NCBI GenBank assembly: GCA_949300365.1
Contig: CASGEC010000003.1
Location: 53,585 to 117,584 of the forward strand
Length of the DNA stretch: 64,000 bases
Source of the DNA: an uncultured Bacillota bacterium
GTDB taxonomy: Bacteria; Bacillota_I; Bacilli_A; RFN20; CAG-288
Direction of reading: 5' to 3'
The notes under the pieces are model-generated. The model was not told the origin of the DNA. It saw only the letters and a program-made list of their open reading frames with translations, and searched no databases. The position numbers were made by a program, and so were the translations under genes. How positions within the stretch are numbered: position 1 is the stretch's first letter; every line of letters begins with the position of its first letter. Shown here piece by piece: positions 1 through 64,000 of this stretch.

Positions 1-208
1 TTTTTTCAGACATAATCGCTTTGATATCAAGTTGAAAGCCATTCTTTTTCACACCTGTTTTATTAATGCAATATCCTAGATTGTAATCGTTTACCTGTAC
101 ATTTCTTAGCATTTCTCATCTTCCTTTATCTCTTCCTGCCCTTGGGGAAGGAATCGGACTATAATGGAGGATGAAAGCAAAATGATTCCGGTGAAAAGGG
201 GGTGGCCA

Positions 209-2179
209 ATGAAAAAATCGAATATCGAATACGCGATCCTGATGACCTTGATTCCCCTCTATCTGGCCTTGATGTGTCTTTCCCTTCTCGTCGAGGATAC
301 TTTTCCGATGCTCGTCCTTTCTGGTGTCACAGGCGGTATCCTTTTTGTCATCCTTTTCCTCAACGCCCTTTTCCTTTTCCTGAAGCGGGATCGCTACCGC
401 AACTCTCGGAAAGTGCTCGATAGCTTTGCAACGGAGAAAGCCTTCGATCCGAGGAAGGACAAGAACGTTCTCAGAAAGCCTGTCCTCTTCCTTCTTCTTG
501 GCTATCTCTACCTTCTTCTTGTCCTTCTTTCCCTTTTCTTCCTCGGCTTTTCCGTCATTTCCTTCATGCGTATCCATGTCGCCTATGTCATTCCCGCCTT
601 TGTCCTTTCCCTTCTTCTCGCGACCGTGACGACGGCCCTTATCGGTCCCTTCCTGTCTGAGAGGAAGAAGAGTGTCGTCCTAAGAAAGGAGTCTGATGTC
701 CATCACCTTTTGGCAAAGGCCTTTCCCACGAAAGCCGTCCGTGTCCTTCTTGTTTCCGGAAACGAGTTTGAAATCATCCGGCGTCCATTTCTCATCACGT
801 GGCGTCTTGGAACGGATCTCTTCTCTTATCTTGACGACAAGGAGCTTAATGGCCTTCTTGCCTATGAGGCAACGACCGACACGGTTCCCATCCTTAAGGC
901 CTATCACCGTCTTTCCAAAAGGATCGGGAGAATGGCGGAATGGACCCAGTACAACACCTTCCTCAACTTCGTCAATATCCTCTTCTTCCGCATTCTCTTG
1001 CGTCTACAGGATCACTTCTGCCTGGACTTCCTTTTGTCGAAGAAGCACTGGGAAGAGATAATACGGGAAGATGCCATGGCAAAAAGCGGGAAGGCAGAAG
1101 ACTATCTCTCCGCCTTGGCCAAGAAGAAGGCGCTCTCCTTCTATGAGGGATTCTCTCTTCCCAATCCCGTCTATCGGACAGAGAAGGCCTATCCGATCGA
1201 CTACTTCCTTCTATTCTTCCAGGACAAATACAAGACCATCAAGGAAAACGAAGGGCGTTTCCTCTCCTACCTTGATAAAGACAAGGCCTTCCAGCAGAAA
1301 AAGGAACGCTTCCAGATCCAAAGACTATCCTTGAAAAGAGAGAGACTTTCCTTGAAGGAGGAACAGGAAAGAAAGGACGCCCTGTTGCTTTTGGGAAGGA
1401 AGCATCTCAAAAGATGGCAAAAGGAATATCCCACAAAGCGATATCTTTCCTATGGCCTTTATCAGGACTTGGACCATGTCGGCTTTGATAGACCGGCCCT
1501 TAGTTTTGCTATCCATGCTCTCCTTCTTGAAAAGGAAGGAAAGGAGGAAGAAGCCAAGGCCTATTATCAAAAAGCCCTCCTGGTGATGCCCAATTACCCT
1601 CTTGCGCTTTACCGCCTCGGGCTCCTTTTGCTAAGAAAGGATGATCCTCAGGGTGTTGAGAAGATAAGGCTTTCCTACCAGCTGGATGAAAGCTACCTTC
1701 AGAAAGGCCTTCTTGCCATCGATAATTACCGCAGAAGGAACGCCCTCTTCAAGGAAAAGGAAGAAAGCGACAAGGACAATGTCCTAGAGATAAAGAAGGA
1801 AATCGATTGTCAGGAGGAAAGCGAACTGACTTCCAATAGCCATATGGAGGAAATCGACCTTCCAGAAGACATCCTCTCTGGAATAGCAAACTTGGCTCTC
1901 AAGATTCCATCCATCATCAAGGTCAAGGCCATCAAGCAGGTCTCCGCAAAAGGGACCGTCAAGTATCATATCGGCCTTCTGGAAAAGGAGAAGAGCACGG
2001 AGAGAAAACGCCTTCTTGCCTTTGCGGCATTTTGGGCCTATCTTGACTCGATTCCAAGAATCCGCTTCTTCCTGACGCCCCTGGAGAGCGAGAAGAAGTA
2101 CGATGTCTATTCTTCCTATCTCAACGGGAAGATGGCAAAGACCGTCTATGAAAGAAAGGAGGACAGGGACAATGGTTGA
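209..2179 (+). CDS. Membrane protein, peptidase M48-like fold without HExxH, plus TPR region
   Basis: ORF 164..2179; ATG at 209 follows AAAGGGGGT RBS. Four N-terminal TM helices; LSYLDDKELNGLLAYE-like segment resembles M48 'ELxAVLAHE'; TPR-like EEAKAYYQKALLVMPNYPLALYRLG. Confidence 0.6.
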   Translation: MKKSNIEYAILMTLIPLYLALMCLSLLVEDTFPMLVLSGVTGGILFVILFLNALFLFLKRDRYRNSRKVLDSFATEKAFDPRKDKNVLRKPVLFLLLGYLYLLLVLLSLFFLGFSVISFMRIHVAYVIPAFVLSLLLATVTTALIGPFLSERKKSVVLRKESDVHHLLAKAFPTKAVRVLLVSGNEFEIIRRPFLITWRLGTDLFSYLDDKELNGLLAYEATTDTVPILKAYHRLSKRIGRMAEWTQYNTFLNFVNILFFRILLRLQDHFCLDFLLSKKHWEEIIREDAMAKSGKAEDYLSALAKKKALSFYEGFSLPNPVYRTEKAYPIDYFLLFFQDKYKTIKENEGRFLSYLDKDKAFQQKKERFQIQRLSLKRERLSLKEEQERKDALLLLGRKHLKRWQKEYPTKRYLSYGLYQDLDHVGFDRPALSFAIHALLLEKEGKEEEAKAYYQKALLVMPNYPLALYRLGLLLLRKDDPQGVEKIRLSYQLDESYLQKGLLAIDNYRRRNALFKEKEESDKDNVLEIKKEIDCQEESELTSNSHMEEIDLPEDILSGIANLALKIPSIIKVKAIKQVSAKGTVKYHIGLLEKEKSTERKRLLAFAAFWAYLDSIPRIRFFLTPLESEKKYDVYSSYLNGKMAKTVYERKEDRDNG

Positions 2180-2885
2180 AACGATTCATGACAATCCCCA
2201 TTCACGGGATATCCTCATTCTCTCGGCAGTCCTTAAGTCCGTAATCCTTCTTTTCTCCCTTTCCGCCTTCATCGTCACCATCGTCCAGGCCATCGAGGAC
2301 AAGTCGGCCCTCATCTTCTCCTACTTCACCATCCTTTCGAACTTCTTCATCCTGATCACGACGATCGTCTTCCTGGTGGCGGATGTCGCCCGGTATTTTG
2401 GAAAGCACTGGTATGGTGGAAGATTGACCTTCATGATCCGCTTCTTTGCCATCATCGCCATCACGATGACCGGATGCCTATTTGATTTCGTCCTCGTTCC
2501 TGTCGGCGGGATTGCTCTTTTGGAGTCCTACACGTCCGTCTCCTTCCATGTCATCATTCCCTTCCTCTCGATCATCGACTTCATCCTGACCAACACCATC
2601 TATCGGATTCGGATTCTGGATATCCTTCTCTCCCTTGCCTATCCGATCCTGTATCTTGTGATGATCCTTGTCATGTCCTATTCGGGTATCCGCTGGGATG
2701 ACAATACGACCGCGGCTCCCTATCCCTTCCTGGACTATCTTGAGAACACCTGGTTCGGAAAGGGAACCTATATCGGCGTCTTCTATTGGATAGTGATCCT
2801 CCTTGCCATCTTCCTCGTCTTGGGTTTCTTCTATCGCTTCCTCCAGAAGAAGGCCAAGGGAAGGCATTTCCACCTCTTCCGCTAG
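2172..2885 (+). CDS. Pr6Pr-family membrane protein
   Basis: FSYFTILSN and PYPFLD motifs, about 6 TM helices; ATG 2172 overlaps the upstream stop. Confidence 0.75.
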   Translation: MVETIHDNPHSRDILILSAVLKSVILLFSLSAFIVTIVQAIEDKSALIFSYFTILSNFFILITTIVFLVADVARYFGKHWYGGRLTFMIRFFAIIAITMTGCLFDFVLVPVGGIALLESYTSVSFHVIIPFLSIIDFILTNTIYRIRILDILLSLAYPILYLVMILVMSYSGIRWDDNTTAAPYPFLDYLENTWFGKGTYIGVFYWIVILLAIFLVLGFFYRFLQKKAKGRHFHLFR

Positions 2886-2893
2886 GGCATAAG

Positions 2894-2926
2894 AAAAGGC
2901 CACCGGCGAATATCCGATAGCCTTTT
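2894..2926. terminator. Probable bidirectional intrinsic terminator
   Basis: AAAAGGC...GCCTTTT imperfect hairpin between convergent genes. Confidence 0.5.
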
Positions 2927-2930
2927 GTCT

Positions 2931-3317
2931 TTACTCCTCTTCGTGGCAGCAGTGGCAGTGACAGCCGCCTTCCTGACAGCAGGAATGGAAGAGCCTTTCC
3001 GTCGGGACCTTGGGAAGAGAGCCGTCCAGGTATTCCAGGATGGCTTCATGGACATCGCCGACAAGGGCAGGATAGATATTGACCTTGTCTTTTTCCAAGG
3101 CTTCCACGGCAGGCTTTCCTAGACCATTGCAGACAAGGACCTGTACCTTATTCTCCTTAAGGAGTGAGAGCATGTATTCATGCCCTTTTTCCGTGCAGGG
3201 AAGGATGGATTCTTTCAGGATCTTTCCGTCCTCTACCTGATAGAGGTGGATGGCCTTGCTTTTTCCGAGGTGCTGGGCGATCTCGCCGTCATCTTCTGCG
3301 ATAGCTACTGTGATCAT
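2931..3317 (-). CDS. NifB/NifX-family (IssA-like) Fe-Mo cluster-binding domain protein with Cys/His-rich tail
   Basis: IAQHLGKS, VQVLVCNGLG and GDVHEAI motifs; C-terminal HSCCQEGGCHCHCCH. Confidence 0.8.
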   Translation of the reverse strand: MITVAIAEDDGEIAQHLGKSKAIHLYQVEDGKILKESILPCTEKGHEYMLSLLKENKVQVLVCNGLGKPAVEALEKDKVNIYPALVGDVHEAILEYLDGSLPKVPTERLFHSCCQEGGCHCHCCHEEE

Positions 3318-3375
3318 GTCTTTCTCCTTGTAGGAAGAGTATCGCCGACTTTCCCTTTCGATGCAAGGAAAACGA

Positions 3376-6084
3376 CTAGACGTCCTTCTTCAGAAGAAGC
3401 TGATGCGGCGTCTTAAGAAGGGTCAAGGCCAGAGGAAGAAGGACAAAGAGCGTGACAAGAAGATAGGTCGCAAGGATGGCAAGGACATGGACATATAGCG
3501 GTGTCGATAGATTCCACAGGAGGAAAAGAAGAACGCTAAAGAAGACGTAGGGAAGGACAAAGAAGAGCGTCACCCTTCCGAGGACATCCAGAAGGTAGTG
3601 GACAAGGATCGCTCTCCTTTCCAATCCCAGGGCACGGTAGATGGCGATGACGTTCTCGTCCTGGGAAAGCCTCGTCCTGAAGAAGATGGCATAGAGCGTC
3701 AGAAGGAAGGCCATCACGACAAGGATAGCGACATAGAAGAGATCGATATCCCGGGTGTCGACGGCTTTGTCGAAGTATTCCTGCGCCCGGATGGTCTGAA
3801 TCCTGGGATAGTTCTCTTTCAGATAGGCGATCGTCTTTTCGGCATCCTGGCAGCAGAAGCGGAAGTAAAGGCCGCTGGAGCCATAAAGCTGGGACCAGGA
3901 AAAGCCATAGCCATCGGAAAAGCCGATAAGAAGCGGAAGGACAAAGTCGTCCGTCAGAAGGGAAGGAAGATCGCCCTCTCCGGTGAAATAGCCTTGGACC
4001 AGGATTTCACGGGAATAGGAAGAAGAATCCAGGACAGGGAACTTTTCGCTATCTGCCTTGAAGGAACCATAGAGATCCTTGGAAAGATAGACACCGATCT
4101 GATCTTCTTCCAAGGAAGTCGATAAAGTATCGACATAGGTAAGATCCGGATAGCTTCCTTTCCCTAGGACAGGAATGGCATTCCCGCCCTGAAGGAGGCC
4201 CGAAAAGAAGCTCTCCACAAGATTCGTGGCCAGTTTCTGAGGGACATAGAGAACCTTCTTTCCCTTGTCTTCGGGATAGAGCGTATCGGCAAGGGAGCTC
4301 TTGAAGTTGAGAGGGATATTGATGGGATTGATGAATCCGGAATAAAGAGGCATCTCCTTGCGGAAGATATCCGAACCGAAGGCCGTCTCTTCTTCGCCAC
4401 CAGGATCGGAAGAGGAAAGGATGCGGATGGAAAGGTCGGAGAGAGCAAAGCTTGCTTCCGGATCCATGCTTCTGGACAAGGCCGAAAGGAAGAAGACATC
4501 CTTGGAATCAAGTCCGGCAAAGTAGATCTTCCCTATCGAGGTATCGCCTTCGATGATGCCCTTGATCGTATAGTCCTTCTTCTTGCCATCGATCCCATAG
4601 AAATGCCACTTTGTCCCGATGACCTTGTCATAGTCCTCCGCCTTGAAGGAGGCAAGAAGGTTCTTGGCAAAGGACTTGTCGATGAGGATATCGCCATATC
4701 CCAAGGAGGAGAAGGAAAGGGAGGAAGGAAGAAGGGAGACCTCGCTTTGGGAGACGCACTCCAAGGAAAGGAAACCGGAATCATAGGACATATCCTGGGG
4801 AGAAGAAAGGCCAAAAGGCGGTTCCAGGACCTCAAAGTCCGTTGGTTGGATCACGGCCGAGACAACGCTGGGAGAGAGAATGCCCGAATCCGGATCCTCC
4901 ATGAGTTCAAGATAGCCGTCGATCTCAGTCGCCTGATTGTTGTCGCTCAAGAGGCCGACCTGCCTTGTCTTAGAGAAATCATAGAGAATCGATCCCATGC
5001 GCGACTCATACATCTGGAAACGCATGCCGAGGCACAGCGGGATGATGATGGCAAGAAGAAGGGAGATGATGACAAGGATCCTGTTTCCCTTGCGACTCAT
5101 CATGTTCTTGAAGAGGGCCTTGTGGAAGAGCCTGTCCTTCCTTGTGGAATCATCAAAGCCTATGGTATCAAAGTTGATACTTGGTGACATTTCCTGTTGT
5201 TCTTTCGTGTTTTCGACAGGCCTTATCTCTTCCTTGACGACCTCGAATCCTTCCGGAAGATGGATGTAGGTCTTCCCATCCTTCTGAAGGATGGTGATCC
5301 TGTCTTTTGTCGTCTCTTTCCTATCCTGATAGAGCGTGACGTCGATCGATCCGATCGTGCCCTCCGTTTTCGCCAGGGGGACATCCTTAGGAAGGGAGAG
5401 GACGTTCTTTTCCTTTCCGGGGACTTGCTCCTCCTGGATCTTGCCATCACAGATCCGATAGAGGACATCGGCAAAGGCGTGGGCCAGGTTTTCGTTGTGG
5501 CTGACGACAAGGACGAGGATATCCGCACTGAGGCCCTTGAGGATCCTCATGACGTTCTCGCCGTTCTTGCTGTCGAGATTTCCGGTCGGTTCATCGGCAA
5601 GGAGGATCTTGGGCTTACTGGCAATGGCCCTTGCGATAGCAACCCTCTGCTTCTGTCCCAGAGAGAGCTGTCCGGCCTTCCTTCTCTTGTAGAGAGAGAG
5701 GGAGACGGCCTTCAAGGCGCTATCGGCCCTCTTCCGGACTTCTTCCTTGTCGTCGATTCCGCATATGCTCAGGCCTTGGCGGATGTTCTCGAAGACGGTC
5801 GATTCCTCGTCGAGGTAGAAGTCCTGGAAGACATAGCCGATGTTTGCCCTTCGAAAGGCGTCCAGGTTGTGATGATTGACCTTTCCCAGGCTTCCATAGT
5901 CGATCGTCCCTTCGTAGCTATCCAGTCCTCCCACGAGGTTAAGAAGGGTGCTCTTTCCGCTTCCGGACTTGCCAAGGAGAAAGACCATGCCCTTGTCGGG
6001 AAGAACAAGGGAGACATCATCCAGGGCCTTGAGGCTTTCCTTGCCGTTCTTAAAGCTCTTCGTGACATGTTCGAGGGTGATCAT
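3376..6084 (-). CDS. ABC transporter ATPase fused to FtsX/MacB-type permease
   Basis: Walker A GKSGSGKS, signature LSLGQ, Walker B ILLADEPT; one TM, large ectodomain, three C-terminal TMs with IAIYRALG. Confidence 0.9.
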   Translation of the reverse strand: MITLEHVTKSFKNGKESLKALDDVSLVLPDKGMVFLLGKSGSGKSTLLNLVGGLDSYEGTIDYGSLGKVNHHNLDAFRRANIGYVFQDFYLDEESTVFENIRQGLSICGIDDKEEVRKRADSALKAVSLSLYKRRKAGQLSLGQKQRVAIARAIASKPKILLADEPTGNLDSKNGENVMRILKGLSADILVLVVSHNENLAHAFADVLYRICDGKIQEEQVPGKEKNVLSLPKDVPLAKTEGTIGSIDVTLYQDRKETTKDRITILQKDGKTYIHLPEGFEVVKEEIRPVENTKEQQEMSPSINFDTIGFDDSTRKDRLFHKALFKNMMSRKGNRILVIISLLLAIIIPLCLGMRFQMYESRMGSILYDFSKTRQVGLLSDNNQATEIDGYLELMEDPDSGILSPSVVSAVIQPTDFEVLEPPFGLSSPQDMSYDSGFLSLECVSQSEVSLLPSSLSFSSLGYGDILIDKSFAKNLLASFKAEDYDKVIGTKWHFYGIDGKKKDYTIKGIIEGDTSIGKIYFAGLDSKDVFFLSALSRSMDPEASFALSDLSIRILSSSDPGGEEETAFGSDIFRKEMPLYSGFINPINIPLNFKSSLADTLYPEDKGKKVLYVPQKLATNLVESFFSGLLQGGNAIPVLGKGSYPDLTYVDTLSTSLEEDQIGVYLSKDLYGSFKADSEKFPVLDSSSYSREILVQGYFTGEGDLPSLLTDDFVLPLLIGFSDGYGFSWSQLYGSSGLYFRFCCQDAEKTIAYLKENYPRIQTIRAQEYFDKAVDTRDIDLFYVAILVVMAFLLTLYAIFFRTRLSQDENVIAIYRALGLERRAILVHYLLDVLGRVTLFFVLPYVFFSVLLFLLWNLSTPLYVHVLAILATYLLVTLFVLLPLALTLLKTPHQLLLKKDV

Positions 6085-8510
6085 CTTTGGCCTCCATTGT
6101 CCTTGAGGATGCTATTGAGGGTGCGCTTCTTTTCCTTGCCATAGAAGCGAAGAAGAAGCAGGGCACCAAAGAGGAGAAGGAGGAAGAAGCCAGCGACAAA
6201 TTGCGCTGGCCGGATAAAGCCGGGAAGGACCGCGTTGAGATAAAGGCAGACGATGATGGAAAGGACGATATAGGTCAAAGTCATCGGCAGAAGGACGATG
6301 ACGCTGCGGAAAAGGAAGAGGGACCTTCTGGGATAGCCGAGGGTCGTCAAAACGCCGAAGTCGGCATTGTAGCGCTTGAGGATGGCCTTCAGGACAGGAT
6401 AGGTGACAAAGAAGAAGACGAAAAGAAGGACGAAGACGAGGAAGGTGATAGTGATGGCCGAGAAGCAGTACTGGACATAGTCCATGGAGGTCGGCTCTTC
6501 CCCGACCCAATACCGGTAATCGGAAGGATAGGCAAGATAGCCTTCCTTTTGCAGTTCCTGATAGCCATTTTTGCAGGCTTCGGCATTGGGGTAGTAGACC
6601 GTTTCAAGGGCATGGGAACGGACAAGAAGAAGGGCAAGGAAAGGTGTCTGTGTTTCCGCGGGGATCCTTATCTGGATGGTGTCTTCCGGAATCGTGCTCC
6701 AGTAGATGCTTCCGGAGACGTTCTTCTCATCCCCCGGTGTCCTAAAAAGGCTTTCCATGTCCAGAAGATCCGCAAACAAGAAGAGGATTTCCTTAAGGGA
6801 CATCGATATGCCATTGAAGGAGACCATGATCTCCTCTTCCTTTCCCGCCCAGGGATCGGAAAGGGCAAGAAACGGGCTCATCTTTCCGACCGTAGAAGAG
6901 ACGCCATAGCCGGAAAGGGAAAGGCTGAATTCCCTTCCGAGGTATGTGGCCTGAAAGGCCGTCTCCGTTTGGATATCCATGGGAAGGGTAAGGTCAAGGC
7001 CTGAGCCCATGACGTTGCTTATAAGCATGGCCTTGAAGGACTTCTCGACTTCCTTGCTGATCCTTTCGGCTGTGACAAGCGGGAAAAAGACCATCACCGC
7101 GTTATCGCCGATATCGCCATGTCCGATACCGAAAAGGGGCAGGGAATCGACATAGTCGGACAGTTCCTTTTCGTATTCCGGAATACCCTCCAAGGTCATA
7201 TCCGAGGCCAAGGAAAGGATCGGATAGTAGGAAGGATCAAACCGGCTTTCTTTGCCAAGATAGTCCTTCAGGAAGGAGATGGCTTCCTTTTGGTAATCCA
7301 GGGAGATGTTGTCGTCGCTAAAGAGGACATAGAAGCCTTCCTCATCCTTTCTATCGCCATAGGAAAGCCAGCTCTTTTCCGGGACGCCGACGGAGAGGGA
7401 GACTTTATGGCGGCCAACGGAATGGAGATTGTCTCCGACTTCCTGTAAGCCCGGCCTGAGGAAGAAATCCACATAGGGAAGATAGGAAACGGACTGATAG
7501 GCCATGGCGCCTTGTGGTTTCTCTTCGGGAAGCGGGCTATCCTCCTTTCCAAGAAGATAGAGCATGTTGGGATTGCCCTTCTCAAAGGCTTTCGGATGAT
7601 AGCGATTGTATATCGCTGTCAAACCGGTCTCGAAGGTATCGGCCGTATAGGTGCCAGCCAAGGTGATACCAATCGTGGCACAGGTCAGAAGAAGGACGGA
7701 AAGGCACATCAAGGCAAGCTTCTTGGGGGCGGAGAAGATCAAGGAAAGGCAGGAGAGAAGAAGGGCGGAGAAGGAATTCTTCTTTCCCCTTTCCTTTGTC
7801 TCCTTAGTAGTATCCGAAACATTTCTCTCCCCGAGCCTTGTATCCGAAAGAAGGCGGCCGTTTTCAAGGACAATATGCCGATTGCAGAGCTTTTCGACGG
7901 ATTCATAGTCATGGGTCACATAAAGGATGAGACGGTTTTCCTTGATCTTGGCGATGAGGTCGATGATTTCCTTTCCGGTCTTGGAGTCGATGTTTCCCGT
8001 TGGCTCGTCAAAGGCGATGATCGGGCTATCCAAGGCCAAGGCCCTGGCGATGACGACGCGCTGCCTTTCGCCTCCGGAGAGACGGACGACTTTCTCCCGC
8101 ATTCTCTTTTCCAGACCGCATTCCTTCAAGGAGGATTCGGCCCTCTTCATGGCTTCCTTCCTTTTGTAGCCCTTGTTGACAAGGGAGATGACGAGGTTTT
8201 CCCGGGCGCTGAGATTGGGAATGAGGTTGTATTCCTGGAAGACGAAGGAGACATAGTCGCGGCGGAAAGAAAGGAGATCGTCCTCGGAGAAATCCGCCGT
8301 GCTCTTGCCTTCAAAGAGGATATCGCCCTCGTCATAGTCATCCATCAACGTGATGACATTGAGGAGGGTCGTCTTTCCCGATCCGGACTCGCCCGTAATG
8401 GCGACGAATTCGCCCCGCTGGAAAGAGAGCGAGACATCATCCAGTCCCTTGGCGGCATTCTTTCCCTGGGAATAGAATTTCGAGACATGGTCCAATTGGA
8501 TGAGCGCCAT
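6081..8510 (-). CDS. ABC transporter ATPase fused to FtsX/MacB-type permease
   Basis: GESGSGKT, LSGGE, FDEPT; C-terminal FGVLTTLGY permease motif; likely start MALIQL at 8510 (ORF extends to 8528); 4-bp overlap with the next gene. Confidence 0.9.
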   Translation of the reverse strand: MALIQLDHVSKFYSQGKNAAKGLDDVSLSFQRGEFVAITGESGSGKTTLLNVITLMDDYDEGDILFEGKSTADFSEDDLLSFRRDYVSFVFQEYNLIPNLSARENLVISLVNKGYKRKEAMKRAESSLKECGLEKRMREKVVRLSGGERQRVVIARALALDSPIIAFDEPTGNIDSKTGKEIIDLIAKIKENRLILYVTHDYESVEKLCNRHIVLENGRLLSDTRLGERNVSDTTKETKERGKKNSFSALLLSCLSLIFSAPKKLALMCLSVLLLTCATIGITLAGTYTADTFETGLTAIYNRYHPKAFEKGNPNMLYLLGKEDSPLPEEKPQGAMAYQSVSYLPYVDFFLRPGLQEVGDNLHSVGRHKVSLSVGVPEKSWLSYGDRKDEEGFYVLFSDDNISLDYQKEAISFLKDYLGKESRFDPSYYPILSLASDMTLEGIPEYEKELSDYVDSLPLFGIGHGDIGDNAVMVFFPLVTAERISKEVEKSFKAMLISNVMGSGLDLTLPMDIQTETAFQATYLGREFSLSLSGYGVSSTVGKMSPFLALSDPWAGKEEEIMVSFNGISMSLKEILFLFADLLDMESLFRTPGDEKNVSGSIYWSTIPEDTIQIRIPAETQTPFLALLLVRSHALETVYYPNAEACKNGYQELQKEGYLAYPSDYRYWVGEEPTSMDYVQYCFSAITITFLVFVLLFVFFFVTYPVLKAILKRYNADFGVLTTLGYPRRSLFLFRSVIVLLPMTLTYIVLSIIVCLYLNAVLPGFIRPAQFVAGFFLLLLFGALLLLRFYGKEKKRTLNSILKDNGGQR

Positions 8511-8809
8511 AAAACCCCTCCTTTCCATAAGGCCATTATATTACGAAAAGAGCAATACCAATAAGAAAGCGGAACAAAAAGACCATGGCCATAATCTTGC
8601 CAAGGACAGATCAGCCCTACCTGGAAGTTATAAGACAGGGGAGAGGTTTCCTTCCTTTTCCTTTGCCTTCAACAGGACAGTCGGTCTTGTTCCGCAGTCA
8701 AACAAGCACCAATCTTTTTGCTTCTTTGGAATATGCCTATTTAAGAGATATGCGAAACTTACTTCTTCTTTGAATCCAGTATCTTTCTTTTGAGAACAAT
8801 ATACCTATT

Positions 8810-11800
8810 TTATTCCTTCGCCAGCCTTTGGATCTTTTGATTGATGTCCAGGACCATCTTGATATCCGCCTTGAGCCATTGGCGGTCGAGGGTGTAGAGG
8901 CCATTGGCTTCGGTTTCGCAGTCGCTAAGCTGAGTATAGACTAGGCCGTTGAGGTTTCCGTTCTGGATCTGCTTATAGAAGCCTTCGTAGAGCTTTCGAT
9001 AGCGCGTGAGGAAAGCCTCCTTGCTCTTGCAGACATGGTGGCCATAGACCTTGGGATAGAAGTAGTGGCCTTTGATTTTCAAGGAGGCACCACCGATCTC
9101 AGTCAGGACATAGGGCCGCTCCTTGTTTCTTCTGGGGATATGGGGAAGGGTATAGCTGTGGATGGAGAAGAGATCGGATTTTGGGGTATCAAGCCATCCG
9201 GATGCCGTATCGTAGAGGAAGTGGGGATACTCGCCCTTGAGGATGGAATAGAGCTTCTCGGGATCAAACTCGCCCCAGGCCTCGTTGAAGATGGTGATGA
9301 CGATGACGGCCGGGTTGTTGACAAGGTCCTGGATGATAGAAAGGCTTTCCTGGATGAACTTCTTCCGGCCTCTTTCGTCCTTTCTTCCATAGCCTCTCTC
9401 CGTCAAAAAGAAGCTGTGGTTGAAAAGAATGACGCTGGCCCTTGGGAAGACGACATTGAAGAAGGGAATGTGCTCACCGCCGTTGGGGATGTCCTGGATG
9501 AGGAGGATTCCCCTCTTTGCCGCTTCGTAGTAGAACCTCTCCTCTTCCACCTTGACGTGCATCCTGAGACAGTTGAAGCCCAGAAGCTTGGCGTTTTCGA
9601 TGTCCTTCCGGAAGAGATCTTCGTCTTCTGCCGTCAATCCGCCGAAGGGATAGTATCCCTGGTCCAATAGGCCGTTGAGGAAGACCTTCCTGCCATTGAG
9701 ATAGATGTGCTTCTTGCCATCCTTTCCCATCCCGACTTCGATCTTCCTGACGCCGAAGTAGGAGGTCACGAGATCGTCCTTACTCCTTACGGAGACGGGA
9801 TAGAGATAGGGATCTTCCAAAGACCAGGGCCGGAAGGGAAGGAGCTTTATCTTCTCTTCCTTATTGGTAGTCAGGGTCCTTTCCATGTCCCCGATCTGGA
9901 TCTTGACGGGGAAGTCCTTCTCTGCCCGGACAAGGACATGGACGCATTTCTCGTCGGCATCCGGCCTTAGGCTCAAGCCGAGGATGGCTTCCTCTCCAGA
10001 AGCTTCCAGATAGACGCTTTTGAAGATCCCGCTTGAGGAGGAATAGAACCAGCCGTTTGGCGTAAGCCTTTGCTTTCCCGTCATCCGGAAGGAGGAGTCG
10101 GTCAGGTCCCTGACGCGGACGACAAGGTCAAAAGAGGGTTTCTTAAGATAGGGTCGGATATCGACAGAAAAGCGGGTATAGCCGCCATCGTGGTGTCTGA
10201 CCTTGTTTCCATCGACATAGACATCGGCAATCTGGTCGACACCCTCAAAGAAGAGGAAGACATGTTCCCGATAGAACCTTTCCTCCAGATCGACCTGGCG
10301 GTGGTAGAAGAGATACTCGTCCTTGGAGAGGAGGCGGTTGACGCCGCTCATCGGGGATTCGATGGCAAAGGGGACATGGATCTTGCCTTCATAGGTCAAA
10401 GGAATAGTCTCATCCTTTGTTATGGCATAGTCCCACTCGCCTTCCAGGGAGAGGAAATCCTTGCGGGCAAAGGAGGGACGGGGATGACTCTCCCTATGGA
10501 CTTTTGGAAGGGGCATGTCGGGAAGGAGGTCCTTGAGCCTGTAGCCTTCGTTCTTGTCATAGCGTGTGCTCTTCTTCAGGAAGAAATAGGGAATGAAGAT
10601 CAGAAGGAGAAGGACAAGGCCGACAAGATAGCCGTATTTGGAAGGAAGAGAGGCCAGGACGCCGTATTCATTGGCATAAGACTCTCCGGTCATCTGGTTG
10701 AGGGCATTGCCGATAAAGGGGCCGACACACATCGGAAGGGCGACGACAAAGACCATCCTCACGCCCATGAAGCTTCCTTCCTTGCCTTTGGGGATATAGT
10801 CCCGGACAAGGGAATTGAGGATGGTCGGCATGGCGACATAGCCAAGGATCATGACCATGCCGGAGATGGCCGTATAGGCATAGCGACCGACATCATTCTC
10901 GATATCCGGGGCAAAGAAGAGGAGAAGAAGGCCAAGGGCAAGGATGATGGTCGTCGGGACGATCATCCTCGTCTTTCCCTTGCGGTCGGAAAGAAAGCCG
11001 ATAAGGACGCTTAAAACGGAGCCGAGGATCAGGGCGACGGCCATGACGATGGCAAATGGGGTCAGGAAGGAAGCGCCGCTATTGGGAACATGGGCCGTCC
11101 TTTCCACATAGACCATGAGATAGGGGAAGAAGACCTGGGTGGCAACGCCATAGACGAAATAGCAAAGAAGGACAAGGTAGAGGTTCTTGTTTTCCCTTAC
11201 CGTCTTGGGAAGGAAACCCTCGGCCAGGATAGGAAGAAGCTTCCTTGTGCTTTTTTCCTCTTTCTCTTCCTTGGGAATGAGGAAGAAGGAAACAAGGCCG
11301 ACCAGGACGACGATGCCACCGATGATATAGAAGAAGAGATCCCACTGTCCGGAAGCCGTCAGGCCATTGAGGGCGACGAAGATGATCAGCATCGCAATCA
11401 GGGGAAGGATCGAAAGGACACCTTCGACCTTTCCTCTGTTCTCGTCCTTGACGTTCTTGGTCACGTAGGAATTGAAGGCCGCATCGTTTGCCGTCGATCC
11501 CAAGAAGGTCATGATGCAGTCGATGACGATGACAAGGATCGCGGCCGTCATGGCACTCATGCTGATTGGTATGATGCTTTGGGCATTGCCGACATCGACA
11601 AGGCCAAAGGAAGCCGTGGCAATGCCCCACAAGACATAGCCCAAAGCGATGAAGATCTTCCTCTTCCTTACCTTGTCCGTCAAGGAACCCATGAAGATGG
11701 TCGTGATCGTTGCCGTGATGGCGCTTAAGGCCGTCGTCCAGGCCACCATCGGGGAAGGATCGAATCCTTGGCCCGTGGTCGAGAGATAGTAAAGATAGGT

Positions 11801-11905
11801 GTTGAGATACATGTTCTCGATCGACCAGGCAAACTGTCCGGCAAGACCGACGAAAACGAAAACAAGCCACTGCCGAAGCGTCACCTTCGTATTGGTCTTT
11901 TCCAT
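8810..11905 (-). CDS. MFS transporter fused to glycoside hydrolase family 2
   Basis: Residues ~1-445: about 12 TMs with motif A (GSLTDKVRKRK; GFLSDRKGK). Remainder GH2: HPRP, LEGEW, FEGVD, HDGGY, LDQGYY, FNEAWG, LTEIGG, ETEANGL. Confidence 0.9.
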   Translation of the reverse strand: MEKTNTKVTLRQWLVFVFVGLAGQFAWSIENMYLNTYLYYLSTTGQGFDPSPMVAWTTALSAITATITTIFMGSLTDKVRKRKIFIALGYVLWGIATASFGLVDVGNAQSIIPISMSAMTAAILVIVIDCIMTFLGSTANDAAFNSYVTKNVKDENRGKVEGVLSILPLIAMLIIFVALNGLTASGQWDLFFYIIGGIVVLVGLVSFFLIPKEEKEEKSTRKLLPILAEGFLPKTVRENKNLYLVLLCYFVYGVATQVFFPYLMVYVERTAHVPNSGASFLTPFAIVMAVALILGSVLSVLIGFLSDRKGKTRMIVPTTIILALGLLLLFFAPDIENDVGRYAYTAISGMVMILGYVAMPTILNSLVRDYIPKGKEGSFMGVRMVFVVALPMCVGPFIGNALNQMTGESYANEYGVLASLPSKYGYLVGLVLLLLIFIPYFFLKKSTRYDKNEGYRLKDLLPDMPLPKVHRESHPRPSFARKDFLSLEGEWDYAITKDETIPLTYEGKIHVPFAIESPMSGVNRLLSKDEYLFYHRQVDLEERFYREHVFLFFEGVDQIADVYVDGNKVRHHDGGYTRFSVDIRPYLKKPSFDLVVRVRDLTDSSFRMTGKQRLTPNGWFYSSSSGIFKSVYLEASGEEAILGLSLRPDADEKCVHVLVRAEKDFPVKIQIGDMERTLTTNKEEKIKLLPFRPWSLEDPYLYPVSVRSKDDLVTSYFGVRKIEVGMGKDGKKHIYLNGRKVFLNGLLDQGYYPFGGLTAEDEDLFRKDIENAKLLGFNCLRMHVKVEEERFYYEAAKRGILLIQDIPNGGEHIPFFNVVFPRASVILFNHSFFLTERGYGRKDERGRKKFIQESLSIIQDLVNNPAVIVITIFNEAWGEFDPEKLYSILKGEYPHFLYDTASGWLDTPKSDLFSIHSYTLPHIPRRNKERPYVLTEIGGASLKIKGHYFYPKVYGHHVCKSKEAFLTRYRKLYEGFYKQIQNGNLNGLVYTQLSDCETEANGLYTLDRQWLKADIKMVLDINQKIQRLAKE

Positions 11906-12054
11906 GGTTGCAGTCCTCTCTTACGGGAATTATAGCCGATTTCAGGACGGACGAGGTTCAAAAATCCAATCGCCGACGATCATCGGGAAATCCCTTTGGA
12001 AAGAACAAGGGGTCCAGGGGTTCTTTTTTGCAAAGGCGGAGAGCCGGCAAGGAT

Positions 12055-12083
12055 TTGCTTTTTTCCTTCTTTCCCTCTATCCT
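12055..12083 (+). promoter_or_regulatory. Putative sigma-70 promoter, probably giving a leaderless mRNA
   Basis: TTGCTT-17 bp-TATCCT; ATG 7 nt downstream; no Shine-Dalgarno. Confidence 0.45.
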
Positions 12084-12090
12084 AGTCGCT

Positions 12091-12495
12091 ATGAAACGTT
12101 TTTATTTCCTGGACGGCCCTGTGCCGCAGTTTCTCCTCCGCGTTGCCTTTTCCGTCCTCATCGGACTGGGTATCTTCCTTGGCATGTATCTTTCGACCGA
12201 CCGCACATTGATAAACGCCTGCAACAGTTGCTTCGTTCCTTTCTGCGTCCTTCTCTTTATCGGCCTCTGTTCCCTTGGAAACTACTTTGGCTGCTTCGAT
12301 TTGGGACTCTATGGCATGACATCGATCCTCTTTGCCATGAGAAAGGGAGCCATCCGTCCCTATGAAGACCTCATCGACTACAAGAACAAGAAGAAGATAA
12401 CCCGACACAGCAATGGCTACTACTTCATCCCTTATCTTGTCTCTTCCCTTTTCTTCCTCGTCCCGGCCATAGTCCTTTTCCTTCTTTGCCAATAA
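12091..12495 (+). CDS. DUF3899-like membrane protein
   Basis: Three TMs, G.FD...YG motif, YEDLIDYK; lies just upstream of the opp operon; ATG 12091. Confidence 0.65.
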   Translation: MKRFYFLDGPVPQFLLRVAFSVLIGLGIFLGMYLSTDRTLINACNSCFVPFCVLLFIGLCSLGNYFGCFDLGLYGMTSILFAMRKGAIRPYEDLIDYKNKKKITRHSNGYYFIPYLVSSLFFLVPAIVLFLLCQ

Positions 12496-12600
12496 GGAAA
12501 AGATCTCTTTTTCCTTGTTCCTCAAGGCATTGGAAGAAAGGAAGAGAAAGTACGTTTGAAAAGCGAAAAGCCTGCGAATTTATTGAATTCGAGCACAAAT

Positions 12601-12626
12601 AAAGAAAGTTGGAAACCGCTTTCTTT
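12601..12626 (+). terminator. Probable intrinsic terminator
   Basis: AAAGAAAGTTGG-AAA-CCGCTTTCTTT hairpin downstream of the DUF3899-like gene. Confidence 0.4.
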
Positions 12627-12910
12627 CAACTTTTGAAAAAGAATCCCATTGCTTTCTCGCAATATCCGGCAAAATTGCATTTTCTTTCAAAGAAAAGTTG
12701 TAAGGGCTTACTTCGTACTTTTCAAAAATCATCCAAAGAAGCCTGTATTGTCTCATAAATGTCCTTGTTTTCGGCGTTTTTTCTCTTTTTTGATTGTTCT
12801 TTCCTGCTTTGAAGGACGATTTTTGGAAAATATCTTCGTCTCAATAAGAAGGAATAGGAAAGCTGTCAATTCTGTCTTCTTTTGTCGTTTTTGCCCCTGG
12901 CGAGGAGAGG

Positions 12911-12939
12911 TTGACTCAATTTCGGAAGGCTTCTAGAAT
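12911..12939 (+). promoter_or_regulatory. Sigma-70 promoter of the opp operon
   Basis: TTGACT-17 bp-TAGAAT, 55 nt before the oppA ATG. Confidence 0.7.
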
Positions 12940-12994
12940 TGTCGCATTCTCAAGGCATTCGTTAGAAGCCTTGTGAGAAAGCGAGGCATATAGC

Positions 12995-15394
12995 ATGAAA
13001 AGATCCGTTCTACTTACTTCCATCGTCGCCTTGTCTGCCTTCTTCTCTCTGACATCCTGCAACAATGCAGGCGGCGATACGACTACTCCTCCTGTTGGAG
13101 GAACTACCACCCCCGGTGGTGATGACACTCCTGTTGAGCCCTTTGATGGTTGGGCCGATGAAGACGCTGCCCACGTTGCCCAAGAATACAAGGGTGTTGC
13201 CAATTCTGGCGAGGAAGGCATTAACCTTTCGGGTATCTCTGCTTCCGAAAAGGCATCACTTTTGGGTGATGTCGAGGCTTGGGCTCTGAAGAACCACCTC
13301 CTTGGCATTCCTCTCTTCGGCGATGGCGGATGGACACTTCTGAGCACAAGAGTCCAGCCGGCCCTTAACGAATATCTTGCCAACTATGGCTTTGGTATCT
13401 CCCGTGAAGGTAAGATCACCAGTGACATGACGGCCGAGCAAGAGCCGAATCCCGAATATCGTTCCTATTATCACAGCCCTTGGAATCCTTCGAATGCCGA
13501 CGGCAAACTGAATCCGTTTGATGCCAACAACAGCGCTGCCTCCTCCCTCAACGCAAACAATTTGATGGGTCTTTATTCTTCGAGGCTGAAGAAGGATGGC
13601 GAAGGCGGCTACCTTAATGAATGGGAGTGGTATCCTGCTCTTGCCGAAGATGTTCCTGAACCTGTCGACTGGGATGAAGAAACCAATACCGCAACGACAT
13701 GGAGAATCAAGGTCCGTACTACTGGCGTGAAATACACCACGGCCTCCACGGCAACAGTCAATGGCGTTGATCTTTCGAGGTTCAATGGCCAGGAGGTTTC
13801 TGCCAAGGATTATCTCTATAGCTATCATCTAATGCTGAACGGCAACAACCAGTATTCCTATACTCCTCAGTACATCACGGACTTTGTCGGAGCCAGCGAG
13901 TATTACGAGGCTTCCGCCTCAACGCCGGTCGGCTCTGATGCGGATAACGCACTTTTCGAGAAGGTCGGCATCAAGCTTGTCGATGACGATACCCTCGAGT
14001 TCCATTTCACTTCCACGATGACCAAGAACACGGTCATGATGCAACTCAGTAGCCATGGCCCGACAAACGAAGAGTTCTTCAAGGCTGTCACGGGTTGGGG
14101 AACGGATCACTATGATCCGAAGGCCTACGGATCCAACTTGGTCTTGGACGGAAAGACCTACACCCCTGCCGATACCCTCTTAAGTTGTGGCCCTTACACG
14201 CTGACAAAATATGATGTCGGAACCGGTAGTGACATGGAGATTGTCTACAAGCGGAACGATGATTGGATCGAAAGACAGCTTGAAAACAATGACAAGTATG
14301 AAATCTATGCCATCAAGGGCTATGTCTACAAAGTAAATTCGGCCTACGAGCAGTCTACGACCAGCGTCTATAACGACTATTTGGCCGGAAAACTTGACGA
14401 ATCTTCTATTCCTCTTGATAGAAGAGCGGACTGGGAAGGCGACAAGCCTGGCAAGTACATCACCGGAAACTACACCATCACCGCGCTCCAGATCAATTCC
14501 TGCACTTCCGACAGATGGCAGGAAGTCTTTGGCCCTGAAGGAACCAACTGGGAAAAACAACAGGACTACACCTACGATGAGGCAACAGCCAATGACTACA
14601 CCATCAAGCCGGTCATGTCCAATTCGGACTTCCTCGATGGTCTCTACTTCTCCATCAACCGTCAGGAACTTGCGGATACCTTGATGTACGGTGCTTCCAG
14701 CGACTGGATTGGTGAAGCCTACATGATGGACATCGACTCCCTTGTCTCCTATGATGCCACTGCCGCACATGCCAGAGCCGTCAAAGATTGGTCACCGGAT
14801 ACGCTCGGCTATAGTACTGCCATTGCCCAACAAAAATTCGAATCGGCAATGGATCAGTTGACGGAATCCGGAGCCTACACCCCTGGAACGGCTTCCGATC
14901 CTACCGTCATCAAGATCAGCATGCAGCTTGCTTCTCAGTCGCAAATTGATAACTGGGGCAACCGTGTCAAGTCCTACATTGAAAAAGCATTCAACACGAC
15001 CACCATGCTCAATAAGGGCTATAAGTTGGAAGTTGAGTTGCCTGCTGCTCCGGCAAATGGTGCAAGCGAGTGCTACACAATCCTTGCCAGTGGTTGCTAC
15101 GACCTCTGCTGGGGTGGAATCAGCGGCGGTACGGCCGATGCCTTCGGCATGATTGGCTGCTACCTCGATAGTTGGGACAACGGACTCCAGATGGGCGTCG
15201 GTACCCCCACGACTACCGATACCGGCAAAGGCGGAGTTATCTACGATGGTTATTCTTACTCCTTGCAGGGTATCTTCTATGCCATCGAGTGGGGTGGCCC
15301 GGTCATCATCGAAAATGGTGTTATGGTTGGTATTCCTGAGGAAGACGAGCCGGCTGAAGATTCTGGCGAAGACGATGAAGTCGCTGGCGACTAA
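12995..15394 (+). CDS. oppA: Oligopeptide ABC transporter substrate-binding lipoprotein
   Basis: Lipobox LTSC; family-5 SBP motifs (VSAKDYLYSY, LSCGPY, LYFSINRQ); first gene of the oppBCDF run. Confidence 0.85.
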   Translation: MKRSVLLTSIVALSAFFSLTSCNNAGGDTTTPPVGGTTTPGGDDTPVEPFDGWADEDAAHVAQEYKGVANSGEEGINLSGISASEKASLLGDVEAWALKNHLLGIPLFGDGGWTLLSTRVQPALNEYLANYGFGISREGKITSDMTAEQEPNPEYRSYYHSPWNPSNADGKLNPFDANNSAASSLNANNLMGLYSSRLKKDGEGGYLNEWEWYPALAEDVPEPVDWDEETNTATTWRIKVRTTGVKYTTASTATVNGVDLSRFNGQEVSAKDYLYSYHLMLNGNNQYSYTPQYITDFVGASEYYEASASTPVGSDADNALFEKVGIKLVDDDTLEFHFTSTMTKNTVMMQLSSHGPTNEEFFKAVTGWGTDHYDPKAYGSNLVLDGKTYTPADTLLSCGPYTLTKYDVGTGSDMEIVYKRNDDWIERQLENNDKYEIYAIKGYVYKVNSAYEQSTTSVYNDYLAGKLDESSIPLDRRADWEGDKPGKYITGNYTITALQINSCTSDRWQEVFGPEGTNWEKQQDYTYDEATANDYTIKPVMSNSDFLDGLYFSINRQELADTLMYGASSDWIGEAYMMDIDSLVSYDATAAHARAVKDWSPDTLGYSTAIAQQKFESAMDQLTESGAYTPGTASDPTVIKISMQLASQSQIDNWGNRVKSYIEKAFNTTTMLNKGYKLEVELPAAPANGASECYTILASGCYDLCWGGISGGTADAFGMIGCYLDSWDNGLQMGVGTPTTTDTGKGGVIYDGYSYSLQGIFYAIEWGGPVIIENGVMVGIPEEDEPAEDSGEDDEVAGD

Positions 15395-15427
15395 CGCTAG
15401 GTACGACGATAAGAAATTAGGATAGTA

Positions 15428-15459
15428 AAAGGGAAGCACCCATTTCGGTGCTTCCCTTT
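15428..15459 (+). terminator. Strong hairpin between oppA and oppB (partial terminator or mRNA stabiliser)
   Basis: AAAGGGAAGCACC-loop-GGTGCTTCCCTTT, 13-bp perfect stem. Confidence 0.7.
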
Positions 15460-15495
15460 GGCTGTCTATGGCGTCTTCGAAATCATGGAGGAAAT

Positions 15496-16536
15496 ATGGT
15501 TAAATATGTAATCCAAAGAGTGGTCCTGGCCTTTATAGCCTTGTTCATCATCCTTTCCTTGACCTTTATTCTCATGAAAACCTTGCCAATGGAAGTTGGT
15601 GGCATGACCCCCGAAGCAAAGCTGACATTCCTCATGAATGAGTACAACAAAGGCTATCTCATCATGAGTACCTCCTTAGACCCGGCTTTAGGTAACCCTA
15701 TGTCATCGGCAACATTAATGGGAAGCACGACCACCTACTATTTCTGGCAGAAACCCATCATGGAGCAATATGGCAAATGGGTTGTCGATGTCTTTACCAA
15801 GTGGGATTGGGGAACCTCCTACGTGATCGAAGTCAACAAGCCTTGCTTCGATGTCATCCTCAACGGCCTTCCCGCAACAATTTCCGTCAATGCCGTTTCC
15901 GTCATCATCGCCGTTCCGGTCGGTATCCTTCTTGGAATCTGGGCTGCCCTTAAAAAGGACAAGCCTACAGACACCGCCATCTCGACGATCATCATGATCT
16001 TGATTTCCGTTCCTTCCTTCGTCCTTATTACATTCCTCATCATGATTTTGGGATACAACCTGAAGTTGCTTCCGACGGAATGGCCAAAAAGTTACTATCC
16101 GATGAACCAAAAGGTCTTGGGATTCATCATCCCTGTCATCGCCTTGTCCTTGGGATCCATTTGTGGATACTGCCGCTTCACAAGAGCCGAACTCTGCGAT
16201 GTTCTTTCTTCCGACTATCTGCTTCTGGCGCGAACCAAGGGTCTTACCAAGAGACAGGCCGTCATGAGACATGCCTTGCGCAACGCCATGGTTCCTATCC
16301 TTCCTTCCATTCTTGCCGAAATCATCGGCCTTCTCTCTGGATCGATGATTGTCGAGTCTATCTACAACATTCCCGGAATCGGCTCCATCTTCATCAATGC
16401 CCTGAATAAGAAGGACTACAACCTCTTGATGGTCGATATGGCGGTCTTCACGACAATCGGCCTTCTTGCCGGCATTGTCCTTGATCTCTCCTATGGATTC
16501 CTTGATCCTCGGATCAGAATGGGGGCCAAGAAATGA
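15496..16536 (+). CDS. oppB: Oligopeptide ABC permease
   Basis: EAA loop ARTKGL..HALRNA; C-terminal LDPRIR; GGAGG RBS before ATG 15496. Confidence 0.92.
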   Translation: MVKYVIQRVVLAFIALFIILSLTFILMKTLPMEVGGMTPEAKLTFLMNEYNKGYLIMSTSLDPALGNPMSSATLMGSTTTYYFWQKPIMEQYGKWVVDVFTKWDWGTSYVIEVNKPCFDVILNGLPATISVNAVSVIIAVPVGILLGIWAALKKDKPTDTAISTIIMILISVPSFVLITFLIMILGYNLKLLPTEWPKSYYPMNQKVLGFIIPVIALSLGSICGYCRFTRAELCDVLSSDYLLLARTKGLTKRQAVMRHALRNAMVPILPSILAEIIGLLSGSMIVESIYNIPGIGSIFINALNKKDYNLLMVDMAVFTTIGLLAGIVLDLSYGFLDPRIRMGAKK

Positions 16537-18413
16537 CAAACGATAAAGAACTCTTCGTCTATAAGGACAGCTCACATCATGAGCACAGCATCGCCCTGAA
16601 GGAGGATGCCTTCACTTTCCAGCACCAAAGCAAGAACATCAAGGATGTCTCCTTCAAGGGAAAGCCGACGACATTCCTTCGCGATTGCTTCAGACGTTTC
16701 TGCAAGAGCCGGGCTTCCATCACGGCAAGTATCATCTTGGGATTCCTCATCCTGCTTGCCATCATCCTTCCTTTTGCCCTTCCCTATGATGTCACGGGAG
16801 GAACGACTTCCGGAATGGAATTCCTTCCCCCGAAGCTCTTCCCGACAGGAACCGGTTTTTGGGATGGCACCAAGTCCTATAAGGACATCATCTTCGACAA
16901 GGATACGAATCTTCCCCAAGGCGATTTCGATGAATCCTCCATTGTCAAGGAATCCATCAAGACCTACCCGGGTACGATCGACAACACGCCGAACAAGTTC
17001 GCAACCGGAGGCTACATCCGTATCGCCTCTTCTGGAACTTCCGGCGACTATGTCTGGTCGGACAAGACATTCACCCTTTCCGACACTACGAACCTGACTC
17101 TCACCTATGAAGTCCAGCCGCAGATCATGGAAAACTACTTGCCGGTCCCCTACTACATCTCCGTTGCGGCAGGTGAAAACGAATATTTCGTCGTCAAGAA
17201 CTCTCGGCAGTATGGTGAACAGACAGTCGATGTCGGAAGCTTCCTCAAGGAACAGGGTGTCACCTCCTTGGAAAGCGCCAGAATCCGTGTTGGCATCAAT
17301 GGTATCGGCCAGGAGGAGATGATCGGTGTCTTCTTAAAGAGCCTCGTCCTCAAAAACGGGACGACGACAATGACTGATGTCTCCATGATCGATGCCAACA
17401 AAGCCCTCTTGGACAAGACATGGAAGTATTCCTCCGGTGGTCTCTCCGGCCTTGCCGGTGCCACGATCACCTATTGTTCCTTCACCTATAATCCGTATCA
17501 GAAAGCCTACGGCAATTACACCTTTGTCTATAGCAAAAACGATATTCAGGACATGATTGACCAAGGGCTGTGCGAATATGACTTTGCTGTCGGTGAGTCT
17601 TCTTTCAAGGCCTTGACGGATACGTGTCCTATCATATCCGTCGACAAGCAAAGCGAACGAACGGCCGCTGGTATCACCGTCATCGAAATCACGGCAACCG
17701 TCAGTCGTTACAAGCAAAAAGGCTTCGCCAACATGCCCTACCACATCTTCGGAACCGATTCCCAGGGCCGTGACATGCTGAAATATGTCTTCGAGGGCCT
17801 TCGAAACTCCTTGGGTCTTGCCGTCGTCATCTCCGCCATCTGCTTCCTCTGCGGCTTAATCTGGGGTGCCATCGAAGGTTACTTCGGTGGAATGGTCGAT
17901 ATGACGATGGAAAGAATCGTCGATGTCCTTGCCAATATTCCTTCGATTATTCTGATTACGATCTGCGTCCTGCACCTCGGCCAGACCTTCTCCGTCTTCA
18001 TGCTTGCCATGTGCATGACGGGCTGGATCGGTTCGGCAGGTATCACCAGAACCCAATTCTACCGATTCAAGCGAAGGGAATACGTCTTGGCATCCCGATC
18101 CTTGGGTGCCTCGGACACAAGACTCATCGTCAACCACATTCTCCCCAATGCCATGGGTACGATCGTCACCTCTTCCGTTCTGATGATTCCGTCCGTCATC
18201 TTCACCGAAGCGACCATCGCCTACTTGGGTATCGGCCTTGCGGGTATGTCCTCGTTGGGTGTCATTCTCAACAATAACCAGAATTTCATCGGAAGCAACC
18301 AATACCTATTGATCTTCCCTTCCCTCGTCCTTGCCATCATGCTGATCTGCTTCAACCTCTTCGGAAACGGCCTCCGCGATGCCCTCAACCCGTCCCTGAA
18401 AGGAAGTGAATGA
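16533..18413 (+). CDS. oppC: Oligopeptide ABC permease with large extracytoplasmic insertion
   Basis: FGTDSQGRD, EYVLASRSLGAS, HILPN, GLRDALNP; long insert after TM1. Confidence 0.92.
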   Translation: MTNDKELFVYKDSSHHEHSIALKEDAFTFQHQSKNIKDVSFKGKPTTFLRDCFRRFCKSRASITASIILGFLILLAIILPFALPYDVTGGTTSGMEFLPPKLFPTGTGFWDGTKSYKDIIFDKDTNLPQGDFDESSIVKESIKTYPGTIDNTPNKFATGGYIRIASSGTSGDYVWSDKTFTLSDTTNLTLTYEVQPQIMENYLPVPYYISVAAGENEYFVVKNSRQYGEQTVDVGSFLKEQGVTSLESARIRVGINGIGQEEMIGVFLKSLVLKNGTTTMTDVSMIDANKALLDKTWKYSSGGLSGLAGATITYCSFTYNPYQKAYGNYTFVYSKNDIQDMIDQGLCEYDFAVGESSFKALTDTCPIISVDKQSERTAAGITVIEITATVSRYKQKGFANMPYHIFGTDSQGRDMLKYVFEGLRNSLGLAVVISAICFLCGLIWGAIEGYFGGMVDMTMERIVDVLANIPSIILITICVLHLGQTFSVFMLAMCMTGWIGSAGITRTQFYRFKRREYVLASRSLGASDTRLIVNHILPNAMGTIVTSSVLMIPSVIFTEATIAYLGIGLAGMSSLGVILNNNQNFIGSNQYLLIFPSLVLAIMLICFNLFGNGLRDALNPSLKGSE

Positions 18414-18414
18414 T

Positions 18415-20010
18415 ATGGCTATCGATCTCAAGAACTACAACCGCGTCGACTACAAGACAGCGGAGAAGATTCTCCAGGTCAAGGATCTTTCCATTTCCTT
18501 CAAGACAGATCATGGTATCGTCCATGCTGTCCGGGGTGTCTCCTTCGATCTTTACAAAGGCGAAACCCTTTGCCTGGTCGGCGAATCCGGCTGCGGAAAG
18601 TCCACTGTCTGCAAGGCCTTGATGGGTATCCTTTCCAACGAGGCCATCATCGATGGCGGCACTGCCCTCTACCAGGGCGAAGACCTGACGAAGATTTCCG
18701 AAGACGAGTTCCACCGTATCCGCGGAAACAAGATCGGCATGATCTTCCAGGACCCTCTTTCTTCTTTGAACCCCATCATGAAGGTCGGAAAGCAGATTGT
18801 CGAGACGACGATGATCAACCGCAATATCCTCAAGAAGAAGTACGAAGACCTGATTTCCAAGGAGCTCATCGCCTTCAAGAACGCCAAGACGAACTTCGTC
18901 CAAGGACGTGACAAGCTTTTGCTCATGCCGGAATTCTTCCTTGCCGACCAGAAGAAGCTCATCAACGACAACGTCTACCAGATGAAGAAGGAAGGCCGCA
19001 AGGCAAGGGAAATCGCTTCCTACGAAAAGGAAGCCACCAAGGCTGCCAAGGCCGAATATGAGCGCCAGAAGAAGGAAAACAAAGGCAAGATCGAAGAGCT
19101 CAAGAAGGAATACAAAGCCAAGAAGCCCGGTCTTCAGCAAGCGCTCAAGGTTCGGGAAAAGGAAGCCAAGAAAGAACTTGCCGTCTACAAGAAGAAGCTG
19201 AAGAAGGACTACCATGACAGTCTCAAGGCAGTCAATGAAAAGCTCCGTTCCTGCCATTCCGCAGAGGAAAGGGAAAAGCTTCTCAAGGAAAAGGAACAGG
19301 CCAAGGAAAACTACATCCAGTCCACCCGCGTCACCCGTGCCCAGGCCAAGAGGATGGCCCTCAAGGTCATGGAAGAGGTCGGCATCAGCCAGCCGAAGGC
19401 CCGTATGAAGCAATACCCCTTCGAGTTCTCCGGCGGCATGCGGCAGAGAATCGTCATCGCCATCGCCCTGACCGCCAATCCGGAAGTCCTCATCTGCGAC
19501 GAGCCGACGACCGCCTTGGATGTCACGATCCAGGCCCAGATCCTCGAGCTCATCAACAAGCTGAAGAAGGAAAGAAACATGTCCATCATCTTCATCACCC
19601 ACGATCTTGGTGTCGTTGCCAACATGGCCGATAGAGTCGCCGTCATGTATGCCGGCAAGATCGTCGAGATCGGAACCTCCTTCGAAGTCTTCCTCGATCC
19701 CAAGCACCCCTACACATGGGCCCTTCTCTCCTCCATCCCCGACATCAATTCCAAGGAGAAGCTCGAGGCGATTCCCGGCACGCCGCCAAACCTCATCAAT
19801 CCTCCCAAGGGCGATGCCTTTGCCGACAGAAACCACTACGCCCTCTCGATCGACTATGAGGCCGAGCCGCCGCTTTACAAGCTGAGCGAAACCCACTATG
19901 CCGCGACGTGGCTCCTCCACGAGAAAGCACCGAAAGTCGAACCGCCCAAGATTGTCCAAGAGCGTATCCGCAAGTCGATAGAAAGCGAGGCCGAACATGA
20001 GCGCAGATGA
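18415..20010 (+). CDS. oppD: Oligopeptide ABC ATPase with K/E-rich insertion
   Basis: GESGCGKS, YPFEFSGGMRQR, DEPTTALD, HPYT, GDAFA; ORF opens at GTG 18406. Confidence 0.93.
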   Translation: MAIDLKNYNRVDYKTAEKILQVKDLSISFKTDHGIVHAVRGVSFDLYKGETLCLVGESGCGKSTVCKALMGILSNEAIIDGGTALYQGEDLTKISEDEFHRIRGNKIGMIFQDPLSSLNPIMKVGKQIVETTMINRNILKKKYEDLISKELIAFKNAKTNFVQGRDKLLLMPEFFLADQKKLINDNVYQMKKEGRKAREIASYEKEATKAAKAEYERQKKENKGKIEELKKEYKAKKPGLQQALKVREKEAKKELAVYKKKLKKDYHDSLKAVNEKLRSCHSAEEREKLLKEKEQAKENYIQSTRVTRAQAKRMALKVMEEVGISQPKARMKQYPFEFSGGMRQRIVIAIALTANPEVLICDEPTTALDVTIQAQILELINKLKKERNMSIIFITHDLGVVANMADRVAVMYAGKIVEIGTSFEVFLDPKHPYTWALLSSIPDINSKEKLEAIPGTPPNLINPPKGDAFADRNHYALSIDYEAEPPLYKLSETHYAATWLLHEKAPKVEPPKIVQERIRKSIESEAEHERR

Positions 20011-21511
20011 AAGAAACAGCATCGCCCCTGAGGAAAAAGCCCTCCAAGACATCAATTCCACCCCTCTTGCTTCTGCCAGCGGGTCTTTGAGAGTCGAAAA
20101 TCGCAAGGCTGCCGAAGAGGAGGCCCTCCACGATTTCACAGAGGAAGAAATCGAAATGCCGGAGCTCAAGAAGAAGGTCAAGACAAAGGCGGAATACCTG
20201 AAGCAGAAGATCATCCTTTCCGTCAACCATCTCAAGGTCTTCTTCCCGATGGGAAAAGGACCCAAGAAGTTCTACCTCAAGGCCGTCCATGACATCTCCT
20301 TCCAAATCCACCAAGGCGAAAGCTTTGGCCTCGTCGGCGAATCCGGTTGCGGAAAGTCCACGACCGGAAGAAGTATCCTCAGGCTCAACCCCATCACCTC
20401 CGGATCCATCTACTACAAAGGCGTGCGAATCGCCGGCGGAACGCGTTGGAACGAAAAGGAAATCAAGTGGTCGAAGATCAAGATCGAAAAGGAAATCCGG
20501 AAAATCCAGAAGCTGGCTACCCTGGAGGAACTCTTCGAGGAAGACAAGAAGATCTTCTATACCCCTTCCGGCGAGGAAAAGAGCCTTCCGGAAGCCAAGG
20601 AAAAACGCGTTCAGTTCCTTCGCGAGAGAATCCAGCGTGTCCACGACACGCAAAAGGCGAAGATCAAGCAGATCAAGTACGACAACCGCCACGTCGACAA
20701 GAAACTGATGCGTCAGATCCAGATGATCTTCCAGGACCCGATCGATTCCTTGGATCCGAGGATGACCGTCGAGGACATCATTCAGGAAGGCTTGAAGATC
20801 CAGGGCTTCCACAATAGACGCCAAAACCATGAGAAGACCGTCAAGGTCCTCGAGGAAGTCGGCCTCATCGAAGACTACTGCTCCCGTTACCCCCATGAAT
20901 TCTCCGGCGGCCAGAGACAAAGAATCGGTATCGCCAGAGCGCTCATCATGAATCCGGAGCTTCTCATCTGCGACGAACCGATTTCCGCTTTGGACGTCTC
21001 CATCCGTGCCCAGATCATCAACCTCCTCAACGACCTCAAGGAGAAGAGGCACCTCTCCATTCTCTTCATCGCCCACGATCTGTCGGTCGTCAAGTACTTC
21101 TGCGACGAGATCGCGGTCATGTACTTCGGTGACCTCGTCGAGAAAGCCTCCTCCGATGAGCTCTTCCGCCATCCTCTCCATCCCTATACGAAATCCCTCC
21201 TTTCCGCCATCCCGAAGCCTGATCCGTTCTCCGAAAGAAGAAGGGACCGTATCCACTACAACCCTGCCTTGGAGCATGACTATTCCAAGGAAAAGCCGAC
21301 CTTCCAGGAAATCGTTCCCGGCCACTGGGTCTTGGCCAACTCCGAGGAAATCAAGCGCTACAAGGAAGAGATGCGCCGTGAAGACGAAATCCGGAAATAC
21401 CACGACAATCCGCTCTACAAGGCCCTGACCGACAACATCTTCAACGAAGAAGAAGCCTACGAAGAAGAGATGCAGCTCTTCGCGAGCGAAAAGCCCGTCC
21501 TGGCCGAATAG
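19997..21511 (+). CDS. oppF: Oligopeptide ABC ATPase
   Basis: GESGCGKS, YPHEFSGGQRQR, DEPISALD, HPYT. Confidence 0.93.
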   Translation: MSADERNSIAPEEKALQDINSTPLASASGSLRVENRKAAEEEALHDFTEEEIEMPELKKKVKTKAEYLKQKIILSVNHLKVFFPMGKGPKKFYLKAVHDISFQIHQGESFGLVGESGCGKSTTGRSILRLNPITSGSIYYKGVRIAGGTRWNEKEIKWSKIKIEKEIRKIQKLATLEELFEEDKKIFYTPSGEEKSLPEAKEKRVQFLRERIQRVHDTQKAKIKQIKYDNRHVDKKLMRQIQMIFQDPIDSLDPRMTVEDIIQEGLKIQGFHNRRQNHEKTVKVLEEVGLIEDYCSRYPHEFSGGQRQRIGIARALIMNPELLICDEPISALDVSIRAQIINLLNDLKEKRHLSILFIAHDLSVVKYFCDEIAVMYFGDLVEKASSDELFRHPLHPYTKSLLSAIPKPDPFSERRRDRIHYNPALEHDYSKEKPTFQEIVPGHWVLANSEEIKRYKEEMRREDEIRKYHDNPLYKALTDNIFNEEEAYEEEMQLFASEKPVLAE

Positions 21512-21904
21512 AAACACCTCCTTCATAAGCAAAACCCTCCTTTGGATCGGATTGATGAAAGGCGGAAAGGAAAGTTTCTTCCTTTCGTCAAGCATCGACA
21601 AGTCCAAGAAGGGTTTTTTCATGGGATTGTTCAAGGAAGAGGAAGGACTGGATCCAAAAGTGTTCTGCTTGTCGTGGATTGAAAACAGTTTAGACGATTC
21701 ATTGTTATGGATAGGATATGTTTTCTTTCTTCATTGTATGCGTATAAGCTCGAGAAAAGGCAACCTGTTCCTAATCGCCATGGCATCCTTAAACAGACTC
21801 TCACATCTTGACGTTTATTGAAGGCTCGATGATGTATCGACTTCCGTATCGGTTCAGATAGAACAAAGGACAGGGCTTCGGTAAAATATAATCGGTAATG
21901 CAAA

Positions 21905-22342
21905 ATGAACATAGTCGAGACAAAGGAAAGAAAAAGACGTCTGCTCAAGAGCCTTCTAAACCTATGGGAACGCTCGGTAAGGGCAACCCATGATTTTCTG
22001 GATAAGAGGACGATCGAAGAGATAAAGAGGTTCGTGCCTAATATCATCAGCGGGGTGCAGCATCTAATCGTTGCCTTCGATGGGGATACTCCTCTTGGTT
22101 TCATAGGTGTGGAAAACCATGAGATTGATATGCTTTTTGTCGACGATGTGCAAAGAGGAAAGGGTATAGGCAGTGCCCTTCTTGAGTATGCCTTGAAGGA
22201 GTTTGACGTGAATGAAGTCACCGTGAACGAAGAGAACCATTACGCCCATGAGTTCTATTTGCGGAAAGGCTTCAAGGACGTGGAAAGGAAAGACCGGGAC
22301 GAGCAGGGGAATTGCTTCCCGATAATCATTATGAAGAGATAG
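21905..22342 (+). CDS. GNAT acetyltransferase (YjaB-like)
   Basis: WERSVRATHDFL, QRGKGIGSAL, VNEEN..A..FY..KGF. Confidence 0.88.
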   Translation: MNIVETKERKRRLLKSLLNLWERSVRATHDFLDKRTIEEIKRFVPNIISGVQHLIVAFDGDTPLGFIGVENHEIDMLFVDDVQRGKGIGSALLEYALKEFDVNEVTVNEENHYAHEFYLRKGFKDVERKDRDEQGNCFPIIIMKR

Positions 22343-22593
22343 GCTTCATCAAATTAGCTATTCTTTCGATCCATCGGACCTTCTTTAGGGGTGCCGCTTG
22401 AATTTGAGGCCAGGAAGCTCTTGATGGGGCTTACGAAAATACGGGTCAGATATTCATGAACGAAACGAATGGGGAAGGTTTCCTTTTCATATGTTTTTGA
22501 GGATTTCGGAGTGCTAAATGCTACGAATGATTTGTAATTATACGAATAAATTAGTCTTAGCATTTTTGATGACTCTTGTTTAGTTGCTATCCT

Positions 22594-23763
22594 TTACTCT
22601 TCATCCTTCTTTTTGAAGACCTGTCGATACACGTCATAGACATGTGTCTTTTTGGCGTTCTCGCTTCCGACCTGGGAATAGGTTTCCTGGATTTCTTCTG
22701 GTGTGGCAGTGAAGAGGTCGACAGGCTTGACGTTGATTTCAAGAAGTCCCCAATGCCCCTTTCCGGCACGGCAGCCATGATCCTGGGGATAGCGATTGAT
22801 CTTATATGTCCAGGAGGTGTAGGACCATCCCATTTTGTCAAAGAAAGCAAAGGTCCTCTCCCAATCCCTGTCCTTGCCCCAGGCATTCCACTCGCCGATA
22901 TAGACCGGAGCCTTGTATCCCATCAGATGATGCAGTGCCTTGTAGAAGCGAAGGCATGTCCTTTGGGAGAAGGGTGTCAGGTTGTAGATATGGTATTCAT
23001 AGCAGATGTTTTCCCATCCGTACTTCCTGAAGTCGGCGCCGTGGTTAGGAAAGGAGAAGCATTCGACGAAGATCATATGATCGGGATCGATCCTCCGGAC
23101 GGCCTTGTAGAGCTCATCATAGAAATCGAAGCAGATCTTCCCACCATAGCGATGCTTCTTTCTTCTGGGCTCATTGAGAAGGTCATAGCCGCAGACGATC
23201 GTCCTCTCCTTGAAGTGCTGGGCGATCTGTTCCCAGAGGTGGATGGTCTTTCGCCTGTTTTCCTTGTTGCCGTAAAGGTTGAACCGGCTATCGTCCCCGG
23301 AGTGATGGTCCATGTTCTGGGAACCGATGGCGCCATGGAGGTCGAGGACGACATAGAGATCGTATTTCTCGGCCATGTCCAAGGCCCAGTCGAGCTTGTC
23401 AAAGCCCCCAAAGCGGACTTTCTCCCCGTCATCGGTGAGATTGTAGACGGAGAAGTTGATCCGGATGGCGTTCAATCCCAGGTCATGGACACGCCTGAAG
23501 TCCTCTTCCTTGATGAAGTTGTCGATATAGACGGCTTCCAAAGAGCGGATGGACTCCTTGGGGATGTTGGGATTAAGAAGCATCGCCTCAAGACCCCGTC
23601 TTTGGGTATACCTTCCCGTCTGGAATGACGGAAGGCAGGATGTCGCCATCCAGAACTCCTGGACGAACCAGTCCCCGAAGTTGACGCCCTTGAGGACAAG
23701 CTTTCTTCCTTCGCCGTCATAGAGGCTTTCGCCGATGCTGTGGACATATCCTTTTGGTCTCAT
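22594..23763 (-). CDS. Glycoside hydrolase family 5, cytoplasmic
   Basis: GVNFGDW, LDLHG, DLLNEP (acid/base), HIY, YIGEW (nucleophile), WTYK; no signal peptide; ATG 23763 after GAGGTG. Confidence 0.88.
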   Translation of the reverse strand: MRPKGYVHSIGESLYDGEGRKLVLKGVNFGDWFVQEFWMATSCLPSFQTGRYTQRRGLEAMLLNPNIPKESIRSLEAVYIDNFIKEEDFRRVHDLGLNAIRINFSVYNLTDDGEKVRFGGFDKLDWALDMAEKYDLYVVLDLHGAIGSQNMDHHSGDDSRFNLYGNKENRRKTIHLWEQIAQHFKERTIVCGYDLLNEPRRKKHRYGGKICFDFYDELYKAVRRIDPDHMIFVECFSFPNHGADFRKYGWENICYEYHIYNLTPFSQRTCLRFYKALHHLMGYKAPVYIGEWNAWGKDRDWERTFAFFDKMGWSYTSWTYKINRYPQDHGCRAGKGHWGLLEINVKPVDLFTATPEEIQETYSQVGSENAKKTHVYDVYRQVFKKKDEE

Positions 23764-23825
23764 TTCTGTCACCTCAATATATATAGGATAACGGATAAAA
23801 TTCCTCGGAAGAAAGACATTTCCAT

Positions 23826-23851
23826 AAAAGGGATGCGGTTTCCCGCATCCC
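23826..23851 (-). terminator. Intrinsic terminator of the GH3-NCS2-lipoprotein operon
   Basis: Minus strand GGGATGCGG-GAAA-CCGCATCCC followed by TTTT. Confidence 0.75.
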
Positions 23852-23861
23852 AGGCTGCTTT

Positions 23862-24647
23862 TTAGAATGGTTGGAAGCCACCGCCTATGCTCTTGGTGAC
23901 TTCGACGACAACGGCATCCCTTTGGGTATAGCCTTCGACGCCGTTTCCCTGGACGCTGACGCTGTACTTGTCGTCGGTTGTGATGGTCGTGACGTCCTTG
24001 AGGTCTGCAGCCTTGAGGTTAAGTGCTCCGGCCAAGGCGTGGTCGTTTTGGTAGACGATGGTATTGGTCGCGGTGTTGGTCAGGATGAGGGTGTAGTCGA
24101 CGGTGATCGTGTCGGTCGCAGTGATGGTGATGTCGATCGTGACTTCCTTTTCTTCCTCTCCGGTAGCCGGATCATCGGCGGCTGTTGCCATCGGGCCAGG
24201 ACCAGGACCCCCGCCGGCGCTGTTGGGATCGTTGAACTTGGCCTCGACTTCCGGGCTTCCAAGCATGGTCGACTTTCCTTCGACCTGTGTCTGGTTGGTC
24301 TTATAGCGCGGGGCGATGGCCTTGACGACGGCGCGATAGTCTCCGGGAAGGAATTCATAGTCGAGCGTTCCGGAGTAGTCCGTGTTGCTTTCCGTGGCAC
24401 GGATCATGCCCGAGGAAGCGACGGCATGGGAATCCAAGGTGCCATCGACGAACTGATAGACCTTCAGGGAATAGAAGGTGGCGTTGGGGCTTCCGGTAAA
24501 GGAATAGGCCGCGGTATTGAAATCGAAAGTGAGGTTTGTCGGGGCATCCAGAGTCGGATTGGACTTCTGTGTTTCGCTGTTGTTGCAGGAGACGAGCATT
24601 CCGGAGAAGAGTATGGGGAGAAGCAATGCAAGGATACGTTTCTTCAT
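23862..24647 (-). CDS. Uncharacterised lipoprotein, two beta-rich (Fn3/Ig-like) modules
   Basis: Lipobox LVSC; LDAPTNL start typical of Fn3-like modules; Gly/Pro linker. Confidence 0.75.
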   Translation of the reverse strand: MKKRILALLLPILFSGMLVSCNNSETQKSNPTLDAPTNLTFDFNTAAYSFTGSPNATFYSLKVYQFVDGTLDSHAVASSGMIRATESNTDYSGTLDYEFLPGDYRAVVKAIAPRYKTNQTQVEGKSTMLGSPEVEAKFNDPNSAGGGPGPGPMATAADDPATGEEEKEVTIDITITATDTITVDYTLILTNTATNTIVYQNDHALAGALNLKAADLKDVTTITTDDKYSVSVQGNGVEGYTQRDAVVVEVTKSIGGGFQPF

Positions 24648-24666
24648 GATTTTTCTCCTTCTTCGA

Positions 24667-26208
24667 TCAGATGACGGCTAGGACGAGGTAGAGGAGAGAG
24701 ACTGCCGGAGCGGCAATGGTCGTGGGATTGAAGCTTGTCCACTGCCTTCTGGCAAGGCGGATGACCGCATCGAAGATAAGACCGAGTCCAATACCCAGGG
24801 CGAAGTCGCCAAGGATGACCATGCCAACAAGAGTGGCGGCAAAGGGAATGAGCTCATCGATGTTGTGGACATCGACCTTTCTGAATCCGCGGAGCATGTC
24901 CAAGGCAGCAAGGGCGACCATCAAATCGGCAAAGGCAAAGACATCCTGGGCATAGGCCTGAAGCTTGACTTCGCTCTCGCTGATCCACATACCGACACCA
25001 TGGGTCTGGGTGGCAGTCAGGGCGAAGACAGCCCAAGTGAAGAGGCAGACGAAGAAGCCGATAGCGGCAATGACGGAACTGAGCCCGGTCTTGGCCTCGT
25101 TGTCGCTGCTGACCGCAGAGGATGCGGAGACGGTGCTGATCGGAGCACCCAGGATTGGGGCGACGACGTTGATGGCGGAGGTGATGAGGAAGACGCGCCT
25201 TTCGTTGTCGACGATTATCTCGTCAGTGAGATAGTCGCCGGCTTCGGCGACGGCATTGAGGTTGCTGACATTGGTATAGAGGGAGAGGACGAGGAAGACG
25301 ATGACGCCCTGGATGAAGACAAGGGCCGGGTTTCCGCCGTTTTCGATCAGGGCCGAGAAGTCAAATCCCTTGGTGAAGCACATGCCCCAGTCGACGGAGG
25401 AGAAGCCCAGGGAGATGTTGTAGGGGAGAGCGCCATCGGTGGCGATGATGAGGTTGAGACGTTCGTAGACGACGATGGTCGCCGTGGATCCGCCGATGAA
25501 GCTGGCCATGTAGAAGAGGATGCCACCGGCCCACATGAGGCCAAGCAGCGTCCCGAAGAGGCGGAAGGTCGCCTTGCGGACATGGAAGATCTTCATGCAG
25601 ACAAAGGCGATCGAGGCAAGGACCATGAGGAGGAAGTAGAAGCCCTGGAGATCCATGGAGCCGACATTGGAGATGACGTTGTCGGAGATGAAGCCGGCAT
25701 GGCTGAGGGCCTGGATCATCGTGAAGAGACAGACGCCGATAGGAAGGGCTTTGCGGATGGAAAGGGGAAGGATTGTCGTCAGCTTCTTTCCCAAAGGCGA
25801 GATGACGACAGCCAAGGACAGAAGGGCGGAGAAGAAGGTGATGGTCATCATGTTGGCATAGGTCAATCCGGCATTGGCGGTGATCATCGAGACAAGGGCG
25901 GTGGAAAGGGAGAGGTTGCAGCACTGGACGATCGGACGGTTGAAGAGGATGCCAAGAAGGAGGGTACCGATGAAACTCACCAGGGCGACGGCAAGATAGC
26001 TTCCGGCATAGCTTCCATAGGCCTCGCCGATGATCTGGGTATTCATCAGGAAGGCGGCGACGGCGATCAGGAAGCTTCCGATTCCGGCTCCGATCTCGCT
26101 GCGGATGGTTGATCCGCGCTCATAGACGTGGAAGAAGGAGCCGATGGCCTTGGAAACCTTGCTGGGTTCCCGCGTCTTTACGGCAATGGCGTTTTCGGCT
26201 GCGGACAT
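24667..26208 (-). CDS. Divergent NCS2/AzgA-like permease
   Basis: GSTIRSEIGAG, LP..IRKA...G, AKTGLSSV, ELIP motifs; about 13 TMs. Confidence 0.8.
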   Translation of the reverse strand: MSAAENAIAVKTREPSKVSKAIGSFFHVYERGSTIRSEIGAGIGSFLIAVAAFLMNTQIIGEAYGSYAGSYLAVALVSFIGTLLLGILFNRPIVQCCNLSLSTALVSMITANAGLTYANMMTITFFSALLSLAVVISPLGKKLTTILPLSIRKALPIGVCLFTMIQALSHAGFISDNVISNVGSMDLQGFYFLLMVLASIAFVCMKIFHVRKATFRLFGTLLGLMWAGGILFYMASFIGGSTATIVVYERLNLIIATDGALPYNISLGFSSVDWGMCFTKGFDFSALIENGGNPALVFIQGVIVFLVLSLYTNVSNLNAVAEAGDYLTDEIIVDNERRVFLITSAINVVAPILGAPISTVSASSAVSSDNEAKTGLSSVIAAIGFFVCLFTWAVFALTATQTHGVGMWISESEVKLQAYAQDVFAFADLMVALAALDMLRGFRKVDVHNIDELIPFAATLVGMVILGDFALGIGLGLIFDAVIRLARRQWTSFNPTTIAAPAVSLLYLVLAVI

Positions 26209-26209
26209 G

Positions 26210-29200
26210 TTACTCTTCCTCCTTTCTCAAAGGGGTCGTCTCTTTTTCCTTGCGGACGATGGGAAGGACGATGAAGAAGACGGCAATCGCACCCATGCCG
26301 ACACCGAGGACGACGTTCAGGGCGATCTGGATGTTCCGCCAGGATTCATCGGGCACGGAGGCAATCTGGGCAGCGTGGCAGTTCTGGTAGAGCATGTGCT
26401 TCATGACGTTGCGGAGGAGATAGCGGCCATAGTTGGTCGTAGTGGCATCGCCTTCCTGCTCGAAGTAGGTCGTGATGGAAGAGCCGCCAAGCTGTCCCTC
26501 CGTGCCGCCGAAGAGACCGGCACCCGGCGTCAGGACCCACGGATAGGGGCCGACACCATCGGTGATAAGAAGGCCGTTGAAGCCCCACTCGCCGCGGACG
26601 ATGCCCTGATAGACACCTTCATGGGACCAGGAGATACCGACACGGTTGAGGGCACCCATGATACCGAGGGCGCCTTCGCCGGCGTGGAAGGTACCATCCG
26701 TCATGTCCTCGTTGGGGACGAAGATGTTCTGGGTGGCGATCTCATAGTCCTTCAGATAGATTTCCCTGGCAGCCTGTTCGGAGAGCCAGGTGATGTTTCC
26801 GTCACGGTTGGTATCGTTGTCGTTGAAGGCCATGTGCTTGATGAAGACGATGATGCCTTCGCTCTGCAGTCCGGCGACTTCCGCCGCACCGATCATGCCG
26901 CCGAGAAAACCGTCTTCGGAGAAGTATTCGAAGTTGCGGCCGCCATAGGGGGTCCTGTGGGTATTCATGGCCGGGGCATAGGCACCGCCGATACCGTTCT
27001 TCTTGGACTGGTGCGCATAGACCTGTCCCATCTTGTACATGAGGACGGGATTCCAGGTCGAGGCATTGACAACAGCGCTTGTGAACCACGTGGAAGCCGT
27101 ATAGGTGTTCTGTCCGTTTCCGCTCTCGCCCGGGCCATCGACGACGCTCATCCTCTCCTTGCCGACGCTTTCGACGGCAGGTGTCTGCCAACCAAGGCCA
27201 CCCTGGACGGCAATCTGTTCCTCAAGGGTCGTCTGGTCGACAAGGTAGGCCCAGATCTCGTTGTCGTAGCTTGCGGTCTTGAGGGCCGGGCAATTGACAT
27301 CAAGGGGCATCTCTGTCTCTTCCTGGGTGATGACGTACTGGCCGTATTCATCGATGAGGGGATCGCCGTTGGCATCGACCTCGAGGTAGTACTTGGCACC
27401 GTAGTCGATGACGTGCTCCTCGTTGACATCGTCGAAGAAGTAACGGTCGTCATCCTGGGTCAGTCCTTCCCAGTTCTCGCCGTCTGAATAGGCCTGATAG
27501 GAAGAACCGCCGATATACTTCTTGACGGTCTTCGTCACCTTCTCGCCGTGCTCATAGGTCTGATAGGTATAGTCGACGCTTTCAAGGGCCGGGCAGGCAA
27601 GGGCTTTTACGGCCTCATCCTTGAGGGCTTCGGTCTTGCAGTTGGATTCATGCGTCATGATGGTCTTCATGCCGGAAGCGAAATTGCTCCGGGAAAGATA
27701 GCCATCGAGCATGTTGCCATCGCCGGCATCGGCATCGCTCATGCGGACCTTGGCAACTTCATGGTCGTTTTCACGGGCGCCGACACCTTCCTCGTTGTAG
27801 TAAAGGGAGCTGCCAAGGCTTGCCTTGACCGGTTCGGTATAGTCCTCATGGGCATTCTTGCCGATGTGGAACTGATAGTCGCCCTGCTCAAGGACATAGC
27901 ATCCCATGCCGTAGTTATCAAAGGAAGCCAGGTCATCGGTATCGAAATTGATGGTGACATCCTCGCTCTGGCCGGCCTCAAGGACCTGTGTCTTGTCAAA
28001 GCCGATGAGGACCTTCGCCGACTTCTCAAGGCCGCGACCCTTGATACCGCAGTTGGAATCGGTATTGTAGGGGGCTTCCAGGTAGAGCTGGACGACTTCC
28101 TTGGCCGGTGTCTTTCCGGTATTGGTGACGCGGACGGTGATGGAATTGTCGCCATGGGCGTCAAGGGAGACATCGCTATTGATGACTTCCTGGGAAAAAG
28201 TCGTGTAGCTCAAGCCATAGCCGAAGGGATACTGGACGACTTCGTCGTATCCGGAAGCCGTGCCGTTCTTCCAGGCGTGGCTTGTGAAGTCGCTCGAATC
28301 GAAATAGCCCATCTTGTCGGCCGTTTCATAATAGCGGTAACCGACATAGATTCCTTCCTCATACTGGTAGTAGCCGAAGTTGGTGGACTTGTCATAGCCG
28401 GAAACGATCTCGTTGACGTTGGTGTACTTGTTGTCGTCGTTGTTGTAGAAGGAAGGCATCGTCGAGTGGTCATAGGCATAGGTATCGGCAAGCCTTCCGG
28501 AAGGAGCGACCTCGCCGGTCAACACCTGGGCAACGCCGACAAGTCCGGCCTCGCCCGGATGGCCAATCCACAAGCAGGCATCGACACCGTATTCTTCCTT
28601 CTCGATCTCGCCAAGTTCGACGGCAGCGGAGGAATTGATAAGGACGATCGTCTTCTTGTAATGCTCGTTGCAGAACTTGAGAAGGTCCTTCTCATCCTGG
28701 GAAAGCTGGAGATAGGTCGTGCCCGTGGAGGCTTTGCCATCGCCATCGTAGTCCATGACAGGGGAAGCACCTTCGGCACCCGAGCGGGCAAAGGTGACGA
28801 TGACAACGTCGTTATAGCCTTCATTTGCGATATCGGAGCTGTAGTGGTTGTCATAGACCGAGCGGGAGAATTCGCAGACTCTAAGGTATCCGCCCCAGTC
28901 GCCGCGGCCGTAGTTGTCCTTGTTGTTGACATAGTCGGAGCCCTTGAACGTCGCTTCCGTTCCATCACCAAGATGGCCGACGTATTCGCCGCTGGTATCG
29001 ACGTTTCTGGCACCGCCGACAGCCGTCTCGAGCCAGTTCCAGGCTTTCTCGTTGACATCGAGATACTTTTCCTTGGAGGCCGAGTCGCCATCGACTTTCG
29101 AGCCATCGAAGGCTTCCTTCATCGTATAGGTGTGTTCATCGTACTTACCGCCGGCCGATCCCGTACCGCCGTTGATGTAGTTGTAGGACTGGGCGCCGAG

Positions 29201-29494
29201 GATCGTGACCTTCTGTCCCTTGGCCAGAGGCAGGGCGTTGTTCTCGTTCCGGAGCAGGACGGCACCTTCGGACTCGATCTCACGGGTGATTTCGCGTCCC
29301 TCGGCCAGACACTCCTCGACAGAGTAGGCACCTTCTTCGCCACCTTCCGTACCCGAATTCGTCGACGTGGATCCGCCGAGGTAGTTGCTCAAGGTGTCTC
29401 CGTATTCCTCAAGAAGTACGTTCGAGCAAGCCACGACCAGACCCAGACCGACGAGAAGACGGGCACCCATCGCAATCTTTTTGGCTTTCCGCAT
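26210..29494 (-). CDS. Membrane-anchored GH3 beta-glycosidase (C-domain / Fn3 / N-domain order)
   Basis: EGAVLLRNEN, PSGRLADT, YVGYRYYET, YPFGYGLSYT, GRNFEYFSED, IKH, GEWGF..LITD (nucleophile); N- and C-terminal TMs. Confidence 0.92.
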   Translation of the reverse strand: MRKAKKIAMGARLLVGLGLVVACSNVLLEEYGDTLSNYLGGSTSTNSGTEGGEEGAYSVEECLAEGREITREIESEGAVLLRNENNALPLAKGQKVTILGAQSYNYINGGTGSAGGKYDEHTYTMKEAFDGSKVDGDSASKEKYLDVNEKAWNWLETAVGGARNVDTSGEYVGHLGDGTEATFKGSDYVNNKDNYGRGDWGGYLRVCEFSRSVYDNHYSSDIANEGYNDVVIVTFARSGAEGASPVMDYDGDGKASTGTTYLQLSQDEKDLLKFCNEHYKKTIVLINSSAAVELGEIEKEEYGVDACLWIGHPGEAGLVGVAQVLTGEVAPSGRLADTYAYDHSTMPSFYNNDDNKYTNVNEIVSGYDKSTNFGYYQYEEGIYVGYRYYETADKMGYFDSSDFTSHAWKNGTASGYDEVVQYPFGYGLSYTTFSQEVINSDVSLDAHGDNSITVRVTNTGKTPAKEVVQLYLEAPYNTDSNCGIKGRGLEKSAKVLIGFDKTQVLEAGQSEDVTINFDTDDLASFDNYGMGCYVLEQGDYQFHIGKNAHEDYTEPVKASLGSSLYYNEEGVGARENDHEVAKVRMSDADAGDGNMLDGYLSRSNFASGMKTIMTHESNCKTEALKDEAVKALACPALESVDYTYQTYEHGEKVTKTVKKYIGGSSYQAYSDGENWEGLTQDDDRYFFDDVNEEHVIDYGAKYYLEVDANGDPLIDEYGQYVITQEETEMPLDVNCPALKTASYDNEIWAYLVDQTTLEEQIAVQGGLGWQTPAVESVGKERMSVVDGPGESGNGQNTYTASTWFTSAVVNASTWNPVLMYKMGQVYAHQSKKNGIGGAYAPAMNTHRTPYGGRNFEYFSEDGFLGGMIGAAEVAGLQSEGIIVFIKHMAFNDNDTNRDGNITWLSEQAAREIYLKDYEIATQNIFVPNEDMTDGTFHAGEGALGIMGALNRVGISWSHEGVYQGIVRGEWGFNGLLITDGVGPYPWVLTPGAGLFGGTEGQLGGSSITTYFEQEGDATTTNYGRYLLRNVMKHMLYQNCHAAQIASVPDESWRNIQIALNVVLGVGMGAIAVFFIVLPIVRKEKETTPLRKEEE

Positions 29495-29571
29495 AGGGTT
29501 AACCTTGTTCCTTTCTTCCCTCGTTAGAAAGAGAGGGAAATTTCGTCAAAAGCGCTTTCGACATCACGTCC

Positions 29572-29599
29572 ATTCTAGGAAACGACACGCTTTTGGCAA
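29572..29599 (-). promoter_or_regulatory. Putative promoter of the GH3 operon
   Basis: Minus strand TTGCCA-16 bp-TAGAAT. Confidence 0.5.
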
Positions 29600-29604
29600 C
29601 GAAA

Positions 29605-29639
29605 CGGGAACAAGCGGTCAACAATCGGGAACAAGCGGT
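29605..29639. promoter_or_regulatory. 14-bp perfect direct repeat with 21-bp period, putative LytTR binding site
   Basis: CGGGAACAAGCGGT at 29605-29618 and 29626-29639, just upstream of the -35 and adjacent to a LytTR two-component system. Confidence 0.7.
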
Positions 29640-29702
29640 TTTTGAAGAAAGAAAGCCCTTACCCTCTTGAAAATGGCCCGGATTCTATCGTATACACATG
29701 GC

Positions 29703-31061
29703 ATGAGTTATTTTTCTTTCTTCGTCGAGCATTACGTCAACCTGTGCTATGGAGCGACTTTCGTCATCACGGAAATCGTGGCCTGCATCGCCATCTCCTT
29801 GGTCTTCAATTCCATCAATTTCCGCAATTGGAAAGACGATCTTGTCCTCCTTGCCGACATCGCCCTCACCTGGTTGGTCCAGTGCTTTGTTCTCTCCTGT
29901 CCGACGTTTGCCATCTTCACGGCCATCGGGCATCCGGAGTATGCCCAGTACACCCGTTTCTTCCTCTGGCACATCCTGGCCTTCCTCCATCTTCTTCCCT
30001 ATCTGAAGAAAGAAAGCCTTCCCCTTTTGATCACCTGCGCCATGGCTTCCTCGACCCTGGTCGTCATGGCAATCAGCTTCTCGGGGTCCTTGGGCTCCTT
30101 CATAACCTCATCCATCGGGGCGCCGAATTCCTTATTGGTGGATTGGACTTTGTATATCATCCTTTTTGGCCTTATCGCGCTCATTGTCCTCTTCAAGGTT
30201 TTTTCCCCGTTCAAATACCGCTATGTCCAAATCGCCCCGATTGTCGTCGTCAATATCGCCTTTGTCCTGACCAACATCGCTGCCGATATCATGGCCTGCG
30301 TTCCTTCCGAACCCGTTGCCGTCTTCCTGGTCATCTTTTCCTTGATCCTCATCGACATGCTCGTCTACGTCATCTTCTATCTGCTGGTCAAAAGCTACAA
30401 TCGGGTCCTCGACTTCCAGGTCCGGGCGATCAAGGCCGAGGGCGAAAAGGACCAGCTCTCCCTCTATGCTGCCCAGGCGGAGGAAATCCATGCCCTGCGC
30501 CACGACATGAAGAACCGGATCAACATCCTCGAGAACCTTTATGACAAAGGCGAATACGAGCAGATGCGTTCCTATCTTGAGGATCTCACCAAGGGCATCC
30601 ACGGGATCCTGGATACCATCGATTGCGGAAATCCCCTGGTCAGCTCGATCATCAACATGGAAATCGCCAAGGCCAAGGCAAAGAAGATAGCGATACAGCC
30701 TCATATCTCCATCCCCAAGACCCTGAGCCTGGATAGCCAGGACCTCTCCTCCTTCCTGACCAACGCCTTGGACAATGCCATCGAATACGAGGAAAGAAAC
30801 AACCTTTCCGAAGCCATAGACGTCTCGCTCTTCAAGGATGGGGACTATCTTTTCTATACGGTCAAAAACGGCTATCGTCCCCGAAAGGATGGCCTAAGCC
30901 TCCTCCATTCCGAAAAGAACGATAGGCGCAACCATGGATATGGCGTGAAGATCCTGAGGAACATCGCCTCGAAATACCAAGGTACCTGCAGCTTCGATGC
31001 CAAGCAGGATGTCTTTGTCTTCCAGGGCATGCTGAAACTGAAGACGGAGGAGGGCATATGA
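29703..31061 (+). CDS. AgrC/VirS-like GHKL sensor histidine kinase
   Basis: About 7 TMs, LRHDMKN H-box, NALDNAIE N-box, HGYG G-box; ORF opens at 29667, start uncertain. Confidence 0.9.
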   Translation: MSYFSFFVEHYVNLCYGATFVITEIVACIAISLVFNSINFRNWKDDLVLLADIALTWLVQCFVLSCPTFAIFTAIGHPEYAQYTRFFLWHILAFLHLLPYLKKESLPLLITCAMASSTLVVMAISFSGSLGSFITSSIGAPNSLLVDWTLYIILFGLIALIVLFKVFSPFKYRYVQIAPIVVVNIAFVLTNIAADIMACVPSEPVAVFLVIFSLILIDMLVYVIFYLLVKSYNRVLDFQVRAIKAEGEKDQLSLYAAQAEEIHALRHDMKNRINILENLYDKGEYEQMRSYLEDLTKGIHGILDTIDCGNPLVSSIINMEIAKAKAKKIAIQPHISIPKTLSLDSQDLSSFLTNALDNAIEYEERNNLSEAIDVSLFKDGDYLFYTVKNGYRPRKDGLSLLHSEKNDRRNHGYGVKILRNIASKYQGTCSFDAKQDVFVFQGMLKLKTEEGI

Positions 31062-31804
31062 GCACGATGGATTTTTCCCTGGCGATCGTCGATGACGATG
31101 CCAAGGACAGGAAGATGGTCTTCGAAAAGCTTGCCGATCTCTTCAAGACCAGGCAGAGGACAGTCCGCATTTCCTCCTTCCCCAACGCCGAAAGCTATCT
31201 CATCGCCCTGAATGCCGGCGATACCTTCGATCTGACTTTCCTGGATATCGAAATGCCCGGAATGGATGGCATCACCATGGCCAAGGAAATGCGGACAGCG
31301 GGAAGGAAGAACCGTATCGTCTATGTCTCCAATAGGGAAGACCTCGTCTTTGACTCCCTGGAGACAAAACCCTTCGGCTTTGTCCGCAAGAGCCACTTCG
31401 AAAGAGACAGCGACAAGGTCATCGATTCCTTTCTGGAAACGATCAAGGAAGAAGGAAAGTCCGTCTTCCTCCTTGTCTCTGAAGGAAGGCAGATCAACCT
31501 CTCTCTCGGGGAAATCATCTACGTCGAAAGCAAGGGCAAGAAACAGTACTTCCACGTCCTTCACCAGAAAGAGAGCCTTCCGACAAGCCGCACGATGAAG
31601 GACATCAAGGGCGAGCTTGAAGACAAAGGCTTTTTGGAATGCTACAAGGGAATCCTGGTCAACTTCCTTGCCATCAAGGTCATCGGCGAGGATTCCATCC
31701 AGCTGAAGAACGGTTCCATCCTCCCCTTGGCCCGGAGAAAGGCAAACGATTTTCGGAAGGAATACATGTATTTGATGCAGGATAGAATTCAGAACGTCTT
31801 TTGA
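31058..31804 (+). CDS. LytTR-family response regulator
   Basis: IVDDD, FLDIEMPGMDG receiver; IIYVES, F..CYKGILVN LytTR domain; 4-bp overlap with the kinase. Confidence 0.92.
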   Translation: MSTMDFSLAIVDDDAKDRKMVFEKLADLFKTRQRTVRISSFPNAESYLIALNAGDTFDLTFLDIEMPGMDGITMAKEMRTAGRKNRIVYVSNREDLVFDSLETKPFGFVRKSHFERDSDKVIDSFLETIKEEGKSVFLLVSEGRQINLSLGEIIYVESKGKKQYFHVLHQKESLPTSRTMKDIKGELEDKGFLECYKGILVNFLAIKVIGEDSIQLKNGSILPLARRKANDFRKEYMYLMQDRIQNVF

Positions 31805-32000
31805 TACTCTCTCTGCTGTTCCGTTTTCAATGATACATTAAAACTTGGTTCTTACTAAGCCTCTCTTTTTCATCTCTTCGCTTTTCCCCTAGCAAGGAAA
31901 GCGCTACGCTTTTTCGGACAAGGCCCTATAATCATTGCCATTGCCTTGGAAAAGGAATAACATACTCCATTTGGAATTTCCTTTCGATGGAGACAATCCT

Positions 32001-33302
32001 ATGATTGCAACTTATGTCATCAGCGCCATCACGATCGTCAGCATGACGCTGTCCTTCTTCCTCTTCCCGCATGTCACGATCCGGGGCAAGAAACTGGATA
32101 CCTATTGGATGGTGACTCTGGCCGGAGCCGTCCTCCTTCTTCTGACCCATATTTCGACGGATAGCGATATCCTCCACCTTTTCATCGAGAACAACAACAC
32201 GAACCCGCTCAAGATCATCGTCCTCTTCCTCTCCCTGACCTTCATTTCCAAGTTCCTGGATGCCGTCGGCCTTTTCGGCTTTCTGGCAACCCGGGTCGGA
32301 AGGATCGGAAACGGAAACCAGCTTGTCCTTTTCTCTGTCTTCTATCTCCTTGTCTCTGCCCTGACGATTGCGACCAACAACGATATCATCATTATCGTCA
32401 CGCCGATCATCATCTACTTTGCCAGGGCCTGCAAGGCCAATCCCATTCCCTACCTGGTGATGGTCTGCTTTGTCCTCAACACGCTTTCGACGACCTTCCT
32501 GACGACCAATGTTTCCAATCTCTATCTGGGATCCTTTTTCGGCATCACCTACTTCGACTATTTCCAGCATCTGACCCCTATCTCCCTGCTTTTGATGGTC
32601 CTTCTTTACCTCCTTCTGATCCTTGTCTTCCATAAGCAGCTTCTTGTCCGGATCAATCCGGAAGTGGAGAAGGAACCGATAAAGGACAGATTCCTTCTTG
32701 CCATCGGCCTTTTTGCCTTGGCCGGGACAACCCTCCTTCTGATCCTGAGCAATGTCATCGCAATCGAGATGTATCTCATCACCCTGGCCTTTGCCCTTTT
32801 CGACCTTCTTGTCGCCATCGCCTACTGCTTCTTGAAAAAGAAGGATAAGACCTACGTGACAAAGCCCTTGAAGTCCTTGCCCTATGAGTTCATCCCCTTC
32901 CTCACTTCCATGTTCGTCATCATTTCCGCACTCAACGAAACGCCGCTTCTCTCCCAGATCGGTGCCCTCTTCAACCAGATCGAATCCCCGGCTATGCAGA
33001 CATTCGCCTATGGTGTCACAAGCGCCCTCAGCGCCAACCTCGTCAACAACGTCCCGATGTCCCTTCTCTTCGGCGATATCCTGAATGCGGCAGGCACGAC
33101 CAATCTCGACAGCGTCTATGCCTGTATCCTGGCAAGCAACGTCTGCGCCTTGATCACGCCCTGCGGTGCCCTTTCCTCCCTCATGTTCATCCGCATCTGC
33201 AAGGAAAACGATGTTCCCTTCGGCTATGGCGCCTATCTGAAATACGCTCCCTTAGGCATCATCCTCCTTCTCTCCGGAATCGGCTTGATCCTGGCCTTCT
33301 AA
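32001..33302 (+). CDS. ArsB/NhaD/SLC13-family anion permease
   Basis: TNNDII, SNLYL, NLVNNVPMS, TPCGALS motifs; GGAGA RBS. Confidence 0.82.
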   Translation: MIATYVISAITIVSMTLSFFLFPHVTIRGKKLDTYWMVTLAGAVLLLLTHISTDSDILHLFIENNNTNPLKIIVLFLSLTFISKFLDAVGLFGFLATRVGRIGNGNQLVLFSVFYLLVSALTIATNNDIIIIVTPIIIYFARACKANPIPYLVMVCFVLNTLSTTFLTTNVSNLYLGSFFGITYFDYFQHLTPISLLLMVLLYLLLILVFHKQLLVRINPEVEKEPIKDRFLLAIGLFALAGTTLLLILSNVIAIEMYLITLAFALFDLLVAIAYCFLKKKDKTYVTKPLKSLPYEFIPFLTSMFVIISALNETPLLSQIGALFNQIESPAMQTFAYGVTSALSANLVNNVPMSLLFGDILNAAGTTNLDSVYACILASNVCALITPCGALSSLMFIRICKENDVPFGYGAYLKYAPLGIILLLSGIGLILAF

Positions 33303-33324
33303 AGAGTTTAGAAAGCATCCTAAA

Positions 33325-33348
33325 AGGATTTCGGCAGAGCGAAATCTT
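33325..33348. terminator. Hairpin between convergent genes
   Basis: AGGATTTCG-GCAGAG-CGAAATCTT. Confidence 0.5.
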
Positions 33349-33361
33349 GATCTAATTGTCT

Positions 33362-35174
33362 CTACGGCTGAACCTTTTTCGGAATGATTGGCAAGAGAAT
33401 GAAGGGTTTGTCGTCCTTTTCAGAATGGATCGTCGTGATTCCATGGAAAGCCTTCGCCTTCCGATCGATGTTGTGCGTATACATGGCTTGGCCTTTCCAG
33501 ACCTTGTCATGCTTTAATAGTCCCAGCATCTCTTTCATCGACAAGGTTCTCATAAGACTGAGCAGCATCCGCGGACGGATATAGGAGGAAATATCGACCC
33601 GTGACCACTTGTCCTTGCTCGGGAAAGAAAAGTCCTTTCCGCCGATATAGAATCCGAGGCGATAGCCCTTGGGAATGATCACGGACGTCGGCCAGACTTC
33701 CACATCAAGCGGAACCTTTTCGTTTTCCCTCAAAGGCTGTTTTTCATCGTGGGTATGATAGGGACGGTAAGGCCTGCTCTTTTCCGGATCGAGCTTTCGA
33801 TGGGAGGCACGAAGCCATCCGTTTGCGATCACGCCGTGTTCATCGTTTGCCGAGACAAAGGAGATATCCTTGCCGTTTTCATCCAGTACGCGCATCGTAA
33901 GGAACAGATCGGCATCCTCCGTTGACGAGGATATCAGGAAATGGCCGGCGATCGGACCTGTGATCTCAAGCGCCTCCGCAAGCGGACCGGTAAAGAAATT
34001 CAAGCCCTTTCCATCGGCCTGGAAGGAAAGCTTAAACGTTTCCGATGGCGTCTTTCTGAGGCTTCCATCCTCATGGAGATAGAATCTTGTCCACTGCGTT
34101 CTCTTTAATGGCCATTCCTGCTCATCCCGGTCAAGAAAGCTTCCATCGACGTTTCTCAGGCGCAAATGGACCGGTGCCTGATGCCACGTGTCCAACCCCT
34201 TGAGATAATGGTCAAGAAAGGACTTCTGCATCTTCCTTCCATAGTCCGTATAGAATTCCGTGAAGTGCTCAAGGCCGTGGATTTCCAGGAACTTGTCTTT
34301 GGAGGAAACGTTGAGATAGCCCTCGACATTCCCTCTCAGATGAAGCGCGTTACCACCCCAGTTGCCGCAGGAAAGGACCGGGATAGCGATCTTGGAGAGG
34401 TCGACCTTTCTGTTTTGATAGACCTTGTCCGTAATCATTTCCTGCTCTGCGATATCCCTAAGGTAGCTTGACCGATTGGCTTTCAGTTCTTTCCGTGAGA
34501 GTGTCTCGGGTCCAGAGACATAGTCGTCGGCTATTTTTCCTTTCTGTCCTAGCTTTCCAAGGCCATGCTCAACGGCACCGACCTGCAAAGGATACCAGAT
34601 ACTGGCAAAATCATGGCCGATACCACCATGGCGGGCAAATTCACGATAGAAGTCGGAAGCCCCCCTCAAAGGGAATGATGTCACGAAGATGGGGCGGACA
34701 TTTCGCAGCCACGGCCCAGAGTATAATGGCATAGTAGGATATTCCAAGACCGGGGATTTTCCCGTCGCTCCAAGGCAATGTGGCGACGTGTTCGATGCAG
34801 TTATAGAAGTCCTGGACCTCTCTATCGGAACAATTGTCGATGACACCCTCGGAACGTCCGGTTCCCCGGGAATCGACCTTGACAACGGCATAGCCTTCCG
34901 GAACCCATTTTTCAGGATCCACGGTTTCCCAGTTCATGTATTTCCCGCTGGTCCCTTCCAGTATTTCCGGATAGGCTTCCTTTATCCTTTTCCAGAACAG
35001 GCCATAGCTTTGGGAAAAATGCATCCCCTTGCTATATGGTCCATAGGTGATAATCGCAGGATAGCGTCCCTCCTTGGCCGGGCGATAGACATCAAAGCGG
35101 ATCTTGATTCCATCATCCATGACGACACAGTTATCCATCTCAATGACCATGCCTTTGTCCTTGATTGTCTTCAT
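33362..35174 (-). pseudogene. CocE/NonD-family serine hydrolase, split by a 1-nt frameshift
   Basis: 5' frame (MDDGIKIRFDVYRP, GPYSK, DSRG, GISY) and 3' frame (ASDFYRE, HLRGN, EWPL, GWLRASHR) join at a G6 tract, + strand C6 at 34660-34665. Confidence 0.8.
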
Positions 35175-35851
35175 ATGTCCACCTCCCCTATGGCATCCGT
35201 GCTTTAAAAAACAAATCAACTATCTTCCCTTTCAGCTCTTTATACACATCAACAACAATTCTAGCATTTACATAACAAAAATGAGAATTTTTAATATCTA
35301 TTCTTGCAGAGAAATCAAAAATTCTTACGAAAAACACGAAGAGATAGATTTGTTTCTCCGCACATTTCCTTCTCGTAAGATTGCCATTCAAGGAGAGGGC
35401 ATCCGCTATGGGTTTTCAGATTTAGATAACATGGCATCGTTTACAGTGCCATCCTTGCTAAAACCGGTCTAATCAAATAGACTCATCGCATTGTACTCAC
35501 CCCAATCCCATAACCAACATGTTTAATGCTTCTTGAGCATTCCAATATCCTCCCAAGTGGTATTGGGACTTCCAGCCTTTCTGGTCATCTCAGTTTCGTT
35601 TAACTTGTTGTCATTCGTGCTGCCACGTTTGAAAAGGTGGAGGCATATTCCCCAAATGCAATCGATTTAAACAATCTCTTTCTTTTAGCTGAAATGTTTC
35701 GGATAAAAACCATTTATGTTCATGTTTATTGCCAACCATTATTACCAATCCCATGTTGCAATAGTTAGTGATAAAGCGATGTGAGTAGACTTTCTTTTTC
35801 TAGTAGACCCACTAACGCTTCAGTTCAAATCTGTGGTAAAGCGGCAAAAAC

Positions 35852-35875
35852 AAAAACTGCTCGATTTCTCGAGCA
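35852..35875 (-). terminator. Intrinsic terminator of ssrA
   Basis: Minus strand TGCTCGA-GAAA-TCGAGCA-GTTTTT. Confidence 0.7.
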
Positions 35876-35927
35876 AACATCGTTCATTTCAATACCCTTA
35901 GTTTGTATCGAAATGTTAGTTATCAGG

Positions 35928-36326
35928 TGGTGGAGATGACGGGAGTTGAACCCGCGTCCAAACAGGATTTTCCAGTGAGTCCTACAGTTTATTCCGGGAT
36001 TGGTCTTGATCGGAAGGGAGGCCGGACAGTCCCTTTCCGATCCAGTGCTTCGGGTTAGTCGTCAGTCAAGGAAGCACGGCTTTTCTGACGACCTCGATCG
36101 AAAGGGCCAACAAGGATGATCGAGGAGATCCAAGCTGGCCTGTGCCAGAGACAAAGCTCTGCGCAATTGCACTCTCTAAGCGAAGCTTAGCAGCAAGCGG
36201 CGGCCATCATAGGGGCCGGAGCACGGAACATGACAGGTTTCTTGGCACTTGTCTTTAGCCGGTGATTAGGTCACCACACCACTGCACTCAAAGGTCTTTC
36301 CTGCCTGTCGAAACCGTAACATCCCC
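35928..36326 (-). ncRNA. ssrA: tmRNA, 399 nt
   Basis: 5' GGGGATGTTACGGTTTCGACAGG; 3' GACGCGGGTTCAACTCCCGTCATCTCCACCA with T-arm, G3-U pair and CCA; internal tag frame at 36246..36187. Confidence 0.95.
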
Positions 36327-36340
36327 AGGTAGGCAAGGAA

Positions 36341-36369
36341 ATTATAGATGGGATCGTCCTTCTTTTCAA
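36341..36369 (-). promoter_or_regulatory. Sigma-70 promoter of ssrA
   Basis: Minus strand TTGAAA-17 bp-TATAAT. Confidence 0.75.
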
Positions 36370-36622
36370 TCGCGGGTTCCTTCTTCCTTCCTTGACGACT
36401 TCGATGATTTTTCCGAGAAGCACCAGGTTGCTTAAGACTATGACCACAAGGTCCTTGTCTTTTCTTCTTTCGCCAGGATTCCAGGATTACTCCTTCAAAT
36501 TCGATGTCGAAATCAACATGGACAATACAGCTTGGCGAGGATACTTCTGGGAACGTCACGATCCCGTCACCCTCAGCAAGACCGAGGAATACGGAGTTTA
36601 CTAGGAATAGCAAGTCTTTGCC

Positions 36623-36900
36623 ATGCTAAAGCAGATTTCCAAATGGTTTGACGGAAAGGAAGCCCTCAAGGACGTTTCCTATGTGTTTTCAGATGCTGGG
36701 TTAGTTTGCAGGGGAAATCGACTCTGCTCAACGTTCTTTCCGGAAAGCTTCGACCCGATTCCAGAGCGATTCTTTTCGATGACAGGCTGCCCGATAATCG
36801 TTCCAGAGTCGTGTTCGGCGACGAGAACGTCTTCTATTTGACTCAGGATTCCCTGCTGTTTGAGGACAGGACGAACTTGCTTGATTTCTTCGGCATGCCC
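36623..36900 (+). pseudogene. Remnant of an ABC ATPase gene
   Basis: MLKQISKWFDGKEALKDVSYVF continues in another frame as GKSTLLNVLSG..YLTQDSLLFE; Walker A is broken; no signature or Walker B follows; 3' end approximate. Confidence 0.65.
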
Positions 36901-37029
36901 AAGTCCTTCATTCGGAAAGTGGCCTCTGCCATCGCTTCAGGAAAAGGAAGCGTCCTGGACGTCCAAGGAAAAAGGCTCACGAAAAAAGGCCGCCGGAATC
37001 GCCAAGGGATTCAGACGGCCTATGTGGAA

Positions 37030-38175
37030 TCAGTCGAGCTTAGGAAGATACTGGTTGGGATCGTTCTTCTTGATGGTCTCGTAGACCTGGGCGAAGAGGG
37101 CCTTTTCCTTTTCGACCCGAGGGGAGGAAGGAAGTCGCTTCGTCAGCTTGCGGTAATCCTTGAAGAGGCTATCGAGAAGTTCCTTGTCCCGGGCGATGAA
37201 GGCGCAGACGATGAGGGCGACGCGATAGTCGGCAAGGTAGTAAGGGGTCCGGATTTGCTTGCGGTAGTCGCTCTTGACGTTGAGGAAGATGCGATTGGCG
37301 CCATCCAAATCCCCGGTCAGGAAGCGGAGATAGACGTTTTCCTTGTCGGCGAAGTATTTCTTGTCGTCGGGCATGTCCTTGTCGAGGTACTTGATCGTGG
37401 AGAGGGTTCCGACGGCCTTTTCCAGTTCATTGGCATAGAGCTGGCTGAGAAAGAGATAGGGAAGCGTCTGGACCTTGTAGTAGGAATCATAGTCGCTGAA
37501 GGAGGGAACGAGGAAGTCATCGCCGGCGAATTCACGAAGCTCGTTGATCTTGACGATGTTGTAGGCCTTCCTGTCATCCGGCTTAGCGGTCATGAGGATG
37601 TTATACATGTCGTTAGCATAGTCCTGGCGGAAGGGCATCAGTTCATAAAGGGGAATGATGAAGCCATAGAGGAGGGCGGTCAGGGCTGCAGAGCCGATGA
37701 GGCTTGTCTGTCCAAGGCCGAAGAAGAGACCAAAGCCGACGGCAAGAAGGACGATCTCGAATGCAAAGCCGCCGAGGAAGGTCAATAGCGGATTGCGGTC
37801 CAGCTTGTCATCGACCGGGGCGAAGGAGAGACCGACGTCCAGAAGGGAAAGGACATCGAAGCGGAACTTCAGCTTGCCCTCGAACTTCTCGCCGATAAGG
37901 CCAAAGCACTTGACGTAGCTGACCTGATAGCCGGCAATGCGGGCGAAGAGGATCTTTCCGGCATTGTAGACAAGGAAGGTGAGGGCAAGGCCGATGATGA
38001 GGGTGAGGAAGACATAGGCATAGGCATTGGCCGTGCCCGAAAGGTTGGAGAGGAGGGACTGCTGGAGAAAATACATACCGATGAGATAGCCCAGATAGAC
38101 AACGAGAAGGGGCCAGGAAGCGTTCATGTCCAGAAGAGTCTTCTTGGCTTGTCCCGAATTGTTCTTTTCGACCAT
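37030..38175 (-). CDS. Membrane protein, M50-peptidase-like without HExxH
   Basis: VYNAGKILFARIAGY aligns by eye with M50 'HELGH..FG...GY'; LGG; ELMPF...NDMYN; helical C-terminal domain. Confidence 0.6.
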   Translation of the reverse strand: MVEKNNSGQAKKTLLDMNASWPLLVVYLGYLIGMYFLQQSLLSNLSGTANAYAYVFLTLIIGLALTFLVYNAGKILFARIAGYQVSYVKCFGLIGEKFEGKLKFRFDVLSLLDVGLSFAPVDDKLDRNPLLTFLGGFAFEIVLLAVGFGLFFGLGQTSLIGSAALTALLYGFIIPLYELMPFRQDYANDMYNILMTAKPDDRKAYNIVKINELREFAGDDFLVPSFSDYDSYYKVQTLPYLFLSQLYANELEKAVGTLSTIKYLDKDMPDDKKYFADKENVYLRFLTGDLDGANRIFLNVKSDYRKQIRTPYYLADYRVALIVCAFIARDKELLDSLFKDYRKLTKRLPSSPRVEKEKALFAQVYETIKKNDPNQYLPKLD

Positions 38176-38213
38176 TTGTTACCTCCAAAAGCACACGGGC
38201 TTATTATATATCA

Positions 38214-39314
38214 TCACTCTTCTATCTTCAGTCGATTTTCCGCGTCCTGGACATCCTTGGGATCCACGTCGAAGTCCAATTCCTCGAAATCATGGGCGAT
38301 CGGCAGGGACAGAAGCCAAGCATCCACAAGATCGATGGCCTCATCGACGCTCGCACACTTCGGATCGAAGACCGCCTTGCCAAGCTGAAGGATTTTCTCC
38401 CCCAGGAGAGCCTTGTTTGTTTTCAGGAAGGGAAGGATCAATAAGGCAATCCCCTGGCCGTGGGCCAACTTGGGGTACTTTCCCGAAAGGCGGTGCTCGG
38501 CCTGATGGATGCGGAAGAACTTCTTCTTCCCGAAGTTGGTAATGCCGTTATGGGAAAGGCTTCCCAAAAGCATCATCGCCCGTCTTCCCTCCTCGGGATT
38601 CTTCTTTTCCAGGAGAACGAAGTGGGACGCCTTGACGATATCGGCCATGACCGACAAAGCCAAACCATCGCAGGGTTCCAGAAGGGAACTGGGGGAGAAG
38701 TAGCGCTCGAAGGAGTGGGAGAACATGTCGACAAGGCCGATCGCCGTCTGGCAGCTACCGACCGTCTCCATCAAGGTCGGATCCAGAAGGGAGAAGGTCG
38801 GATAGTTGCTGACATCGTTGAAACCGCCCTTGAAGCCCGTGGAGCGATCGGAGATGACGCAGGAATCCGACATTTCCGATCCGGAAGCCGCCAAGGTCAG
38901 GACAACGCCCAGCTTCAAGGAGTGCAAGGGACGGACGCCCTTCTTGAAGAAGTCCAGAGGATTGCCGTCATAGTAATAGCCATGGGCAATCAGCTTCGAG
39001 CAGTCGATGACGCTCCCACCCCCGCAGGCAAGGATGAAGTCCGGCTTATAAAGACGAGCCTGTTCGATTGCCTTCCGGGCATCGGAAACATCCGGATTGG
39101 CACAGATTCCGGAATAGGTCTCGTATTCGATGCCGTTGTCCTTCAGGGATTTGGCGATGGTATCGAAATAGAAATTGCTGACCAGGGAATGACTACCAAA
39201 AACGACGAGAACCTTGTGGCAGGAATAATCCTCCCGCAGGATCTTTCCGATAAGGGAAAGACCACCCTTCCGATAGTAGATTCTCGTCGGGCATTGAAAC
39301 GTGAAGCTCTCCAT
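38214..39314 (-). CDS. Iron-containing alcohol dehydrogenase (Bdh/YqhD-like)
   Basis: GGGSVIDCSK, LTLAASGSE, DMFSHSFERY, HGQGIA. Confidence 0.9.
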   Translation of the reverse strand: MESFTFQCPTRIYYRKGGLSLIGKILREDYSCHKVLVVFGSHSLVSNFYFDTIAKSLKDNGIEYETYSGICANPDVSDARKAIEQARLYKPDFILACGGGSVIDCSKLIAHGYYYDGNPLDFFKKGVRPLHSLKLGVVLTLAASGSEMSDSCVISDRSTGFKGGFNDVSNYPTFSLLDPTLMETVGSCQTAIGLVDMFSHSFERYFSPSSLLEPCDGLALSVMADIVKASHFVLLEKKNPEEGRRAMMLLGSLSHNGITNFGKKKFFRIHQAEHRLSGKYPKLAHGQGIALLILPFLKTNKALLGEKILQLGKAVFDPKCASVDEAIDLVDAWLLSLPIAHDFEELDFDVDPKDVQDAENRLKIEE

Positions 39315-39359
39315 CCATCTATCCTCCGATGGAGGGATTATAGCAGAAACAGAGGCTTT

Positions 39360-39902
39360 TTAGCGGCTGAAGCGAAGGATGCAGTTGCGCATGTCCTCGC
39401 TTGTTCCCAGCATGGCCTTGCAATAGGCGATGCGCTTATCCTTGGTCGGGACGTGCTCGGTCTCGACATACATTCTCGCTTCCTCAAGAATGCCGGCGGC
39501 ATAGAAGGAAACGACCGCCTCCTTCTGCTCGGCATAGAGGGTGAGGTATTCGGAGATGTTGTGGGAAAGGGTATTGTCCAGGACCTTCTTGGCATAGGCA
39601 TAAAGGCCGTTCCAGAAGAGTTCCTTGGAAGTGTTGTCGGAATTGCAGTTCTGGATGAACGCCTCGTTGCGATCGAAGTAGTTGAAGATATCGCTGACAA
39701 GATACTCGTCGCTGATCTCGCTCTTGAAGGAATCCTTAAGATAATAGGCAAAGCATTCCTCGATGGAGTCGAAATAGTAATAGAAGCTCTGGCGCGAGCA
39801 CTTCATCGTCTTGCAGATGTCGGAAATGGACACTCTCGACAAAGTCGTCTGCCGCATCTCGTTTCTCAGCTCCGTCGCAAACTCGTGTTTTCTTTTGTTC
39901 AT
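39360..39902 (-). CDS. TetR/AcrR-family transcriptional regulator
   Basis: VSISDICKTMKCSRQSFYYYF helix-turn-helix; FYAAG in the C-terminal domain. Confidence 0.85.
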   Translation of the reverse strand: MNKRKHEFATELRNEMRQTTLSRVSISDICKTMKCSRQSFYYYFDSIEECFAYYLKDSFKSEISDEYLVSDIFNYFDRNEAFIQNCNSDNTSKELFWNGLYAYAKKVLDNTLSHNISEYLTLYAEQKEAVVSFYAAGILEEARMYVETEHVPTKDKRIAYCKAMLGTSEDMRNCILRFSR

Positions 39903-40341
39903 TCTTTCCTCCGTGGGTTGAAGGGGAGTCCCTGATACGACTCGACTCGATGAGGTTGAATCATGTCCCTTCCTGACAATAATTTATAACGTTTATTTGA
40001 CAAAGTAAATATCGATTTTCATGGCTTATAAAGTTTTTCTGTCCTTTGCATATTTTCGCCCTTCCGCATAATTAATTTTGTATAGGTTTTGGCTTAATTT
40101 TTGGCTTCTGGCGTCAAAAAAGCCTATCGAAAATTGGAAATCCCTTTCCTCATTTTGCCTCTTTGTGGGTGAAAAAAGCGTCCGATTTCCCACAGATGGT
40201 GCGAAAGGCAACGGATATGCTCGATAGCAGGCTTTCTTCCTACTATCAATAAAGCCCTTTCTTATTTTTTGTTCACCGACATTGCATTTATGCTACAATA
40301 GCCGCAGGGAAATTCCCTTTTTAATGAGAAAGGAAGGAGAA

Positions 40342-43080
40342 ATGAGCACAAAGAAGACCCCGACTGCCAAAAAGACGGCAGCCAAGAAGACAGTTGCCAA
40401 GAAGACGACAGCCAAGAAGCAGTACGTCTATGCCTTCAAGGATGCCTACGGCTTGGGCAAGCCTCTGCTCGGAGGCAAAGGTGCCGGCCTTGCCGAAATG
40501 ACGCACATCGGCATCCGCATCCCCGATGGCTTCACCATCACGACCGAAGCTTGCACGCTTTATTACGATTCCGGTAGGTCGATTACCCCGGATCTCGAGA
40601 AGGAAATCGTCGCCGGCGTCAAGGCTCTTGAGGCGAGAACCGGAAAGACCTTCGGAAAGGGACCGAATCCCCTCCTTGTTTCCGTCCGTTCTGGCGCCCG
40701 TGTCTCCATGCCTGGCATGATGGACACCATCCTCAACCTCGGTCTGAACGACGAGACGGTCGAGGCCCTTGCCAAGAAGGCCAACAACCCTCGCTTTGCC
40801 TATGACTGCTATCGCCGCTTCATCGTCATGTTCACCAACGTCGCCCGCGGTATTGCCCGTGACGACATGGAAGCGATGCTTGACGAGATCAAGACGAGAC
40901 TGCATCTTGCCAACGATTGCGACATTCCTGTCGAGGAGCTCAAGGAACTCGTCAAGAAGTACAAGGCCTACTACAAGTCTAAGTTCAACGAGGACTTCCC
41001 CAGCAACCCGATCGATCAGCTGATGACCGCCGTCAAGGCCGTCTTCCACTCCTGGGATAACGACAGAGCCAACCTCTATCGTCAGATGAACAACATCCCC
41101 TATTCTTGGGGAACCGCCGTCAACGTCCAGATGATGGCCTTCGGAAACACCGGCGAGAATTCCGGAACGGGCGTCGGCTTCACCAGAAACCCGACGAACG
41201 GAAAGAACGAGATCTTTGCCGAATACCTCATCAACGCCCAGGGCGAGGATGTCGTTGCCGGTATCCGTACGCCTCTCCACATCGATGCCCTCAAGAAGCA
41301 GCAGCCGCACATCTACGATCAGCTCGTCAAGTCTGCCAAGAAGCTTGAAAAGCATTATAAGGATATGCAGGATTTCGAGTTCACCGTCGAAGACGGCGTT
41401 CTCTACTTCCTCCAGACCCGTAACGGAAAGAGAACCGGAACGGCTGCCCTCCAGATCGCTGCCGACCTTGTCAAGGAAGGCCTCATCAACGAGCAGGAAG
41501 CCCTTCTGAGAGTCGATCCGCGTTCCCTCGATCAGGTTCTCCATCCGACCTTCGTCGCCAGCAGCCTGAAGAAGGCTGTCGTCATTGCCCACGGCAATCC
41601 GGCTTCCCCGGGTGCTGCTGTCGGTGGCGTTGTCTTCACTGCCCAGGATGCCAAGGAGAAGCTTGCCAAGGACAAGAAGGCCAAGATGATCCTTGTCCGC
41701 GCCGAGACCTCTCCGGACGATCTCGATGGTATGGTCTCCGCCACGGGTATTCTGACGATGAGAGGTGGCATGACTTCCCACGCCGCTGTCGTTGCCCGTC
41801 AGATCGGTAAGTGCTGCATCACCGGATGCTCCGCTGCCGTCATCGACGAAGCCAACAAGACCATGACCATCAACGGCAAGACCTATCATGAGGGAGATGT
41901 CATCTCCATCAACGGATCGACCGGCGAAGTCTATGATGGTGCCGTCGAAACCGAAGAGCCGTCCCTTGGCGGAAACTTCGGCAAGATCCTCAAGTGGGCC
42001 GACAAGTATGCCAAGATGCACGTCTATGCCAACGCCGATTCTCCGGAAGAAGCCCTCAAGGCCGTCGAATTCGGTGCCAAGGGCATCGGCCTCTGCCGCA
42101 CGGAGCATATGTTCCGCGGTGGCGATCGTCTCATTGCCATGCAGAAGATGATCCTTGCCGATACCACCGAAGAGAGAGTCAAGTGGCTCAACGAGCTGGA
42201 GCCCTATCAGGAAGATGATTTCTACAACATGTACCTCGCCCTCGGCGGAGTCAACATCAACGTCCGTCTCCTCGATCCCCCGCTTGATGAATACCTCCCC
42301 AGAAAGGAAGAGGACATCGCCGAACTTGCCAGACTGACCGACAAGCCGGTCGAGAAGGTCAAGGCCCGTATCAACGAGCTCCATATGACCAACCCGATGA
42401 TGGGTCTCCGTGGCTGCCGTCTGGATGTCGTCTATCCGGAAATCGGAAAGATGCAGGCCACTGCCGTCATCAAGGCTGCCCTCCGTGCCGAGGAAGAGCT
42501 CTACAAGAGGAACGGCAAGAAGGTCCACATCGTCGCTTCCATCATGGTTCCTCAGGTCGTCGAGGCCAAGGAGCTCAAGTACGTCAAGAAGCTCATCACC
42601 GAAGTCGCCGACAAGCTCATTGCCGACAGCGCCTTCGACAACAAGATGAAGTACCATGTCGGTACCATGATCGAGACCCCGAGATCCACGATCACGGCCG
42701 GCGAGCTTGCTCCTGAGGTTGCTTACTTCTCCTACGGAACAAACGACCTCACCCAGTTCACCTACGGCTTCTCCAGAAACGACTACTCCTCCTTCGTCAC
42801 CCACTACATCGACAAGAAGATCCTCGACTTCGATCCGTTCAAGACCGTTGATACGGTCGGTGTCGGAAGACTTGTCGCCCTCTCCATCAAGGAAGGAAAG
42901 GAAGCCAATCCGGACCTCCATTGCGGAATTTGCGGCGAAGTCGGTGGCGATCCCGAGTCCATCGAGTTCTTCTATGGAGCCGGTGCCGACTACGTCTCCT
43001 GCTCTCCGTTCCGTGTCCCTGGTGCCAGACTGGCTGCCGCTCAGGCTGTCATCAAGGCCGAAGGAAAGTACAAGTACTAA
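40342..43080 (+). CDS. ppdK: Pyruvate, phosphate dikinase
   Basis: LLGGKGA, VSVRSGA, GEDVVAG, GGMTSHAAVVAR, CRTEHMF, GTNDLTQ; AGGAG RBS. Confidence 0.97.
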   Translation: MSTKKTPTAKKTAAKKTVAKKTTAKKQYVYAFKDAYGLGKPLLGGKGAGLAEMTHIGIRIPDGFTITTEACTLYYDSGRSITPDLEKEIVAGVKALEARTGKTFGKGPNPLLVSVRSGARVSMPGMMDTILNLGLNDETVEALAKKANNPRFAYDCYRRFIVMFTNVARGIARDDMEAMLDEIKTRLHLANDCDIPVEELKELVKKYKAYYKSKFNEDFPSNPIDQLMTAVKAVFHSWDNDRANLYRQMNNIPYSWGTAVNVQMMAFGNTGENSGTGVGFTRNPTNGKNEIFAEYLINAQGEDVVAGIRTPLHIDALKKQQPHIYDQLVKSAKKLEKHYKDMQDFEFTVEDGVLYFLQTRNGKRTGTAALQIAADLVKEGLINEQEALLRVDPRSLDQVLHPTFVASSLKKAVVIAHGNPASPGAAVGGVVFTAQDAKEKLAKDKKAKMILVRAETSPDDLDGMVSATGILTMRGGMTSHAAVVARQIGKCCITGCSAAVIDEANKTMTINGKTYHEGDVISINGSTGEVYDGAVETEEPSLGGNFGKILKWADKYAKMHVYANADSPEEALKAVEFGAKGIGLCRTEHMFRGGDRLIAMQKMILADTTEERVKWLNELEPYQEDDFYNMYLALGGVNINVRLLDPPLDEYLPRKEEDIAELARLTDKPVEKVKARINELHMTNPMMGLRGCRLDVVYPEIGKMQATAVIKAALRAEEELYKRNGKKVHIVASIMVPQVVEAKELKYVKKLITEVADKLIADSAFDNKMKYHVGTMIETPRSTITAGELAPEVAYFSYGTNDLTQFTYGFSRNDYSSFVTHYIDKKILDFDPFKTVDTVGVGRLVALSIKEGKEANPDLHCGICGEVGGDPESIEFFYGAGADYVSCSPFRVPGARLAAAQAVIKAEGKYKY
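40366..40419 (+). repeat. 15-bp tandem repeat encoding AKKTx
   Basis: GCCAA(A/G)AAG units start at 40366, 40381, 40396 and 40411. Confidence 0.8.
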
Positions 43081-43093
43081 AGCCTATCGTTCG

Positions 43094-43127
43094 AAAAGGG
43101 TTCGTCCGCAAGGGTGGGCCCTTTTTT
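43094..43127 (+). terminator. ppdK terminator
   Basis: AAAAGGGTTCGTCC-GCAA-GGGTGGGCCCTTTTTT. Confidence 0.8.
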
Positions 43128-43179
43128 GATTTCCTTTGTTCCGTTTCTGCTAAAATAAGGAGGACAAAGGAGGCCAACC

Positions 43180-43665
43180 ATGGCCAAAGACAAGAAAACA
43201 ACCAAGGATTCGAAGCTGTCCGTCATCGCCCTCATCCTGACGTTCCTGGGTTTTGGTGTTTTTGCGGCAGGCATTGTCCTGTCTTCCATTTTCGAACGTT
43301 CCCTGATCGCCATCATTCCCGTCGGTTTCTTCCTCTTCTTCCTCGGCATCATTTTGAATAGCGTGGCAGCCAGAAAGGCAGCATCGAAAAACAATTCCGG
43401 CAGACCTGTCGGCGATGGTGGCGGCTATATTTCCCAAGACGAAGGCTATACGCCGGAAGGAACCATCAACGATGATCGCAACAGGAGATTCCAGGCCGCG
43501 ATCGTCTGTCCCAAGTGCGGGCATATCAACAATCCCGGAAGCCGCTTTTGCGACCAGTGCGGAACGGCTTTGACGAAGGTCTGCCCGAAGTGCGGTGCCG
43601 AAAACGATCCCACGAACGTCTATTGCGCCAAGTGCGGACAGAGGCTCGATGAAAAAGTGGACTGA
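43180..43665 (+). CDS. Membrane protein with double zinc ribbon
   Basis: Two TMs; CPKCG/CDQCG/CPKCG/CAKCG. Confidence 0.85.
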   Translation: MAKDKKTTKDSKLSVIALILTFLGFGVFAAGIVLSSIFERSLIAIIPVGFFLFFLGIILNSVAARKAASKNNSGRPVGDGGGYISQDEGYTPEGTINDDRNRRFQAAIVCPKCGHINNPGSRFCDQCGTALTKVCPKCGAENDPTNVYCAKCGQRLDEKVD

Positions 43666-43954
43666 CTGGAAGGCTTTCCTCGGCTGGAAGTCGTTGCTCT
43701 CCCTTGTTGCCGTCTTGGTTTTCCAGATCAGCGCCATCCTCTCTGGCTTTGCCTTGCGGGAGAACGGCCTCTTTCTTATCGCCGCCCTTCTTCCCCTCCA
43801 TGTCCTGGAGATCCTATCCTTGGCCTATCTCATCCTCAACATCGTCCTTCTGACAAAGGAAAAGCCGCGCCTTTCTTTCTTCCGCTATCTCATTGTCCTC
43901 TTTTTCCTTTCGCTTGCGATTCTCTGCTATCTGGAAGCCTACCTTATCCTATAG
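43649..43954 (+). CDS. Small hypothetical membrane protein
   Basis: Three hydrophobic helices; overlaps the upstream stop. Confidence 0.55.
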   Translation: MKKWTDWKAFLGWKSLLSLVAVLVFQISAILSGFALRENGLFLIAALLPLHVLEILSLAYLILNIVLLTKEKPRLSFFRYLIVLFFLSLAILCYLEAYLIL

Positions 43955-44797
43955 GACCATCAGGAAGGGATTGGAAAGGTTCTTTCCCTTGTAGAGCTTC
44001 GTATAGATGCGCGGCGGGATCTGATAGGTCTTTTCGATTTCCGGGCGGCAGACGATCGAGACGGGATAGAGAAGGACATGGAAGACGATCGCCTCGATAG
44101 GAAGGACGACTAGGCTTCCCAGAAGCTGGGAGATGAAGGAGACCTCATAGGGGATTCCATAAAGAAGGAAAAGCCATACGGGAGCGATAAAGGGCCTGAG
44201 GAAAAGATCCCTGGAATAATAGGCAAGGAAGCAGTCCAGAAGGGAGAAGGACTGCTTTTTGATTCCTTTCTTGAGCTTCCTGTCGACAAGGTAGCAGACA
44301 AGAAGGATCGCCATGGCGACAACGCCATAAAGAAGCGGGGCAAGAATCCGCCACACAAGAGGCAGGGTGATCTTAAGAGAGCCGATCTTCAAATTCTCCA
44401 CGAATGGAATCGACAAAGCCAGGCCCAAGGAGGAGAGAAGGACGATGATACCCCCGAACAGGAAAAGACGGCCGTTCCTTCCTTTCGCATAGCGCATCGC
44501 AAGGCCCGGAATCAATCCCAGAAGGGCACTATCGATCGTAAACCCCGGGAAGAAGGGACCAACAGGAAAGACAAGGGCCGTGATCAGATCCGAACCTCCG
44601 CCGCAGAGGGCGCCATAGAAAGGGCCACACACCAAAGAGCAGACCATGATAGGAATGGTCTGGAACCCGATTTCGACAAGCGGTGTCCCGCCGACATAGA
44701 TGTATGTGGAGAGAAACCGGGAAAGGATGATGGATAGGGCCATCAGGATCGCCGTCATGCTGACTTTGACAAGGCCATCGTTTCTGCGTCTGTTCAT
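43949..44797 (-). CDS. folT: Folate-family ECF transporter S component
   Basis: ALSIILSRF, GPFYG, D.I...FP.GPFFPGFT. Confidence 0.8.
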   Translation of the reverse strand: MNRRRNDGLVKVSMTAILMALSIILSRFLSTYIYVGGTPLVEIGFQTIPIMVCSLVCGPFYGALCGGGSDLITALVFPVGPFFPGFTIDSALLGLIPGLAMRYAKGRNGRLFLFGGIIVLLSSLGLALSIPFVENLKIGSLKITLPLVWRILAPLLYGVVAMAILLVCYLVDRKLKKGIKKQSFSLLDCFLAYYSRDLFLRPFIAPVWLFLLYGIPYEVSFISQLLGSLVVLPIEAIVFHVLLYPVSIVCRPEIEKTYQIPPRIYTKLYKGKNLSNPFLMVL

Positions 44798-44834
44798 ACT
44801 GGAAAGATTATAGGCTCCCGGAAAGAAAAAGGGG

Positions 44835-45314
44835 TCAGAAGACCCACTTTCCCTTCATGGCCTTGGCCATGTTCCTTTCATCCTCACGCTTCTTGATCGT
44901 CTCCCTCTTGTCGTAGTTCTTCTTTCCCTTTCCCAGGGCGATCTGGATCTTGGCAAGGCCGCGCTTGATATAGCAGCGGACGGGGATGATGGTATAGCCT
45001 TCCCTATCGACCGCCTGGACAAGCTTCAGGATCTCGCTCTTGTGGAGAAGGAGCTTTCTTGTCCTTGTGGGCTCATGGGAAAAGACCTTGTTGTTTCCCT
45101 GGTAAAGCGGAATGTTCATGTTCAACAGAAAGGCCTCTCCCCGGCGGATGGTGACGTAGCTGTCGTCAAGGGAGCAGTGTCCGGCGCGCAAGGCCTTGAT
45201 CTCGGAACCGACAAGCTCGATTCCGCATTCCTGGAAATCGGAGAGGAAATAGTTGAAGCGCGCCTTGCGGTTTGTCGCGATAAGGATCTCGTCCTGAAAC
45301 TTCCCGTCCTTCAT
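44835..45314 (-). CDS. smpB: SsrA-binding protein
   Basis: NRKARFNY, GSEIKALR, RKLLLHK, DKRETIK. Confidence 0.97.
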   Translation of the reverse strand: MKDGKFQDEILIATNRKARFNYFLSDFQECGIELVGSEIKALRAGHCSLDDSYVTIRRGEAFLLNMNIPLYQGNNKVFSHEPTRTRKLLLHKSEILKLVQAVDREGYTIIPVRCYIKRGLAKIQIALGKGKKNYDKRETIKKREDERNMAKAMKGKWVF

Positions 45315-45323
45315 GAAGTCCTC

Positions 45324-48020
45324 CTACGACCGCGGCGTGCGAGGCTTTCTCGTGCCTCGATTTGGGCTTTTTCCACCCTTATCCGTATGCGGCCTTCTTC
45401 TATCGAGCCTTCCCTTTCCGGCATGGGAATCGGAATGACCCTTAAAGCCATCCTTCTTCCGTCCGTCAAACTGCGGTCTCTCCTTGGAGAAACGTCTCTC
45501 CTTGTGTCCGTCCTTTTCGAAGGAACGCTCCTTCTTTCCAAAGCCACTTTCCTTCTTCTTGTAGGACTTGTAGCCATCGTAAGAGGGCGCCTTTCTTTCT
45601 TTCCGGCGGTCGTCCTTCCTTCTTTCGAAACGCCTGTCGTCCTTCTTCTCCGTCTTCTTGCGGAAGGTGAATCCGGCACGGCTCGGATCGACGTAGTGCT
45701 CGTCCTCTTCTGGCTTCTCCTTCTTGACGAAAGGCTTGCCCTTCCTTTCAAAAGGCTTCTTTTCCTCTCTTGCCATATAGGATCCGCCGTGGTCATCCTT
45801 CCTGGTGAGGCGCGGCTTGTTGGTCCTGAATTCGATTCCCTTACCGGTCATCGGCGTGACGTCGTCCTCCGTGATGACCCGGATTCCGTCCAGGGAGAGC
45901 CTTTCCCTGTCCTCGTCGGAGAGGTTGAGGGCGTACTTCTGATAGAACTCCGGCGTGGCAAAGTCGATTTCCCGTTCCTCGGGATTGCTGGCAAGGACCG
46001 TGACATCCAGGCGTGTTCCGATGGTGAAGCTGATGTCGGTCCTCTTTCCAAGAACGGCAAAGTCCTTCTCGTTGAAGTGGAAGGTATCCCCGTGCATGCA
46101 GTGGTAGGCCAAGAAGCCTTCGATTCCGATATCGGTCTGGACGAACATGCCCCGGCGCAGCATGGTGACGACCTTGGCCGGGAAGATCTCTCCGATATGG
46201 GCCTTCATGTACTTGCTGGCTTCCAAGTCGTCGACATCCCTTTCGATCTGGTCTGCACGGGCCTCCAGGGCAGAAAGCCTCTCTCCCATGTCTTCCAGAT
46301 AGGAGTAGACGTCCGTCTTCTCGCAGGGCTTGCCATCGATAAGATAGTCCTTCACCAGGCGATGGATGATATCGTCGGGATAGCGGCGGATCGGGGAGGT
46401 GAAATGGCAATAGTCGATCTCGGCCAAGCCGAAATGACCCAGTTCCTCCGGGGAGTAGCGGGCCTTTGCCATCGAGCGGAGCATCATGTAGGAAACGGAG
46501 GAGCGGAGATCGTCGTTCTTGATTCCGGCAAGGAAGTCGGAAAGACGGGCGGAGGTGATGTCATTGGTCCTCGGGAAGGAAGACAGGAGATTCATCTTCT
46601 TGAGGTAGTCCCGGAAAACGGAAAGCTTGGCCAAAGGCGGGAATTCATGGACGCGGTAGAGGACAGGAATCTTGTTCTTCCGAAGAAGACGAGCGACCTC
46701 GCAATTGGCAATGATCATCAAATCCTCGATCATCTTCTCGCTTTCGCCAGAGACCTGCTTTGTCACCTCGATGGGGTTTCCCTTCTCGTCCAGGTGGAAC
46801 TTCAGCTCCGTGGATTCCAGTTCCATGGCACCTTGGAGACGACGCCGGCGACGAACCTTCGAAGCACACTCCCTTAAAACAGTGAGCATCTCCTGGGTCT
46901 CTTTGGGATAGTCGCTTTCGCCGGTCTTGAAGAAGTCATTGACCTTGTTATAGGTCAGCCTTCCCTTGGAGCGGATGACGCCCCTTTCGACCTTGGAGGA
47001 AAAGACATGGCCCAAAGCATCGATCTGCATCGTGACGGAAAGGGTAAGGCGATCGACATCCGGATTGAGGGAGCAGATGCCGTTGGAAAGCTCGAAGGGA
47101 AGCATCGGAACGACCCTATCGGCAACATAGATGGAGGTTCCCCTTACTCGGGCCTCATCATCCAGAGGGTGATTGGGTTTGACATAATGGGTGACATCGG
47201 CGATATGGACGATGACCTCATAACCGTTGAGGACCTTCCTTCCCTCGACCGCATCGTCGAAGTCATGGGCATCGTCGCCATCGATCGTGACGACAAGGTG
47301 GTCGCGGAAATCCGTCCTGCCTTCGATTTCCTCGGGAAGGACGCTCGTCGGAAGAGATTTTGCTTCCGCAAGGGTCTTCTCCTCGAAGTCAATCGGCGCA
47401 TCGTTCATGGCGATGATGGCGGAGATATCGCTTCCGACATCGTCGGCCCGGACAAGGACCTTCGTTAAGTCGCAATAGATAAAGTCCCGATTGACGTTGA
47501 CGATCTTGCCAAGGCACAAATCGCCAGGGCGAAGGTCTTGGATGCCGTCTTCCTTCTTGTTGACGAGGACCGTCTTCCCGCAGTCGTTGAGATAGGGAAC
47601 GGTAAGCTGCTCGTGGCCATCCCTGGTCATGCCATAGTAGCCCTTGAGGGTATCGACAGCCTTAAGATAGTCCAGACAGTGGAAGATTCCTTCCTGGAAT
47701 TCCTTGATATAGACCAAATCCCCGACGAGAAGGCCATCGGCCTCACGTCCGGAAATCTTGCATTCGTAGTTGTCCGGAATCGTCCGCATCAGGACGAAGT
47801 TCCTGGCCTTGCTTGTCACCTTGGCCAAAAGGATGTGCTGATCCTCAAGAAGATAGTAGGACTTGTCGTGCTTGCCCACGATGCCTTCCCGAATCATTCT
47901 TTCCAGAGTCTCGACAAGGCTCTTTTCCTGCTCCGGCGTCTCAAGGGAAAGCTTGTCCATGAGGACACGGATGTCGGCAAAGCGGGATTTCAGCAATTTG
48001 ACAATTTTTTTTTCGGTCAT
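45324..48020 (-). CDS. rnr: Ribonuclease R
   Basis: TIDGDDAHDFDDA, HFGLA..YCHFTSPIRRYPD, S1 domain, basic tail; secG-rnr-smpB synteny. Confidence 0.95.
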   Translation of the reverse strand: MTEKKIVKLLKSRFADIRVLMDKLSLETPEQEKSLVETLERMIREGIVGKHDKSYYLLEDQHILLAKVTSKARNFVLMRTIPDNYECKISGREADGLLVGDLVYIKEFQEGIFHCLDYLKAVDTLKGYYGMTRDGHEQLTVPYLNDCGKTVLVNKKEDGIQDLRPGDLCLGKIVNVNRDFIYCDLTKVLVRADDVGSDISAIIAMNDAPIDFEEKTLAEAKSLPTSVLPEEIEGRTDFRDHLVVTIDGDDAHDFDDAVEGRKVLNGYEVIVHIADVTHYVKPNHPLDDEARVRGTSIYVADRVVPMLPFELSNGICSLNPDVDRLTLSVTMQIDALGHVFSSKVERGVIRSKGRLTYNKVNDFFKTGESDYPKETQEMLTVLRECASKVRRRRRLQGAMELESTELKFHLDEKGNPIEVTKQVSGESEKMIEDLMIIANCEVARLLRKNKIPVLYRVHEFPPLAKLSVFRDYLKKMNLLSSFPRTNDITSARLSDFLAGIKNDDLRSSVSYMMLRSMAKARYSPEELGHFGLAEIDYCHFTSPIRRYPDDIIHRLVKDYLIDGKPCEKTDVYSYLEDMGERLSALEARADQIERDVDDLEASKYMKAHIGEIFPAKVVTMLRRGMFVQTDIGIEGFLAYHCMHGDTFHFNEKDFAVLGKRTDISFTIGTRLDVTVLASNPEEREIDFATPEFYQKYALNLSDEDRERLSLDGIRVITEDDVTPMTGKGIEFRTNKPRLTRKDDHGGSYMAREEKKPFERKGKPFVKKEKPEEDEHYVDPSRAGFTFRKKTEKKDDRRFERRKDDRRKERKAPSYDGYKSYKKKESGFGKKERSFEKDGHKERRFSKERPQFDGRKKDGFKGHSDSHAGKGRLDRRRPHTDKGGKSPNRGTRKPRTPRS

Positions 48021-48053
48021 TCAGTTTCTCCAAATATCCATCGTCGATAAAAC

Positions 48054-48071
48054 AAAAGGGCCTTTCGGCCC
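48054..48071 (-). terminator. Terminator-like hairpin after secG
   Basis: Minus strand GGGCC-GAAA-GGCCC-TTTT. Confidence 0.6.
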
Positions 48072-48077
48072 AGGACA

Positions 48078-48308
48078 TCACAGGTAGTTGGCCAAGAGCG
48101 CCGTTACGAAGAAGGCAACGGTCAAGACGGCGGTGATGATGGTCATGATCTTGTCCGGGCCTCTCTCTTTGGTCCTGGTGAAAATGTTCATCTTGTTTCC
48201 ACCCATAACGGCAGCGGACGCGCCTTCGCTTTTTCCGGACTGCAGAAGGGTGACGACAATCATTAGGAAGGAAAGAACCAACAGGACAATCTGTGCGGGA
48301 GTGGTCAT
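48078..48308 (-). CDS. secG: Preprotein translocase subunit SecG
   Basis: LLQSGKSEG, KERG, two TMs; synteny. Confidence 0.93.
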   Translation of the reverse strand: MTTPAQIVLLVLSFLMIVVTLLQSGKSEGASAAVMGGNKMNIFTRTKERGPDKIMTIITAVLTVAFFVTALLANYL

Positions 48309-48390
48309 TTCTCGATACCTCTATTTGACGAGCAACAATAAAACAAGCCCAATTAGTATAAATATATAATCAAGGAATAGCAAGAACGAA

Positions 48391-49317
48391 TCAAGACAGG
48401 GATTTCAGGTCCATAGCCTTGAAAATCCGGTAGGGAAGAAGGAGTTCCTGACGGAAGGCTTCGACAAAGGATTCATCCACCTTTCGTGTTAACCCCAAGT
48501 GGAAAGCCGTCTCGTAGTGCTGGAAAAAGACAAGGACATCCTTCTTCCGGAAATAGACATTGACGATGCCGCCCATCTCCTTGTTGAGCTGGACGATGCC
48601 GGCGATGCGGACGGAAGAAAGAAAACGCCGTCCTTCCCTCTCCTTCTCGACAAGGACATCATACTTCTCGTCAAAGGCAATCGACTCGGTCGGGATCTTC
48701 ACCTTCAGAGGCACTTTCTTGAAAAGGGCCAGGGCCGTTCTGCCACGGACAAGCACGTCGCCAAACGCACTCGTACCGACAGAATACCGAAGGATTCTCC
48801 CGGAGAGATTGGTCTTTCTTTTTGCGGAAAAGCCATAGGAAGGCTTCTCGAGATTGGAGGCAAGAAGGGTAAAGAAAGGAACATCCTCGATCTTTCCTTG
48901 GAAGGCGGATTCGTTTTCGGAATCGAAGGAATAGCGTATTTGCCTATTTAGTTCCGAAAGGAATTCTTCCTTTTCCTTCCTTGTAAGACGCTTGACTTCC
49001 TGATAGCGGATCTTCTCAAAAAGAAAGGGGGCAAGATAGTCATAGAGCAGGTTTTCATAGCGGGGCTTCAGGCGGAGGACAAGGAGAATAAGACAAGGCA
49101 TCAGGCCCAGAAAAAGAAGGGCACCAAAGCCAAGGCCGAGGCCGAGAGCGAGACCTTCAAAGGCAATCATGCTTGCCAAAACAAGACCGAAGCCGGCCGA
49201 ACCGACAATCGAGGCAAGGATGATCCCAAGGACAAGAAGGGCAAGGGACTTCTTTCTCTTCCGTTCCAAAAAGCGCATGGCTTCCTGGCGGCTTGAAAAC
49301 TTCCTTTCCTTTTCCAT
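48391..49317 (-). CDS. DUF3137-like membrane-anchored protein
   Basis: Two N-terminal TMs; TESIAFDEKYDV motif. Confidence 0.55.
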   Translation of the reverse strand: MEKERKFSSRQEAMRFLERKRKKSLALLVLGIILASIVGSAGFGLVLASMIAFEGLALGLGLGFGALLFLGLMPCLILLVLRLKPRYENLLYDYLAPFLFEKIRYQEVKRLTRKEKEEFLSELNRQIRYSFDSENESAFQGKIEDVPFFTLLASNLEKPSYGFSAKRKTNLSGRILRYSVGTSAFGDVLVRGRTALALFKKVPLKVKIPTESIAFDEKYDVLVEKEREGRRFLSSVRIAGIVQLNKEMGGIVNVYFRKKDVLVFFQHYETAFHLGLTRKVDESFVEAFRQELLLPYRIFKAMDLKSLS

Positions 49318-49322
49318 CGTTC

Positions 49323-50651
49323 CTATTCCCCGGCGATGGAAAGAGAAGAGACAACTGCGGATGGTGTGACGATGCCACTGACGCTTTCGGGATCGATATC
49401 CTCGCCGACGGCGACAATGTTTTCCATCATGTCCTTGAGGTTTCCCGACACCACGATCATGCTGACGGCCTCGCAGACTTTCCCATCGCGGATACGATAG
49501 CCTTCGCAGGGAAGGGAGAAGTGGAGGCTCATGCCATCGATGCCGGAATTGAGTCCGCTGATATCCGTGATATAAAGGCCGTTTCCGACTTTTTGGAGGA
49601 GCTGATCCCTATTGCAATCTCCCTTAGCCATTTTCAGAACCTGGGGCGAGGCATTCCCGTTTCCGCTTCCGCAGCCGTTGGGCTCGACCTTGTCGATATT
49701 GGCACTTTCCAAGGAGTAAAGAAGATTGGTCAAGACACCATCCTTGATGATATCGAACTTCTTTGTCGGGACGCCATCGCTATCGAAATTGGAAGCGCCT
49801 AAGGAGAGGCATGTCGGATCGTTAAAGAGAGTGACCTTGTCGCTTGCCACCTTCCTTCCGAGCTTTCCGGCAAAGAGAGACATCTTCTTCTGGACGGCCT
49901 TGGCGGAGAACTGGCCGATATAGAAGGCCAAAAGGCTTGCGACACACCTTCTGTCCAGAAGGATCGGATAGTCTCCGCTCGTGACGCTCTTGGCGCCGAA
50001 GAAATCCACGGCGGAGCGGATGGCCTTCTTGGATGCCTTCTGGCTTCTCCCATAAAGCTCGTCGAGGTTCCTGAAGGAGTAGAAGGCACGCCATCCGGAG
50101 CGGGTGTCCCCGCTTTCATCCTTGCAGACGACATAGACGCTTCCGGAGAAGATCTTGATGTCCTGGGAAGCCTGAATGCCAAAGGAGTTCGCAAAGAGGG
50201 ACGTCCCTTTGACTTGGCTTACGGAGACCTCGACCTGGTGGATTCTTTTATCCATGGCTTTCGTCTCCGAAGAGATGCGCAAGGCCAGTTTCCTAAGCTC
50301 CTGTAAATCCGCAGGGACGAATTCCTTCAAGGCAGTCGTCACCTCTGGGTAGTTCATCTTTTTGGAGAGATAGTCGCTTTTCTTTCCGTGCTTTCCATAC
50401 TGGGCTGAGGAAAGGATGGCCTGAGCCATTTCCATGGGCGTATTCCTATCGATGCGGTCGGTCGCATAATGGCCGATCCTTCCGTGATTGAGGCCCTTGC
50501 CGGAAATGTTTTGGCTGATGCCGATCTGCTGGCTCTGGATGTTTCCATCCAGGACATCGACACTGGTCTCGTCCGTCATGGAATACTGTATCTGGTAGGG
50601 ATCAAGTCCCTTTTCCTTTCCGCATTGGAAGAATTTCGAAAAATCGATCAT
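49323..50651 (-). CDS. tldE: TldE/PmbA-family protein
   Basis: FDSDGVPT, IIKDGVL, FSL..EG, VSGN; lacks HExxxH; paired with TldD. Confidence 0.88.
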   Translation of the reverse strand: MIDFSKFFQCGKEKGLDPYQIQYSMTDETSVDVLDGNIQSQQIGISQNISGKGLNHGRIGHYATDRIDRNTPMEMAQAILSSAQYGKHGKKSDYLSKKMNYPEVTTALKEFVPADLQELRKLALRISSETKAMDKRIHQVEVSVSQVKGTSLFANSFGIQASQDIKIFSGSVYVVCKDESGDTRSGWRAFYSFRNLDELYGRSQKASKKAIRSAVDFFGAKSVTSGDYPILLDRRCVASLLAFYIGQFSAKAVQKKMSLFAGKLGRKVASDKVTLFNDPTCLSLGASNFDSDGVPTKKFDIIKDGVLTNLLYSLESANIDKVEPNGCGSGNGNASPQVLKMAKGDCNRDQLLQKVGNGLYITDISGLNSGIDGMSLHFSLPCEGYRIRDGKVCEAVSMIVVSGNLKDMMENIVAVGEDIDPESVSGIVTPSAVVSSLSIAGE

Positions 50652-52051
50652 TGTTCTTCTCCCCCTTCCCCGCCGACGAGGATCTTCGAAATCAGAAGGG
50701 TCGGTTGGCCGACCTCAACGCAACAGCTTCCGGAAGAAGCGCCGCATTCCCCGGCCGCCCTCCGGAGATCGTTTCCGACCATGGTGATGCGCTTGAGGAT
50801 CTCATAGCCATAGCCCGTCAAGGATACCGGCCGGACCAGATGGGCGATCTTTCCGTCCTTGATGCGGTAGGCTGTCGTCGAGGTGAAGATGAACTTGTCG
50901 GTGGAGGAATCGACCTGGCCGCCGCTGAGGTCTTCGCAATACAGCCCATCCTTGACGGAGGCGATGATGTCCTTGGGATCGTCCTTGCCATTGTCGATGA
51001 AGGTGTTGGTCATGCGGGTAGTCGGAAGATAGCGATAGTTCTCCCTTCGACAGCATCCCGTCGGCTTTCGTGTCTTGTCGACCTTGCGGGCGGTAAGCCG
51101 GTCCAGCATGAAATTGACGAGAACCCCGTCCTTGATGAGCTGGTTTCTTGTCGGGAGGACGCCTTCATCGTCGATATTTTCCGTTCCCCAGCCATTGGCG
51201 ATGGTGCCGTCATCGACGGCATTGACGCACGGGGAAGCGATGCTCTGTCCGATCTTGTCATGGAACGGGCTTGTCTTGTCGGCGATAGCGGAGCCCTCCA
51301 AGGGATGGCCGCAGGCCTCATGGAAGAGAACGCCCCCAAATCCTTTTCCAAGGACGACCGGCATCTCCCCAGAGGGAGAGGAAGGAGCGCTTAGAAGGGC
51401 GATGGCAAACTTGGCGCATTGCCTTGCCAAGGAAACGATATCCGTCCTTTCAAGAAGCTCCAGGCCACAGGAAAGTCCCGGCATCTGATAGCCGTTTTGA
51501 AACTGCGTGCCATCGGTAGCGGTGACGTTGATGGTCAGATGCGTGCGGACGCGGTTATCCTCAAAACACACGCCATCAGAATTGTAGATCTCGATATGCT
51601 CGTCTTCCTCATAGAGAGAGCCGAGGAAGTCCTGGACCTTGTCGCTGAAGAGGAAGGCCTCTTTCTCGCCCTTGCGGAGATAGTCAAGCTTCTTCTTCGT
51701 CGACCATTCCGAATGGGGGATCAAGACCGGGTTCCGGTTTGGGATCCTCTTCTTGGCAAGCTTCTCGACAGAAAGGATCCTTGTGCCGTCAAATCCCCGC
51801 GCCAGGTTCTCCGCCAAACGCAGGACATCTTCATAGCCGACAGAGGCCGTATAGCCATAGACCGTCTGGTCATCCTTAAGGATCCTCAGGCCGATACCCG
51901 ACGTCCGCCCGGAAGAGACGGAATCGACTTTCCGATACCGGCGCCGATAGCCGGCTGTCCTTTCGTCCTGAAAATAGATCTCGGCATAGTCGCCGCCGGA
52001 TTGAAGCAAGGCATTGAGAATCGATAAAGCTTCCTTTGACGTAAAAAGCAT
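50648..52051 (-). CDS. tldD: TldD metalloprotease
   Basis: GGDYAEIY, HEACGH zinc motif, DDEG, RMTNT, GGQVD, VGQPT. Confidence 0.93.
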   Translation of the reverse strand: MLFTSKEALSILNALLQSGGDYAEIYFQDERTAGYRRRYRKVDSVSSGRTSGIGLRILKDDQTVYGYTASVGYEDVLRLAENLARGFDGTRILSVEKLAKKRIPNRNPVLIPHSEWSTKKKLDYLRKGEKEAFLFSDKVQDFLGSLYEEDEHIEIYNSDGVCFEDNRVRTHLTINVTATDGTQFQNGYQMPGLSCGLELLERTDIVSLARQCAKFAIALLSAPSSPSGEMPVVLGKGFGGVLFHEACGHPLEGSAIADKTSPFHDKIGQSIASPCVNAVDDGTIANGWGTENIDDEGVLPTRNQLIKDGVLVNFMLDRLTARKVDKTRKPTGCCRRENYRYLPTTRMTNTFIDNGKDDPKDIIASVKDGLYCEDLSGGQVDSSTDKFIFTSTTAYRIKDGKIAHLVRPVSLTGYGYEILKRITMVGNDLRRAAGECGASSGSCCVEVGQPTLLISKILVGGEGGEEQ

Positions 52052-52090
52052 GAACCTCTTCCTTTCCTGTGCAGGAGCCTCAAGGAAGGC

Positions 52091-53107
52091 TTACTGCGCC
52101 TTTGTTCTTTTCTTCTTCAGCTTGGGAGCCTTCATGAAGTTGCGATAGGTGAAGGCGATGTTGAAGACGGCGAAGATTCCGGTGAAGGCCGCAAGAACCC
52201 AAGCCTGGATGTTGACAGGGACTTCCATGCCGAAGAAATCGATCATGAAGGAGAAGGGATCGCTATCCAAGACGAGTCCGAACTGGGTAAGAAGCGTATT
52301 GGTGATTTCCTGGATGTCCGCCCCGGGAATGTTGAGCGAATCCAGCATGGAAAGGACATGGTAGAGCGGTCCGCTCATGAAGTAGTTGCGGAAAAGGGAG
52401 GCCGAATAGGTGCCCGGGAAGAAGACGGTGATCTTCTGGATGATGCCCGTCGCCGGGAAATAGGCCCCGATGACAAAGCCCACCGCTGCCGAGGCAATTG
52501 CGACGATTGATGAAAGAGTGCTTTCCGTCTTGACGAAGTTGCAGACGAAGAAAGTCAGGAAAGCCGCATTCATCGTCGAAAGAAGAATGATGCCGACAAG
52601 GGCGAGGAAGTCGACAAAGTCGATCATGAATGCCCCATAGGCGGCCAAGTAGATCATGCACAGGCAGAGGACGAGGAAATTGACCAGGAAGCAGACGATC
52701 GTGTTGAAGGAGAAATAGGAAACCATGACGATGCGGCTGGATATCGGGGAGGAGATGAAGTCCCTGTTGGCCCCGCGTTCCTTGTCGCGGACAAGAATGT
52801 AGTTGGTATTGAGCGAAACCGTGATGCAGCTGACGGCAAGGACACCGGCCATCATCCAGCAGTCGGCAAGGGCGTAGATCTTCGCCTGCTGGGTTTCCGT
52901 CAACTGGTCGAAGATATCAAGGCTTGCCTGGATGCCATCGATCATCATTCCGCGGAGAAAGATGATATAGACGATGAAGATGACGACAGGCACCATCATC
53001 GTAAAGAGGACGGTCGTCCAATTCTTCGAGAAGACAAGGATATGTCTTTTCGTCAATGTTAGAAAGACACGGAATTGTTCCTGGAATCGTTTGAAGGTTT
53101 CAGCCAT
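52091..53107 (-). CDS. ABC-2 type exporter permease
   Basis: About 6 TMs, DFISSP, GAYFP, FFPGTY; ATG after GGAGG. Confidence 0.85.
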   Translation of the reverse strand: MAETFKRFQEQFRVFLTLTKRHILVFSKNWTTVLFTMMVPVVIFIVYIIFLRGMMIDGIQASLDIFDQLTETQQAKIYALADCWMMAGVLAVSCITVSLNTNYILVRDKERGANRDFISSPISSRIVMVSYFSFNTIVCFLVNFLVLCLCMIYLAAYGAFMIDFVDFLALVGIILLSTMNAAFLTFFVCNFVKTESTLSSIVAIASAAVGFVIGAYFPATGIIQKITVFFPGTYSASLFRNYFMSGPLYHVLSMLDSLNIPGADIQEITNTLLTQFGLVLDSDPFSFMIDFFGMEVPVNIQAWVLAAFTGIFAVFNIAFTYRNFMKAPKLKKKRTKAQ

Positions 53108-54089
53108 TGGATTCACCCTCCGTGGAATTCTTGTCGATACCGGTGATGTTCAAGAAGACATCGTCCATGTCCCCTTTCTTGACCTCGAAGTCATGGATGA
53201 TATCCTGGTTTCGATCCAAAAAGGAGATGGCCTGCTTTGAGGAAAGGACGCGTATCCGGTAATACTTGCCATCGGCATTGTATTGGAAGGGAAGGTTCTC
53301 TTTTTCAATCCGCTTCTCGACTTCCCCGTCCTTGTGGCCATAGAGAAGGACATAGTCGCCAGAATAGGCGTTCTTGAGTTCGGTCGGGGTTCCGCGGGCG
53401 ATGATGTTTCCCTTGTTCATGATCACGACATAGGTCGCCTTTTCCGCTTCCTCCATGTAGTGGGTCGTCAAAAATACGGTCATGCCGGTCTTTTCGCGGA
53501 GACGATTGACGAGGTTCCACACGGCGATGCGGGTCTGGGGATCCAAGCCCGTCGTCGGCTCGTCGAGAATAAGAAGGCGTGGATCATGGACCATGGCGCG
53601 GGCGATGTCGACTCTTCTCTTCTGGCCTCCGGAAAGCTTTCCCAAGGGCCTGTCCATGAAGGAAGAGAGATCCAGCATCTCGGAAAGCTTTTCAAGGCGT
53701 TTCTTCCAAACGGCTCCGCGGATACCGTAGAACCCGGCGCGGATCGTCAGATTCTCCCGTGGCGTCAGTTCCTTGTCCAGGATGGAATTCTGGAAGACGA
53801 TACCGATCTTGCTCTTGATGGCCTGCGGCTTCTTGTCGATGTCATAGCCATCGACATAGATCTTTCCGGAATCCTTGTCCAGGATGGAGCAGATGATGTT
53901 GATGGTGGTGGATTTTCCGGCGCCGTTCAGGCCGAGGAAGGCAAAGAGGGATCCCTTGCGCACCGAAAAGGAAATATCGTTGACGGCGCAAAGTCCCCCG
54001 TAGGTCTTGACGAGATGGTCGACGATAAGGATGTCGTCCGTCTCCAGGTCCTTCTTCATCCCCTGGGACAGGAAGTCGGAAATTTTCAT
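53100..54089 (-). CDS. ABC-2 exporter ATPase
   Basis: GLNGAGKS, LSGGQ, LDEPTTGLD, TTHYMEEA. Confidence 0.93.
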   Translation of the reverse strand: MKISDFLSQGMKKDLETDDILIVDHLVKTYGGLCAVNDISFSVRKGSLFAFLGLNGAGKSTTINIICSILDKDSGKIYVDGYDIDKKPQAIKSKIGIVFQNSILDKELTPRENLTIRAGFYGIRGAVWKKRLEKLSEMLDLSSFMDRPLGKLSGGQKRRVDIARAMVHDPRLLILDEPTTGLDPQTRIAVWNLVNRLREKTGMTVFLTTHYMEEAEKATYVVIMNKGNIIARGTPTELKNAYSGDYVLLYGHKDGEVEKRIEKENLPFQYNADGKYYRIRVLSSKQAISFLDRNQDIIHDFEVKKGDMDDVFLNITGIDKNSTEGESNG

Positions 54090-55585
54090 CTTCTCTTGAG
54101 CGTCGGGAAGAGGAGAACCTCACGGATGGAATCGGATTCGGTCAGGAACATGACCATTCGGTCGATGCCAAAGCCGATACCGCCGGCAGGGGGCATGCCA
54201 TATTCCAGAGCCTCGCAGAAATCGTTGTCGACCTCACAGGCTTCGTCGTTTCCCTTTTTCTTTTCCTCGACCTGTTCCTCGAAGCGCGCTCTCTGGTCGA
54301 TGGGGTCGTTGAGTTCCGTAAAGGCGTTGCACATTTCCTTGCAGGAGATATACAGCTCAAAGCGCTGGGTGAAGCGGGGATCTTCCGGATCCTTCTTGGC
54401 GAGCGGGGAAATGTCGACCGGATGCTGATAGACAAAGGTCGGCTGGACCAGAGTCCCCTCGACGAACTTCTCGAAGAAGGCGTTGATGACATGGCCATAG
54501 GCAAAGTGCTTCTCGACGGGAACGTCGTGCTCCTTTGCAAGGGCAAGGGCTTCTTCCGTGGTCTGGACCTTCTTGAAGTCGATGCCGGTCTTCTCCTGGA
54601 CAAGCTCGCACATGGTCGCATGGCGGAAAGGCTTGGAGACGTCGATGTCGTTGCCCAGCCAATGGAAGGTCTCCTTGCCGAGGACTTCCTTTCCAAGGTA
54701 ATGGAAAAGGTCTTCGGTCATCTTGGCCATGTCGGAAAGGTCGCCATAGGCCATATAGGCCTCCATGGTCGTGAATTCCGGGTTGTGGGTCGTATCGATG
54801 CCTTCGTTGCGGAACATACGGCCGATTTCATAGACCCTCTCCATGCCGCCGACAAGAAGCCGCTTCAAGGCAAGCTCAGTGGCGATACGGAGATAGAAAT
54901 CCTGGTCCAAGGCGTTGTGGTGGGTGATGAAGGGACGGGCGTTGGCACCGCCGAGGATCGGGGAGAGAATGGAGGTCTCTACCTCGACATAGCCTTTCTG
55001 GTCCATGAACTTCTGGATGCCGCGGATGATGCGCGGACGAAGGAAGGCGATCCTCCTGGAATCCTCGTTGACGATAAGGTCGACATAGCGCCGACGATAG
55101 CGCTCTTCCTGGTCGGTCAAGCCGTGGAACTTGTCCGGAAGAGGGCGGAGAGCCTTGACCAAATGCGTGTACTTGCTCACGCGGATGGTGACTTCGCCCG
55201 TCTTCGTCTTCATCATGACGCCTTTGATGCCGCAGATGTCACCGAGATCCGCCAACTTGAAGAGGGCATAGTTGTCCTCTCCGACGATATCCTGACGGAT
55301 ATAGCACTGGATCCTTCCTTCCCTGTCCTGGAGAGTGAAGAAAGAGGCCTTTCCCATCTTCCTGAGGAGGACGATACGTCCGGCGATGGAAACCTTGGCT
55401 TCCTCACAGACTTCCTCGCTGGCGAGGGATCCATACTTCTCCTTAAGCGACGTGCTTGTCGCATTGACGTCGAACTTGTGTCCAAAGGGATCGATTCCCT
55501 TCTCGGCATAGAGGGAGAGCTTCTCCCTTCTTCTCTGTTCCTGGTCGTTGAGATCGTCGACCGGTCTTGCGCTCTTGTTTTCCAT
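54086..55585 (-). CDS. lysS: Lysine--tRNA ligase, class II
   Basis: GKASF, RYRRRYVDL, GGANARPF, FRNEG..HNPEFT, ALEYGMPP..G.GIDR. Confidence 0.98.
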   Translation of the reverse strand: MENKSARPVDDLNDQEQRRREKLSLYAEKGIDPFGHKFDVNATSTSLKEKYGSLASEEVCEEAKVSIAGRIVLLRKMGKASFFTLQDREGRIQCYIRQDIVGEDNYALFKLADLGDICGIKGVMMKTKTGEVTIRVSKYTHLVKALRPLPDKFHGLTDQEERYRRRYVDLIVNEDSRRIAFLRPRIIRGIQKFMDQKGYVEVETSILSPILGGANARPFITHHNALDQDFYLRIATELALKRLLVGGMERVYEIGRMFRNEGIDTTHNPEFTTMEAYMAYGDLSDMAKMTEDLFHYLGKEVLGKETFHWLGNDIDVSKPFRHATMCELVQEKTGIDFKKVQTTEEALALAKEHDVPVEKHFAYGHVINAFFEKFVEGTLVQPTFVYQHPVDISPLAKKDPEDPRFTQRFELYISCKEMCNAFTELNDPIDQRARFEEQVEEKKKGNDEACEVDNDFCEALEYGMPPAGGIGFGIDRMVMFLTESDSIREVLLFPTLKRR

Positions 55586-55831
55586 GTGGCTGCCTTTCAA
55601 AAATATAAAGCTTAGATATTATATAAGAATATTTCTATAAGAGCCAACAGAGGAAGAAAGCACCAGGAGAGAAGGCCATTTTCTTCTTTCCTTCCTCGAC
55701 AAGATCGAATTCCGTCAGGAAAGTTCCCATAGGAAAAGCATTCGACGCTTCGTTTGTGGACTTAAGGATGCACCCAAAACAATCCAATATCACAAGCTAT
55801 CTATGAAAAGAGTACAACCTATTTTTCTTGC

Positions 55832-57172
55832 TTACCTTCTGCGGACAGGCTGAAGGACGGGCATGCCTTCTTCCGGAAGCGGCTCTATCTCCACCTTCTT
55901 GCCTTTTTCCTTCTTCTGGGCCCTCTTCGCCTTGGCTTTCTCGGCCTTGAGCTGTCTGGCCTTCTCCTGCTGTTCCTTCTTCCTTGCCGCCTCTTCCTGC
56001 TGCTTCCGTTCCTTTTCCTTGTCCTTCAGGGCCTTGGACTTCGCGGAAAAGACATGCCAGTTCTTGCGAAAGGAGGAAATCGTGGCCCGGACGACCTTTC
56101 CGATGACCTTGTCCTTGCGCATTTCCTTGAAGAGAGAGGTGATGACCCTCTTCATGGCATTGGGGAAATCGTCGAAGATATCCACCGCCGTCTCGTATCC
56201 GATCTGGTCGATCGTCCGGAAGAAGATACCGACGAATTCCTTTCTTTCCACATAGGGAAGGGACTCGACAAGGTCGATGAGGGAAGCATCCAGGTAATAG
56301 GAAATCGGGGAGCGGGGCTGATGGACGAAATGCGTCCCATCGACAAGCCAGGTATAGGCATCATGGGCATTGAAAAGGTTCGTTCCTACCTGATAGCCGA
56401 CGGAATAAGTGATCTTGTCGTGATGGAGAAGGATACCGATGATGGAGTCCTTGGGAACGATGTGGATGATTTTCTCCTTTATCCTCTCATAGCCTGCGGA
56501 AGAAAACTTGCTCATGTGGAGTCCCGGGCCATCGTTGGAATAGATGTGGATAAGTCGGCTTTCCTCCTTCGCCGTCAAAGTGAGGCAGGAGTAGACAGCA
56601 AAGACGCCTCCCTTGGAATGGCCCATGACGCGGAAAGGACGCAAGGGATGCTTCTTCAGGCAGCGCTTGAGGAAGAGACGGGAGAGCCTTTGCCCGGTGG
56701 TCTCGTCCATGAAGATCATGTTGAAGTCTTCCTTCCATCCCAAAAGGGAGTTGTCCGTCCCGCGGAAGACGATGTTGAGCGACTTGTCCGGTGCCAAGAA
56801 GGCCATGCCGGTAAATTGGGCTTCCTTGTCATGGCTGAAGACGTTCTGGAAATTCACAAGGCGCAGGGAGCCGTAGCGCTTGGAGTCCAACATTGCCAAG
56901 GCAAGGAAAAGATGCTTCTTCGCCCATTCGGATTCATTATCATATTCTTTTTTCTGAACGGTCGGAAGATAAAGAAGGAGAAGATTCCTTAATGTTAGCG
57001 GCTTTGAAAAGGGATTCGGAAGGACCTTCTCGAAGGAAATATAGGAAAGTTCCGAAAGGACGACATTGTCGATGTCGTTGAAAGGAAGCTGGGAAAAAGT
57101 CTTGTCCCGATTCTCGTAGACATAGTCAAGAAGGGTCTTTTCCACATAGGGCGTCTTTTCCGTTTCTGCCAT
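55832..57172 (-). CDS. DUF2974/Mbeg1-like alpha/beta hydrolase
   Basis: FRGTD..GWKED, GHSKGG, DGPG, SIIGILL; K/E-rich C-terminal tail. Confidence 0.85.
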   Translation of the reverse strand: MAETEKTPYVEKTLLDYVYENRDKTFSQLPFNDIDNVVLSELSYISFEKVLPNPFSKPLTLRNLLLLYLPTVQKKEYDNESEWAKKHLFLALAMLDSKRYGSLRLVNFQNVFSHDKEAQFTGMAFLAPDKSLNIVFRGTDNSLLGWKEDFNMIFMDETTGQRLSRLFLKRCLKKHPLRPFRVMGHSKGGVFAVYSCLTLTAKEESRLIHIYSNDGPGLHMSKFSSAGYERIKEKIIHIVPKDSIIGILLHHDKITYSVGYQVGTNLFNAHDAYTWLVDGTHFVHQPRSPISYYLDASLIDLVESLPYVERKEFVGIFFRTIDQIGYETAVDIFDDFPNAMKRVITSLFKEMRKDKVIGKVVRATISSFRKNWHVFSAKSKALKDKEKERKQQEEAARKKEQQEKARQLKAEKAKAKRAQKKEKGKKVEIEPLPEEGMPVLQPVRRR

Positions 57173-57207
57173 GTCCTTTCTCCTTTCCGATTCCTTTCGG
57201 AATCCAA

Positions 57208-58107
57208 TCAAATAACGTTCATGTCCTTCTGGATCAGGGAATCGACGATGCCATCGCCCAAGCCGACAAGCGGGACGAGTATATCTTCGGCATTGATGAG
57301 GTCGGCGACAAGAAGGAAGATATAGCCTGCCGGGATGATGACGTCCGCACGGTCGGGCTTGAGCTTGAACTTGCTCATGCGCTCGGTGACGTCCATCTCC
57401 TTCAGGGTCTTGTATTCCTTCTCAAGGTCGCGCACGGGAAGGACGTGGATTCCTTTCTTGTCCTTGTGTCCGGACATCTTCCAATAGCGGTTGATGTTTC
57501 CGCCGGTCCCGACGATATCCATCCTTCCGTACTCGCTCTTGTACTTCCGGAGGAGCTTCTTCATCACTTCCCAGGTCTCTTCCTTGTCGGCCTTGGCAAG
57601 GATTCTAAGCGTGCCAAGAGGGAAGGACTGGGAATAGACAGTGTTTCCCTTGACGTAGATGGTGATTTCCGTCGATCCGCCACCGACATCCACGAAGACG
57701 TATTTTCCTTCGTCGAGCTTGAGGTCGTTTCCGATCTTGGAGATGGTATTGGCTTCCCTCTCGCCGGAAATAATTTCGACGTTGACGCCCGTTTCCTTGC
57801 GGATCCTGTCGATGACGTCCTTTCCGTTTTCCGCCTCACGCAGGGCCGATGTGGCAAGGGCCTCGAAGTCAAGGACATCGTAGATTTCCATCAGGGACTT
57901 GAAGGCGCTGACCGTCTTCACCAGCTGCTCTTCCTTCTTTTCCCGGATGGTCCCATAACGGAACACGTCCGCGCCAAGGCGAAGGGGAACGCGGACTTCC
58001 TGTACCTTGAAGGAGGTCAGCTTGCCCCCGGAGAGGCTGACGTTCTTGATGACCATCCTTGCCGCATTTGTGCCGATGTCGATGCTGCCGTAATATCCGT
58101 TTTTCAT
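57208..58107 (-). CDS. ppx: Exopolyphosphatase, short Ppx/GppA family
   Basis: IDIGTN, ATSALREA.NG, DVGGGSTE, RADVI. Confidence 0.92.
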   Translation of the reverse strand: MKNGYYGSIDIGTNAARMVIKNVSLSGGKLTSFKVQEVRVPLRLGADVFRYGTIREKKEEQLVKTVSAFKSLMEIYDVLDFEALATSALREAENGKDVIDRIRKETGVNVEIISGEREANTISKIGNDLKLDEGKYVFVDVGGGSTEITIYVKGNTVYSQSFPLGTLRILAKADKEETWEVMKKLLRKYKSEYGRMDIVGTGGNINRYWKMSGHKDKKGIHVLPVRDLEKEYKTLKEMDVTERMSKFKLKPDRADVIIPAGYIFLLVADLINAEDILVPLVGLGDGIVDSLIQKDMNVI

Positions 58108-58159
58108 ATCGATGTCCTCTTTTCAATGCTCCTATTGTAAAGAATGAAAAGAAGGATAT

Positions 58160-60220
58160 CTACTCTTCCTTGGAAAGATAGTACTCATGGAGTCTTTCCT
58201 GGGAGCGGAAGGCCTTCTTCCCGGCCTTGGGTACAGGAAGGTACCTTCCCGTGCCATCCACCAAAACAGCCTTGACGTTGTCCGCCATGCCATATTCGAC
58301 GATCCTCTTCAGCTCCTTCTGGATGTCCGGATCATAGACAGGCGTCACGACTTCGATGCGGTTGTAGAGATTCCTGGGCATCCAGTCGGCCGATCCCATG
58401 AAATAGAGCGGATTGCCACCGTTCTGGAAGATGAAGATACGGGAATGCTCCAGATAGCGGTCGATGATGCCGTGGATGCGGATCGTATCGGAAAGACCAG
58501 GAATACCCGTGACAAGGGAGCAGTTTCCGCGGACAAGAAGATCGATCGGAACGCCCTTGGAGGAAGCCTCGTAGAGGAGCTTGACCATCTCGCGGTCGGT
58601 GATGTGGTTGATCTTGATCTGGATCCCGGCCGGGAGACCGTTCTCCTTGTTCTTTTCCTCGTTCTTGATGAGCTTGCGGAAGACGCTCTGCATCCGATCG
58701 GGAGAGACAAGAAGGCTTGCGAAGGTGACACGCCGGAAAGGCTGCTCGATGAAGTCGAAGAGGGAAGAGACGTCATGCACGATTTTCCTGTTCCCGGTAA
58801 AGAGAAGACAATCCGTATACGTCTTGGCATTGCCCTCGTGGAAGTTTCCGGTCGAAATGATGGAGAGGGCCGTCCCGTCCTTGAAATGGACATAGACGAT
58901 CTTGCCATGGATCTTGAAGCCTTCCTCACCGGTGAGGACATTGCAGCCAGCTTCCATGAGCTTCTGTGAGATGGAAATGTTGGAGGATTCATCAAACCGG
59001 GCCAAGAGCTCGACAACGGCAGTGACCTTCTTTCCATTGTGGGCCGCGTTTATCAGGGCGGAGACGACTTGGGATTCCTTGGCCGCGCGATAGATGGTGG
59101 CCTTGATGACATCCACTTCCGGGGAGATGGCACATTCCTGCAGGAAGCCGACAAAGGCATTGAAGGATTCATAGGGGACGTGGATAAGAAGGTCCTTCTT
59201 GCGGATGCGCTCGATGAGGGATTCCCCATCCCGGACGACCTTCAGGATATGGCCGTCCCACTTCGGATAGGAAAGGCCCTCGATCTGAAAACGGGGGAAT
59301 TTCATCAGGTCCTTGTTGTTGTGATACTTTCCGCTGACGGTGATGAGATCGTCCTTCTCGACATCCAGGCGCTTGAGCAAGGCCTTCTTCAGGTCGGAAG
59401 GGATTCCTTCCCCAAAGAGAACACGGACGGGAATGCCGCGCTTTCTCTCCCGGACAGCCTGGGAGATGCTCTTCAAAAGGCCTTCCTCAGGATCGGACTC
59501 GACTTCCATTTCCGCATCCTTGGTGAACTTGAAGGCATAGGACTCGAAATGGTCGAATCCCAGGCCGCGGAAGATGAACGGAAGATGATAGCGGACGATG
59601 TCATCGATATACATGACATAGCGGTTATTTCCTTCCGTCCCCAAATCGATGAAGCGGCCGGTGATATGGACCGGAAGCTGGATGAGGGCATAGCTTGCTT
59701 CGCCTTCCGGCTTTGTCATCTTCACGGCGAGGTAGATATGGGAATCGTTTACTTGGCTGAGGTCTGCCCTCTTTGAGAGGACGATAGGATGGATATGCCC
59801 GGAAACCTTCTCCAGGAAATAGTCGCGGACGTACTTTTGCTGGGCAGGGGAAAGATGCTGTTCATCGACAAGGACGATTCCCTTCGCCTTCAGCTGGTCG
59901 AAGATCTCCGTCTTGCAGGCATCGAATTCCTTGCCATAGGCTTCGGTAAGGGAAATGATCTTCCCCAAGGTCTCCTTTGCTTTCTTCCGCTCTTGGCCAA
60001 GGCCCTTGACCTTGCTTGTGGCTATCCTTTTGAAGGAAGCGACGCGGACCTTGTAGAACTCATCGAGGTTGTTGGAATAGATGCCAAGGAACGAGAGGCG
60101 CTCCAAAAGGGGGATGTCCTTCTTTTCCGCCTCCTGGAGGATGCGGTAATTGAAATACATCCATGAGACATCCCGCTCGACGTAATTCTCCTGGTCCAGT
60201 TCCAATCGCTTGCTTTTCAT
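58160..60220 (-). CDS. ppk1: Polyphosphate kinase 1
   Basis: SNNLDEF, HVPYESF, ELLARFDE, KIHGK, STGNF, RYLEHSR, SADWMPRN. Confidence 0.96.
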   Translation of the reverse strand: MKSKRLELDQENYVERDVSWMYFNYRILQEAEKKDIPLLERLSFLGIYSNNLDEFYKVRVASFKRIATSKVKGLGQERKKAKETLGKIISLTEAYGKEFDACKTEIFDQLKAKGIVLVDEQHLSPAQQKYVRDYFLEKVSGHIHPIVLSKRADLSQVNDSHIYLAVKMTKPEGEASYALIQLPVHITGRFIDLGTEGNNRYVMYIDDIVRYHLPFIFRGLGFDHFESYAFKFTKDAEMEVESDPEEGLLKSISQAVRERKRGIPVRVLFGEGIPSDLKKALLKRLDVEKDDLITVSGKYHNNKDLMKFPRFQIEGLSYPKWDGHILKVVRDGESLIERIRKKDLLIHVPYESFNAFVGFLQECAISPEVDVIKATIYRAAKESQVVSALINAAHNGKKVTAVVELLARFDESSNISISQKLMEAGCNVLTGEEGFKIHGKIVYVHFKDGTALSIISTGNFHEGNAKTYTDCLLFTGNRKIVHDVSSLFDFIEQPFRRVTFASLLVSPDRMQSVFRKLIKNEEKNKENGLPAGIQIKINHITDREMVKLLYEASSKGVPIDLLVRGNCSLVTGIPGLSDTIRIHGIIDRYLEHSRIFIFQNGGNPLYFMGSADWMPRNLYNRIEVVTPVYDPDIQKELKRIVEYGMADNVKAVLVDGTGRYLPVPKAGKKAFRSQERLHEYYLSKEE

Positions 60221-60302
60221 GCCGTTGATCACTCCCAAAAAACATTTATTATTTTATGACAAAAACGTTTAGGAGCCTCAAAAGAGATTGTAAAGAAATC
60301 GA

Positions 60303-61556
60303 TCAGCTTTCCAAAGTCGCGTCGCTGGAATCGGAGAGGAAATCGGTCATGGAATCATCGAAGCTGATGACGAGGTAGATTTTCTTGCCGTCGATGCCCA
60401 AGACATGGTCCAAAAGATAGTTCCGGATCGCCTCATGGCCCTTCTCGTCGTCCAGTTCCGGAGGAACGACAAGGTCGAAAATCAGGTTGACGTAGTCAGG
60501 TGCGGAAAGGATGCGGAAATCATGGAAGCGCAAGGGCTTGGGATATTCCTGGATGGCCTTCTCGATTTCCTGGCGGTATTTTTCGGTATCGGGATCATCG
60601 ATGAGGATCGGATCCATGTGGACGGTCAGGTTGATGTCCAGCTTCTGGAGCGCCTCCCTTTCGATCCCATCGCAGAGGGCGTGGGAGACCATGACGTCCT
60701 TCTTGGCATCCACCTCGACATGGATCACGGCAAAGAGGATCTGTCCATAGGCGTGCATGGTCAGGTCATGGACACCCAAGACGCCATCGTGGGAGATGAC
60801 AAGGTTGACAAGGGCGTGGATCTTGTCGGCGCTCGGCTTTTCGCCGATGAGGATCTCCGCCGACTGCTTCAGTATGCCGACTCCCGACATGACAACGAGG
60901 ATGGCAACGAAGATCGTGAAGGCAAAGTCGACACTATAGTTCGTGAAATACGTGATGATGACACCGATGATAACGGTCGATGTCGAGATAACGTCATTAA
61001 GGGCATCTCTTCCCAGGGCCTTAAGCTGAATCGAGTCGATTCTCTTTCCAAGGCTATAGTAAAGACGGGACTGAAGGACCTTAATAAGGATGGCCAAGGA
61101 TAGGACGACAAGGGTTGCGACATACTCGACATAAGGGATTTCCGCCTCGACCGGTTTTCCGGTATCGATCATGGACTTCACGAAGGCGACTAGGTCCATG
61201 GCACCCTGATAGAGCATGATGCATCCCAAGGCGATGATGACGCAGGAGATGACCAAGGAAATGATGTATTCCATCCGCTGATGGCCGAAGGGGTGTTCCA
61301 TGTCCGGCTTTTTGTTTGCGACCTTGATGCCGAAGATGGACAGGGCGTTGTTGCCGAAATCCGAGAGGTTGTTCACCGAGTCGGCAATGACGGAGAACAG
61401 GCCCATCATGAAGCCGATGGCGATCTTGCCAAGGAAAAGGATAAGGTTCGAGACAAGGCCGAAGAAGGAGCCCAAAAGACCGTATTTCTCGCGGACGTTG
61501 GCATCCTGGACATTTCGGTAGTCCTTGACGAACAGACGCAGCAGAAGATTAGTCAT
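60303..61556 (-). CDS. Cation diffusion facilitator transporter
   Basis: ADSVNNLSD, HPFGHQRMEY, DALND, VHDL..H.YG, HMDP. Confidence 0.92.
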   Translation of the reverse strand: MTNLLLRLFVKDYRNVQDANVREKYGLLGSFFGLVSNLILFLGKIAIGFMMGLFSVIADSVNNLSDFGNNALSIFGIKVANKKPDMEHPFGHQRMEYIISLVISCVIIALGCIMLYQGAMDLVAFVKSMIDTGKPVEAEIPYVEYVATLVVLSLAILIKVLQSRLYYSLGKRIDSIQLKALGRDALNDVISTSTVIIGVIITYFTNYSVDFAFTIFVAILVVMSGVGILKQSAEILIGEKPSADKIHALVNLVISHDGVLGVHDLTMHAYGQILFAVIHVEVDAKKDVMVSHALCDGIEREALQKLDINLTVHMDPILIDDPDTEKYRQEIEKAIQEYPKPLRFHDFRILSAPDYVNLIFDLVVPPELDDEKGHEAIRNYLLDHVLGIDGKKIYLVISFDDSMTDFLSDSSDATLES

Positions 61557-61624
61557 GTTATACCTCGAAAGCCTAGCTATTATAACGCAAAGAAGGCGTA
61601 TCGCCATGGAAAGTACAGACAAAG

Positions 61625-61660
61625 AAAAAGCCCCGGGCCGGAATTTCCCAGGGTTTCTTT
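61625..61660 (-). terminator. rplM-rpsI terminator
   Basis: Imperfect GC-rich hairpin followed by TTTTT on the minus strand. Confidence 0.55.
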
Positions 61661-61675
61661 GCGGTTCCTTGCGGA

Positions 61676-62083
61676 TTAACGCTTGGAGAACTGCGGAGCC
61701 TTACGGGCCTTCTTGAGACCGTACTTCTTTCTCTCGACGACTCTGCTATCCACAGTGAGATAGCCATGAGCCCTGAGAACAGGACGGTTCTCGGCATTGG
61801 CCTTCAGAAGGGATCTGGCGATACCGAGCCTAAGGGCACCGGCCTGTCCAGAATAGCCGCCTCCGACGATGTTGGCCTTGACGTCGTACTTGCCCTCGGT
61901 GTTGGTCACCTTGAAGGGGCCAACGGCGTCGAGGACGAGGACCTTGTGAGGGAAGTACTCATCGATCTTCTTACCATTGACGATGATGTTTCCCTGACCA
62001 GGGGTAATGTAGACGCGGGCGACGGAAGACTTTCTTCTTCCAACGGCTGAATAGATCAGCTTGTCAGTTTTAATCGTTGCCAT
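61676..62083 (-). CDS. rpsI: 30S ribosomal protein S9
   Basis: GRRKSSVARV, GGG.SGQAGA, ERKKYGLKKARKAPQFSKR. Confidence 0.98.
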   Translation of the reverse strand: MATIKTDKLIYSAVGRRKSSVARVYITPGQGNIIVNGKKIDEYFPHKVLVLDAVGPFKVTNTEGKYDVKANIVGGGYSGQAGALRLGIARSLLKANAENRPVLRAHGYLTVDSRVVERKKYGLKKARKAPQFSKR

Positions 62084-62086
62084 GGT

Positions 62087-62542
62087 TTACTTCTCCCTCT
62101 TCTTGGTCAACTCGACTTCGATCGGCTTCCTATCCTGCTTCTGATGATCGGGTCCGGCATAGACGAACAGCTTACGGATCATCTGCTTGCCGAGGGAGCC
62201 CTTGGGGAGCATGCCCCAGACGGCCCTTCTGACCATCTCCGTCGGATAGTCCTTCTTCATCACCTTCGCGCTTCTGACTCTGAGTCCGCCATAGGTCTGA
62301 GACTTGTTATCGTAGTAGTTCTTCTTGTGGATCTTGTCTCCGGTCAGCCAAACTTTCGAGCAGTTGACGACGATGACAAAATCACCGCAATCGAAATTGG
62401 GGGTGTACTGAGGCTTATTCTTGCCTTGGAGGATAACGGCGATTTCGGAGGCTAATCGACCAAGGGGCTTGTCGGCAGCATCCACGACGTACCATTTCTT
62501 TGTTACGTCATTCTTCTTGTAAATAGTGGTCTGGCGTTGCAT
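62087..62542 (-). CDS. rplM: 50S ribosomal protein L13
   Basis: WYVVDA, LGRLAS, GKNKP.YTP..DCGD, GMLPK. Confidence 0.98.
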   Translation of the reverse strand: MQRQTTIYKKNDVTKKWYVVDAADKPLGRLASEIAVILQGKNKPQYTPNFDCGDFVIVVNCSKVWLTGDKIHKKNYYDNKSQTYGGLRVRSAKVMKKDYPTEMVRRAVWGMLPKGSLGKQMIRKLFVYAGPDHQKQDRKPIEVELTKKREK

Positions 62543-62640
62543 TGTTCAATCCTTTCATGATCTAGCAAACTATAAACCTTACCGGGGTGTAGTTCACAAT
62601 TAGCCAACGGATATTTTACCATAGCCGTTACATAAAGCAA
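62543..62640 (-). promoter_or_regulatory. rplM promoter and probable L13 leader RNA
   Basis: TTGCTT-16 bp-TAAAAT promoter; leader GAACTACACCCCGGTAAGGTTTATAGTTT forms a stem carrying ACCCCG, as in L13 leaders. Confidence 0.5.
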
Positions 62641-62715
62641 CAATATTTTCCACGGATATCTTTCCTTTGAATTTGACCCTTCCGCCTATAGAATAATAGG
62701 AAAAAGAGGTTCGCC

Positions 62716-64000
62716 ATGTTTTATGGGAGAAATGAAGCGTTGATGACCGATTTGTACGAGTTGACGATGGCCAACGGCTATTTCCAGACCGGGAATGCCG
62801 AAAGGAAGGCCGTCTTCGACGTTTTCTATCGGAACAATCCGGACAACGCCAGCTATTCCGTCTTCGCCGGCCTGGAAGATGTCCTTTGCTTCCTTTCCGG
62901 ACTTTCCTTTTCCAAGGATGATATCGATTATTTGCGCTGCCTTGGCATCTTTTCCGAGCCTTTCCTTTCCTATCTTTCCGACTATCGCTTCCGCGGGGAT
63001 GTCTATGCCTTCAAGGAAGGATCCATCGTCTATCCCGAGGAGCCCCTTGTCACCATCGTCGCTCCGCTTTTGGATGCCCAGATCGTGGAGACGGCAATCC
63101 TTTCCCTGATCAACCACGAATCGCTCATCGCAACCAAGGCAAACCGCATTGTCCTTGCGGCAAAGGGAAGGGCCGTCAGCGATTTCGGGGCACGGCGTAG
63201 CCATGGCTTTGATGCCGCCGTTTTCGGAGCCAAGGCCAGCTATATCGGCGGTGTCCAATCGACGGCGACGGTCCTGGCAGGAAAGATGTTTGGCATCCCC
63301 GTCAGCGGAACGATGGCCCATTCCTTCGTCATGGCCTTTGACAATGAATACGATGCCTTCTTGACCTACAGCAAGATCTATCCCGACAACGTCGTTCTCC
63401 TTATCGACACCTATGATGTTCTCGGCTCCGGAATCCAGAATGCCATCCGTCTGGCCAAGGAATATCTCCATCCCAATGGCCTAAAGCTGAAAGGTGTCCG
63501 CATCGATTCGGGAGACTTGGCATACCTTTCAAAGAAATGCCGTGAGGCTCTGAATTATAACGGCCTAGAAGAAACAAAGATCATCGCTTCCAATTCCTTG
63601 GATGAATACAAAATCCGCTCCCTTATCGACCAAGGAGCAAAGATCGATGCCTTCGGTGTCGGCGAGAATCTCATCACCTCCAAGAGCAATCCCGTCTTCG
63701 GGGCCGTCTACAAGCTTGCTGCCATCGAAAAGGACGGCAAATTGGTCAATAAGGTCAAGCTCAGCAATGCCGTCGAAAAGATAACGACTCCCTGCTTCAA
63801 GGAAGTCTATCGCGTCTTTTCCGGCGGCAAGGCCATCGCCGACCTTCTGTCCATCAAGGGTGAAGTCGTAGGAGACAAGGATCCTTACCCTGTCGTCTAC
63901 CCACTCAAGCCCTGGAAGCCGATTGCCTTCTCCCATGTCGAATATCGGAAGATGCACGAGAAAGTCATGGAAGACGGGAAAATCCTTGTCCCCACGCCGA
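62716..64000 (+). CDS. pncB: Nicotinate phosphoribosyltransferase, truncated by the window end
   Basis: Translated by hand (missing from the ORF track): MFYGRNEALMTDLYELTMANGY, DFGARR, GTMAHS, LIDTYD, VRIDSGD, FGVGE, VYKL. Confidence 0.95.
   Translation, partial: MFYGRNEALMTDLYELTMANGYFQTGNAERKAVFDVFYRNNPDNASYSVFAGLEDVLCFLSGLSFSKDDIDYLRCLGIFSEPFLSYLSDYRFRGDVYAFKEGSIVYPEEPLVTIVAPLLDAQIVETAILSLINHESLIATKANRIVLAAKGRAVSDFGARRSHGFDAAVFGAKASYIGGVQSTATVLAGKMFGIPVSGTMAHSFVMAFDNEYDAFLTYSKIYPDNVVLLIDTYDVLGSGIQNAIRLAKEYLHPNGLKLKGVRIDSGDLAYLSKKCREALNYNGLEETKIIASNSLDEYKIRSLIDQGAKIDAFGVGENLITSKSNPVFGAVYKLAAIEKDGKLVNKVKLSNAVEKITTPCFKEVYRVFSGGKAIADLLSIKGEVVGDKDPYPVVYPLKPWKPIAFSHVEYRKMHEKVMEDGKILVPTP

Follow-up and report, generated by a model that had tools for sequence, protein, structure and literature searches.

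What does a polypeptide do that carries an MFS transporter and a GH2 glycosidase on one chain, and how did such a chain arise? The question is raised by a gene of a small-genome gut bacterium, located in the window (the whole stretch of 64,000 nucleotides that was analysed). The reading that we favour, and hold to be fairly probable, is that of an import-and-hydrolyse unit with a tethered GH2 domain, which cleaves with retention, probably acts on galactofuranosides and was derived by fusion from an operon of overlapping genes. As a probable cation symporter, the N-terminal 12-TM MFS domain would bring in a small glycoside or an oligosaccharide. The GH2 domain, which a stretch of about 28 residues connects to TM12 at its cytoplasmic end, would split off the sugar at the non-reducing terminus, with retention and by means of two Glu residues (E875 as acid/base, E936 as nucleophile). 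Since the GH2 domain is assigned to the furanosidase branch of the family (group III), the substrate would most likely be a beta-D-galactofuranoside, with an alpha-L-arabinofuranoside as second choice, and the freed galactose would enter the Leloir pathway (galK-galT) of the host genome. What is observed here are the architecture, the topology, the conservation of the two halves and the fused/split distribution with its tree, whereas we infer the direction of transport, the identity of the substrate and any kinetic gain of the fusion; substrate channelling, as originally suggested, may occur. The gene is organised as follows:

8810..11905, minus strand: whole fused gene, 1031 codons plus stop with an ATG start (ORF listing)
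10571..11905, minus strand: MFS transporter domain, residues 1-445 (Pfam, AlphaFold2, charge bias)
10487..10570, minus strand: tether, residues 446-473 (STRYDKNEGYRLKDLLPDMPLPKVHRES), from the end of TM12 to HPRP
8813..10486, minus strand: GH2 glycosidase assigned to group III, residues 474-1031, with beta-sandwich, Ig-like domain and TIM barrel

The fused ORF is a real gene. The ORF at 8810..11905 contains no internal stops, and the ORF listing and Pfam bear out the original prediction of a single uninterrupted 1031-aa MFS-GH2 chain, of which the protein collection contains an identical copy. The junction had been singled out for a check of read support, and no indels were found where the contigs of three further runs (X2, X3 and X4) span it; runs X1-X4 are metagenomes of one study, X1 being a possible source of the window DNA. 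A 30.6-kb contig of X3 (depth 104) spans 8811-12000 with 23 substitutions and no gaps, a 2498-nt contig of X2 spans 9408-11905 with 20 substitutions and no gaps, and a 584-nt contig of X4 spans 10271-10854 without any difference. The 23 substitutions between the strain variant and the window gene comprise 15 synonymous and 8 non-synonymous changes and introduce no stops; this ratio, together with the invariant GH2 and MFS residues described below, indicates that both halves are under constraint.

Residues 40-396 of the N-terminal half match Pfam MFS_1 with 118 bits (cut-off 33.4; E 5.2e-34). In the AlphaFold2 model (mean pLDDT 87.8), 12 long helices precede residue 447, arranged as two six-helix halves (residues 10-209 and 240-447) with a long central cytoplasmic loop (210-239) between them; the full-length model has a pTM of 0.69, the tether being fairly confident. 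MFS motif A, G-x-x-x-D-R/K-x-G-R-R/K, lies in the TM2-TM3 loop. In the window protein it is present in two copies, GSLTDKVRKRK (residues 73-83, nt 11657-11689) and GFLSDRKGKTR (residues 303-313, nt 10967-10999), and with this motif and 12 TM helices the protein belongs to the MFS. E30, N31, D77, D129, D141, D307 and R383 are each kept in 99/99 fused homologues. The MFS loops contain 33 Lys and Arg residues on the side of the N-terminus and 3 on the opposite one, and both MFS termini and the GH2 domain are therefore placed in the cytoplasm, as had been expected of the MFS C-terminus. Foldseek relates the MFS half to many MFS structures with probability 1.00, and the fold is that of a generic MFS protein; the best query-normalised TM-scores are those of MelB (0.69-0.72), with similar E-values across MFS families. 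When the MFS half by itself was compared with PDB sequences, nothing matched at E <= 0.01, and PF13347, the profile of the GPH / MFS_2 glycoside-pentoside-hexuronide symporters, did not match the window protein at E <= 0.001; a precomputed PF13347 hit is present in many relatives and in 41-69% of the members of the nearest Atlas clusters.

The tether comprises 28 residues (446-473) and bridges the end of TM12 and the conserved HPRP with which the GH2 fold begins; the 10-residue blocks between 441 and 480 have pLDDT values of 76, 86, 85 and 92. The second part of the tether, NEGYRLKDL..., was once the N-terminal head of the GH2 protein, which in split relatives starts MSQSNEGYLLKDL... (L003) or alike. 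TM12 and PRP are 20-44 residues apart (median 31) in the 99 fused proteins.

The C-terminal half contains Pfam Glyco_hydro_2_N at residues 530-633 (51.8 bits against a cut-off of 28) and Glyco_hydro_2_C at 731-891, the latter with 20.3 bits and thus 0.7 under its cut-off of 21. In phmmer searches against the PDB the best matches were 7sf2 (E 1.3e-76), 9j6n (3.3e-66) and 7xyr (6.8e-51), with the best true GUS at 5.3e-17, and Foldseek gave the same order by target-normalised TM-score (7sf2 0.88, 9j6n/9j6m 0.85-0.87, 7xyr 0.83, GUS <= 0.75). The structures 9J6M and 7XYR belong to GH2 group III, as subfamilies GH2_18 and GH2_19, respectively, and the activities characterised in this group are beta-D-galactofuranosidase and alpha-L-arabinofuranosidase (PMC12243196). 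By sequence and fold, the window GH2 is thus assigned to group III and is of furanosidase type. In sequence it resembles 9J6N (GH2_18) more closely than 7XYR (GH2_19). About 10% of GH2_19 proteins are secreted (PMC12243196), and the cytoplasmic location of the window GH2 fits this subfamily.

AlphaFold2, Pfam and the motifs FNEAWG (residues 873-878, nt 9272-9289) and LTEIGG (residues 934-939, nt 9089-9106) agree with the original prediction that an MFS domain of about 12 TM helices is joined to a GH2 domain with both catalytic Glu intact. In ORF1110, the galactofuranosidase of 9J6M/9J6N, galactofuranose (Galf) is contacted by K212, Y228, H401, N463, Y551 and E594, with E464 and E530 as catalytic residues (PMC11627007). 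The equivalent positions of the window protein, along with T991, are given here with their conservation among 99 fused homologues of 33-87% identity:

9281..9283, minus strand: E875, predicted acid/base catalyst (NE motif with N874), aligned with ORF1110 E464; 99/99
9098..9100, minus strand: E936, predicted nucleophile (LTEIGG), aligned with ORF1110 E530; 99/99
8909..8911, minus strand: E999, equivalent of ORF1110 E594 by alignment; 99/99
10073..10075, minus strand: K611, equivalent of ORF1110 K212; 99/99
10043..10045, minus strand: Y621, equivalent of ORF1110 Y228; 99/99
9557..9559, minus strand: H783, equivalent of ORF1110 H401; 99/99
8933..8935, minus strand: T991; 99/99
9038..9040, minus strand: H956, at the position of ORF1110 Y551, the sole differing sugar-contact residue

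N874 aligns with ORF1110 N463 and is likewise kept in 99/99, so that 7/8 of the sugar-contact and catalytic residues of ORF1110 are invariant. E594 of ORF1110 binds O5 and O6 of galactofuranose, and its mutation to alanine strongly lowers the Galf-ase activity; the O6 ligands are the equivalents of K611 and Y621, while Y551 contacts the ring and O5 (PMC11627007). The Y551 column holds Y in 51 of the fused homologues, H in 46, and L and Q in one each; H956 would be the equivalent of Y551, in a part of the alignment that is loop-like. In group III the stacking Trp at the -1 subsite is replaced by a conserved Thr (PMC12243196), to which T991 probably corresponds.

Uncharacterised fusions of this kind had been suspected to sit in databases, and they do: among the listed homologues, 114/120 align over 97% or more of the protein, and where names are given these are just "MFS transporter" or "MFS family permease". 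All of the closest relatives, at 87, 75, 59 and 53% identity, are fused, and other species of the genus have two overlapping genes. The original prediction had named two genes in all close relatives as a result that would refute it, and this is not what the relatives show. The 25 genomes of the window's genus comprise 9 with the fused form, 10 with the split form, 2 with GH2 only and 4 with none. Of the loci from species genomes, 19/76 carry the halves next to each other, in a single ORF at 6 loci and in two ORFs at 13, which speaks for a functional link between them. In the two-ORF loci the GH2 start mostly overlaps the MFS stop by 4-17 nt, and at the MFS stop the GH2 frame stays open in 11/12 of the split loci (L010 left out) and, in the window's genus, in 10/10; one frameshift therefore suffices for fusion. 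A tree of 33 concatenated MFS-GH2 pairs requires at least four changes between the fused and split states, and a tree in which all 12 fused rows are monophyletic is rejected (delta lnL 497, p-AU 8e-43). On this phylogenetic evidence a single origin of the fusion is rejected in favour of several separate mergers in related bacteria. The source would be an ordinary two-gene MFS-GH2 operon with overlapping stop and start, converted several times by a single frameshift.

The gene surroundings give little indication of the substrate. The neighbours of 21 MFS-bearing loci contained no conserved partner, regulator or catabolic gene, and neither did those of 9 stand-alone GH2 loci and three close relatives, so that the substrate cannot be read from context. 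At the split locus L027 a GH53 galactanase gene is located nearby, and the stand-alone GH2 homologue L049 adjoins a GH127 arabinofuranosidase, which hints at plant arabinogalactan. The genome itself encodes galK and galT side by side, while AraA_N found no match in it (85% completeness). Across 41 related genomes, GalK is present in 25/26 with the GH2 or the module against 6/15 without, an association among kin and thus non-independent, GalK being common in sugar-using genomes generally; AraA is present in 2/26 carrier genomes.

The original prediction had drawn an analogy to lacY/lacZ and gusB/gusA, which proved wrong on the type of enzyme, as fold and sequence point to group III and the NCBIfam scores away from LacZ and GusA. 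That the protein is a LacY/LacZ-like or GusB/GusA-like unit for beta-galactopyranosides or beta-glucuronides is very improbable, even though the top-scoring NCBIfam model is a beta-glucuronidase and the depositors' titles of 7SF2 and 7XYR read "beta-galactosidase" and "beta-glucuronidase". The beta-glucuronidase equivalog NF007538 has a cut-off of 544 bits and scores 72.4 here; for the LacZ-type models NF052611, NF007666 and NF041100, with cut-offs of 999, 1284 and 2000, the scores are 58.1, 54.9 and 48.1 bits. With scores so far under the equivalog cut-offs, a LacZ- or GusA-like GH2 was rejected. True GUS enzymes also remain behind group III in both searches (E >= 5e-17 against 1e-76, TM-score <= 0.75 against 0.88). 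GUS enzymes carry an N-x-K carboxylate motif, which is presumably missing from the matching C-terminal stretch of the window GH2. Moreover, the stacking Trp of GUS and beta-galactosidases is T991 here and in 99/99 homologues (PMC12243196). A nearer competitor retains the architecture and mechanism and changes only the substrate, to an alpha-L-arabinofuranoside, i.e. arabino-oligosaccharides from plant arabinan, arabinoxylan or arabinogalactan. Group III includes characterised alpha-L-arabinofuranosidases (PMC12243196), Galf and Araf differ only in the C6 hydroxymethyl group (PMC12243196, PMC11627007), His replaces the Y551 equivalent in the window protein and 46/99 homologues, which is a counterpoint to the Galf reading, and the GH53 and GH127 genes near L027 and L049 as well as the metagenomic nature of the sequence-bearing runs point the same way. 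Against this, E999 and the O6 ligands K611 and Y621 are kept in 99/99 (roles from PMC11627007), and the arabinose side is poorly represented, given the unmatched AraA_N in the 85% complete genome and the scarcity of AraA among carriers, so that we regard this substrate as unlikely. A further counterpoint to the galactofuranoside reading is that the nearest structure, 7SF2, is uncharacterised and that 7XYR was called a beta-glucuronidase by its depositors. If the substrate were an arabinofuranoside, the finding would be more ordinary.

Very little credence is given to the idea that the MFS half does not import the substrate of the GH2 half, and serves instead in product export or in recycling of the cell's own Galf glycans, or that the GH2 domain is a non-catalytic appendage. 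The direction of transport is unreadable from sequence, and the genome encodes UDP-galactopyranose mutase (Glf), so that the bacterium would make Galf glycans of its own. However, catabolic uptake operons have this gene order, in which the permease precedes the hydrolase and its stop overlaps the hydrolase start, and the invariance of the catalytic and sugar-binding residues speaks against a dead GH2 domain. The co-occurrence of Glf with the module is weak (19/26 against 7/15; in the 41 genomes, 19 have both, 7 the module only, 7 Glf only and 8 neither), for which reason service to the cell's own Galf glycans was dropped as the main reading.

The preferred reading, a tethered import-and-hydrolyse unit for galactofuranosides, has relatives in several known systems. 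The beta-D-galactofuranosidase ORF1110 (Streptomyces sp. JHA19; GH2_18; 9J6M/9J6N) has the three-domain GH2 fold in common with the window enzyme, and its catalytic Glu pair, N463, H401, K212, Y228 and E594 are kept. By contrast, ORF1110 is a secreted enzyme that carries a signal peptide and, at its C-terminus, a CBM42-like domain (PMC11627007), whereas the window enzyme is cytoplasmic, lacks a CBM, has a transporter fused to it and bears His at the position of Y551. The best match in sequence and fold, 7SF2, is BACCELL_01794 of Bacteroides cellulosilyticus, an uncharacterised group III-like GH2 that aligns through residues 9-583 with window residues 454-1026 (E 1.3e-76) and equals the GH2 half in length; unlike the window protein it is stand-alone and soluble, and with no reported activity it names no substrate. 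Pairs of permease and glycosidase are textbook: LacY-LacZ, GusB/UidB-GusA/UidA and MelB-MelA each consist of a secondary transporter and a cytoplasmic glycosidase as operon partners. The logic of uptake followed by cleavage is common to these and the window unit, and the split relatives are exactly such two-gene operons, but the window unit differs from LacY-LacZ-type pairs in being one polypeptide with a GH2 domain of the furanosidase-type subgroup and no accompanying regulator gene. A parallel for the fusion is LplT-Aas, an MFS transporter and an acyltransferase that are encoded by adjacent genes in many bacteria and by a fused ORF in others; the E. coli proteins form a complex for which substrate tunnelling has been proposed, and the fused forms are likewise described as uncharacterised (PMC11416262). 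In both systems a cytoplasmic-side enzyme acts on the cargo of an MFS protein and both adjacent and fused forms exist, while the LplT-Aas cargo is a lipid and the enzyme an acyltransferase/acyl-ACP synthetase instead of a glycosidase.

More tentative and rather doubtful is the proposal that the MFS protein and the furanosidase form one physical machine even where separate genes encode them. With the enzyme placed at the mouth of the MFS domain on the cytoplasmic side, the glycoside would be cleaved as it emerges, so that hydrolysis would pull uptake ("vectorial hydrolysis," akin to group translocation), and selection for this coupling, beyond the ease of the frameshift, would explain the at least four fusions of the pair. 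If true, this would be the first dedicated galactofuranoside uptake route; no transporter for galactofuranosides was found in the literature searched. Nor did that literature, with most subscription journals outside its coverage, yield a description of an MFS-glycosidase fusion, and the protein appears to be a natural single-chain permease-glycosidase without published characterisation. Galactofuranose is produced by bacteria, fungi and protozoa, and not by mammals. The characterised GH2 galactofuranosidases that a review lists originate from Streptomyces and Aspergillus, and the two from Streptomyces have signal peptides (PMC12290620, PMC11627007). If uncultured gut Bacillota commonly carry a cytoplasmic galactofuranosidase coupled to a transporter, this would suggest that microbial glycans are scavenged in a manner not yet described. 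Since fused and split forms are matched within one genus, a clean test of the effect of tethering on metabolism is possible.

The fused gene has no adjacent regulator, as originally noted: downstream on the same strand lie two ABC ATPase fusion genes, after a gap of 281 nt, and upstream a small divergent ORF (weak DUF3899 match) and a divergent opp operon. An Rfam scan of 8300-13200 returned just a chance microRNA match (E 0.36), and in a scan for consensus promoters and terminators, which did not list the TATAAT site below, sites were no more numerous than in shuffled sequence. Directly upstream of the gene the following was read from the sequence:

11914..11934, minus strand: candidate expression signals, TATAAT at 11929-11934 and GAGAGGA at 11914-11920

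GAGAGGA ends 8 nt ahead of the ATG, and the two elements are likely the fused gene's own expression signals.

The MFS and GH2 parts, which the original prediction had placed on one polypeptide, are indeed encoded by a single ORF, and both Pfam domains and both motifs are present in its product:

Features of the fused gene (window coordinates) and of the window protein (residues)
8810-11905, minus strand: fused MFS-GH2 ORF, 1031 aa, ATG start, no interruption
Residues 40-396: MFS_1 (Pfam, E 5.2e-34)
Residues 530-633: GH2 sugar-binding domain (Pfam)
Residues 873-878: FNEAWG, motif read in the sequence
Residues 934-939: LTEIGG, motif read in the sequence

At 20.3 bits, the match to the GH2 TIM-barrel family is slightly under the Pfam cut-off of 21. 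An AlphaFold2 model built from an alignment of 99 homologues (mean pLDDT 87.8, pTM 0.69) has twelve long helices, all N-terminal of residue 447, and a three-domain enzyme (beta-sandwich, Ig-like, barrel) C-terminal of residue 480. The positive-inside rule relates Lys/Arg-rich loops to the cytoplasmic side, and the membrane loops on the side of the N-terminus hold 33 Lys and Arg versus 3 on the opposite side, so that both MFS termini and the entire GH2 domain are assigned to the cytoplasm. A predicted -10 box and Shine-Dalgarno sequence of the gene's own are plausible by eye; a promoter consensus scan gave no confirmation. The sequence is present in four DNA runs of one study, and the window itself may derive from one of them. 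At the MFS/GH2 junction, for which the original prediction had named read support as a check, assembled contigs of three runs cross without gaps: a 30.6-kb contig of depth 104 across 8811-12000 with 23 substitutions (X3), a 2.5-kb contig across 9408-11905 with 20 substitutions (X2), and a 584-nt contig across 10271-10854 with zero differences (X4). The 23 strain-variant differences comprise 15 synonymous and 8 non-synonymous changes and no stops, indicating that the frame is retained in a second strain, as would be expected if the gene is functional. In the X2 and X3 contigs the match to the window ends right past the stop codon (loose ends before 8811, region 8700-8811), so that strains differ in what lies downstream of the gene.

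In a sequence search of solved structures, a small set is far ahead of the rest for the GH2 half, namely 7SF2, an uncharacterised Bacteroides cellulosilyticus protein (E 1.3e-76), the Streptomyces beta-D-galactofuranosidase ORF1110 (9J6N/9J6M, E 3.3e-66) and 7XYR (E 6.8e-51), compared with E 5.3e-17 for the best true beta-glucuronidase (GUS) and 4.9e-11 or worse for beta-galactosidases. Fold comparison gives the same ranking (TM-scores of 0.88, 0.85-0.87 and 0.83, respectively, and at most 0.75 for the others). Every NCBIfam equivalog model for GUS and LacZ was missed by a wide margin. A 2025 subdivision of GH2 assigns 9J6M and 7XYR to “group III” (GH2_18, GH2_19), for which it gives beta-D-galactofuranosidase and alpha-L-arabinofuranosidase as characterised activities, describes GH2_19 members as mostly non-secreted, and notes Thr in place of the sugar-stacking Trp (PMC12243196). 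The catalytic pair E464/E530 of ORF1110 and its sugar ligands K212, Y228, H401, N463, Y551 and E594 (PMC11627007) align with E875/E936 and with K611, Y621, H783, N874, H956 and E999 of the window protein (chain numbering offset of 23, verified on the NE motif). Conservation was assessed among 99 fused homologues of 33-87% identity, taken from 114 full-length matches after 15 had been removed by hand for thinning. All mapped sites are invariant except position 956 (Tyr 51, His 46, Leu 1, Gln 1); T991 is likewise invariant. The original interpretation was thus right in outline but not in enzyme type, which is that of a group III GH2, furanosidase type, rather than GUS or LacZ. The genome of the window (1.44 Mb, 85% complete) holds a single group III GH2, the one in the fused gene.

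In the MFS half both copies of motif A are present, and E30, N31, D129, D141 and R383 are invariant among the 99 fused homologues. On its own, this half had no match among PDB sequences; its fold is generic MFS, and when normalised to the query the top scores are those to the melibiose permease MelB; the nearest Atlas clusters are stand-alone MFS proteins of 442-445 aa, with 41-69% of members carrying the GPH-type PF13347. The window protein may be an uptake-and-cleavage unit, in which the MFS domain would import the substrate and the tethered cytoplasmic enzyme, a putative retaining exo-furanosidase, would then remove the terminal sugar; transport direction, coupling ion, substrate and any channelling are points on which we infer.

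As to the sugar, galK and galT are adjacent in the genome of the window, and AraA_N had no match in this 85%-complete sequence. Among 41 related genomes, galactokinase is found in 25 of 26 with the GH2 or module versus 6 of 15 without, AraA in 2 of 26 versus 0 of 15, and UDP-galactopyranose mutase in 19 of 26 versus 7 of 15, counts that are descriptive only, as the genomes are kin. They favour galactose over arabinose as the sugar that would be released, making a galactofuranoside the more probable substrate. The mutase gene of the window's own genome (G000:C1:434071-434670, L103; E 6.5e-82) is one of those in 26 of the 41 small genomes, so that surface glycans containing galactofuranose seem common in the lineage.

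LacY-LacZ and GusB-GusA are permease and glycosidase pairs of similar logic, from which the window protein differs in its GH2 subgroup and its single chain. The closest parallel in gene structure is LplT-Aas, in which an MFS transporter is paired with a cytoplasmic enzyme; the two genes lie next to each other in many bacteria and are joined in some others, with a complex demonstrated and tunnelling proposed in E. coli (PMC11416262). No description of an MFS-glycosidase fusion was found in the full-text literature searched, and a galactofuranosidase review lists GH2 enzymes only from Streptomyces and Aspergillus (PMC12290620). The fusion is an uncharacterised form of a known kind of system, and its significance would rise if the coupling proves physical or the substrate is indeed a galactofuranoside.

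The suspicion that similar fusions sit uncharacterised in databases was borne out. Among 120 matches listed of 481 at E <= 0.001 (7999 candidates scored), 114 have at least 97% query coverage and lengths of 986-1096 aa, three are truncated fused forms and three stand-alone GH2 proteins; names, if any, are “MFS transporter” or “MFS family permease” only. Clustering at 50% gave 8 full-length fused representatives and 7 junction-crossing fragments among the best 150. In species-representative genomes, 76 loci were surveyed, drawn from the 80 top-ranking of 639 confirmed stretches: both halves are adjacent in 19 (6 as one ORF, 13 as two), MFS stands alone in 2 and GH2 in 55, 6 of which lie too near a contig end for judgement. 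The GH2 start overlaps the MFS stop by 4-17 nt in 9 of the 13 split loci, including ATGA-type overlaps (L012, L021). The window's genus, counted as 24 species genomes and the genome of the window, has 9 fused, 10 split, 2 GH2-only and 4 empty genomes; its fused copies share 87, 75, 59, 53, 53, 51 and 51% identity, in addition to one N-terminally truncated and the window's own, and overlaps at its split loci, with first-ATG starts assumed, are mostly 14-32 nt. The original interpretation should be completed by this fused/split polymorphism. A split (L003, G005:C64) and a fused module (L004, G022:C23) of two species occupy the same site, directly after dnaA-dnaN, the presumed replication origin region, and before a protein of 1034-1288 aa that has no Pfam match, which is followed by an M20 peptidase. 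Decay is also seen: at the two-ORF locus L010 a frameshift breaks the MFS gene (7956-9352) and leaves GH2 intact, and the fused ORF of L090 (G003:C1) lacks the first ~160 MFS residues.

The origin of the fusion was addressed by an unrooted maximum-likelihood tree of 33 concatenated MFS and GH2 rows, leaving out truncated L090, frameshifted L010, fragmented L054, GH2-only L101 and L102, and L003 and L004 as duplicates of L092 and L088. The fused/split state needs four changes, all forced by starred branches, and the fused rows are spread over four parts of the tree, namely a six-row clade with the window, a second clade of four nested among split members of the genus, L006 and L075. Grouping all 12 fused rows is rejected (delta lnL 497, p-AU 8e-43), as is grouping the 10 of the Bacilli clade, a group chosen after the tree was seen (delta lnL 136, p-AU 7e-5). 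Split is the more widespread state; gains and losses are indistinguishable on an unrooted tree. The head of GH2 in split proteins, e.g. MSQSNEGYLLKDL, corresponds to residues 452-460 of the window protein (NEGYRLKDL), which come directly after its MFS tail. Of the split loci, 11 of 12 in the species survey and 10 of 10 in the genus keep the GH2 frame open through the stop of the MFS gene; in L095 the open stretch of 29 nt includes the GH2 ribosome-binding site and TTG start. A single frameshift there would make linker codons out of the ribosome-binding site and spacer, a simple route to fusion.

No conserved neighbour of the module was found among the neighbourhoods of relatives surveyed; its surroundings are housekeeping genes, adjoined only occasionally by a ROK or LacI regulator or GH53, and synteny round the fused gene breaks down even in the closest relatives. 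In the window, two tandem genes (3376-8528, minus strand; 815 and 902 aa) lie 281 nt downstream, an adjacency kept in relative G015 and not in G021 or G012; each encodes an N-terminal ABC ATPase domain, the remaining 600-700 residues having no Pfam match. Divergent from the fused gene is a small hydrophobic ORF of 134 aa (12091-12495, plus strand) with a weak DUF3899 match below cut-off (E 8e-4). An opp-type peptide ABC operon (12995-21511, plus strand), inverted relative to the MFS-GH2 gene in G015, has unusually long components with split ABC_tran matches (OppC 626 aa, OppD 534 aa, OppF 504 aa); its first gene, of 799 aa without Pfam match, probably encodes the binding protein. A GH5 gene (22594-23772, minus strand) is separated by two ORFs without Pfam matches from a GH3 gene with Pfam domains in swapped order:

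Features of the GH3 protein (26210-29494, minus strand, 1094 aa; Pfam)
Residues 79-386: Glyco_hydro_3_C
Residues 466-547: Fn3-like
Residues 790-980: Glyco_hydro_3 N-domain

From this order it looks like a circularly permuted enzyme of beta-glucosidase type.

Follow-up and report, generated by a model that had tools for sequence, protein, structure and literature searches.

A recurrent gene module linking a permuted GH3 glycosidase, an AzgA-derived permease and a lipoprotein in gut Bacillota, with a predicted role in glycoside utilisation

Genes and control elements of the locus

The window, the whole stretch of 64,000 nucleotides from an uncultured Bacillota bacterium analysed here, holds three consecutive genes on its minus strand. 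They encode a predicted permuted GH3 exo-beta-glycosidase (26210-29494, 1094 aa, assigned by Pfam domains), an AzgA-derived permease (24667-26208, 513 aa, assigned by profile homology to AZG1) and an orphan lipoprotein (23862-24647, 261 aa, with lipobox Cys21). According to the ORF coordinates, the GH3 and permease genes are separated by 1 bp (base 26209) and the permease and lipoprotein genes by 19 bp (24648-24666). The three-gene unit is closed directly after the lipoprotein stop by a terminator-like hairpin (23851-23830, minus strand) of 9 pairs, 7 of which are G-C, with a T-run. Thus, the single minus-strand unit with its terminator, proposed in a preliminary description made from the sequence alone, is borne out by the ORFs, both gaps and the hairpin. 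The G+C content of the module is 0.57 versus about 0.50 in its flanks, and its distribution is patchy within the genus, where 7 of 36 genomes carry it.

A GH5 gene (22594-23772, minus strand, 392 aa; ORF list and PF00150 match) lies downstream of the hairpin. Its product is cytoplasmic by hydropathy, showing no hydrophobic segment, as had been described, and is most similar to exo-beta-1,3-glucanases. On the other hand, its earlier inclusion in the locus has to be withdrawn, because it stands behind the terminator and recurs only in the nearest relative (L001/L028, 1/53 loci). The GH5 is an accessory neighbour outside the core.

Two genes on the plus strand, overlapping by 4 bp in the ORF coordinates, are transcribed divergently from the GH3 operon. 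The first encodes a histidine kinase (29667-31061, 464 aa) with a HATPase_c_5 domain (PF14501, 62.8 bits) and six to seven membrane segments within its N-terminal 240 residues, without a large outside domain by hydropathy. The second encodes a response regulator (31058-31804) with receiver (Response_reg, PF00072, 45 bits) and LytTR (PF04397, 45.3 bits) domains, and its best NCBIfam hit, to BtsR (E 4.3e-8), falls well below the cut-off of that model. A sigma-70-like promoter for the GH3 operon is recognised by consensus match only (29599-29572, minus strand; TTGCCA, 16 nt, TAGAAT). Immediately upstream, abutting the -35 element, lies a direct repeat of two 17-nt copies (29602-29618 and 29623-29639, 21 bp start-to-start), which is predicted to be the LytTR operator. 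ORF strands, Pfam domains and the repeat position agree with the preliminary reading of a divergent GHKL kinase/LytTR pair with a direct repeat at the operon promoter.

This arrangement resembles AgrC/AgrA and BtsS/BtsR in having a HATPase_c_5 kinase whose sensor is polytopic, a receiver-LytTR regulator and paired direct repeats 21 bp apart. Kinases of this type are best known for peptide sensing, which weighs to some extent against the module proposed below, and BtsSR induces a nutrient carrier. The genes predicted to be under control here differ from those of both systems in forming a glycosidase-carrier unit. Moreover, in difference from AgrC/AgrA, no peptide-pheromone gene was noticed beside the kinase/regulator pair, for which no dedicated search was made.

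Features of the GH3 enzyme, the permease and the lipoprotein

The GH3 protein carries GH3_C (PF01915, residues 79-386, 101.8 bits), Fn3-like (PF14310, 466-547) and GH3_N (PF00933, 790-980, 51.6 bits) domains, all exceeding the Pfam cut-offs, and this order of sandwich, Fn3-like domain and barrel is that of the permuted (ABS-FLD-ABB) subgroup. The predicted acid/base, E241, aligns with E458 of TnBgl3B, which we take to be the acid/base of that enzyme. The predicted nucleophile, D979, aligns with D242 of TnBgl3B and D709 of GlyA1 (PDB 5K6L), and the window GH3 matches GlyA1 at E 1.2e-56. According to the GlyA1 paper (PMC5104943), GlyA1 has the same sandwich-Fn3-like-barrel order, a long linker preceding the barrel, Asp-709 as the nucleophile and Glu-143 as the acid/base, and the words 'transmembrane' and 'signal peptide' do not occur in that paper. 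BrGH3A is reported as another GH3 beta-glycosidase of permuted topology. The window GH3 stands apart from these enzymes by its predicted anchors at both ends, by its tie to a carrier, with which it is fused in some genomes, and by its 66-94% conservation across classes. All NCBIfam equivalog models scored far below their cut-offs on the GH3 (the best at 198.6 versus 1300 bits), so that no specific activity can be assigned to it.

The N-terminus of the GH3 is a signal or anchor, with a lipobox-like VVAC in this host, and the C-terminus is a transmembrane segment followed by a K/R/E tail. These are the only hydrophobic segments (10-28 and 1061-1079 by hydropathy), confirming the membrane segments described at both ends, and both termini are conserved in 19 orthologues. 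The bulk of the protein is therefore predicted to lie outside the cell, and the enzyme is probably catalytically intact, judging from its residues. These features favour the earlier proposal that the GH3 cleaves a glycoside outside the cell, whereas the heterocycle and vitamin glucosides offered there as examples gained no support, the neighbouring genes being carbohydrate enzymes.

The permease gave no Pfam match up to E = 10, PF00860 (Xan_ur_permease) included, which sets it apart from the NCS2/AzgA branch, though some of its relatives carry precomputed PF00860 matches. A profile of 26 members (A1) matched AZG1 (8IRL) at 1.5e-27, AZG2 (9J12) at 2.2e-19 and SULTR4;1 at 5.9e-4 in the PDB, and the single sequence matched AzgA-type carriers colinearly at E 0.0016. 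It is evident from both searches that the homology to AzgA-type carriers, AZG1 and AZG2 included, is colinear along the whole length. Thus, the initial 'NCS2' call, on which Pfam is silent, stands by profile search. Hydropathy gives 11 strong hydrophobic segments; the window permease has an extra C-terminal (15th) segment at 495-513, and its family has three conserved segments of its own on predicted outer loops, all unlike AZG1 and AZG2. The family comprises 66 clusters at 90% identity, mostly unnamed in the source databases.

The purine-contact residues of AZG2, taken from PMC11992111, were tabulated for 34 family members and 76 canonical representatives. The TM1 Tyr (73/76 canonical), the first TM8 Asp (46/76) and the ring-stacking TM10 aromatic residue (62/76) are absent from all 34 members, and small or hydroxyl residues replace the purine contacts. 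The TM10 Glu is found in 74/76 canonical carriers versus 7/34 members, a retention that speaks to some extent against the account proposed below. On the other hand, the elevator-carrier hallmarks shared with AZG1 and AZG2 are kept, namely the TM10 Ser (34/34), the TM1 Asn (33/34) and the K/R-T-G-L motif, and this strong conservation argues for retained transport. The permease had been called repurposed, which AzgA-type homology together with the loss of purine contacts upholds, and the replacements suggest that its cargo is not a purine. An NCS2-fold carrier that moves a neutral sugar is not known, which weighs against a carbohydrate cargo.

With regard to purines, the host genome (85% complete) has neither a PF00860 permease nor an AIRS-domain (PurM/PurL-type) purine-synthesis gene, so that a nucleobase need exists in the host, which also counts somewhat against a carbohydrate cargo. 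The same absences, and the names 'xanthine uracil permease' or 'AGZA family' that some source databases give to relatives, would fit a plain importer of purines or nucleobases that happens to neighbour a beta-glucosidase, without any functional tie. We regard this as very improbable: the purine contacts are lost; the host encodes two Bmp/PnrA-type binding proteins, of a family named for nucleoside uptake, and need not rely on the module carrier for purines; and a permease present in so few same-genus genomes is not the general purine route of the genus. The gene linkage and in-frame fusions described below contradict it further.

The lipoprotein has an N-terminal signal and a lipobox Cys21 that is invariant in 13/13 aligned homologues (LVSC, LAGC or LSGC), and the homologues in the more distant loci (type B, below) also carry the lipobox Cys. 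Two beta-rich domains are joined by a Gly/Pro linker. No relatives were found in Pfam, NCBIfam or the PDB, and the family consists of 17 clusters, again mostly unnamed.

Linkage across genomes and natural fusions

A neighbourhood search, as the preliminary description had called for, placed the GH3 and permease genes side by side in 50 of 53 other assemblies. These loci fall into two divergent types with three gene orders in all, and the three remaining assemblies are contig-edge cases. Such recurrence places the arrangement far beyond chance. The types, labelled A and B in this analysis, differ in their distance from the window: the type-B permeases are 24-30% and the GH3 proteins 39-50% identical to the window proteins. 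For type A, 17 loci were found by the permease-profile search and 19 by the GH3 search, and the permease (40-93% identity) directly follows the GH3 (66-94% identity) in 23/23 assemblies. A doubly anchored GH3 lies within about 1.5 kb in 27/30 type-B loci, where the genes run GH3-lipoprotein-permease, with the variant permease-GH3-lipoprotein in L080 and L082. The identities of GH3 and permease to the window proteins co-vary (Spearman 0.82 over 45 locus rows, which are non-independent and include two duplicates). By profile search, the lipoprotein was detected in 13/23 type-A assemblies and went undetected in 7/30 type-B loci, so that it is either not obligatory or diverged beyond the profile. 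Linkage of the three genes in other genomes, whose absence the preliminary description had named as a refutation, thus holds for the GH3-permease pair, with its three gene orders and fusions, and in part for the lipoprotein.

Natural fusions tie the components further. GH3 and permease form single ORFs of 1609 aa in two MAGs (L044:857-5686 and L043:6707-11536), and a protein of 1596 aa (P0094) is 77% identical to these ORFs over 1610 columns, with a different linker. Both GH3 catalytic residues are kept in the fused forms by alignment. Moreover, permease and lipoprotein are fused in four representative proteins, where the lipoprotein profile matches the C-terminal extension of the permease (P0095, E 2.8e-69; P0098, 5.7e-13; also P0205 and P0159). 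Adjacency in other genomes and these fusions substantiate the view of GH3, permease and lipoprotein as one functional unit. We hold functional and physical coupling of the GH3 and the carrier, taken alone, to be highly probable.

A kinase/LytTR pair stands with the module in no fewer than 21/23 type-A and 18/30 type-B loci. The pairs belong to at least two distinct lineages, some loci having regulators of 33-48% identity and others of 21-27%. The repeat core motif is found upstream of GH3 in 11/15 type-A loci and is also present in 7/29 type-B loci, and 13 of its 19 matches in 323,752 bp lie upstream of GH3. This conservation agrees with the earlier prediction, likewise made from sequence, that the operon is under the divergent LytTR system. 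The frequent company of a kinase without an outside domain of its own would also suit an AzgA-like protein that is no importer of the hydrolysis product, serving instead as a scaffold, a flux co-sensor for the kinase or an exporter. Other two-component systems do have transporters as co-sensors, and the pocket is heavily changed, with the carboxylates gone in most members. This possibility is improbable in our estimate, as the conserved carrier hallmarks stand against it and as two loci (L041 and L086) carry the module without an adjacent kinase.

The surroundings of the module bear on what the carrier may take up. An orthologous cytoplasmic GH3 is encoded in 10/53 loci, also in L050, and a GH16 gene adjoins L096; together with the window GH5, this context favours a carbohydrate over a heterocycle cargo. 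On the other hand, only about a fifth of the loci have such a GH3, which weighs against a carbohydrate cargo, and import of short glycosides is a poor fit to an exo-GH3, which also breaks down disaccharides. The same tethered module could alternatively import the aglycone of a plant glycoside (a heterocycle, a vitamin or a small planar compound), to be salvaged by universal cytoplasmic enzymes. The carrier has its ancestry among transporters of nucleobases and cytokinins; no cytoplasmic enzyme is conserved with the module, which would fit a compound usable by any host; the sensor part of the kinase lies entirely within the membrane, in keeping with an amphipathic ligand; the module hosts come from herbivore or omnivore guts and rumen by record titles; and the window host lacks the AIRS-domain genes and a PF00860 carrier. 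Nevertheless, the family has lost all side chains by which AZG2 binds the purine ring, the stacking aromatic being gone from every member, the recurrent neighbours are carbohydrate enzymes and not salvage or ring-catabolism genes, and the module keeps the same form in hosts that differ widely in biosynthetic capacity. We therefore consider an aglycone cargo rather unlikely.

Proposed mechanism and comparison with known systems

We propose that the locus encodes a nutrient module of monoderm gut Bacillota that is self-contained and works by 'cleave-and-capture', and regard this whole account, carbohydrate cargo included, as probable with modest confidence. An exo-acting permuted GH3 would be fixed to the outer side of the cytoplasmic membrane through its N-terminal anchor and C-terminal helix, and its cytoplasmic tail would lead into the cytoplasmic N-terminus of the AzgA-derived carrier. 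Translation of the two may be coupled across the 1-bp gap in the window; some genomes encode them as a single polypeptide. The 15th helix would put the carrier C-terminus outside, where it would meet, or be fused to, the two- or three-domain lipoprotein. One membrane complex is thus most likely, to judge from the fusions together with hydropathy and the positive-inside rule. The GH3 would release its product beside the carrier mouth, and the carrier would take up this product, most likely a carbohydrate in the form of a released sugar or shortened beta-glycoside, before competitors do. A cytoplasmic GH3, or the GH5 in the window, could complete the breakdown where present. The membrane-embedded kinase and the LytTR regulator would switch the operon on via the 21-bp-spaced repeat next to the -35 element.

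In a more specific form, which we offer tentatively, enzyme, carrier and lipoprotein may be assembled in the cytoplasmic membrane as a stoichiometric complex, a monoderm counterpart of the Bacteroidota utilisome. Its AzgA-fold elevator carrier would then have changed to taking up a carbohydrate or glycoside that the tethered exo-glycosidase passes to it directly. The likeness to Sus-like utilisomes would be in function only: a surface glycosidase, a lipoprotein and a transporter by which products are kept from competitors. Sus-like complexes reside in the outer membrane and consist of a TonB-dependent SusC with SusD. In contrast, the module would sit in the cytoplasmic membrane of monoderms (its hosts are Bacillota by record titles), with a secondary carrier of unrelated fold, an exo-GH3 and an orphan lipoprotein, and Pfam scans covering the window together with 16 loci showed no SusC/SusD families. 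Another likeness is to the 4F2hc/rBAT-SLC7 amino-acid transporters, where a secondary carrier is joined by a single-pass membrane protein whose ectodomain has a glycosidase fold. That ectodomain is GH13-like, inactive at least in 4F2hc, and serves trafficking, whereas the window ectodomain is a GH3 with both catalytic residues and the carrier families are unrelated. A literature search found no published description of a GH3-carrier-lipoprotein module, in line with its earlier designation as undescribed, and no RNA run containing the locus was found. The module occurs in a cultured organism, Faecalicatena fissicatena KCTC 15010 (L086).

Finally, if this account is true, Gram-positive and wall-less gut bacteria would privatise the products of extracellular glycans or glycosides by tying a hydrolase to an importer, with no outer-membrane Sus machine. 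More substrates would be known for the NCS2/AzgA fold, with, in the more specific form above, the first non-nucleobase, non-hormone cargo for the AzgA branch, and the fused forms would be the first hydrolase-carrier fusion of such kind. Structural work on substrate hand-over could well start from these natural proteins, in which enzyme and carrier share one chain, and the mostly unnamed permease and lipoprotein families would gain a role. Since the module moves between classes, is patchy in the genus and is G+C-rich, it may mark a specific dietary niche.

Layout of the module and its linkage across genomes

The preliminary description placed a GH3 glycosidase, a permease and a lipoprotein in one unit closed by a terminator, with gaps of 1 and 19 bp between the genes. 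The ORF coordinates on the minus strand reproduce both gaps for the GH3 gene (26210-29494, 1094 aa), the permease gene (24667-26208, a membrane protein of 513 aa) and the lipoprotein gene (23862-24647, 261 aa), and a terminator-like hairpin (23851-23830, minus strand) follows the last of these on its 3' side. The next gene encodes a GH5 enzyme (22594-23772, minus strand, PF00150 in Pfam), which had been called cytoplasmic and in which hydropathy detects no hydrophobic segment. The divergent kinase/LytTR pair and the direct repeat reported at the operon promoter are likewise present on the strands claimed: the kinase (29667-31061, HATPase_c_5 in Pfam) and the regulator (31058-31804, receiver and LytTR domains in Pfam) lie on the plus strand, and a repeat of 2 x 17 nt, 21 bp apart (29602-29639), abuts a -35/-10 match on the minus strand (29599-29572).

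To what extent the module is a stable association can be seen from other genomes. Among species-representative genomes, 17 loci were recovered with the permease profile and 19 with the GH3 protein. We call loci close to the module of the window type A and distant ones type B. The type-A set comprises 23 assemblies, three of them from the later type-B search, and they come from small-genome Bacilli of the same genus as the window and from Clostridia of several families. The claimed linkage holds on a neighbourhood check: all 23 carry an anchored GH3 (66-94% identity) followed directly by the permease (40-93%), and 27 of the 30 further type-B loci, whose permease is 24-30% identical to that of the window, have a doubly anchored permuted GH3 (39-50% identical, 1018-1141 aa) within about 1.5 kb, these counts being drawn from MAGs among which related genomes are not independent. 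The remaining three type-B loci, without a nearby GH3, lie at contig edges. One type-B locus (L086) belongs to a cultured strain, Faecalicatena fissicatena KCTC 15010. The type-B gene order is GH3, lipoprotein, permease, except in two Christensenellaceae loci with the order permease, GH3, lipoprotein. The lipoprotein itself has no relative in Pfam, NCBIfam or PDB; of 16 type-A loci scanned with its profile, 12 gave a hit and, with tblastn matches in L001 and L060 included, it was detected in 13 of 23 type-A assemblies, as well as in 23 of 30 type-B loci. For a protein of Bifidobacterium lemurum (P0025), the locus search gave no locus.

Seven of 36 genomes of the window's genus possess the module. 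Another 24 genomes from its order lacked an orthologue, and a sample of 400 from the phylum added none at E <= 1e-80. Its G+C content (0.54-0.57 at 24001-30000) exceeds that of the flanks (0.49-0.51), which together with the distribution in the genus is consistent with acquisition by transfer. A plasmid search gave no plasmid record encoding the permease.

Several other genes were noticed around the module. An ArsB/CitMHS-type carrier (31935-33302, plus strand) lies 3' of the regulator gene and is read in the same direction, a position conserved only in the nearest relative, and unrelated CitMHS carriers are close to the module in L047 and L071. Mbeg1-like proteins (PF11187) adjoin the module in two different lineages (L036, 13315-14967; L049, 11716-13344), and another is encoded elsewhere in the window (55832-57211, minus strand).

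A divergent AzgA-like carrier

The permease has no match in Pfam or NCBIfam. A single-sequence search of PDB gave AZG1, a purine/cytokinin carrier, as the sole match, colinear at E 0.0016, while a 26-member profile matched AZG1 (1.5e-27), AZG2 (2.2e-19) and a SulP carrier (5.9e-4). Because of the profile matches to AZG1 and AZG2, we place the permease by homology in the AzgA branch of NCS2, as a diverged side lineage; the NCS2 identity proposed earlier is thus borne out by profile search, not by Pfam.

According to the part of the AZG2 study that deals with the binding site (PMC11992111), purine is contacted by Tyr56, the main chain of Met138, Asp345, Phe396 (ring stacking) and Glu398. We aligned the pocket in 34 members of the window's permease family, 14 type-B members and 76 canonical AzgA/AZG representatives. 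The TM1 Tyr of 73 of 76 canonical proteins is found in 0 of 34 family members, which mostly have Cys or Ala, and the TM3 Asn (63/76) is likewise found in 0/34, with Ser in 30. Neither the first TM8 Asp (46/76) nor the TM10 aromatic residue (62/76) occurs in any of the 34, the latter being Gly, Ser or Ala in 31, and the TM10 Glu (74/76) is kept in only seven. On the other hand, a TM10 Ser adjoining the TM10 contact sites is present in 34/34 and the K/R-T-G-L motif is retained. Since these persist while the purine contacts are lost, the alignment indicates that the carrier framework is kept and that small residues have reshaped the site where purine binds. More generally, judged from sequence, the parts of the module fall in known families, and one defining feature of AzgA carriers that was tested is absent.

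Every full-length permease member has an extra C-terminal hydrophobic segment after a basic loop. Standard NCS2 topology is the basis for placing the permease termini, and with the extra segment the C-terminus would lie outside.

A predicted extracellular glycosidase and the fusions that link the module

The domain order of the GH3 is permuted, with GH3_C at 79-386, an Fn3-like domain at 466-547 and GH3_N at 790-980 (Pfam). As the preliminary description had it, membrane segments stand at both ends: hydropathy gives hydrophobic stretches only at 10-28 and 1061-1079, each flanked by basic residues, and for this reason the bulk of the protein is predicted to be outside the cell. The closest solved relatives are three beta-glucosidases: 8IDZ (E 1.5e-64), Bgl3B of Thermotoga neapolitana (E 2.1e-59) and GlyA1, a permuted rumen enzyme (E 1.2e-56). 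D979 aligns with Asp-709 of GlyA1, named as the nucleophile in the relevant part of PMC5104943, and E241 with Glu458 of Bgl3B. Both residues align and are retained in fused GH3::permease forms, so the enzyme should be active. The Cys of the N-terminal lipobox occurs only in the Bacilli versions; in those of Clostridia the anchor is plain. A NagZ-like role in cell-wall recycling was considered and rejected, because the enzyme is predicted to be extracellular and the host genome shows no transpeptidase or Mur ligase. A few kb from the module in an Oscillospiraceae MAG (L048, 11804-14977, minus strand), a 1057-aa protein with GH3_C and Fn3-like domains followed by a C-terminal HATPase_c_5 kinase resembles a histidine kinase whose sensor part is GH3-like but has no barrel.

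A single ORF of 1609 aa encodes both GH3 and permease in each of two MAGs (L044, 857-5686; L043, 6707-11536). Another fusion of the two, P0094 (1596 aa), has a different linker and is 77% identical to the 1609-aa ORFs over 1610 columns; the fusion has therefore persisted through divergence. At the join, some 35 linker residues connect the C-terminal helix of GH3 to the N-terminus of the carrier, a position that fits the predicted topology. Moreover, in a representative library of 1.84 billion proteins the lipoprotein profile matches the extended C-termini of four permease proteins (P0095, E 2.8e-69; P0098, E 5.7e-13; P0205; P0159). As they link all three proteins, these fusions are the strongest evidence that GH3, permease and lipoprotein act as one physical unit. 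A library protein of 1139 aa (P0110), which combines GH3 residues 1-182 and 632-1087, permease residues 1-232 and a kinase-like piece, was set aside, since it is probably an assembly error or else a degenerate copy of the fusion.

In function the module would resemble the Bacteroidota utilisome, with no families in common. Heteromeric amino-acid transporters carry glycosidase-like heavy chains and are alike in form, again with no shared families. A full-text literature search gave no account of any GH3 enzyme that is linked to a carrier of AzgA type.

The window holds a second transporter-glycosidase fusion, those of GH3 and permease being known from other genomes. It is a single 1031-aa ORF (8810-11905, minus strand) joining an MFS_1 carrier (40-396) to a complete GH2, with the sugar-binding domain at 516-633 and weaker matches to the Ig-like domain (649-720) and TIM barrel (731-891). 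Counting the host, eight genomes of the genus have the ORF at full length; in a ninth, G003, the match (query 161-1026) likewise covers both parts. The parts are adjacent separate genes in at least 10 genomes.

Regulation, host and probable cargo

The core of the predicted operator (CCRYTYR, 13-15 nt, CCRYTYR) occurs 19 times on both strands of 323,752 bp (the window and 14 loci). Of these copies 13, in 11 of 15 loci, stand upstream of GH3 at no more than 260 bp, both where the kinase/regulator pair is divergent and where it is downstream. The motif extends to type B (7 of 29 loci), and the LytTR pair of the other loci is more distant. Extra copies lie 3' of the regulator gene in L043 (14913-14960) and L044 (9065-9112), preceding acyltransferase, TauE and MFS_2 genes, and one in L049 (4304-4331) precedes the kinase gene, which hints at a wider regulon or autoregulation. 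Those in L043 and L044 were discarded as a clue to function, with no informative gene behind them. The kinase, with its 6-7 membrane segments, lacks an outside domain. A peptide-pheromone system was considered from the kinase type and dropped; no candidate gene was noticed beside the pair. A search of sequencing runs for the locus gave four DNA runs from one study and no RNA runs.

The host genome (1.44 Mb, 85% complete) contained, in its present state, no PTS EIIC, AIRS-domain purine-synthesis genes, PF00860 carriers, transpeptidases or Mur ligases. We regard the host as probably one of the Bacilli with a small genome and no cell wall, dependent on purine salvage. In the window, an Opp permease and ATPases (16533-21511, plus strand) carry large insertions, and the models that they match best are built on Mycoplasma proteins. 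The genome also encodes two Bmp-type binding proteins, of a family named for nucleoside uptake, and the host need not depend on the AzgA-like carrier for purines.

Locus comparison found no conserved cytoplasmic enzyme in the module, and the one neighbour that recurs is a cytoplasmic GH3 with the classical domain order, orthologous among the loci (10 of 53 loci, also L050). The GH5 of the window is closest to exo-beta-1,3-glucanases, a GH16 is present in L096, and GPH-type sugar carriers or sugar kinases are present in several loci. From this context of carbohydrate enzymes, and from a pocket without the stacking residue and most of the carboxylates, we judge that carbohydrate is a more likely cargo of the carrier than a heterocycle.
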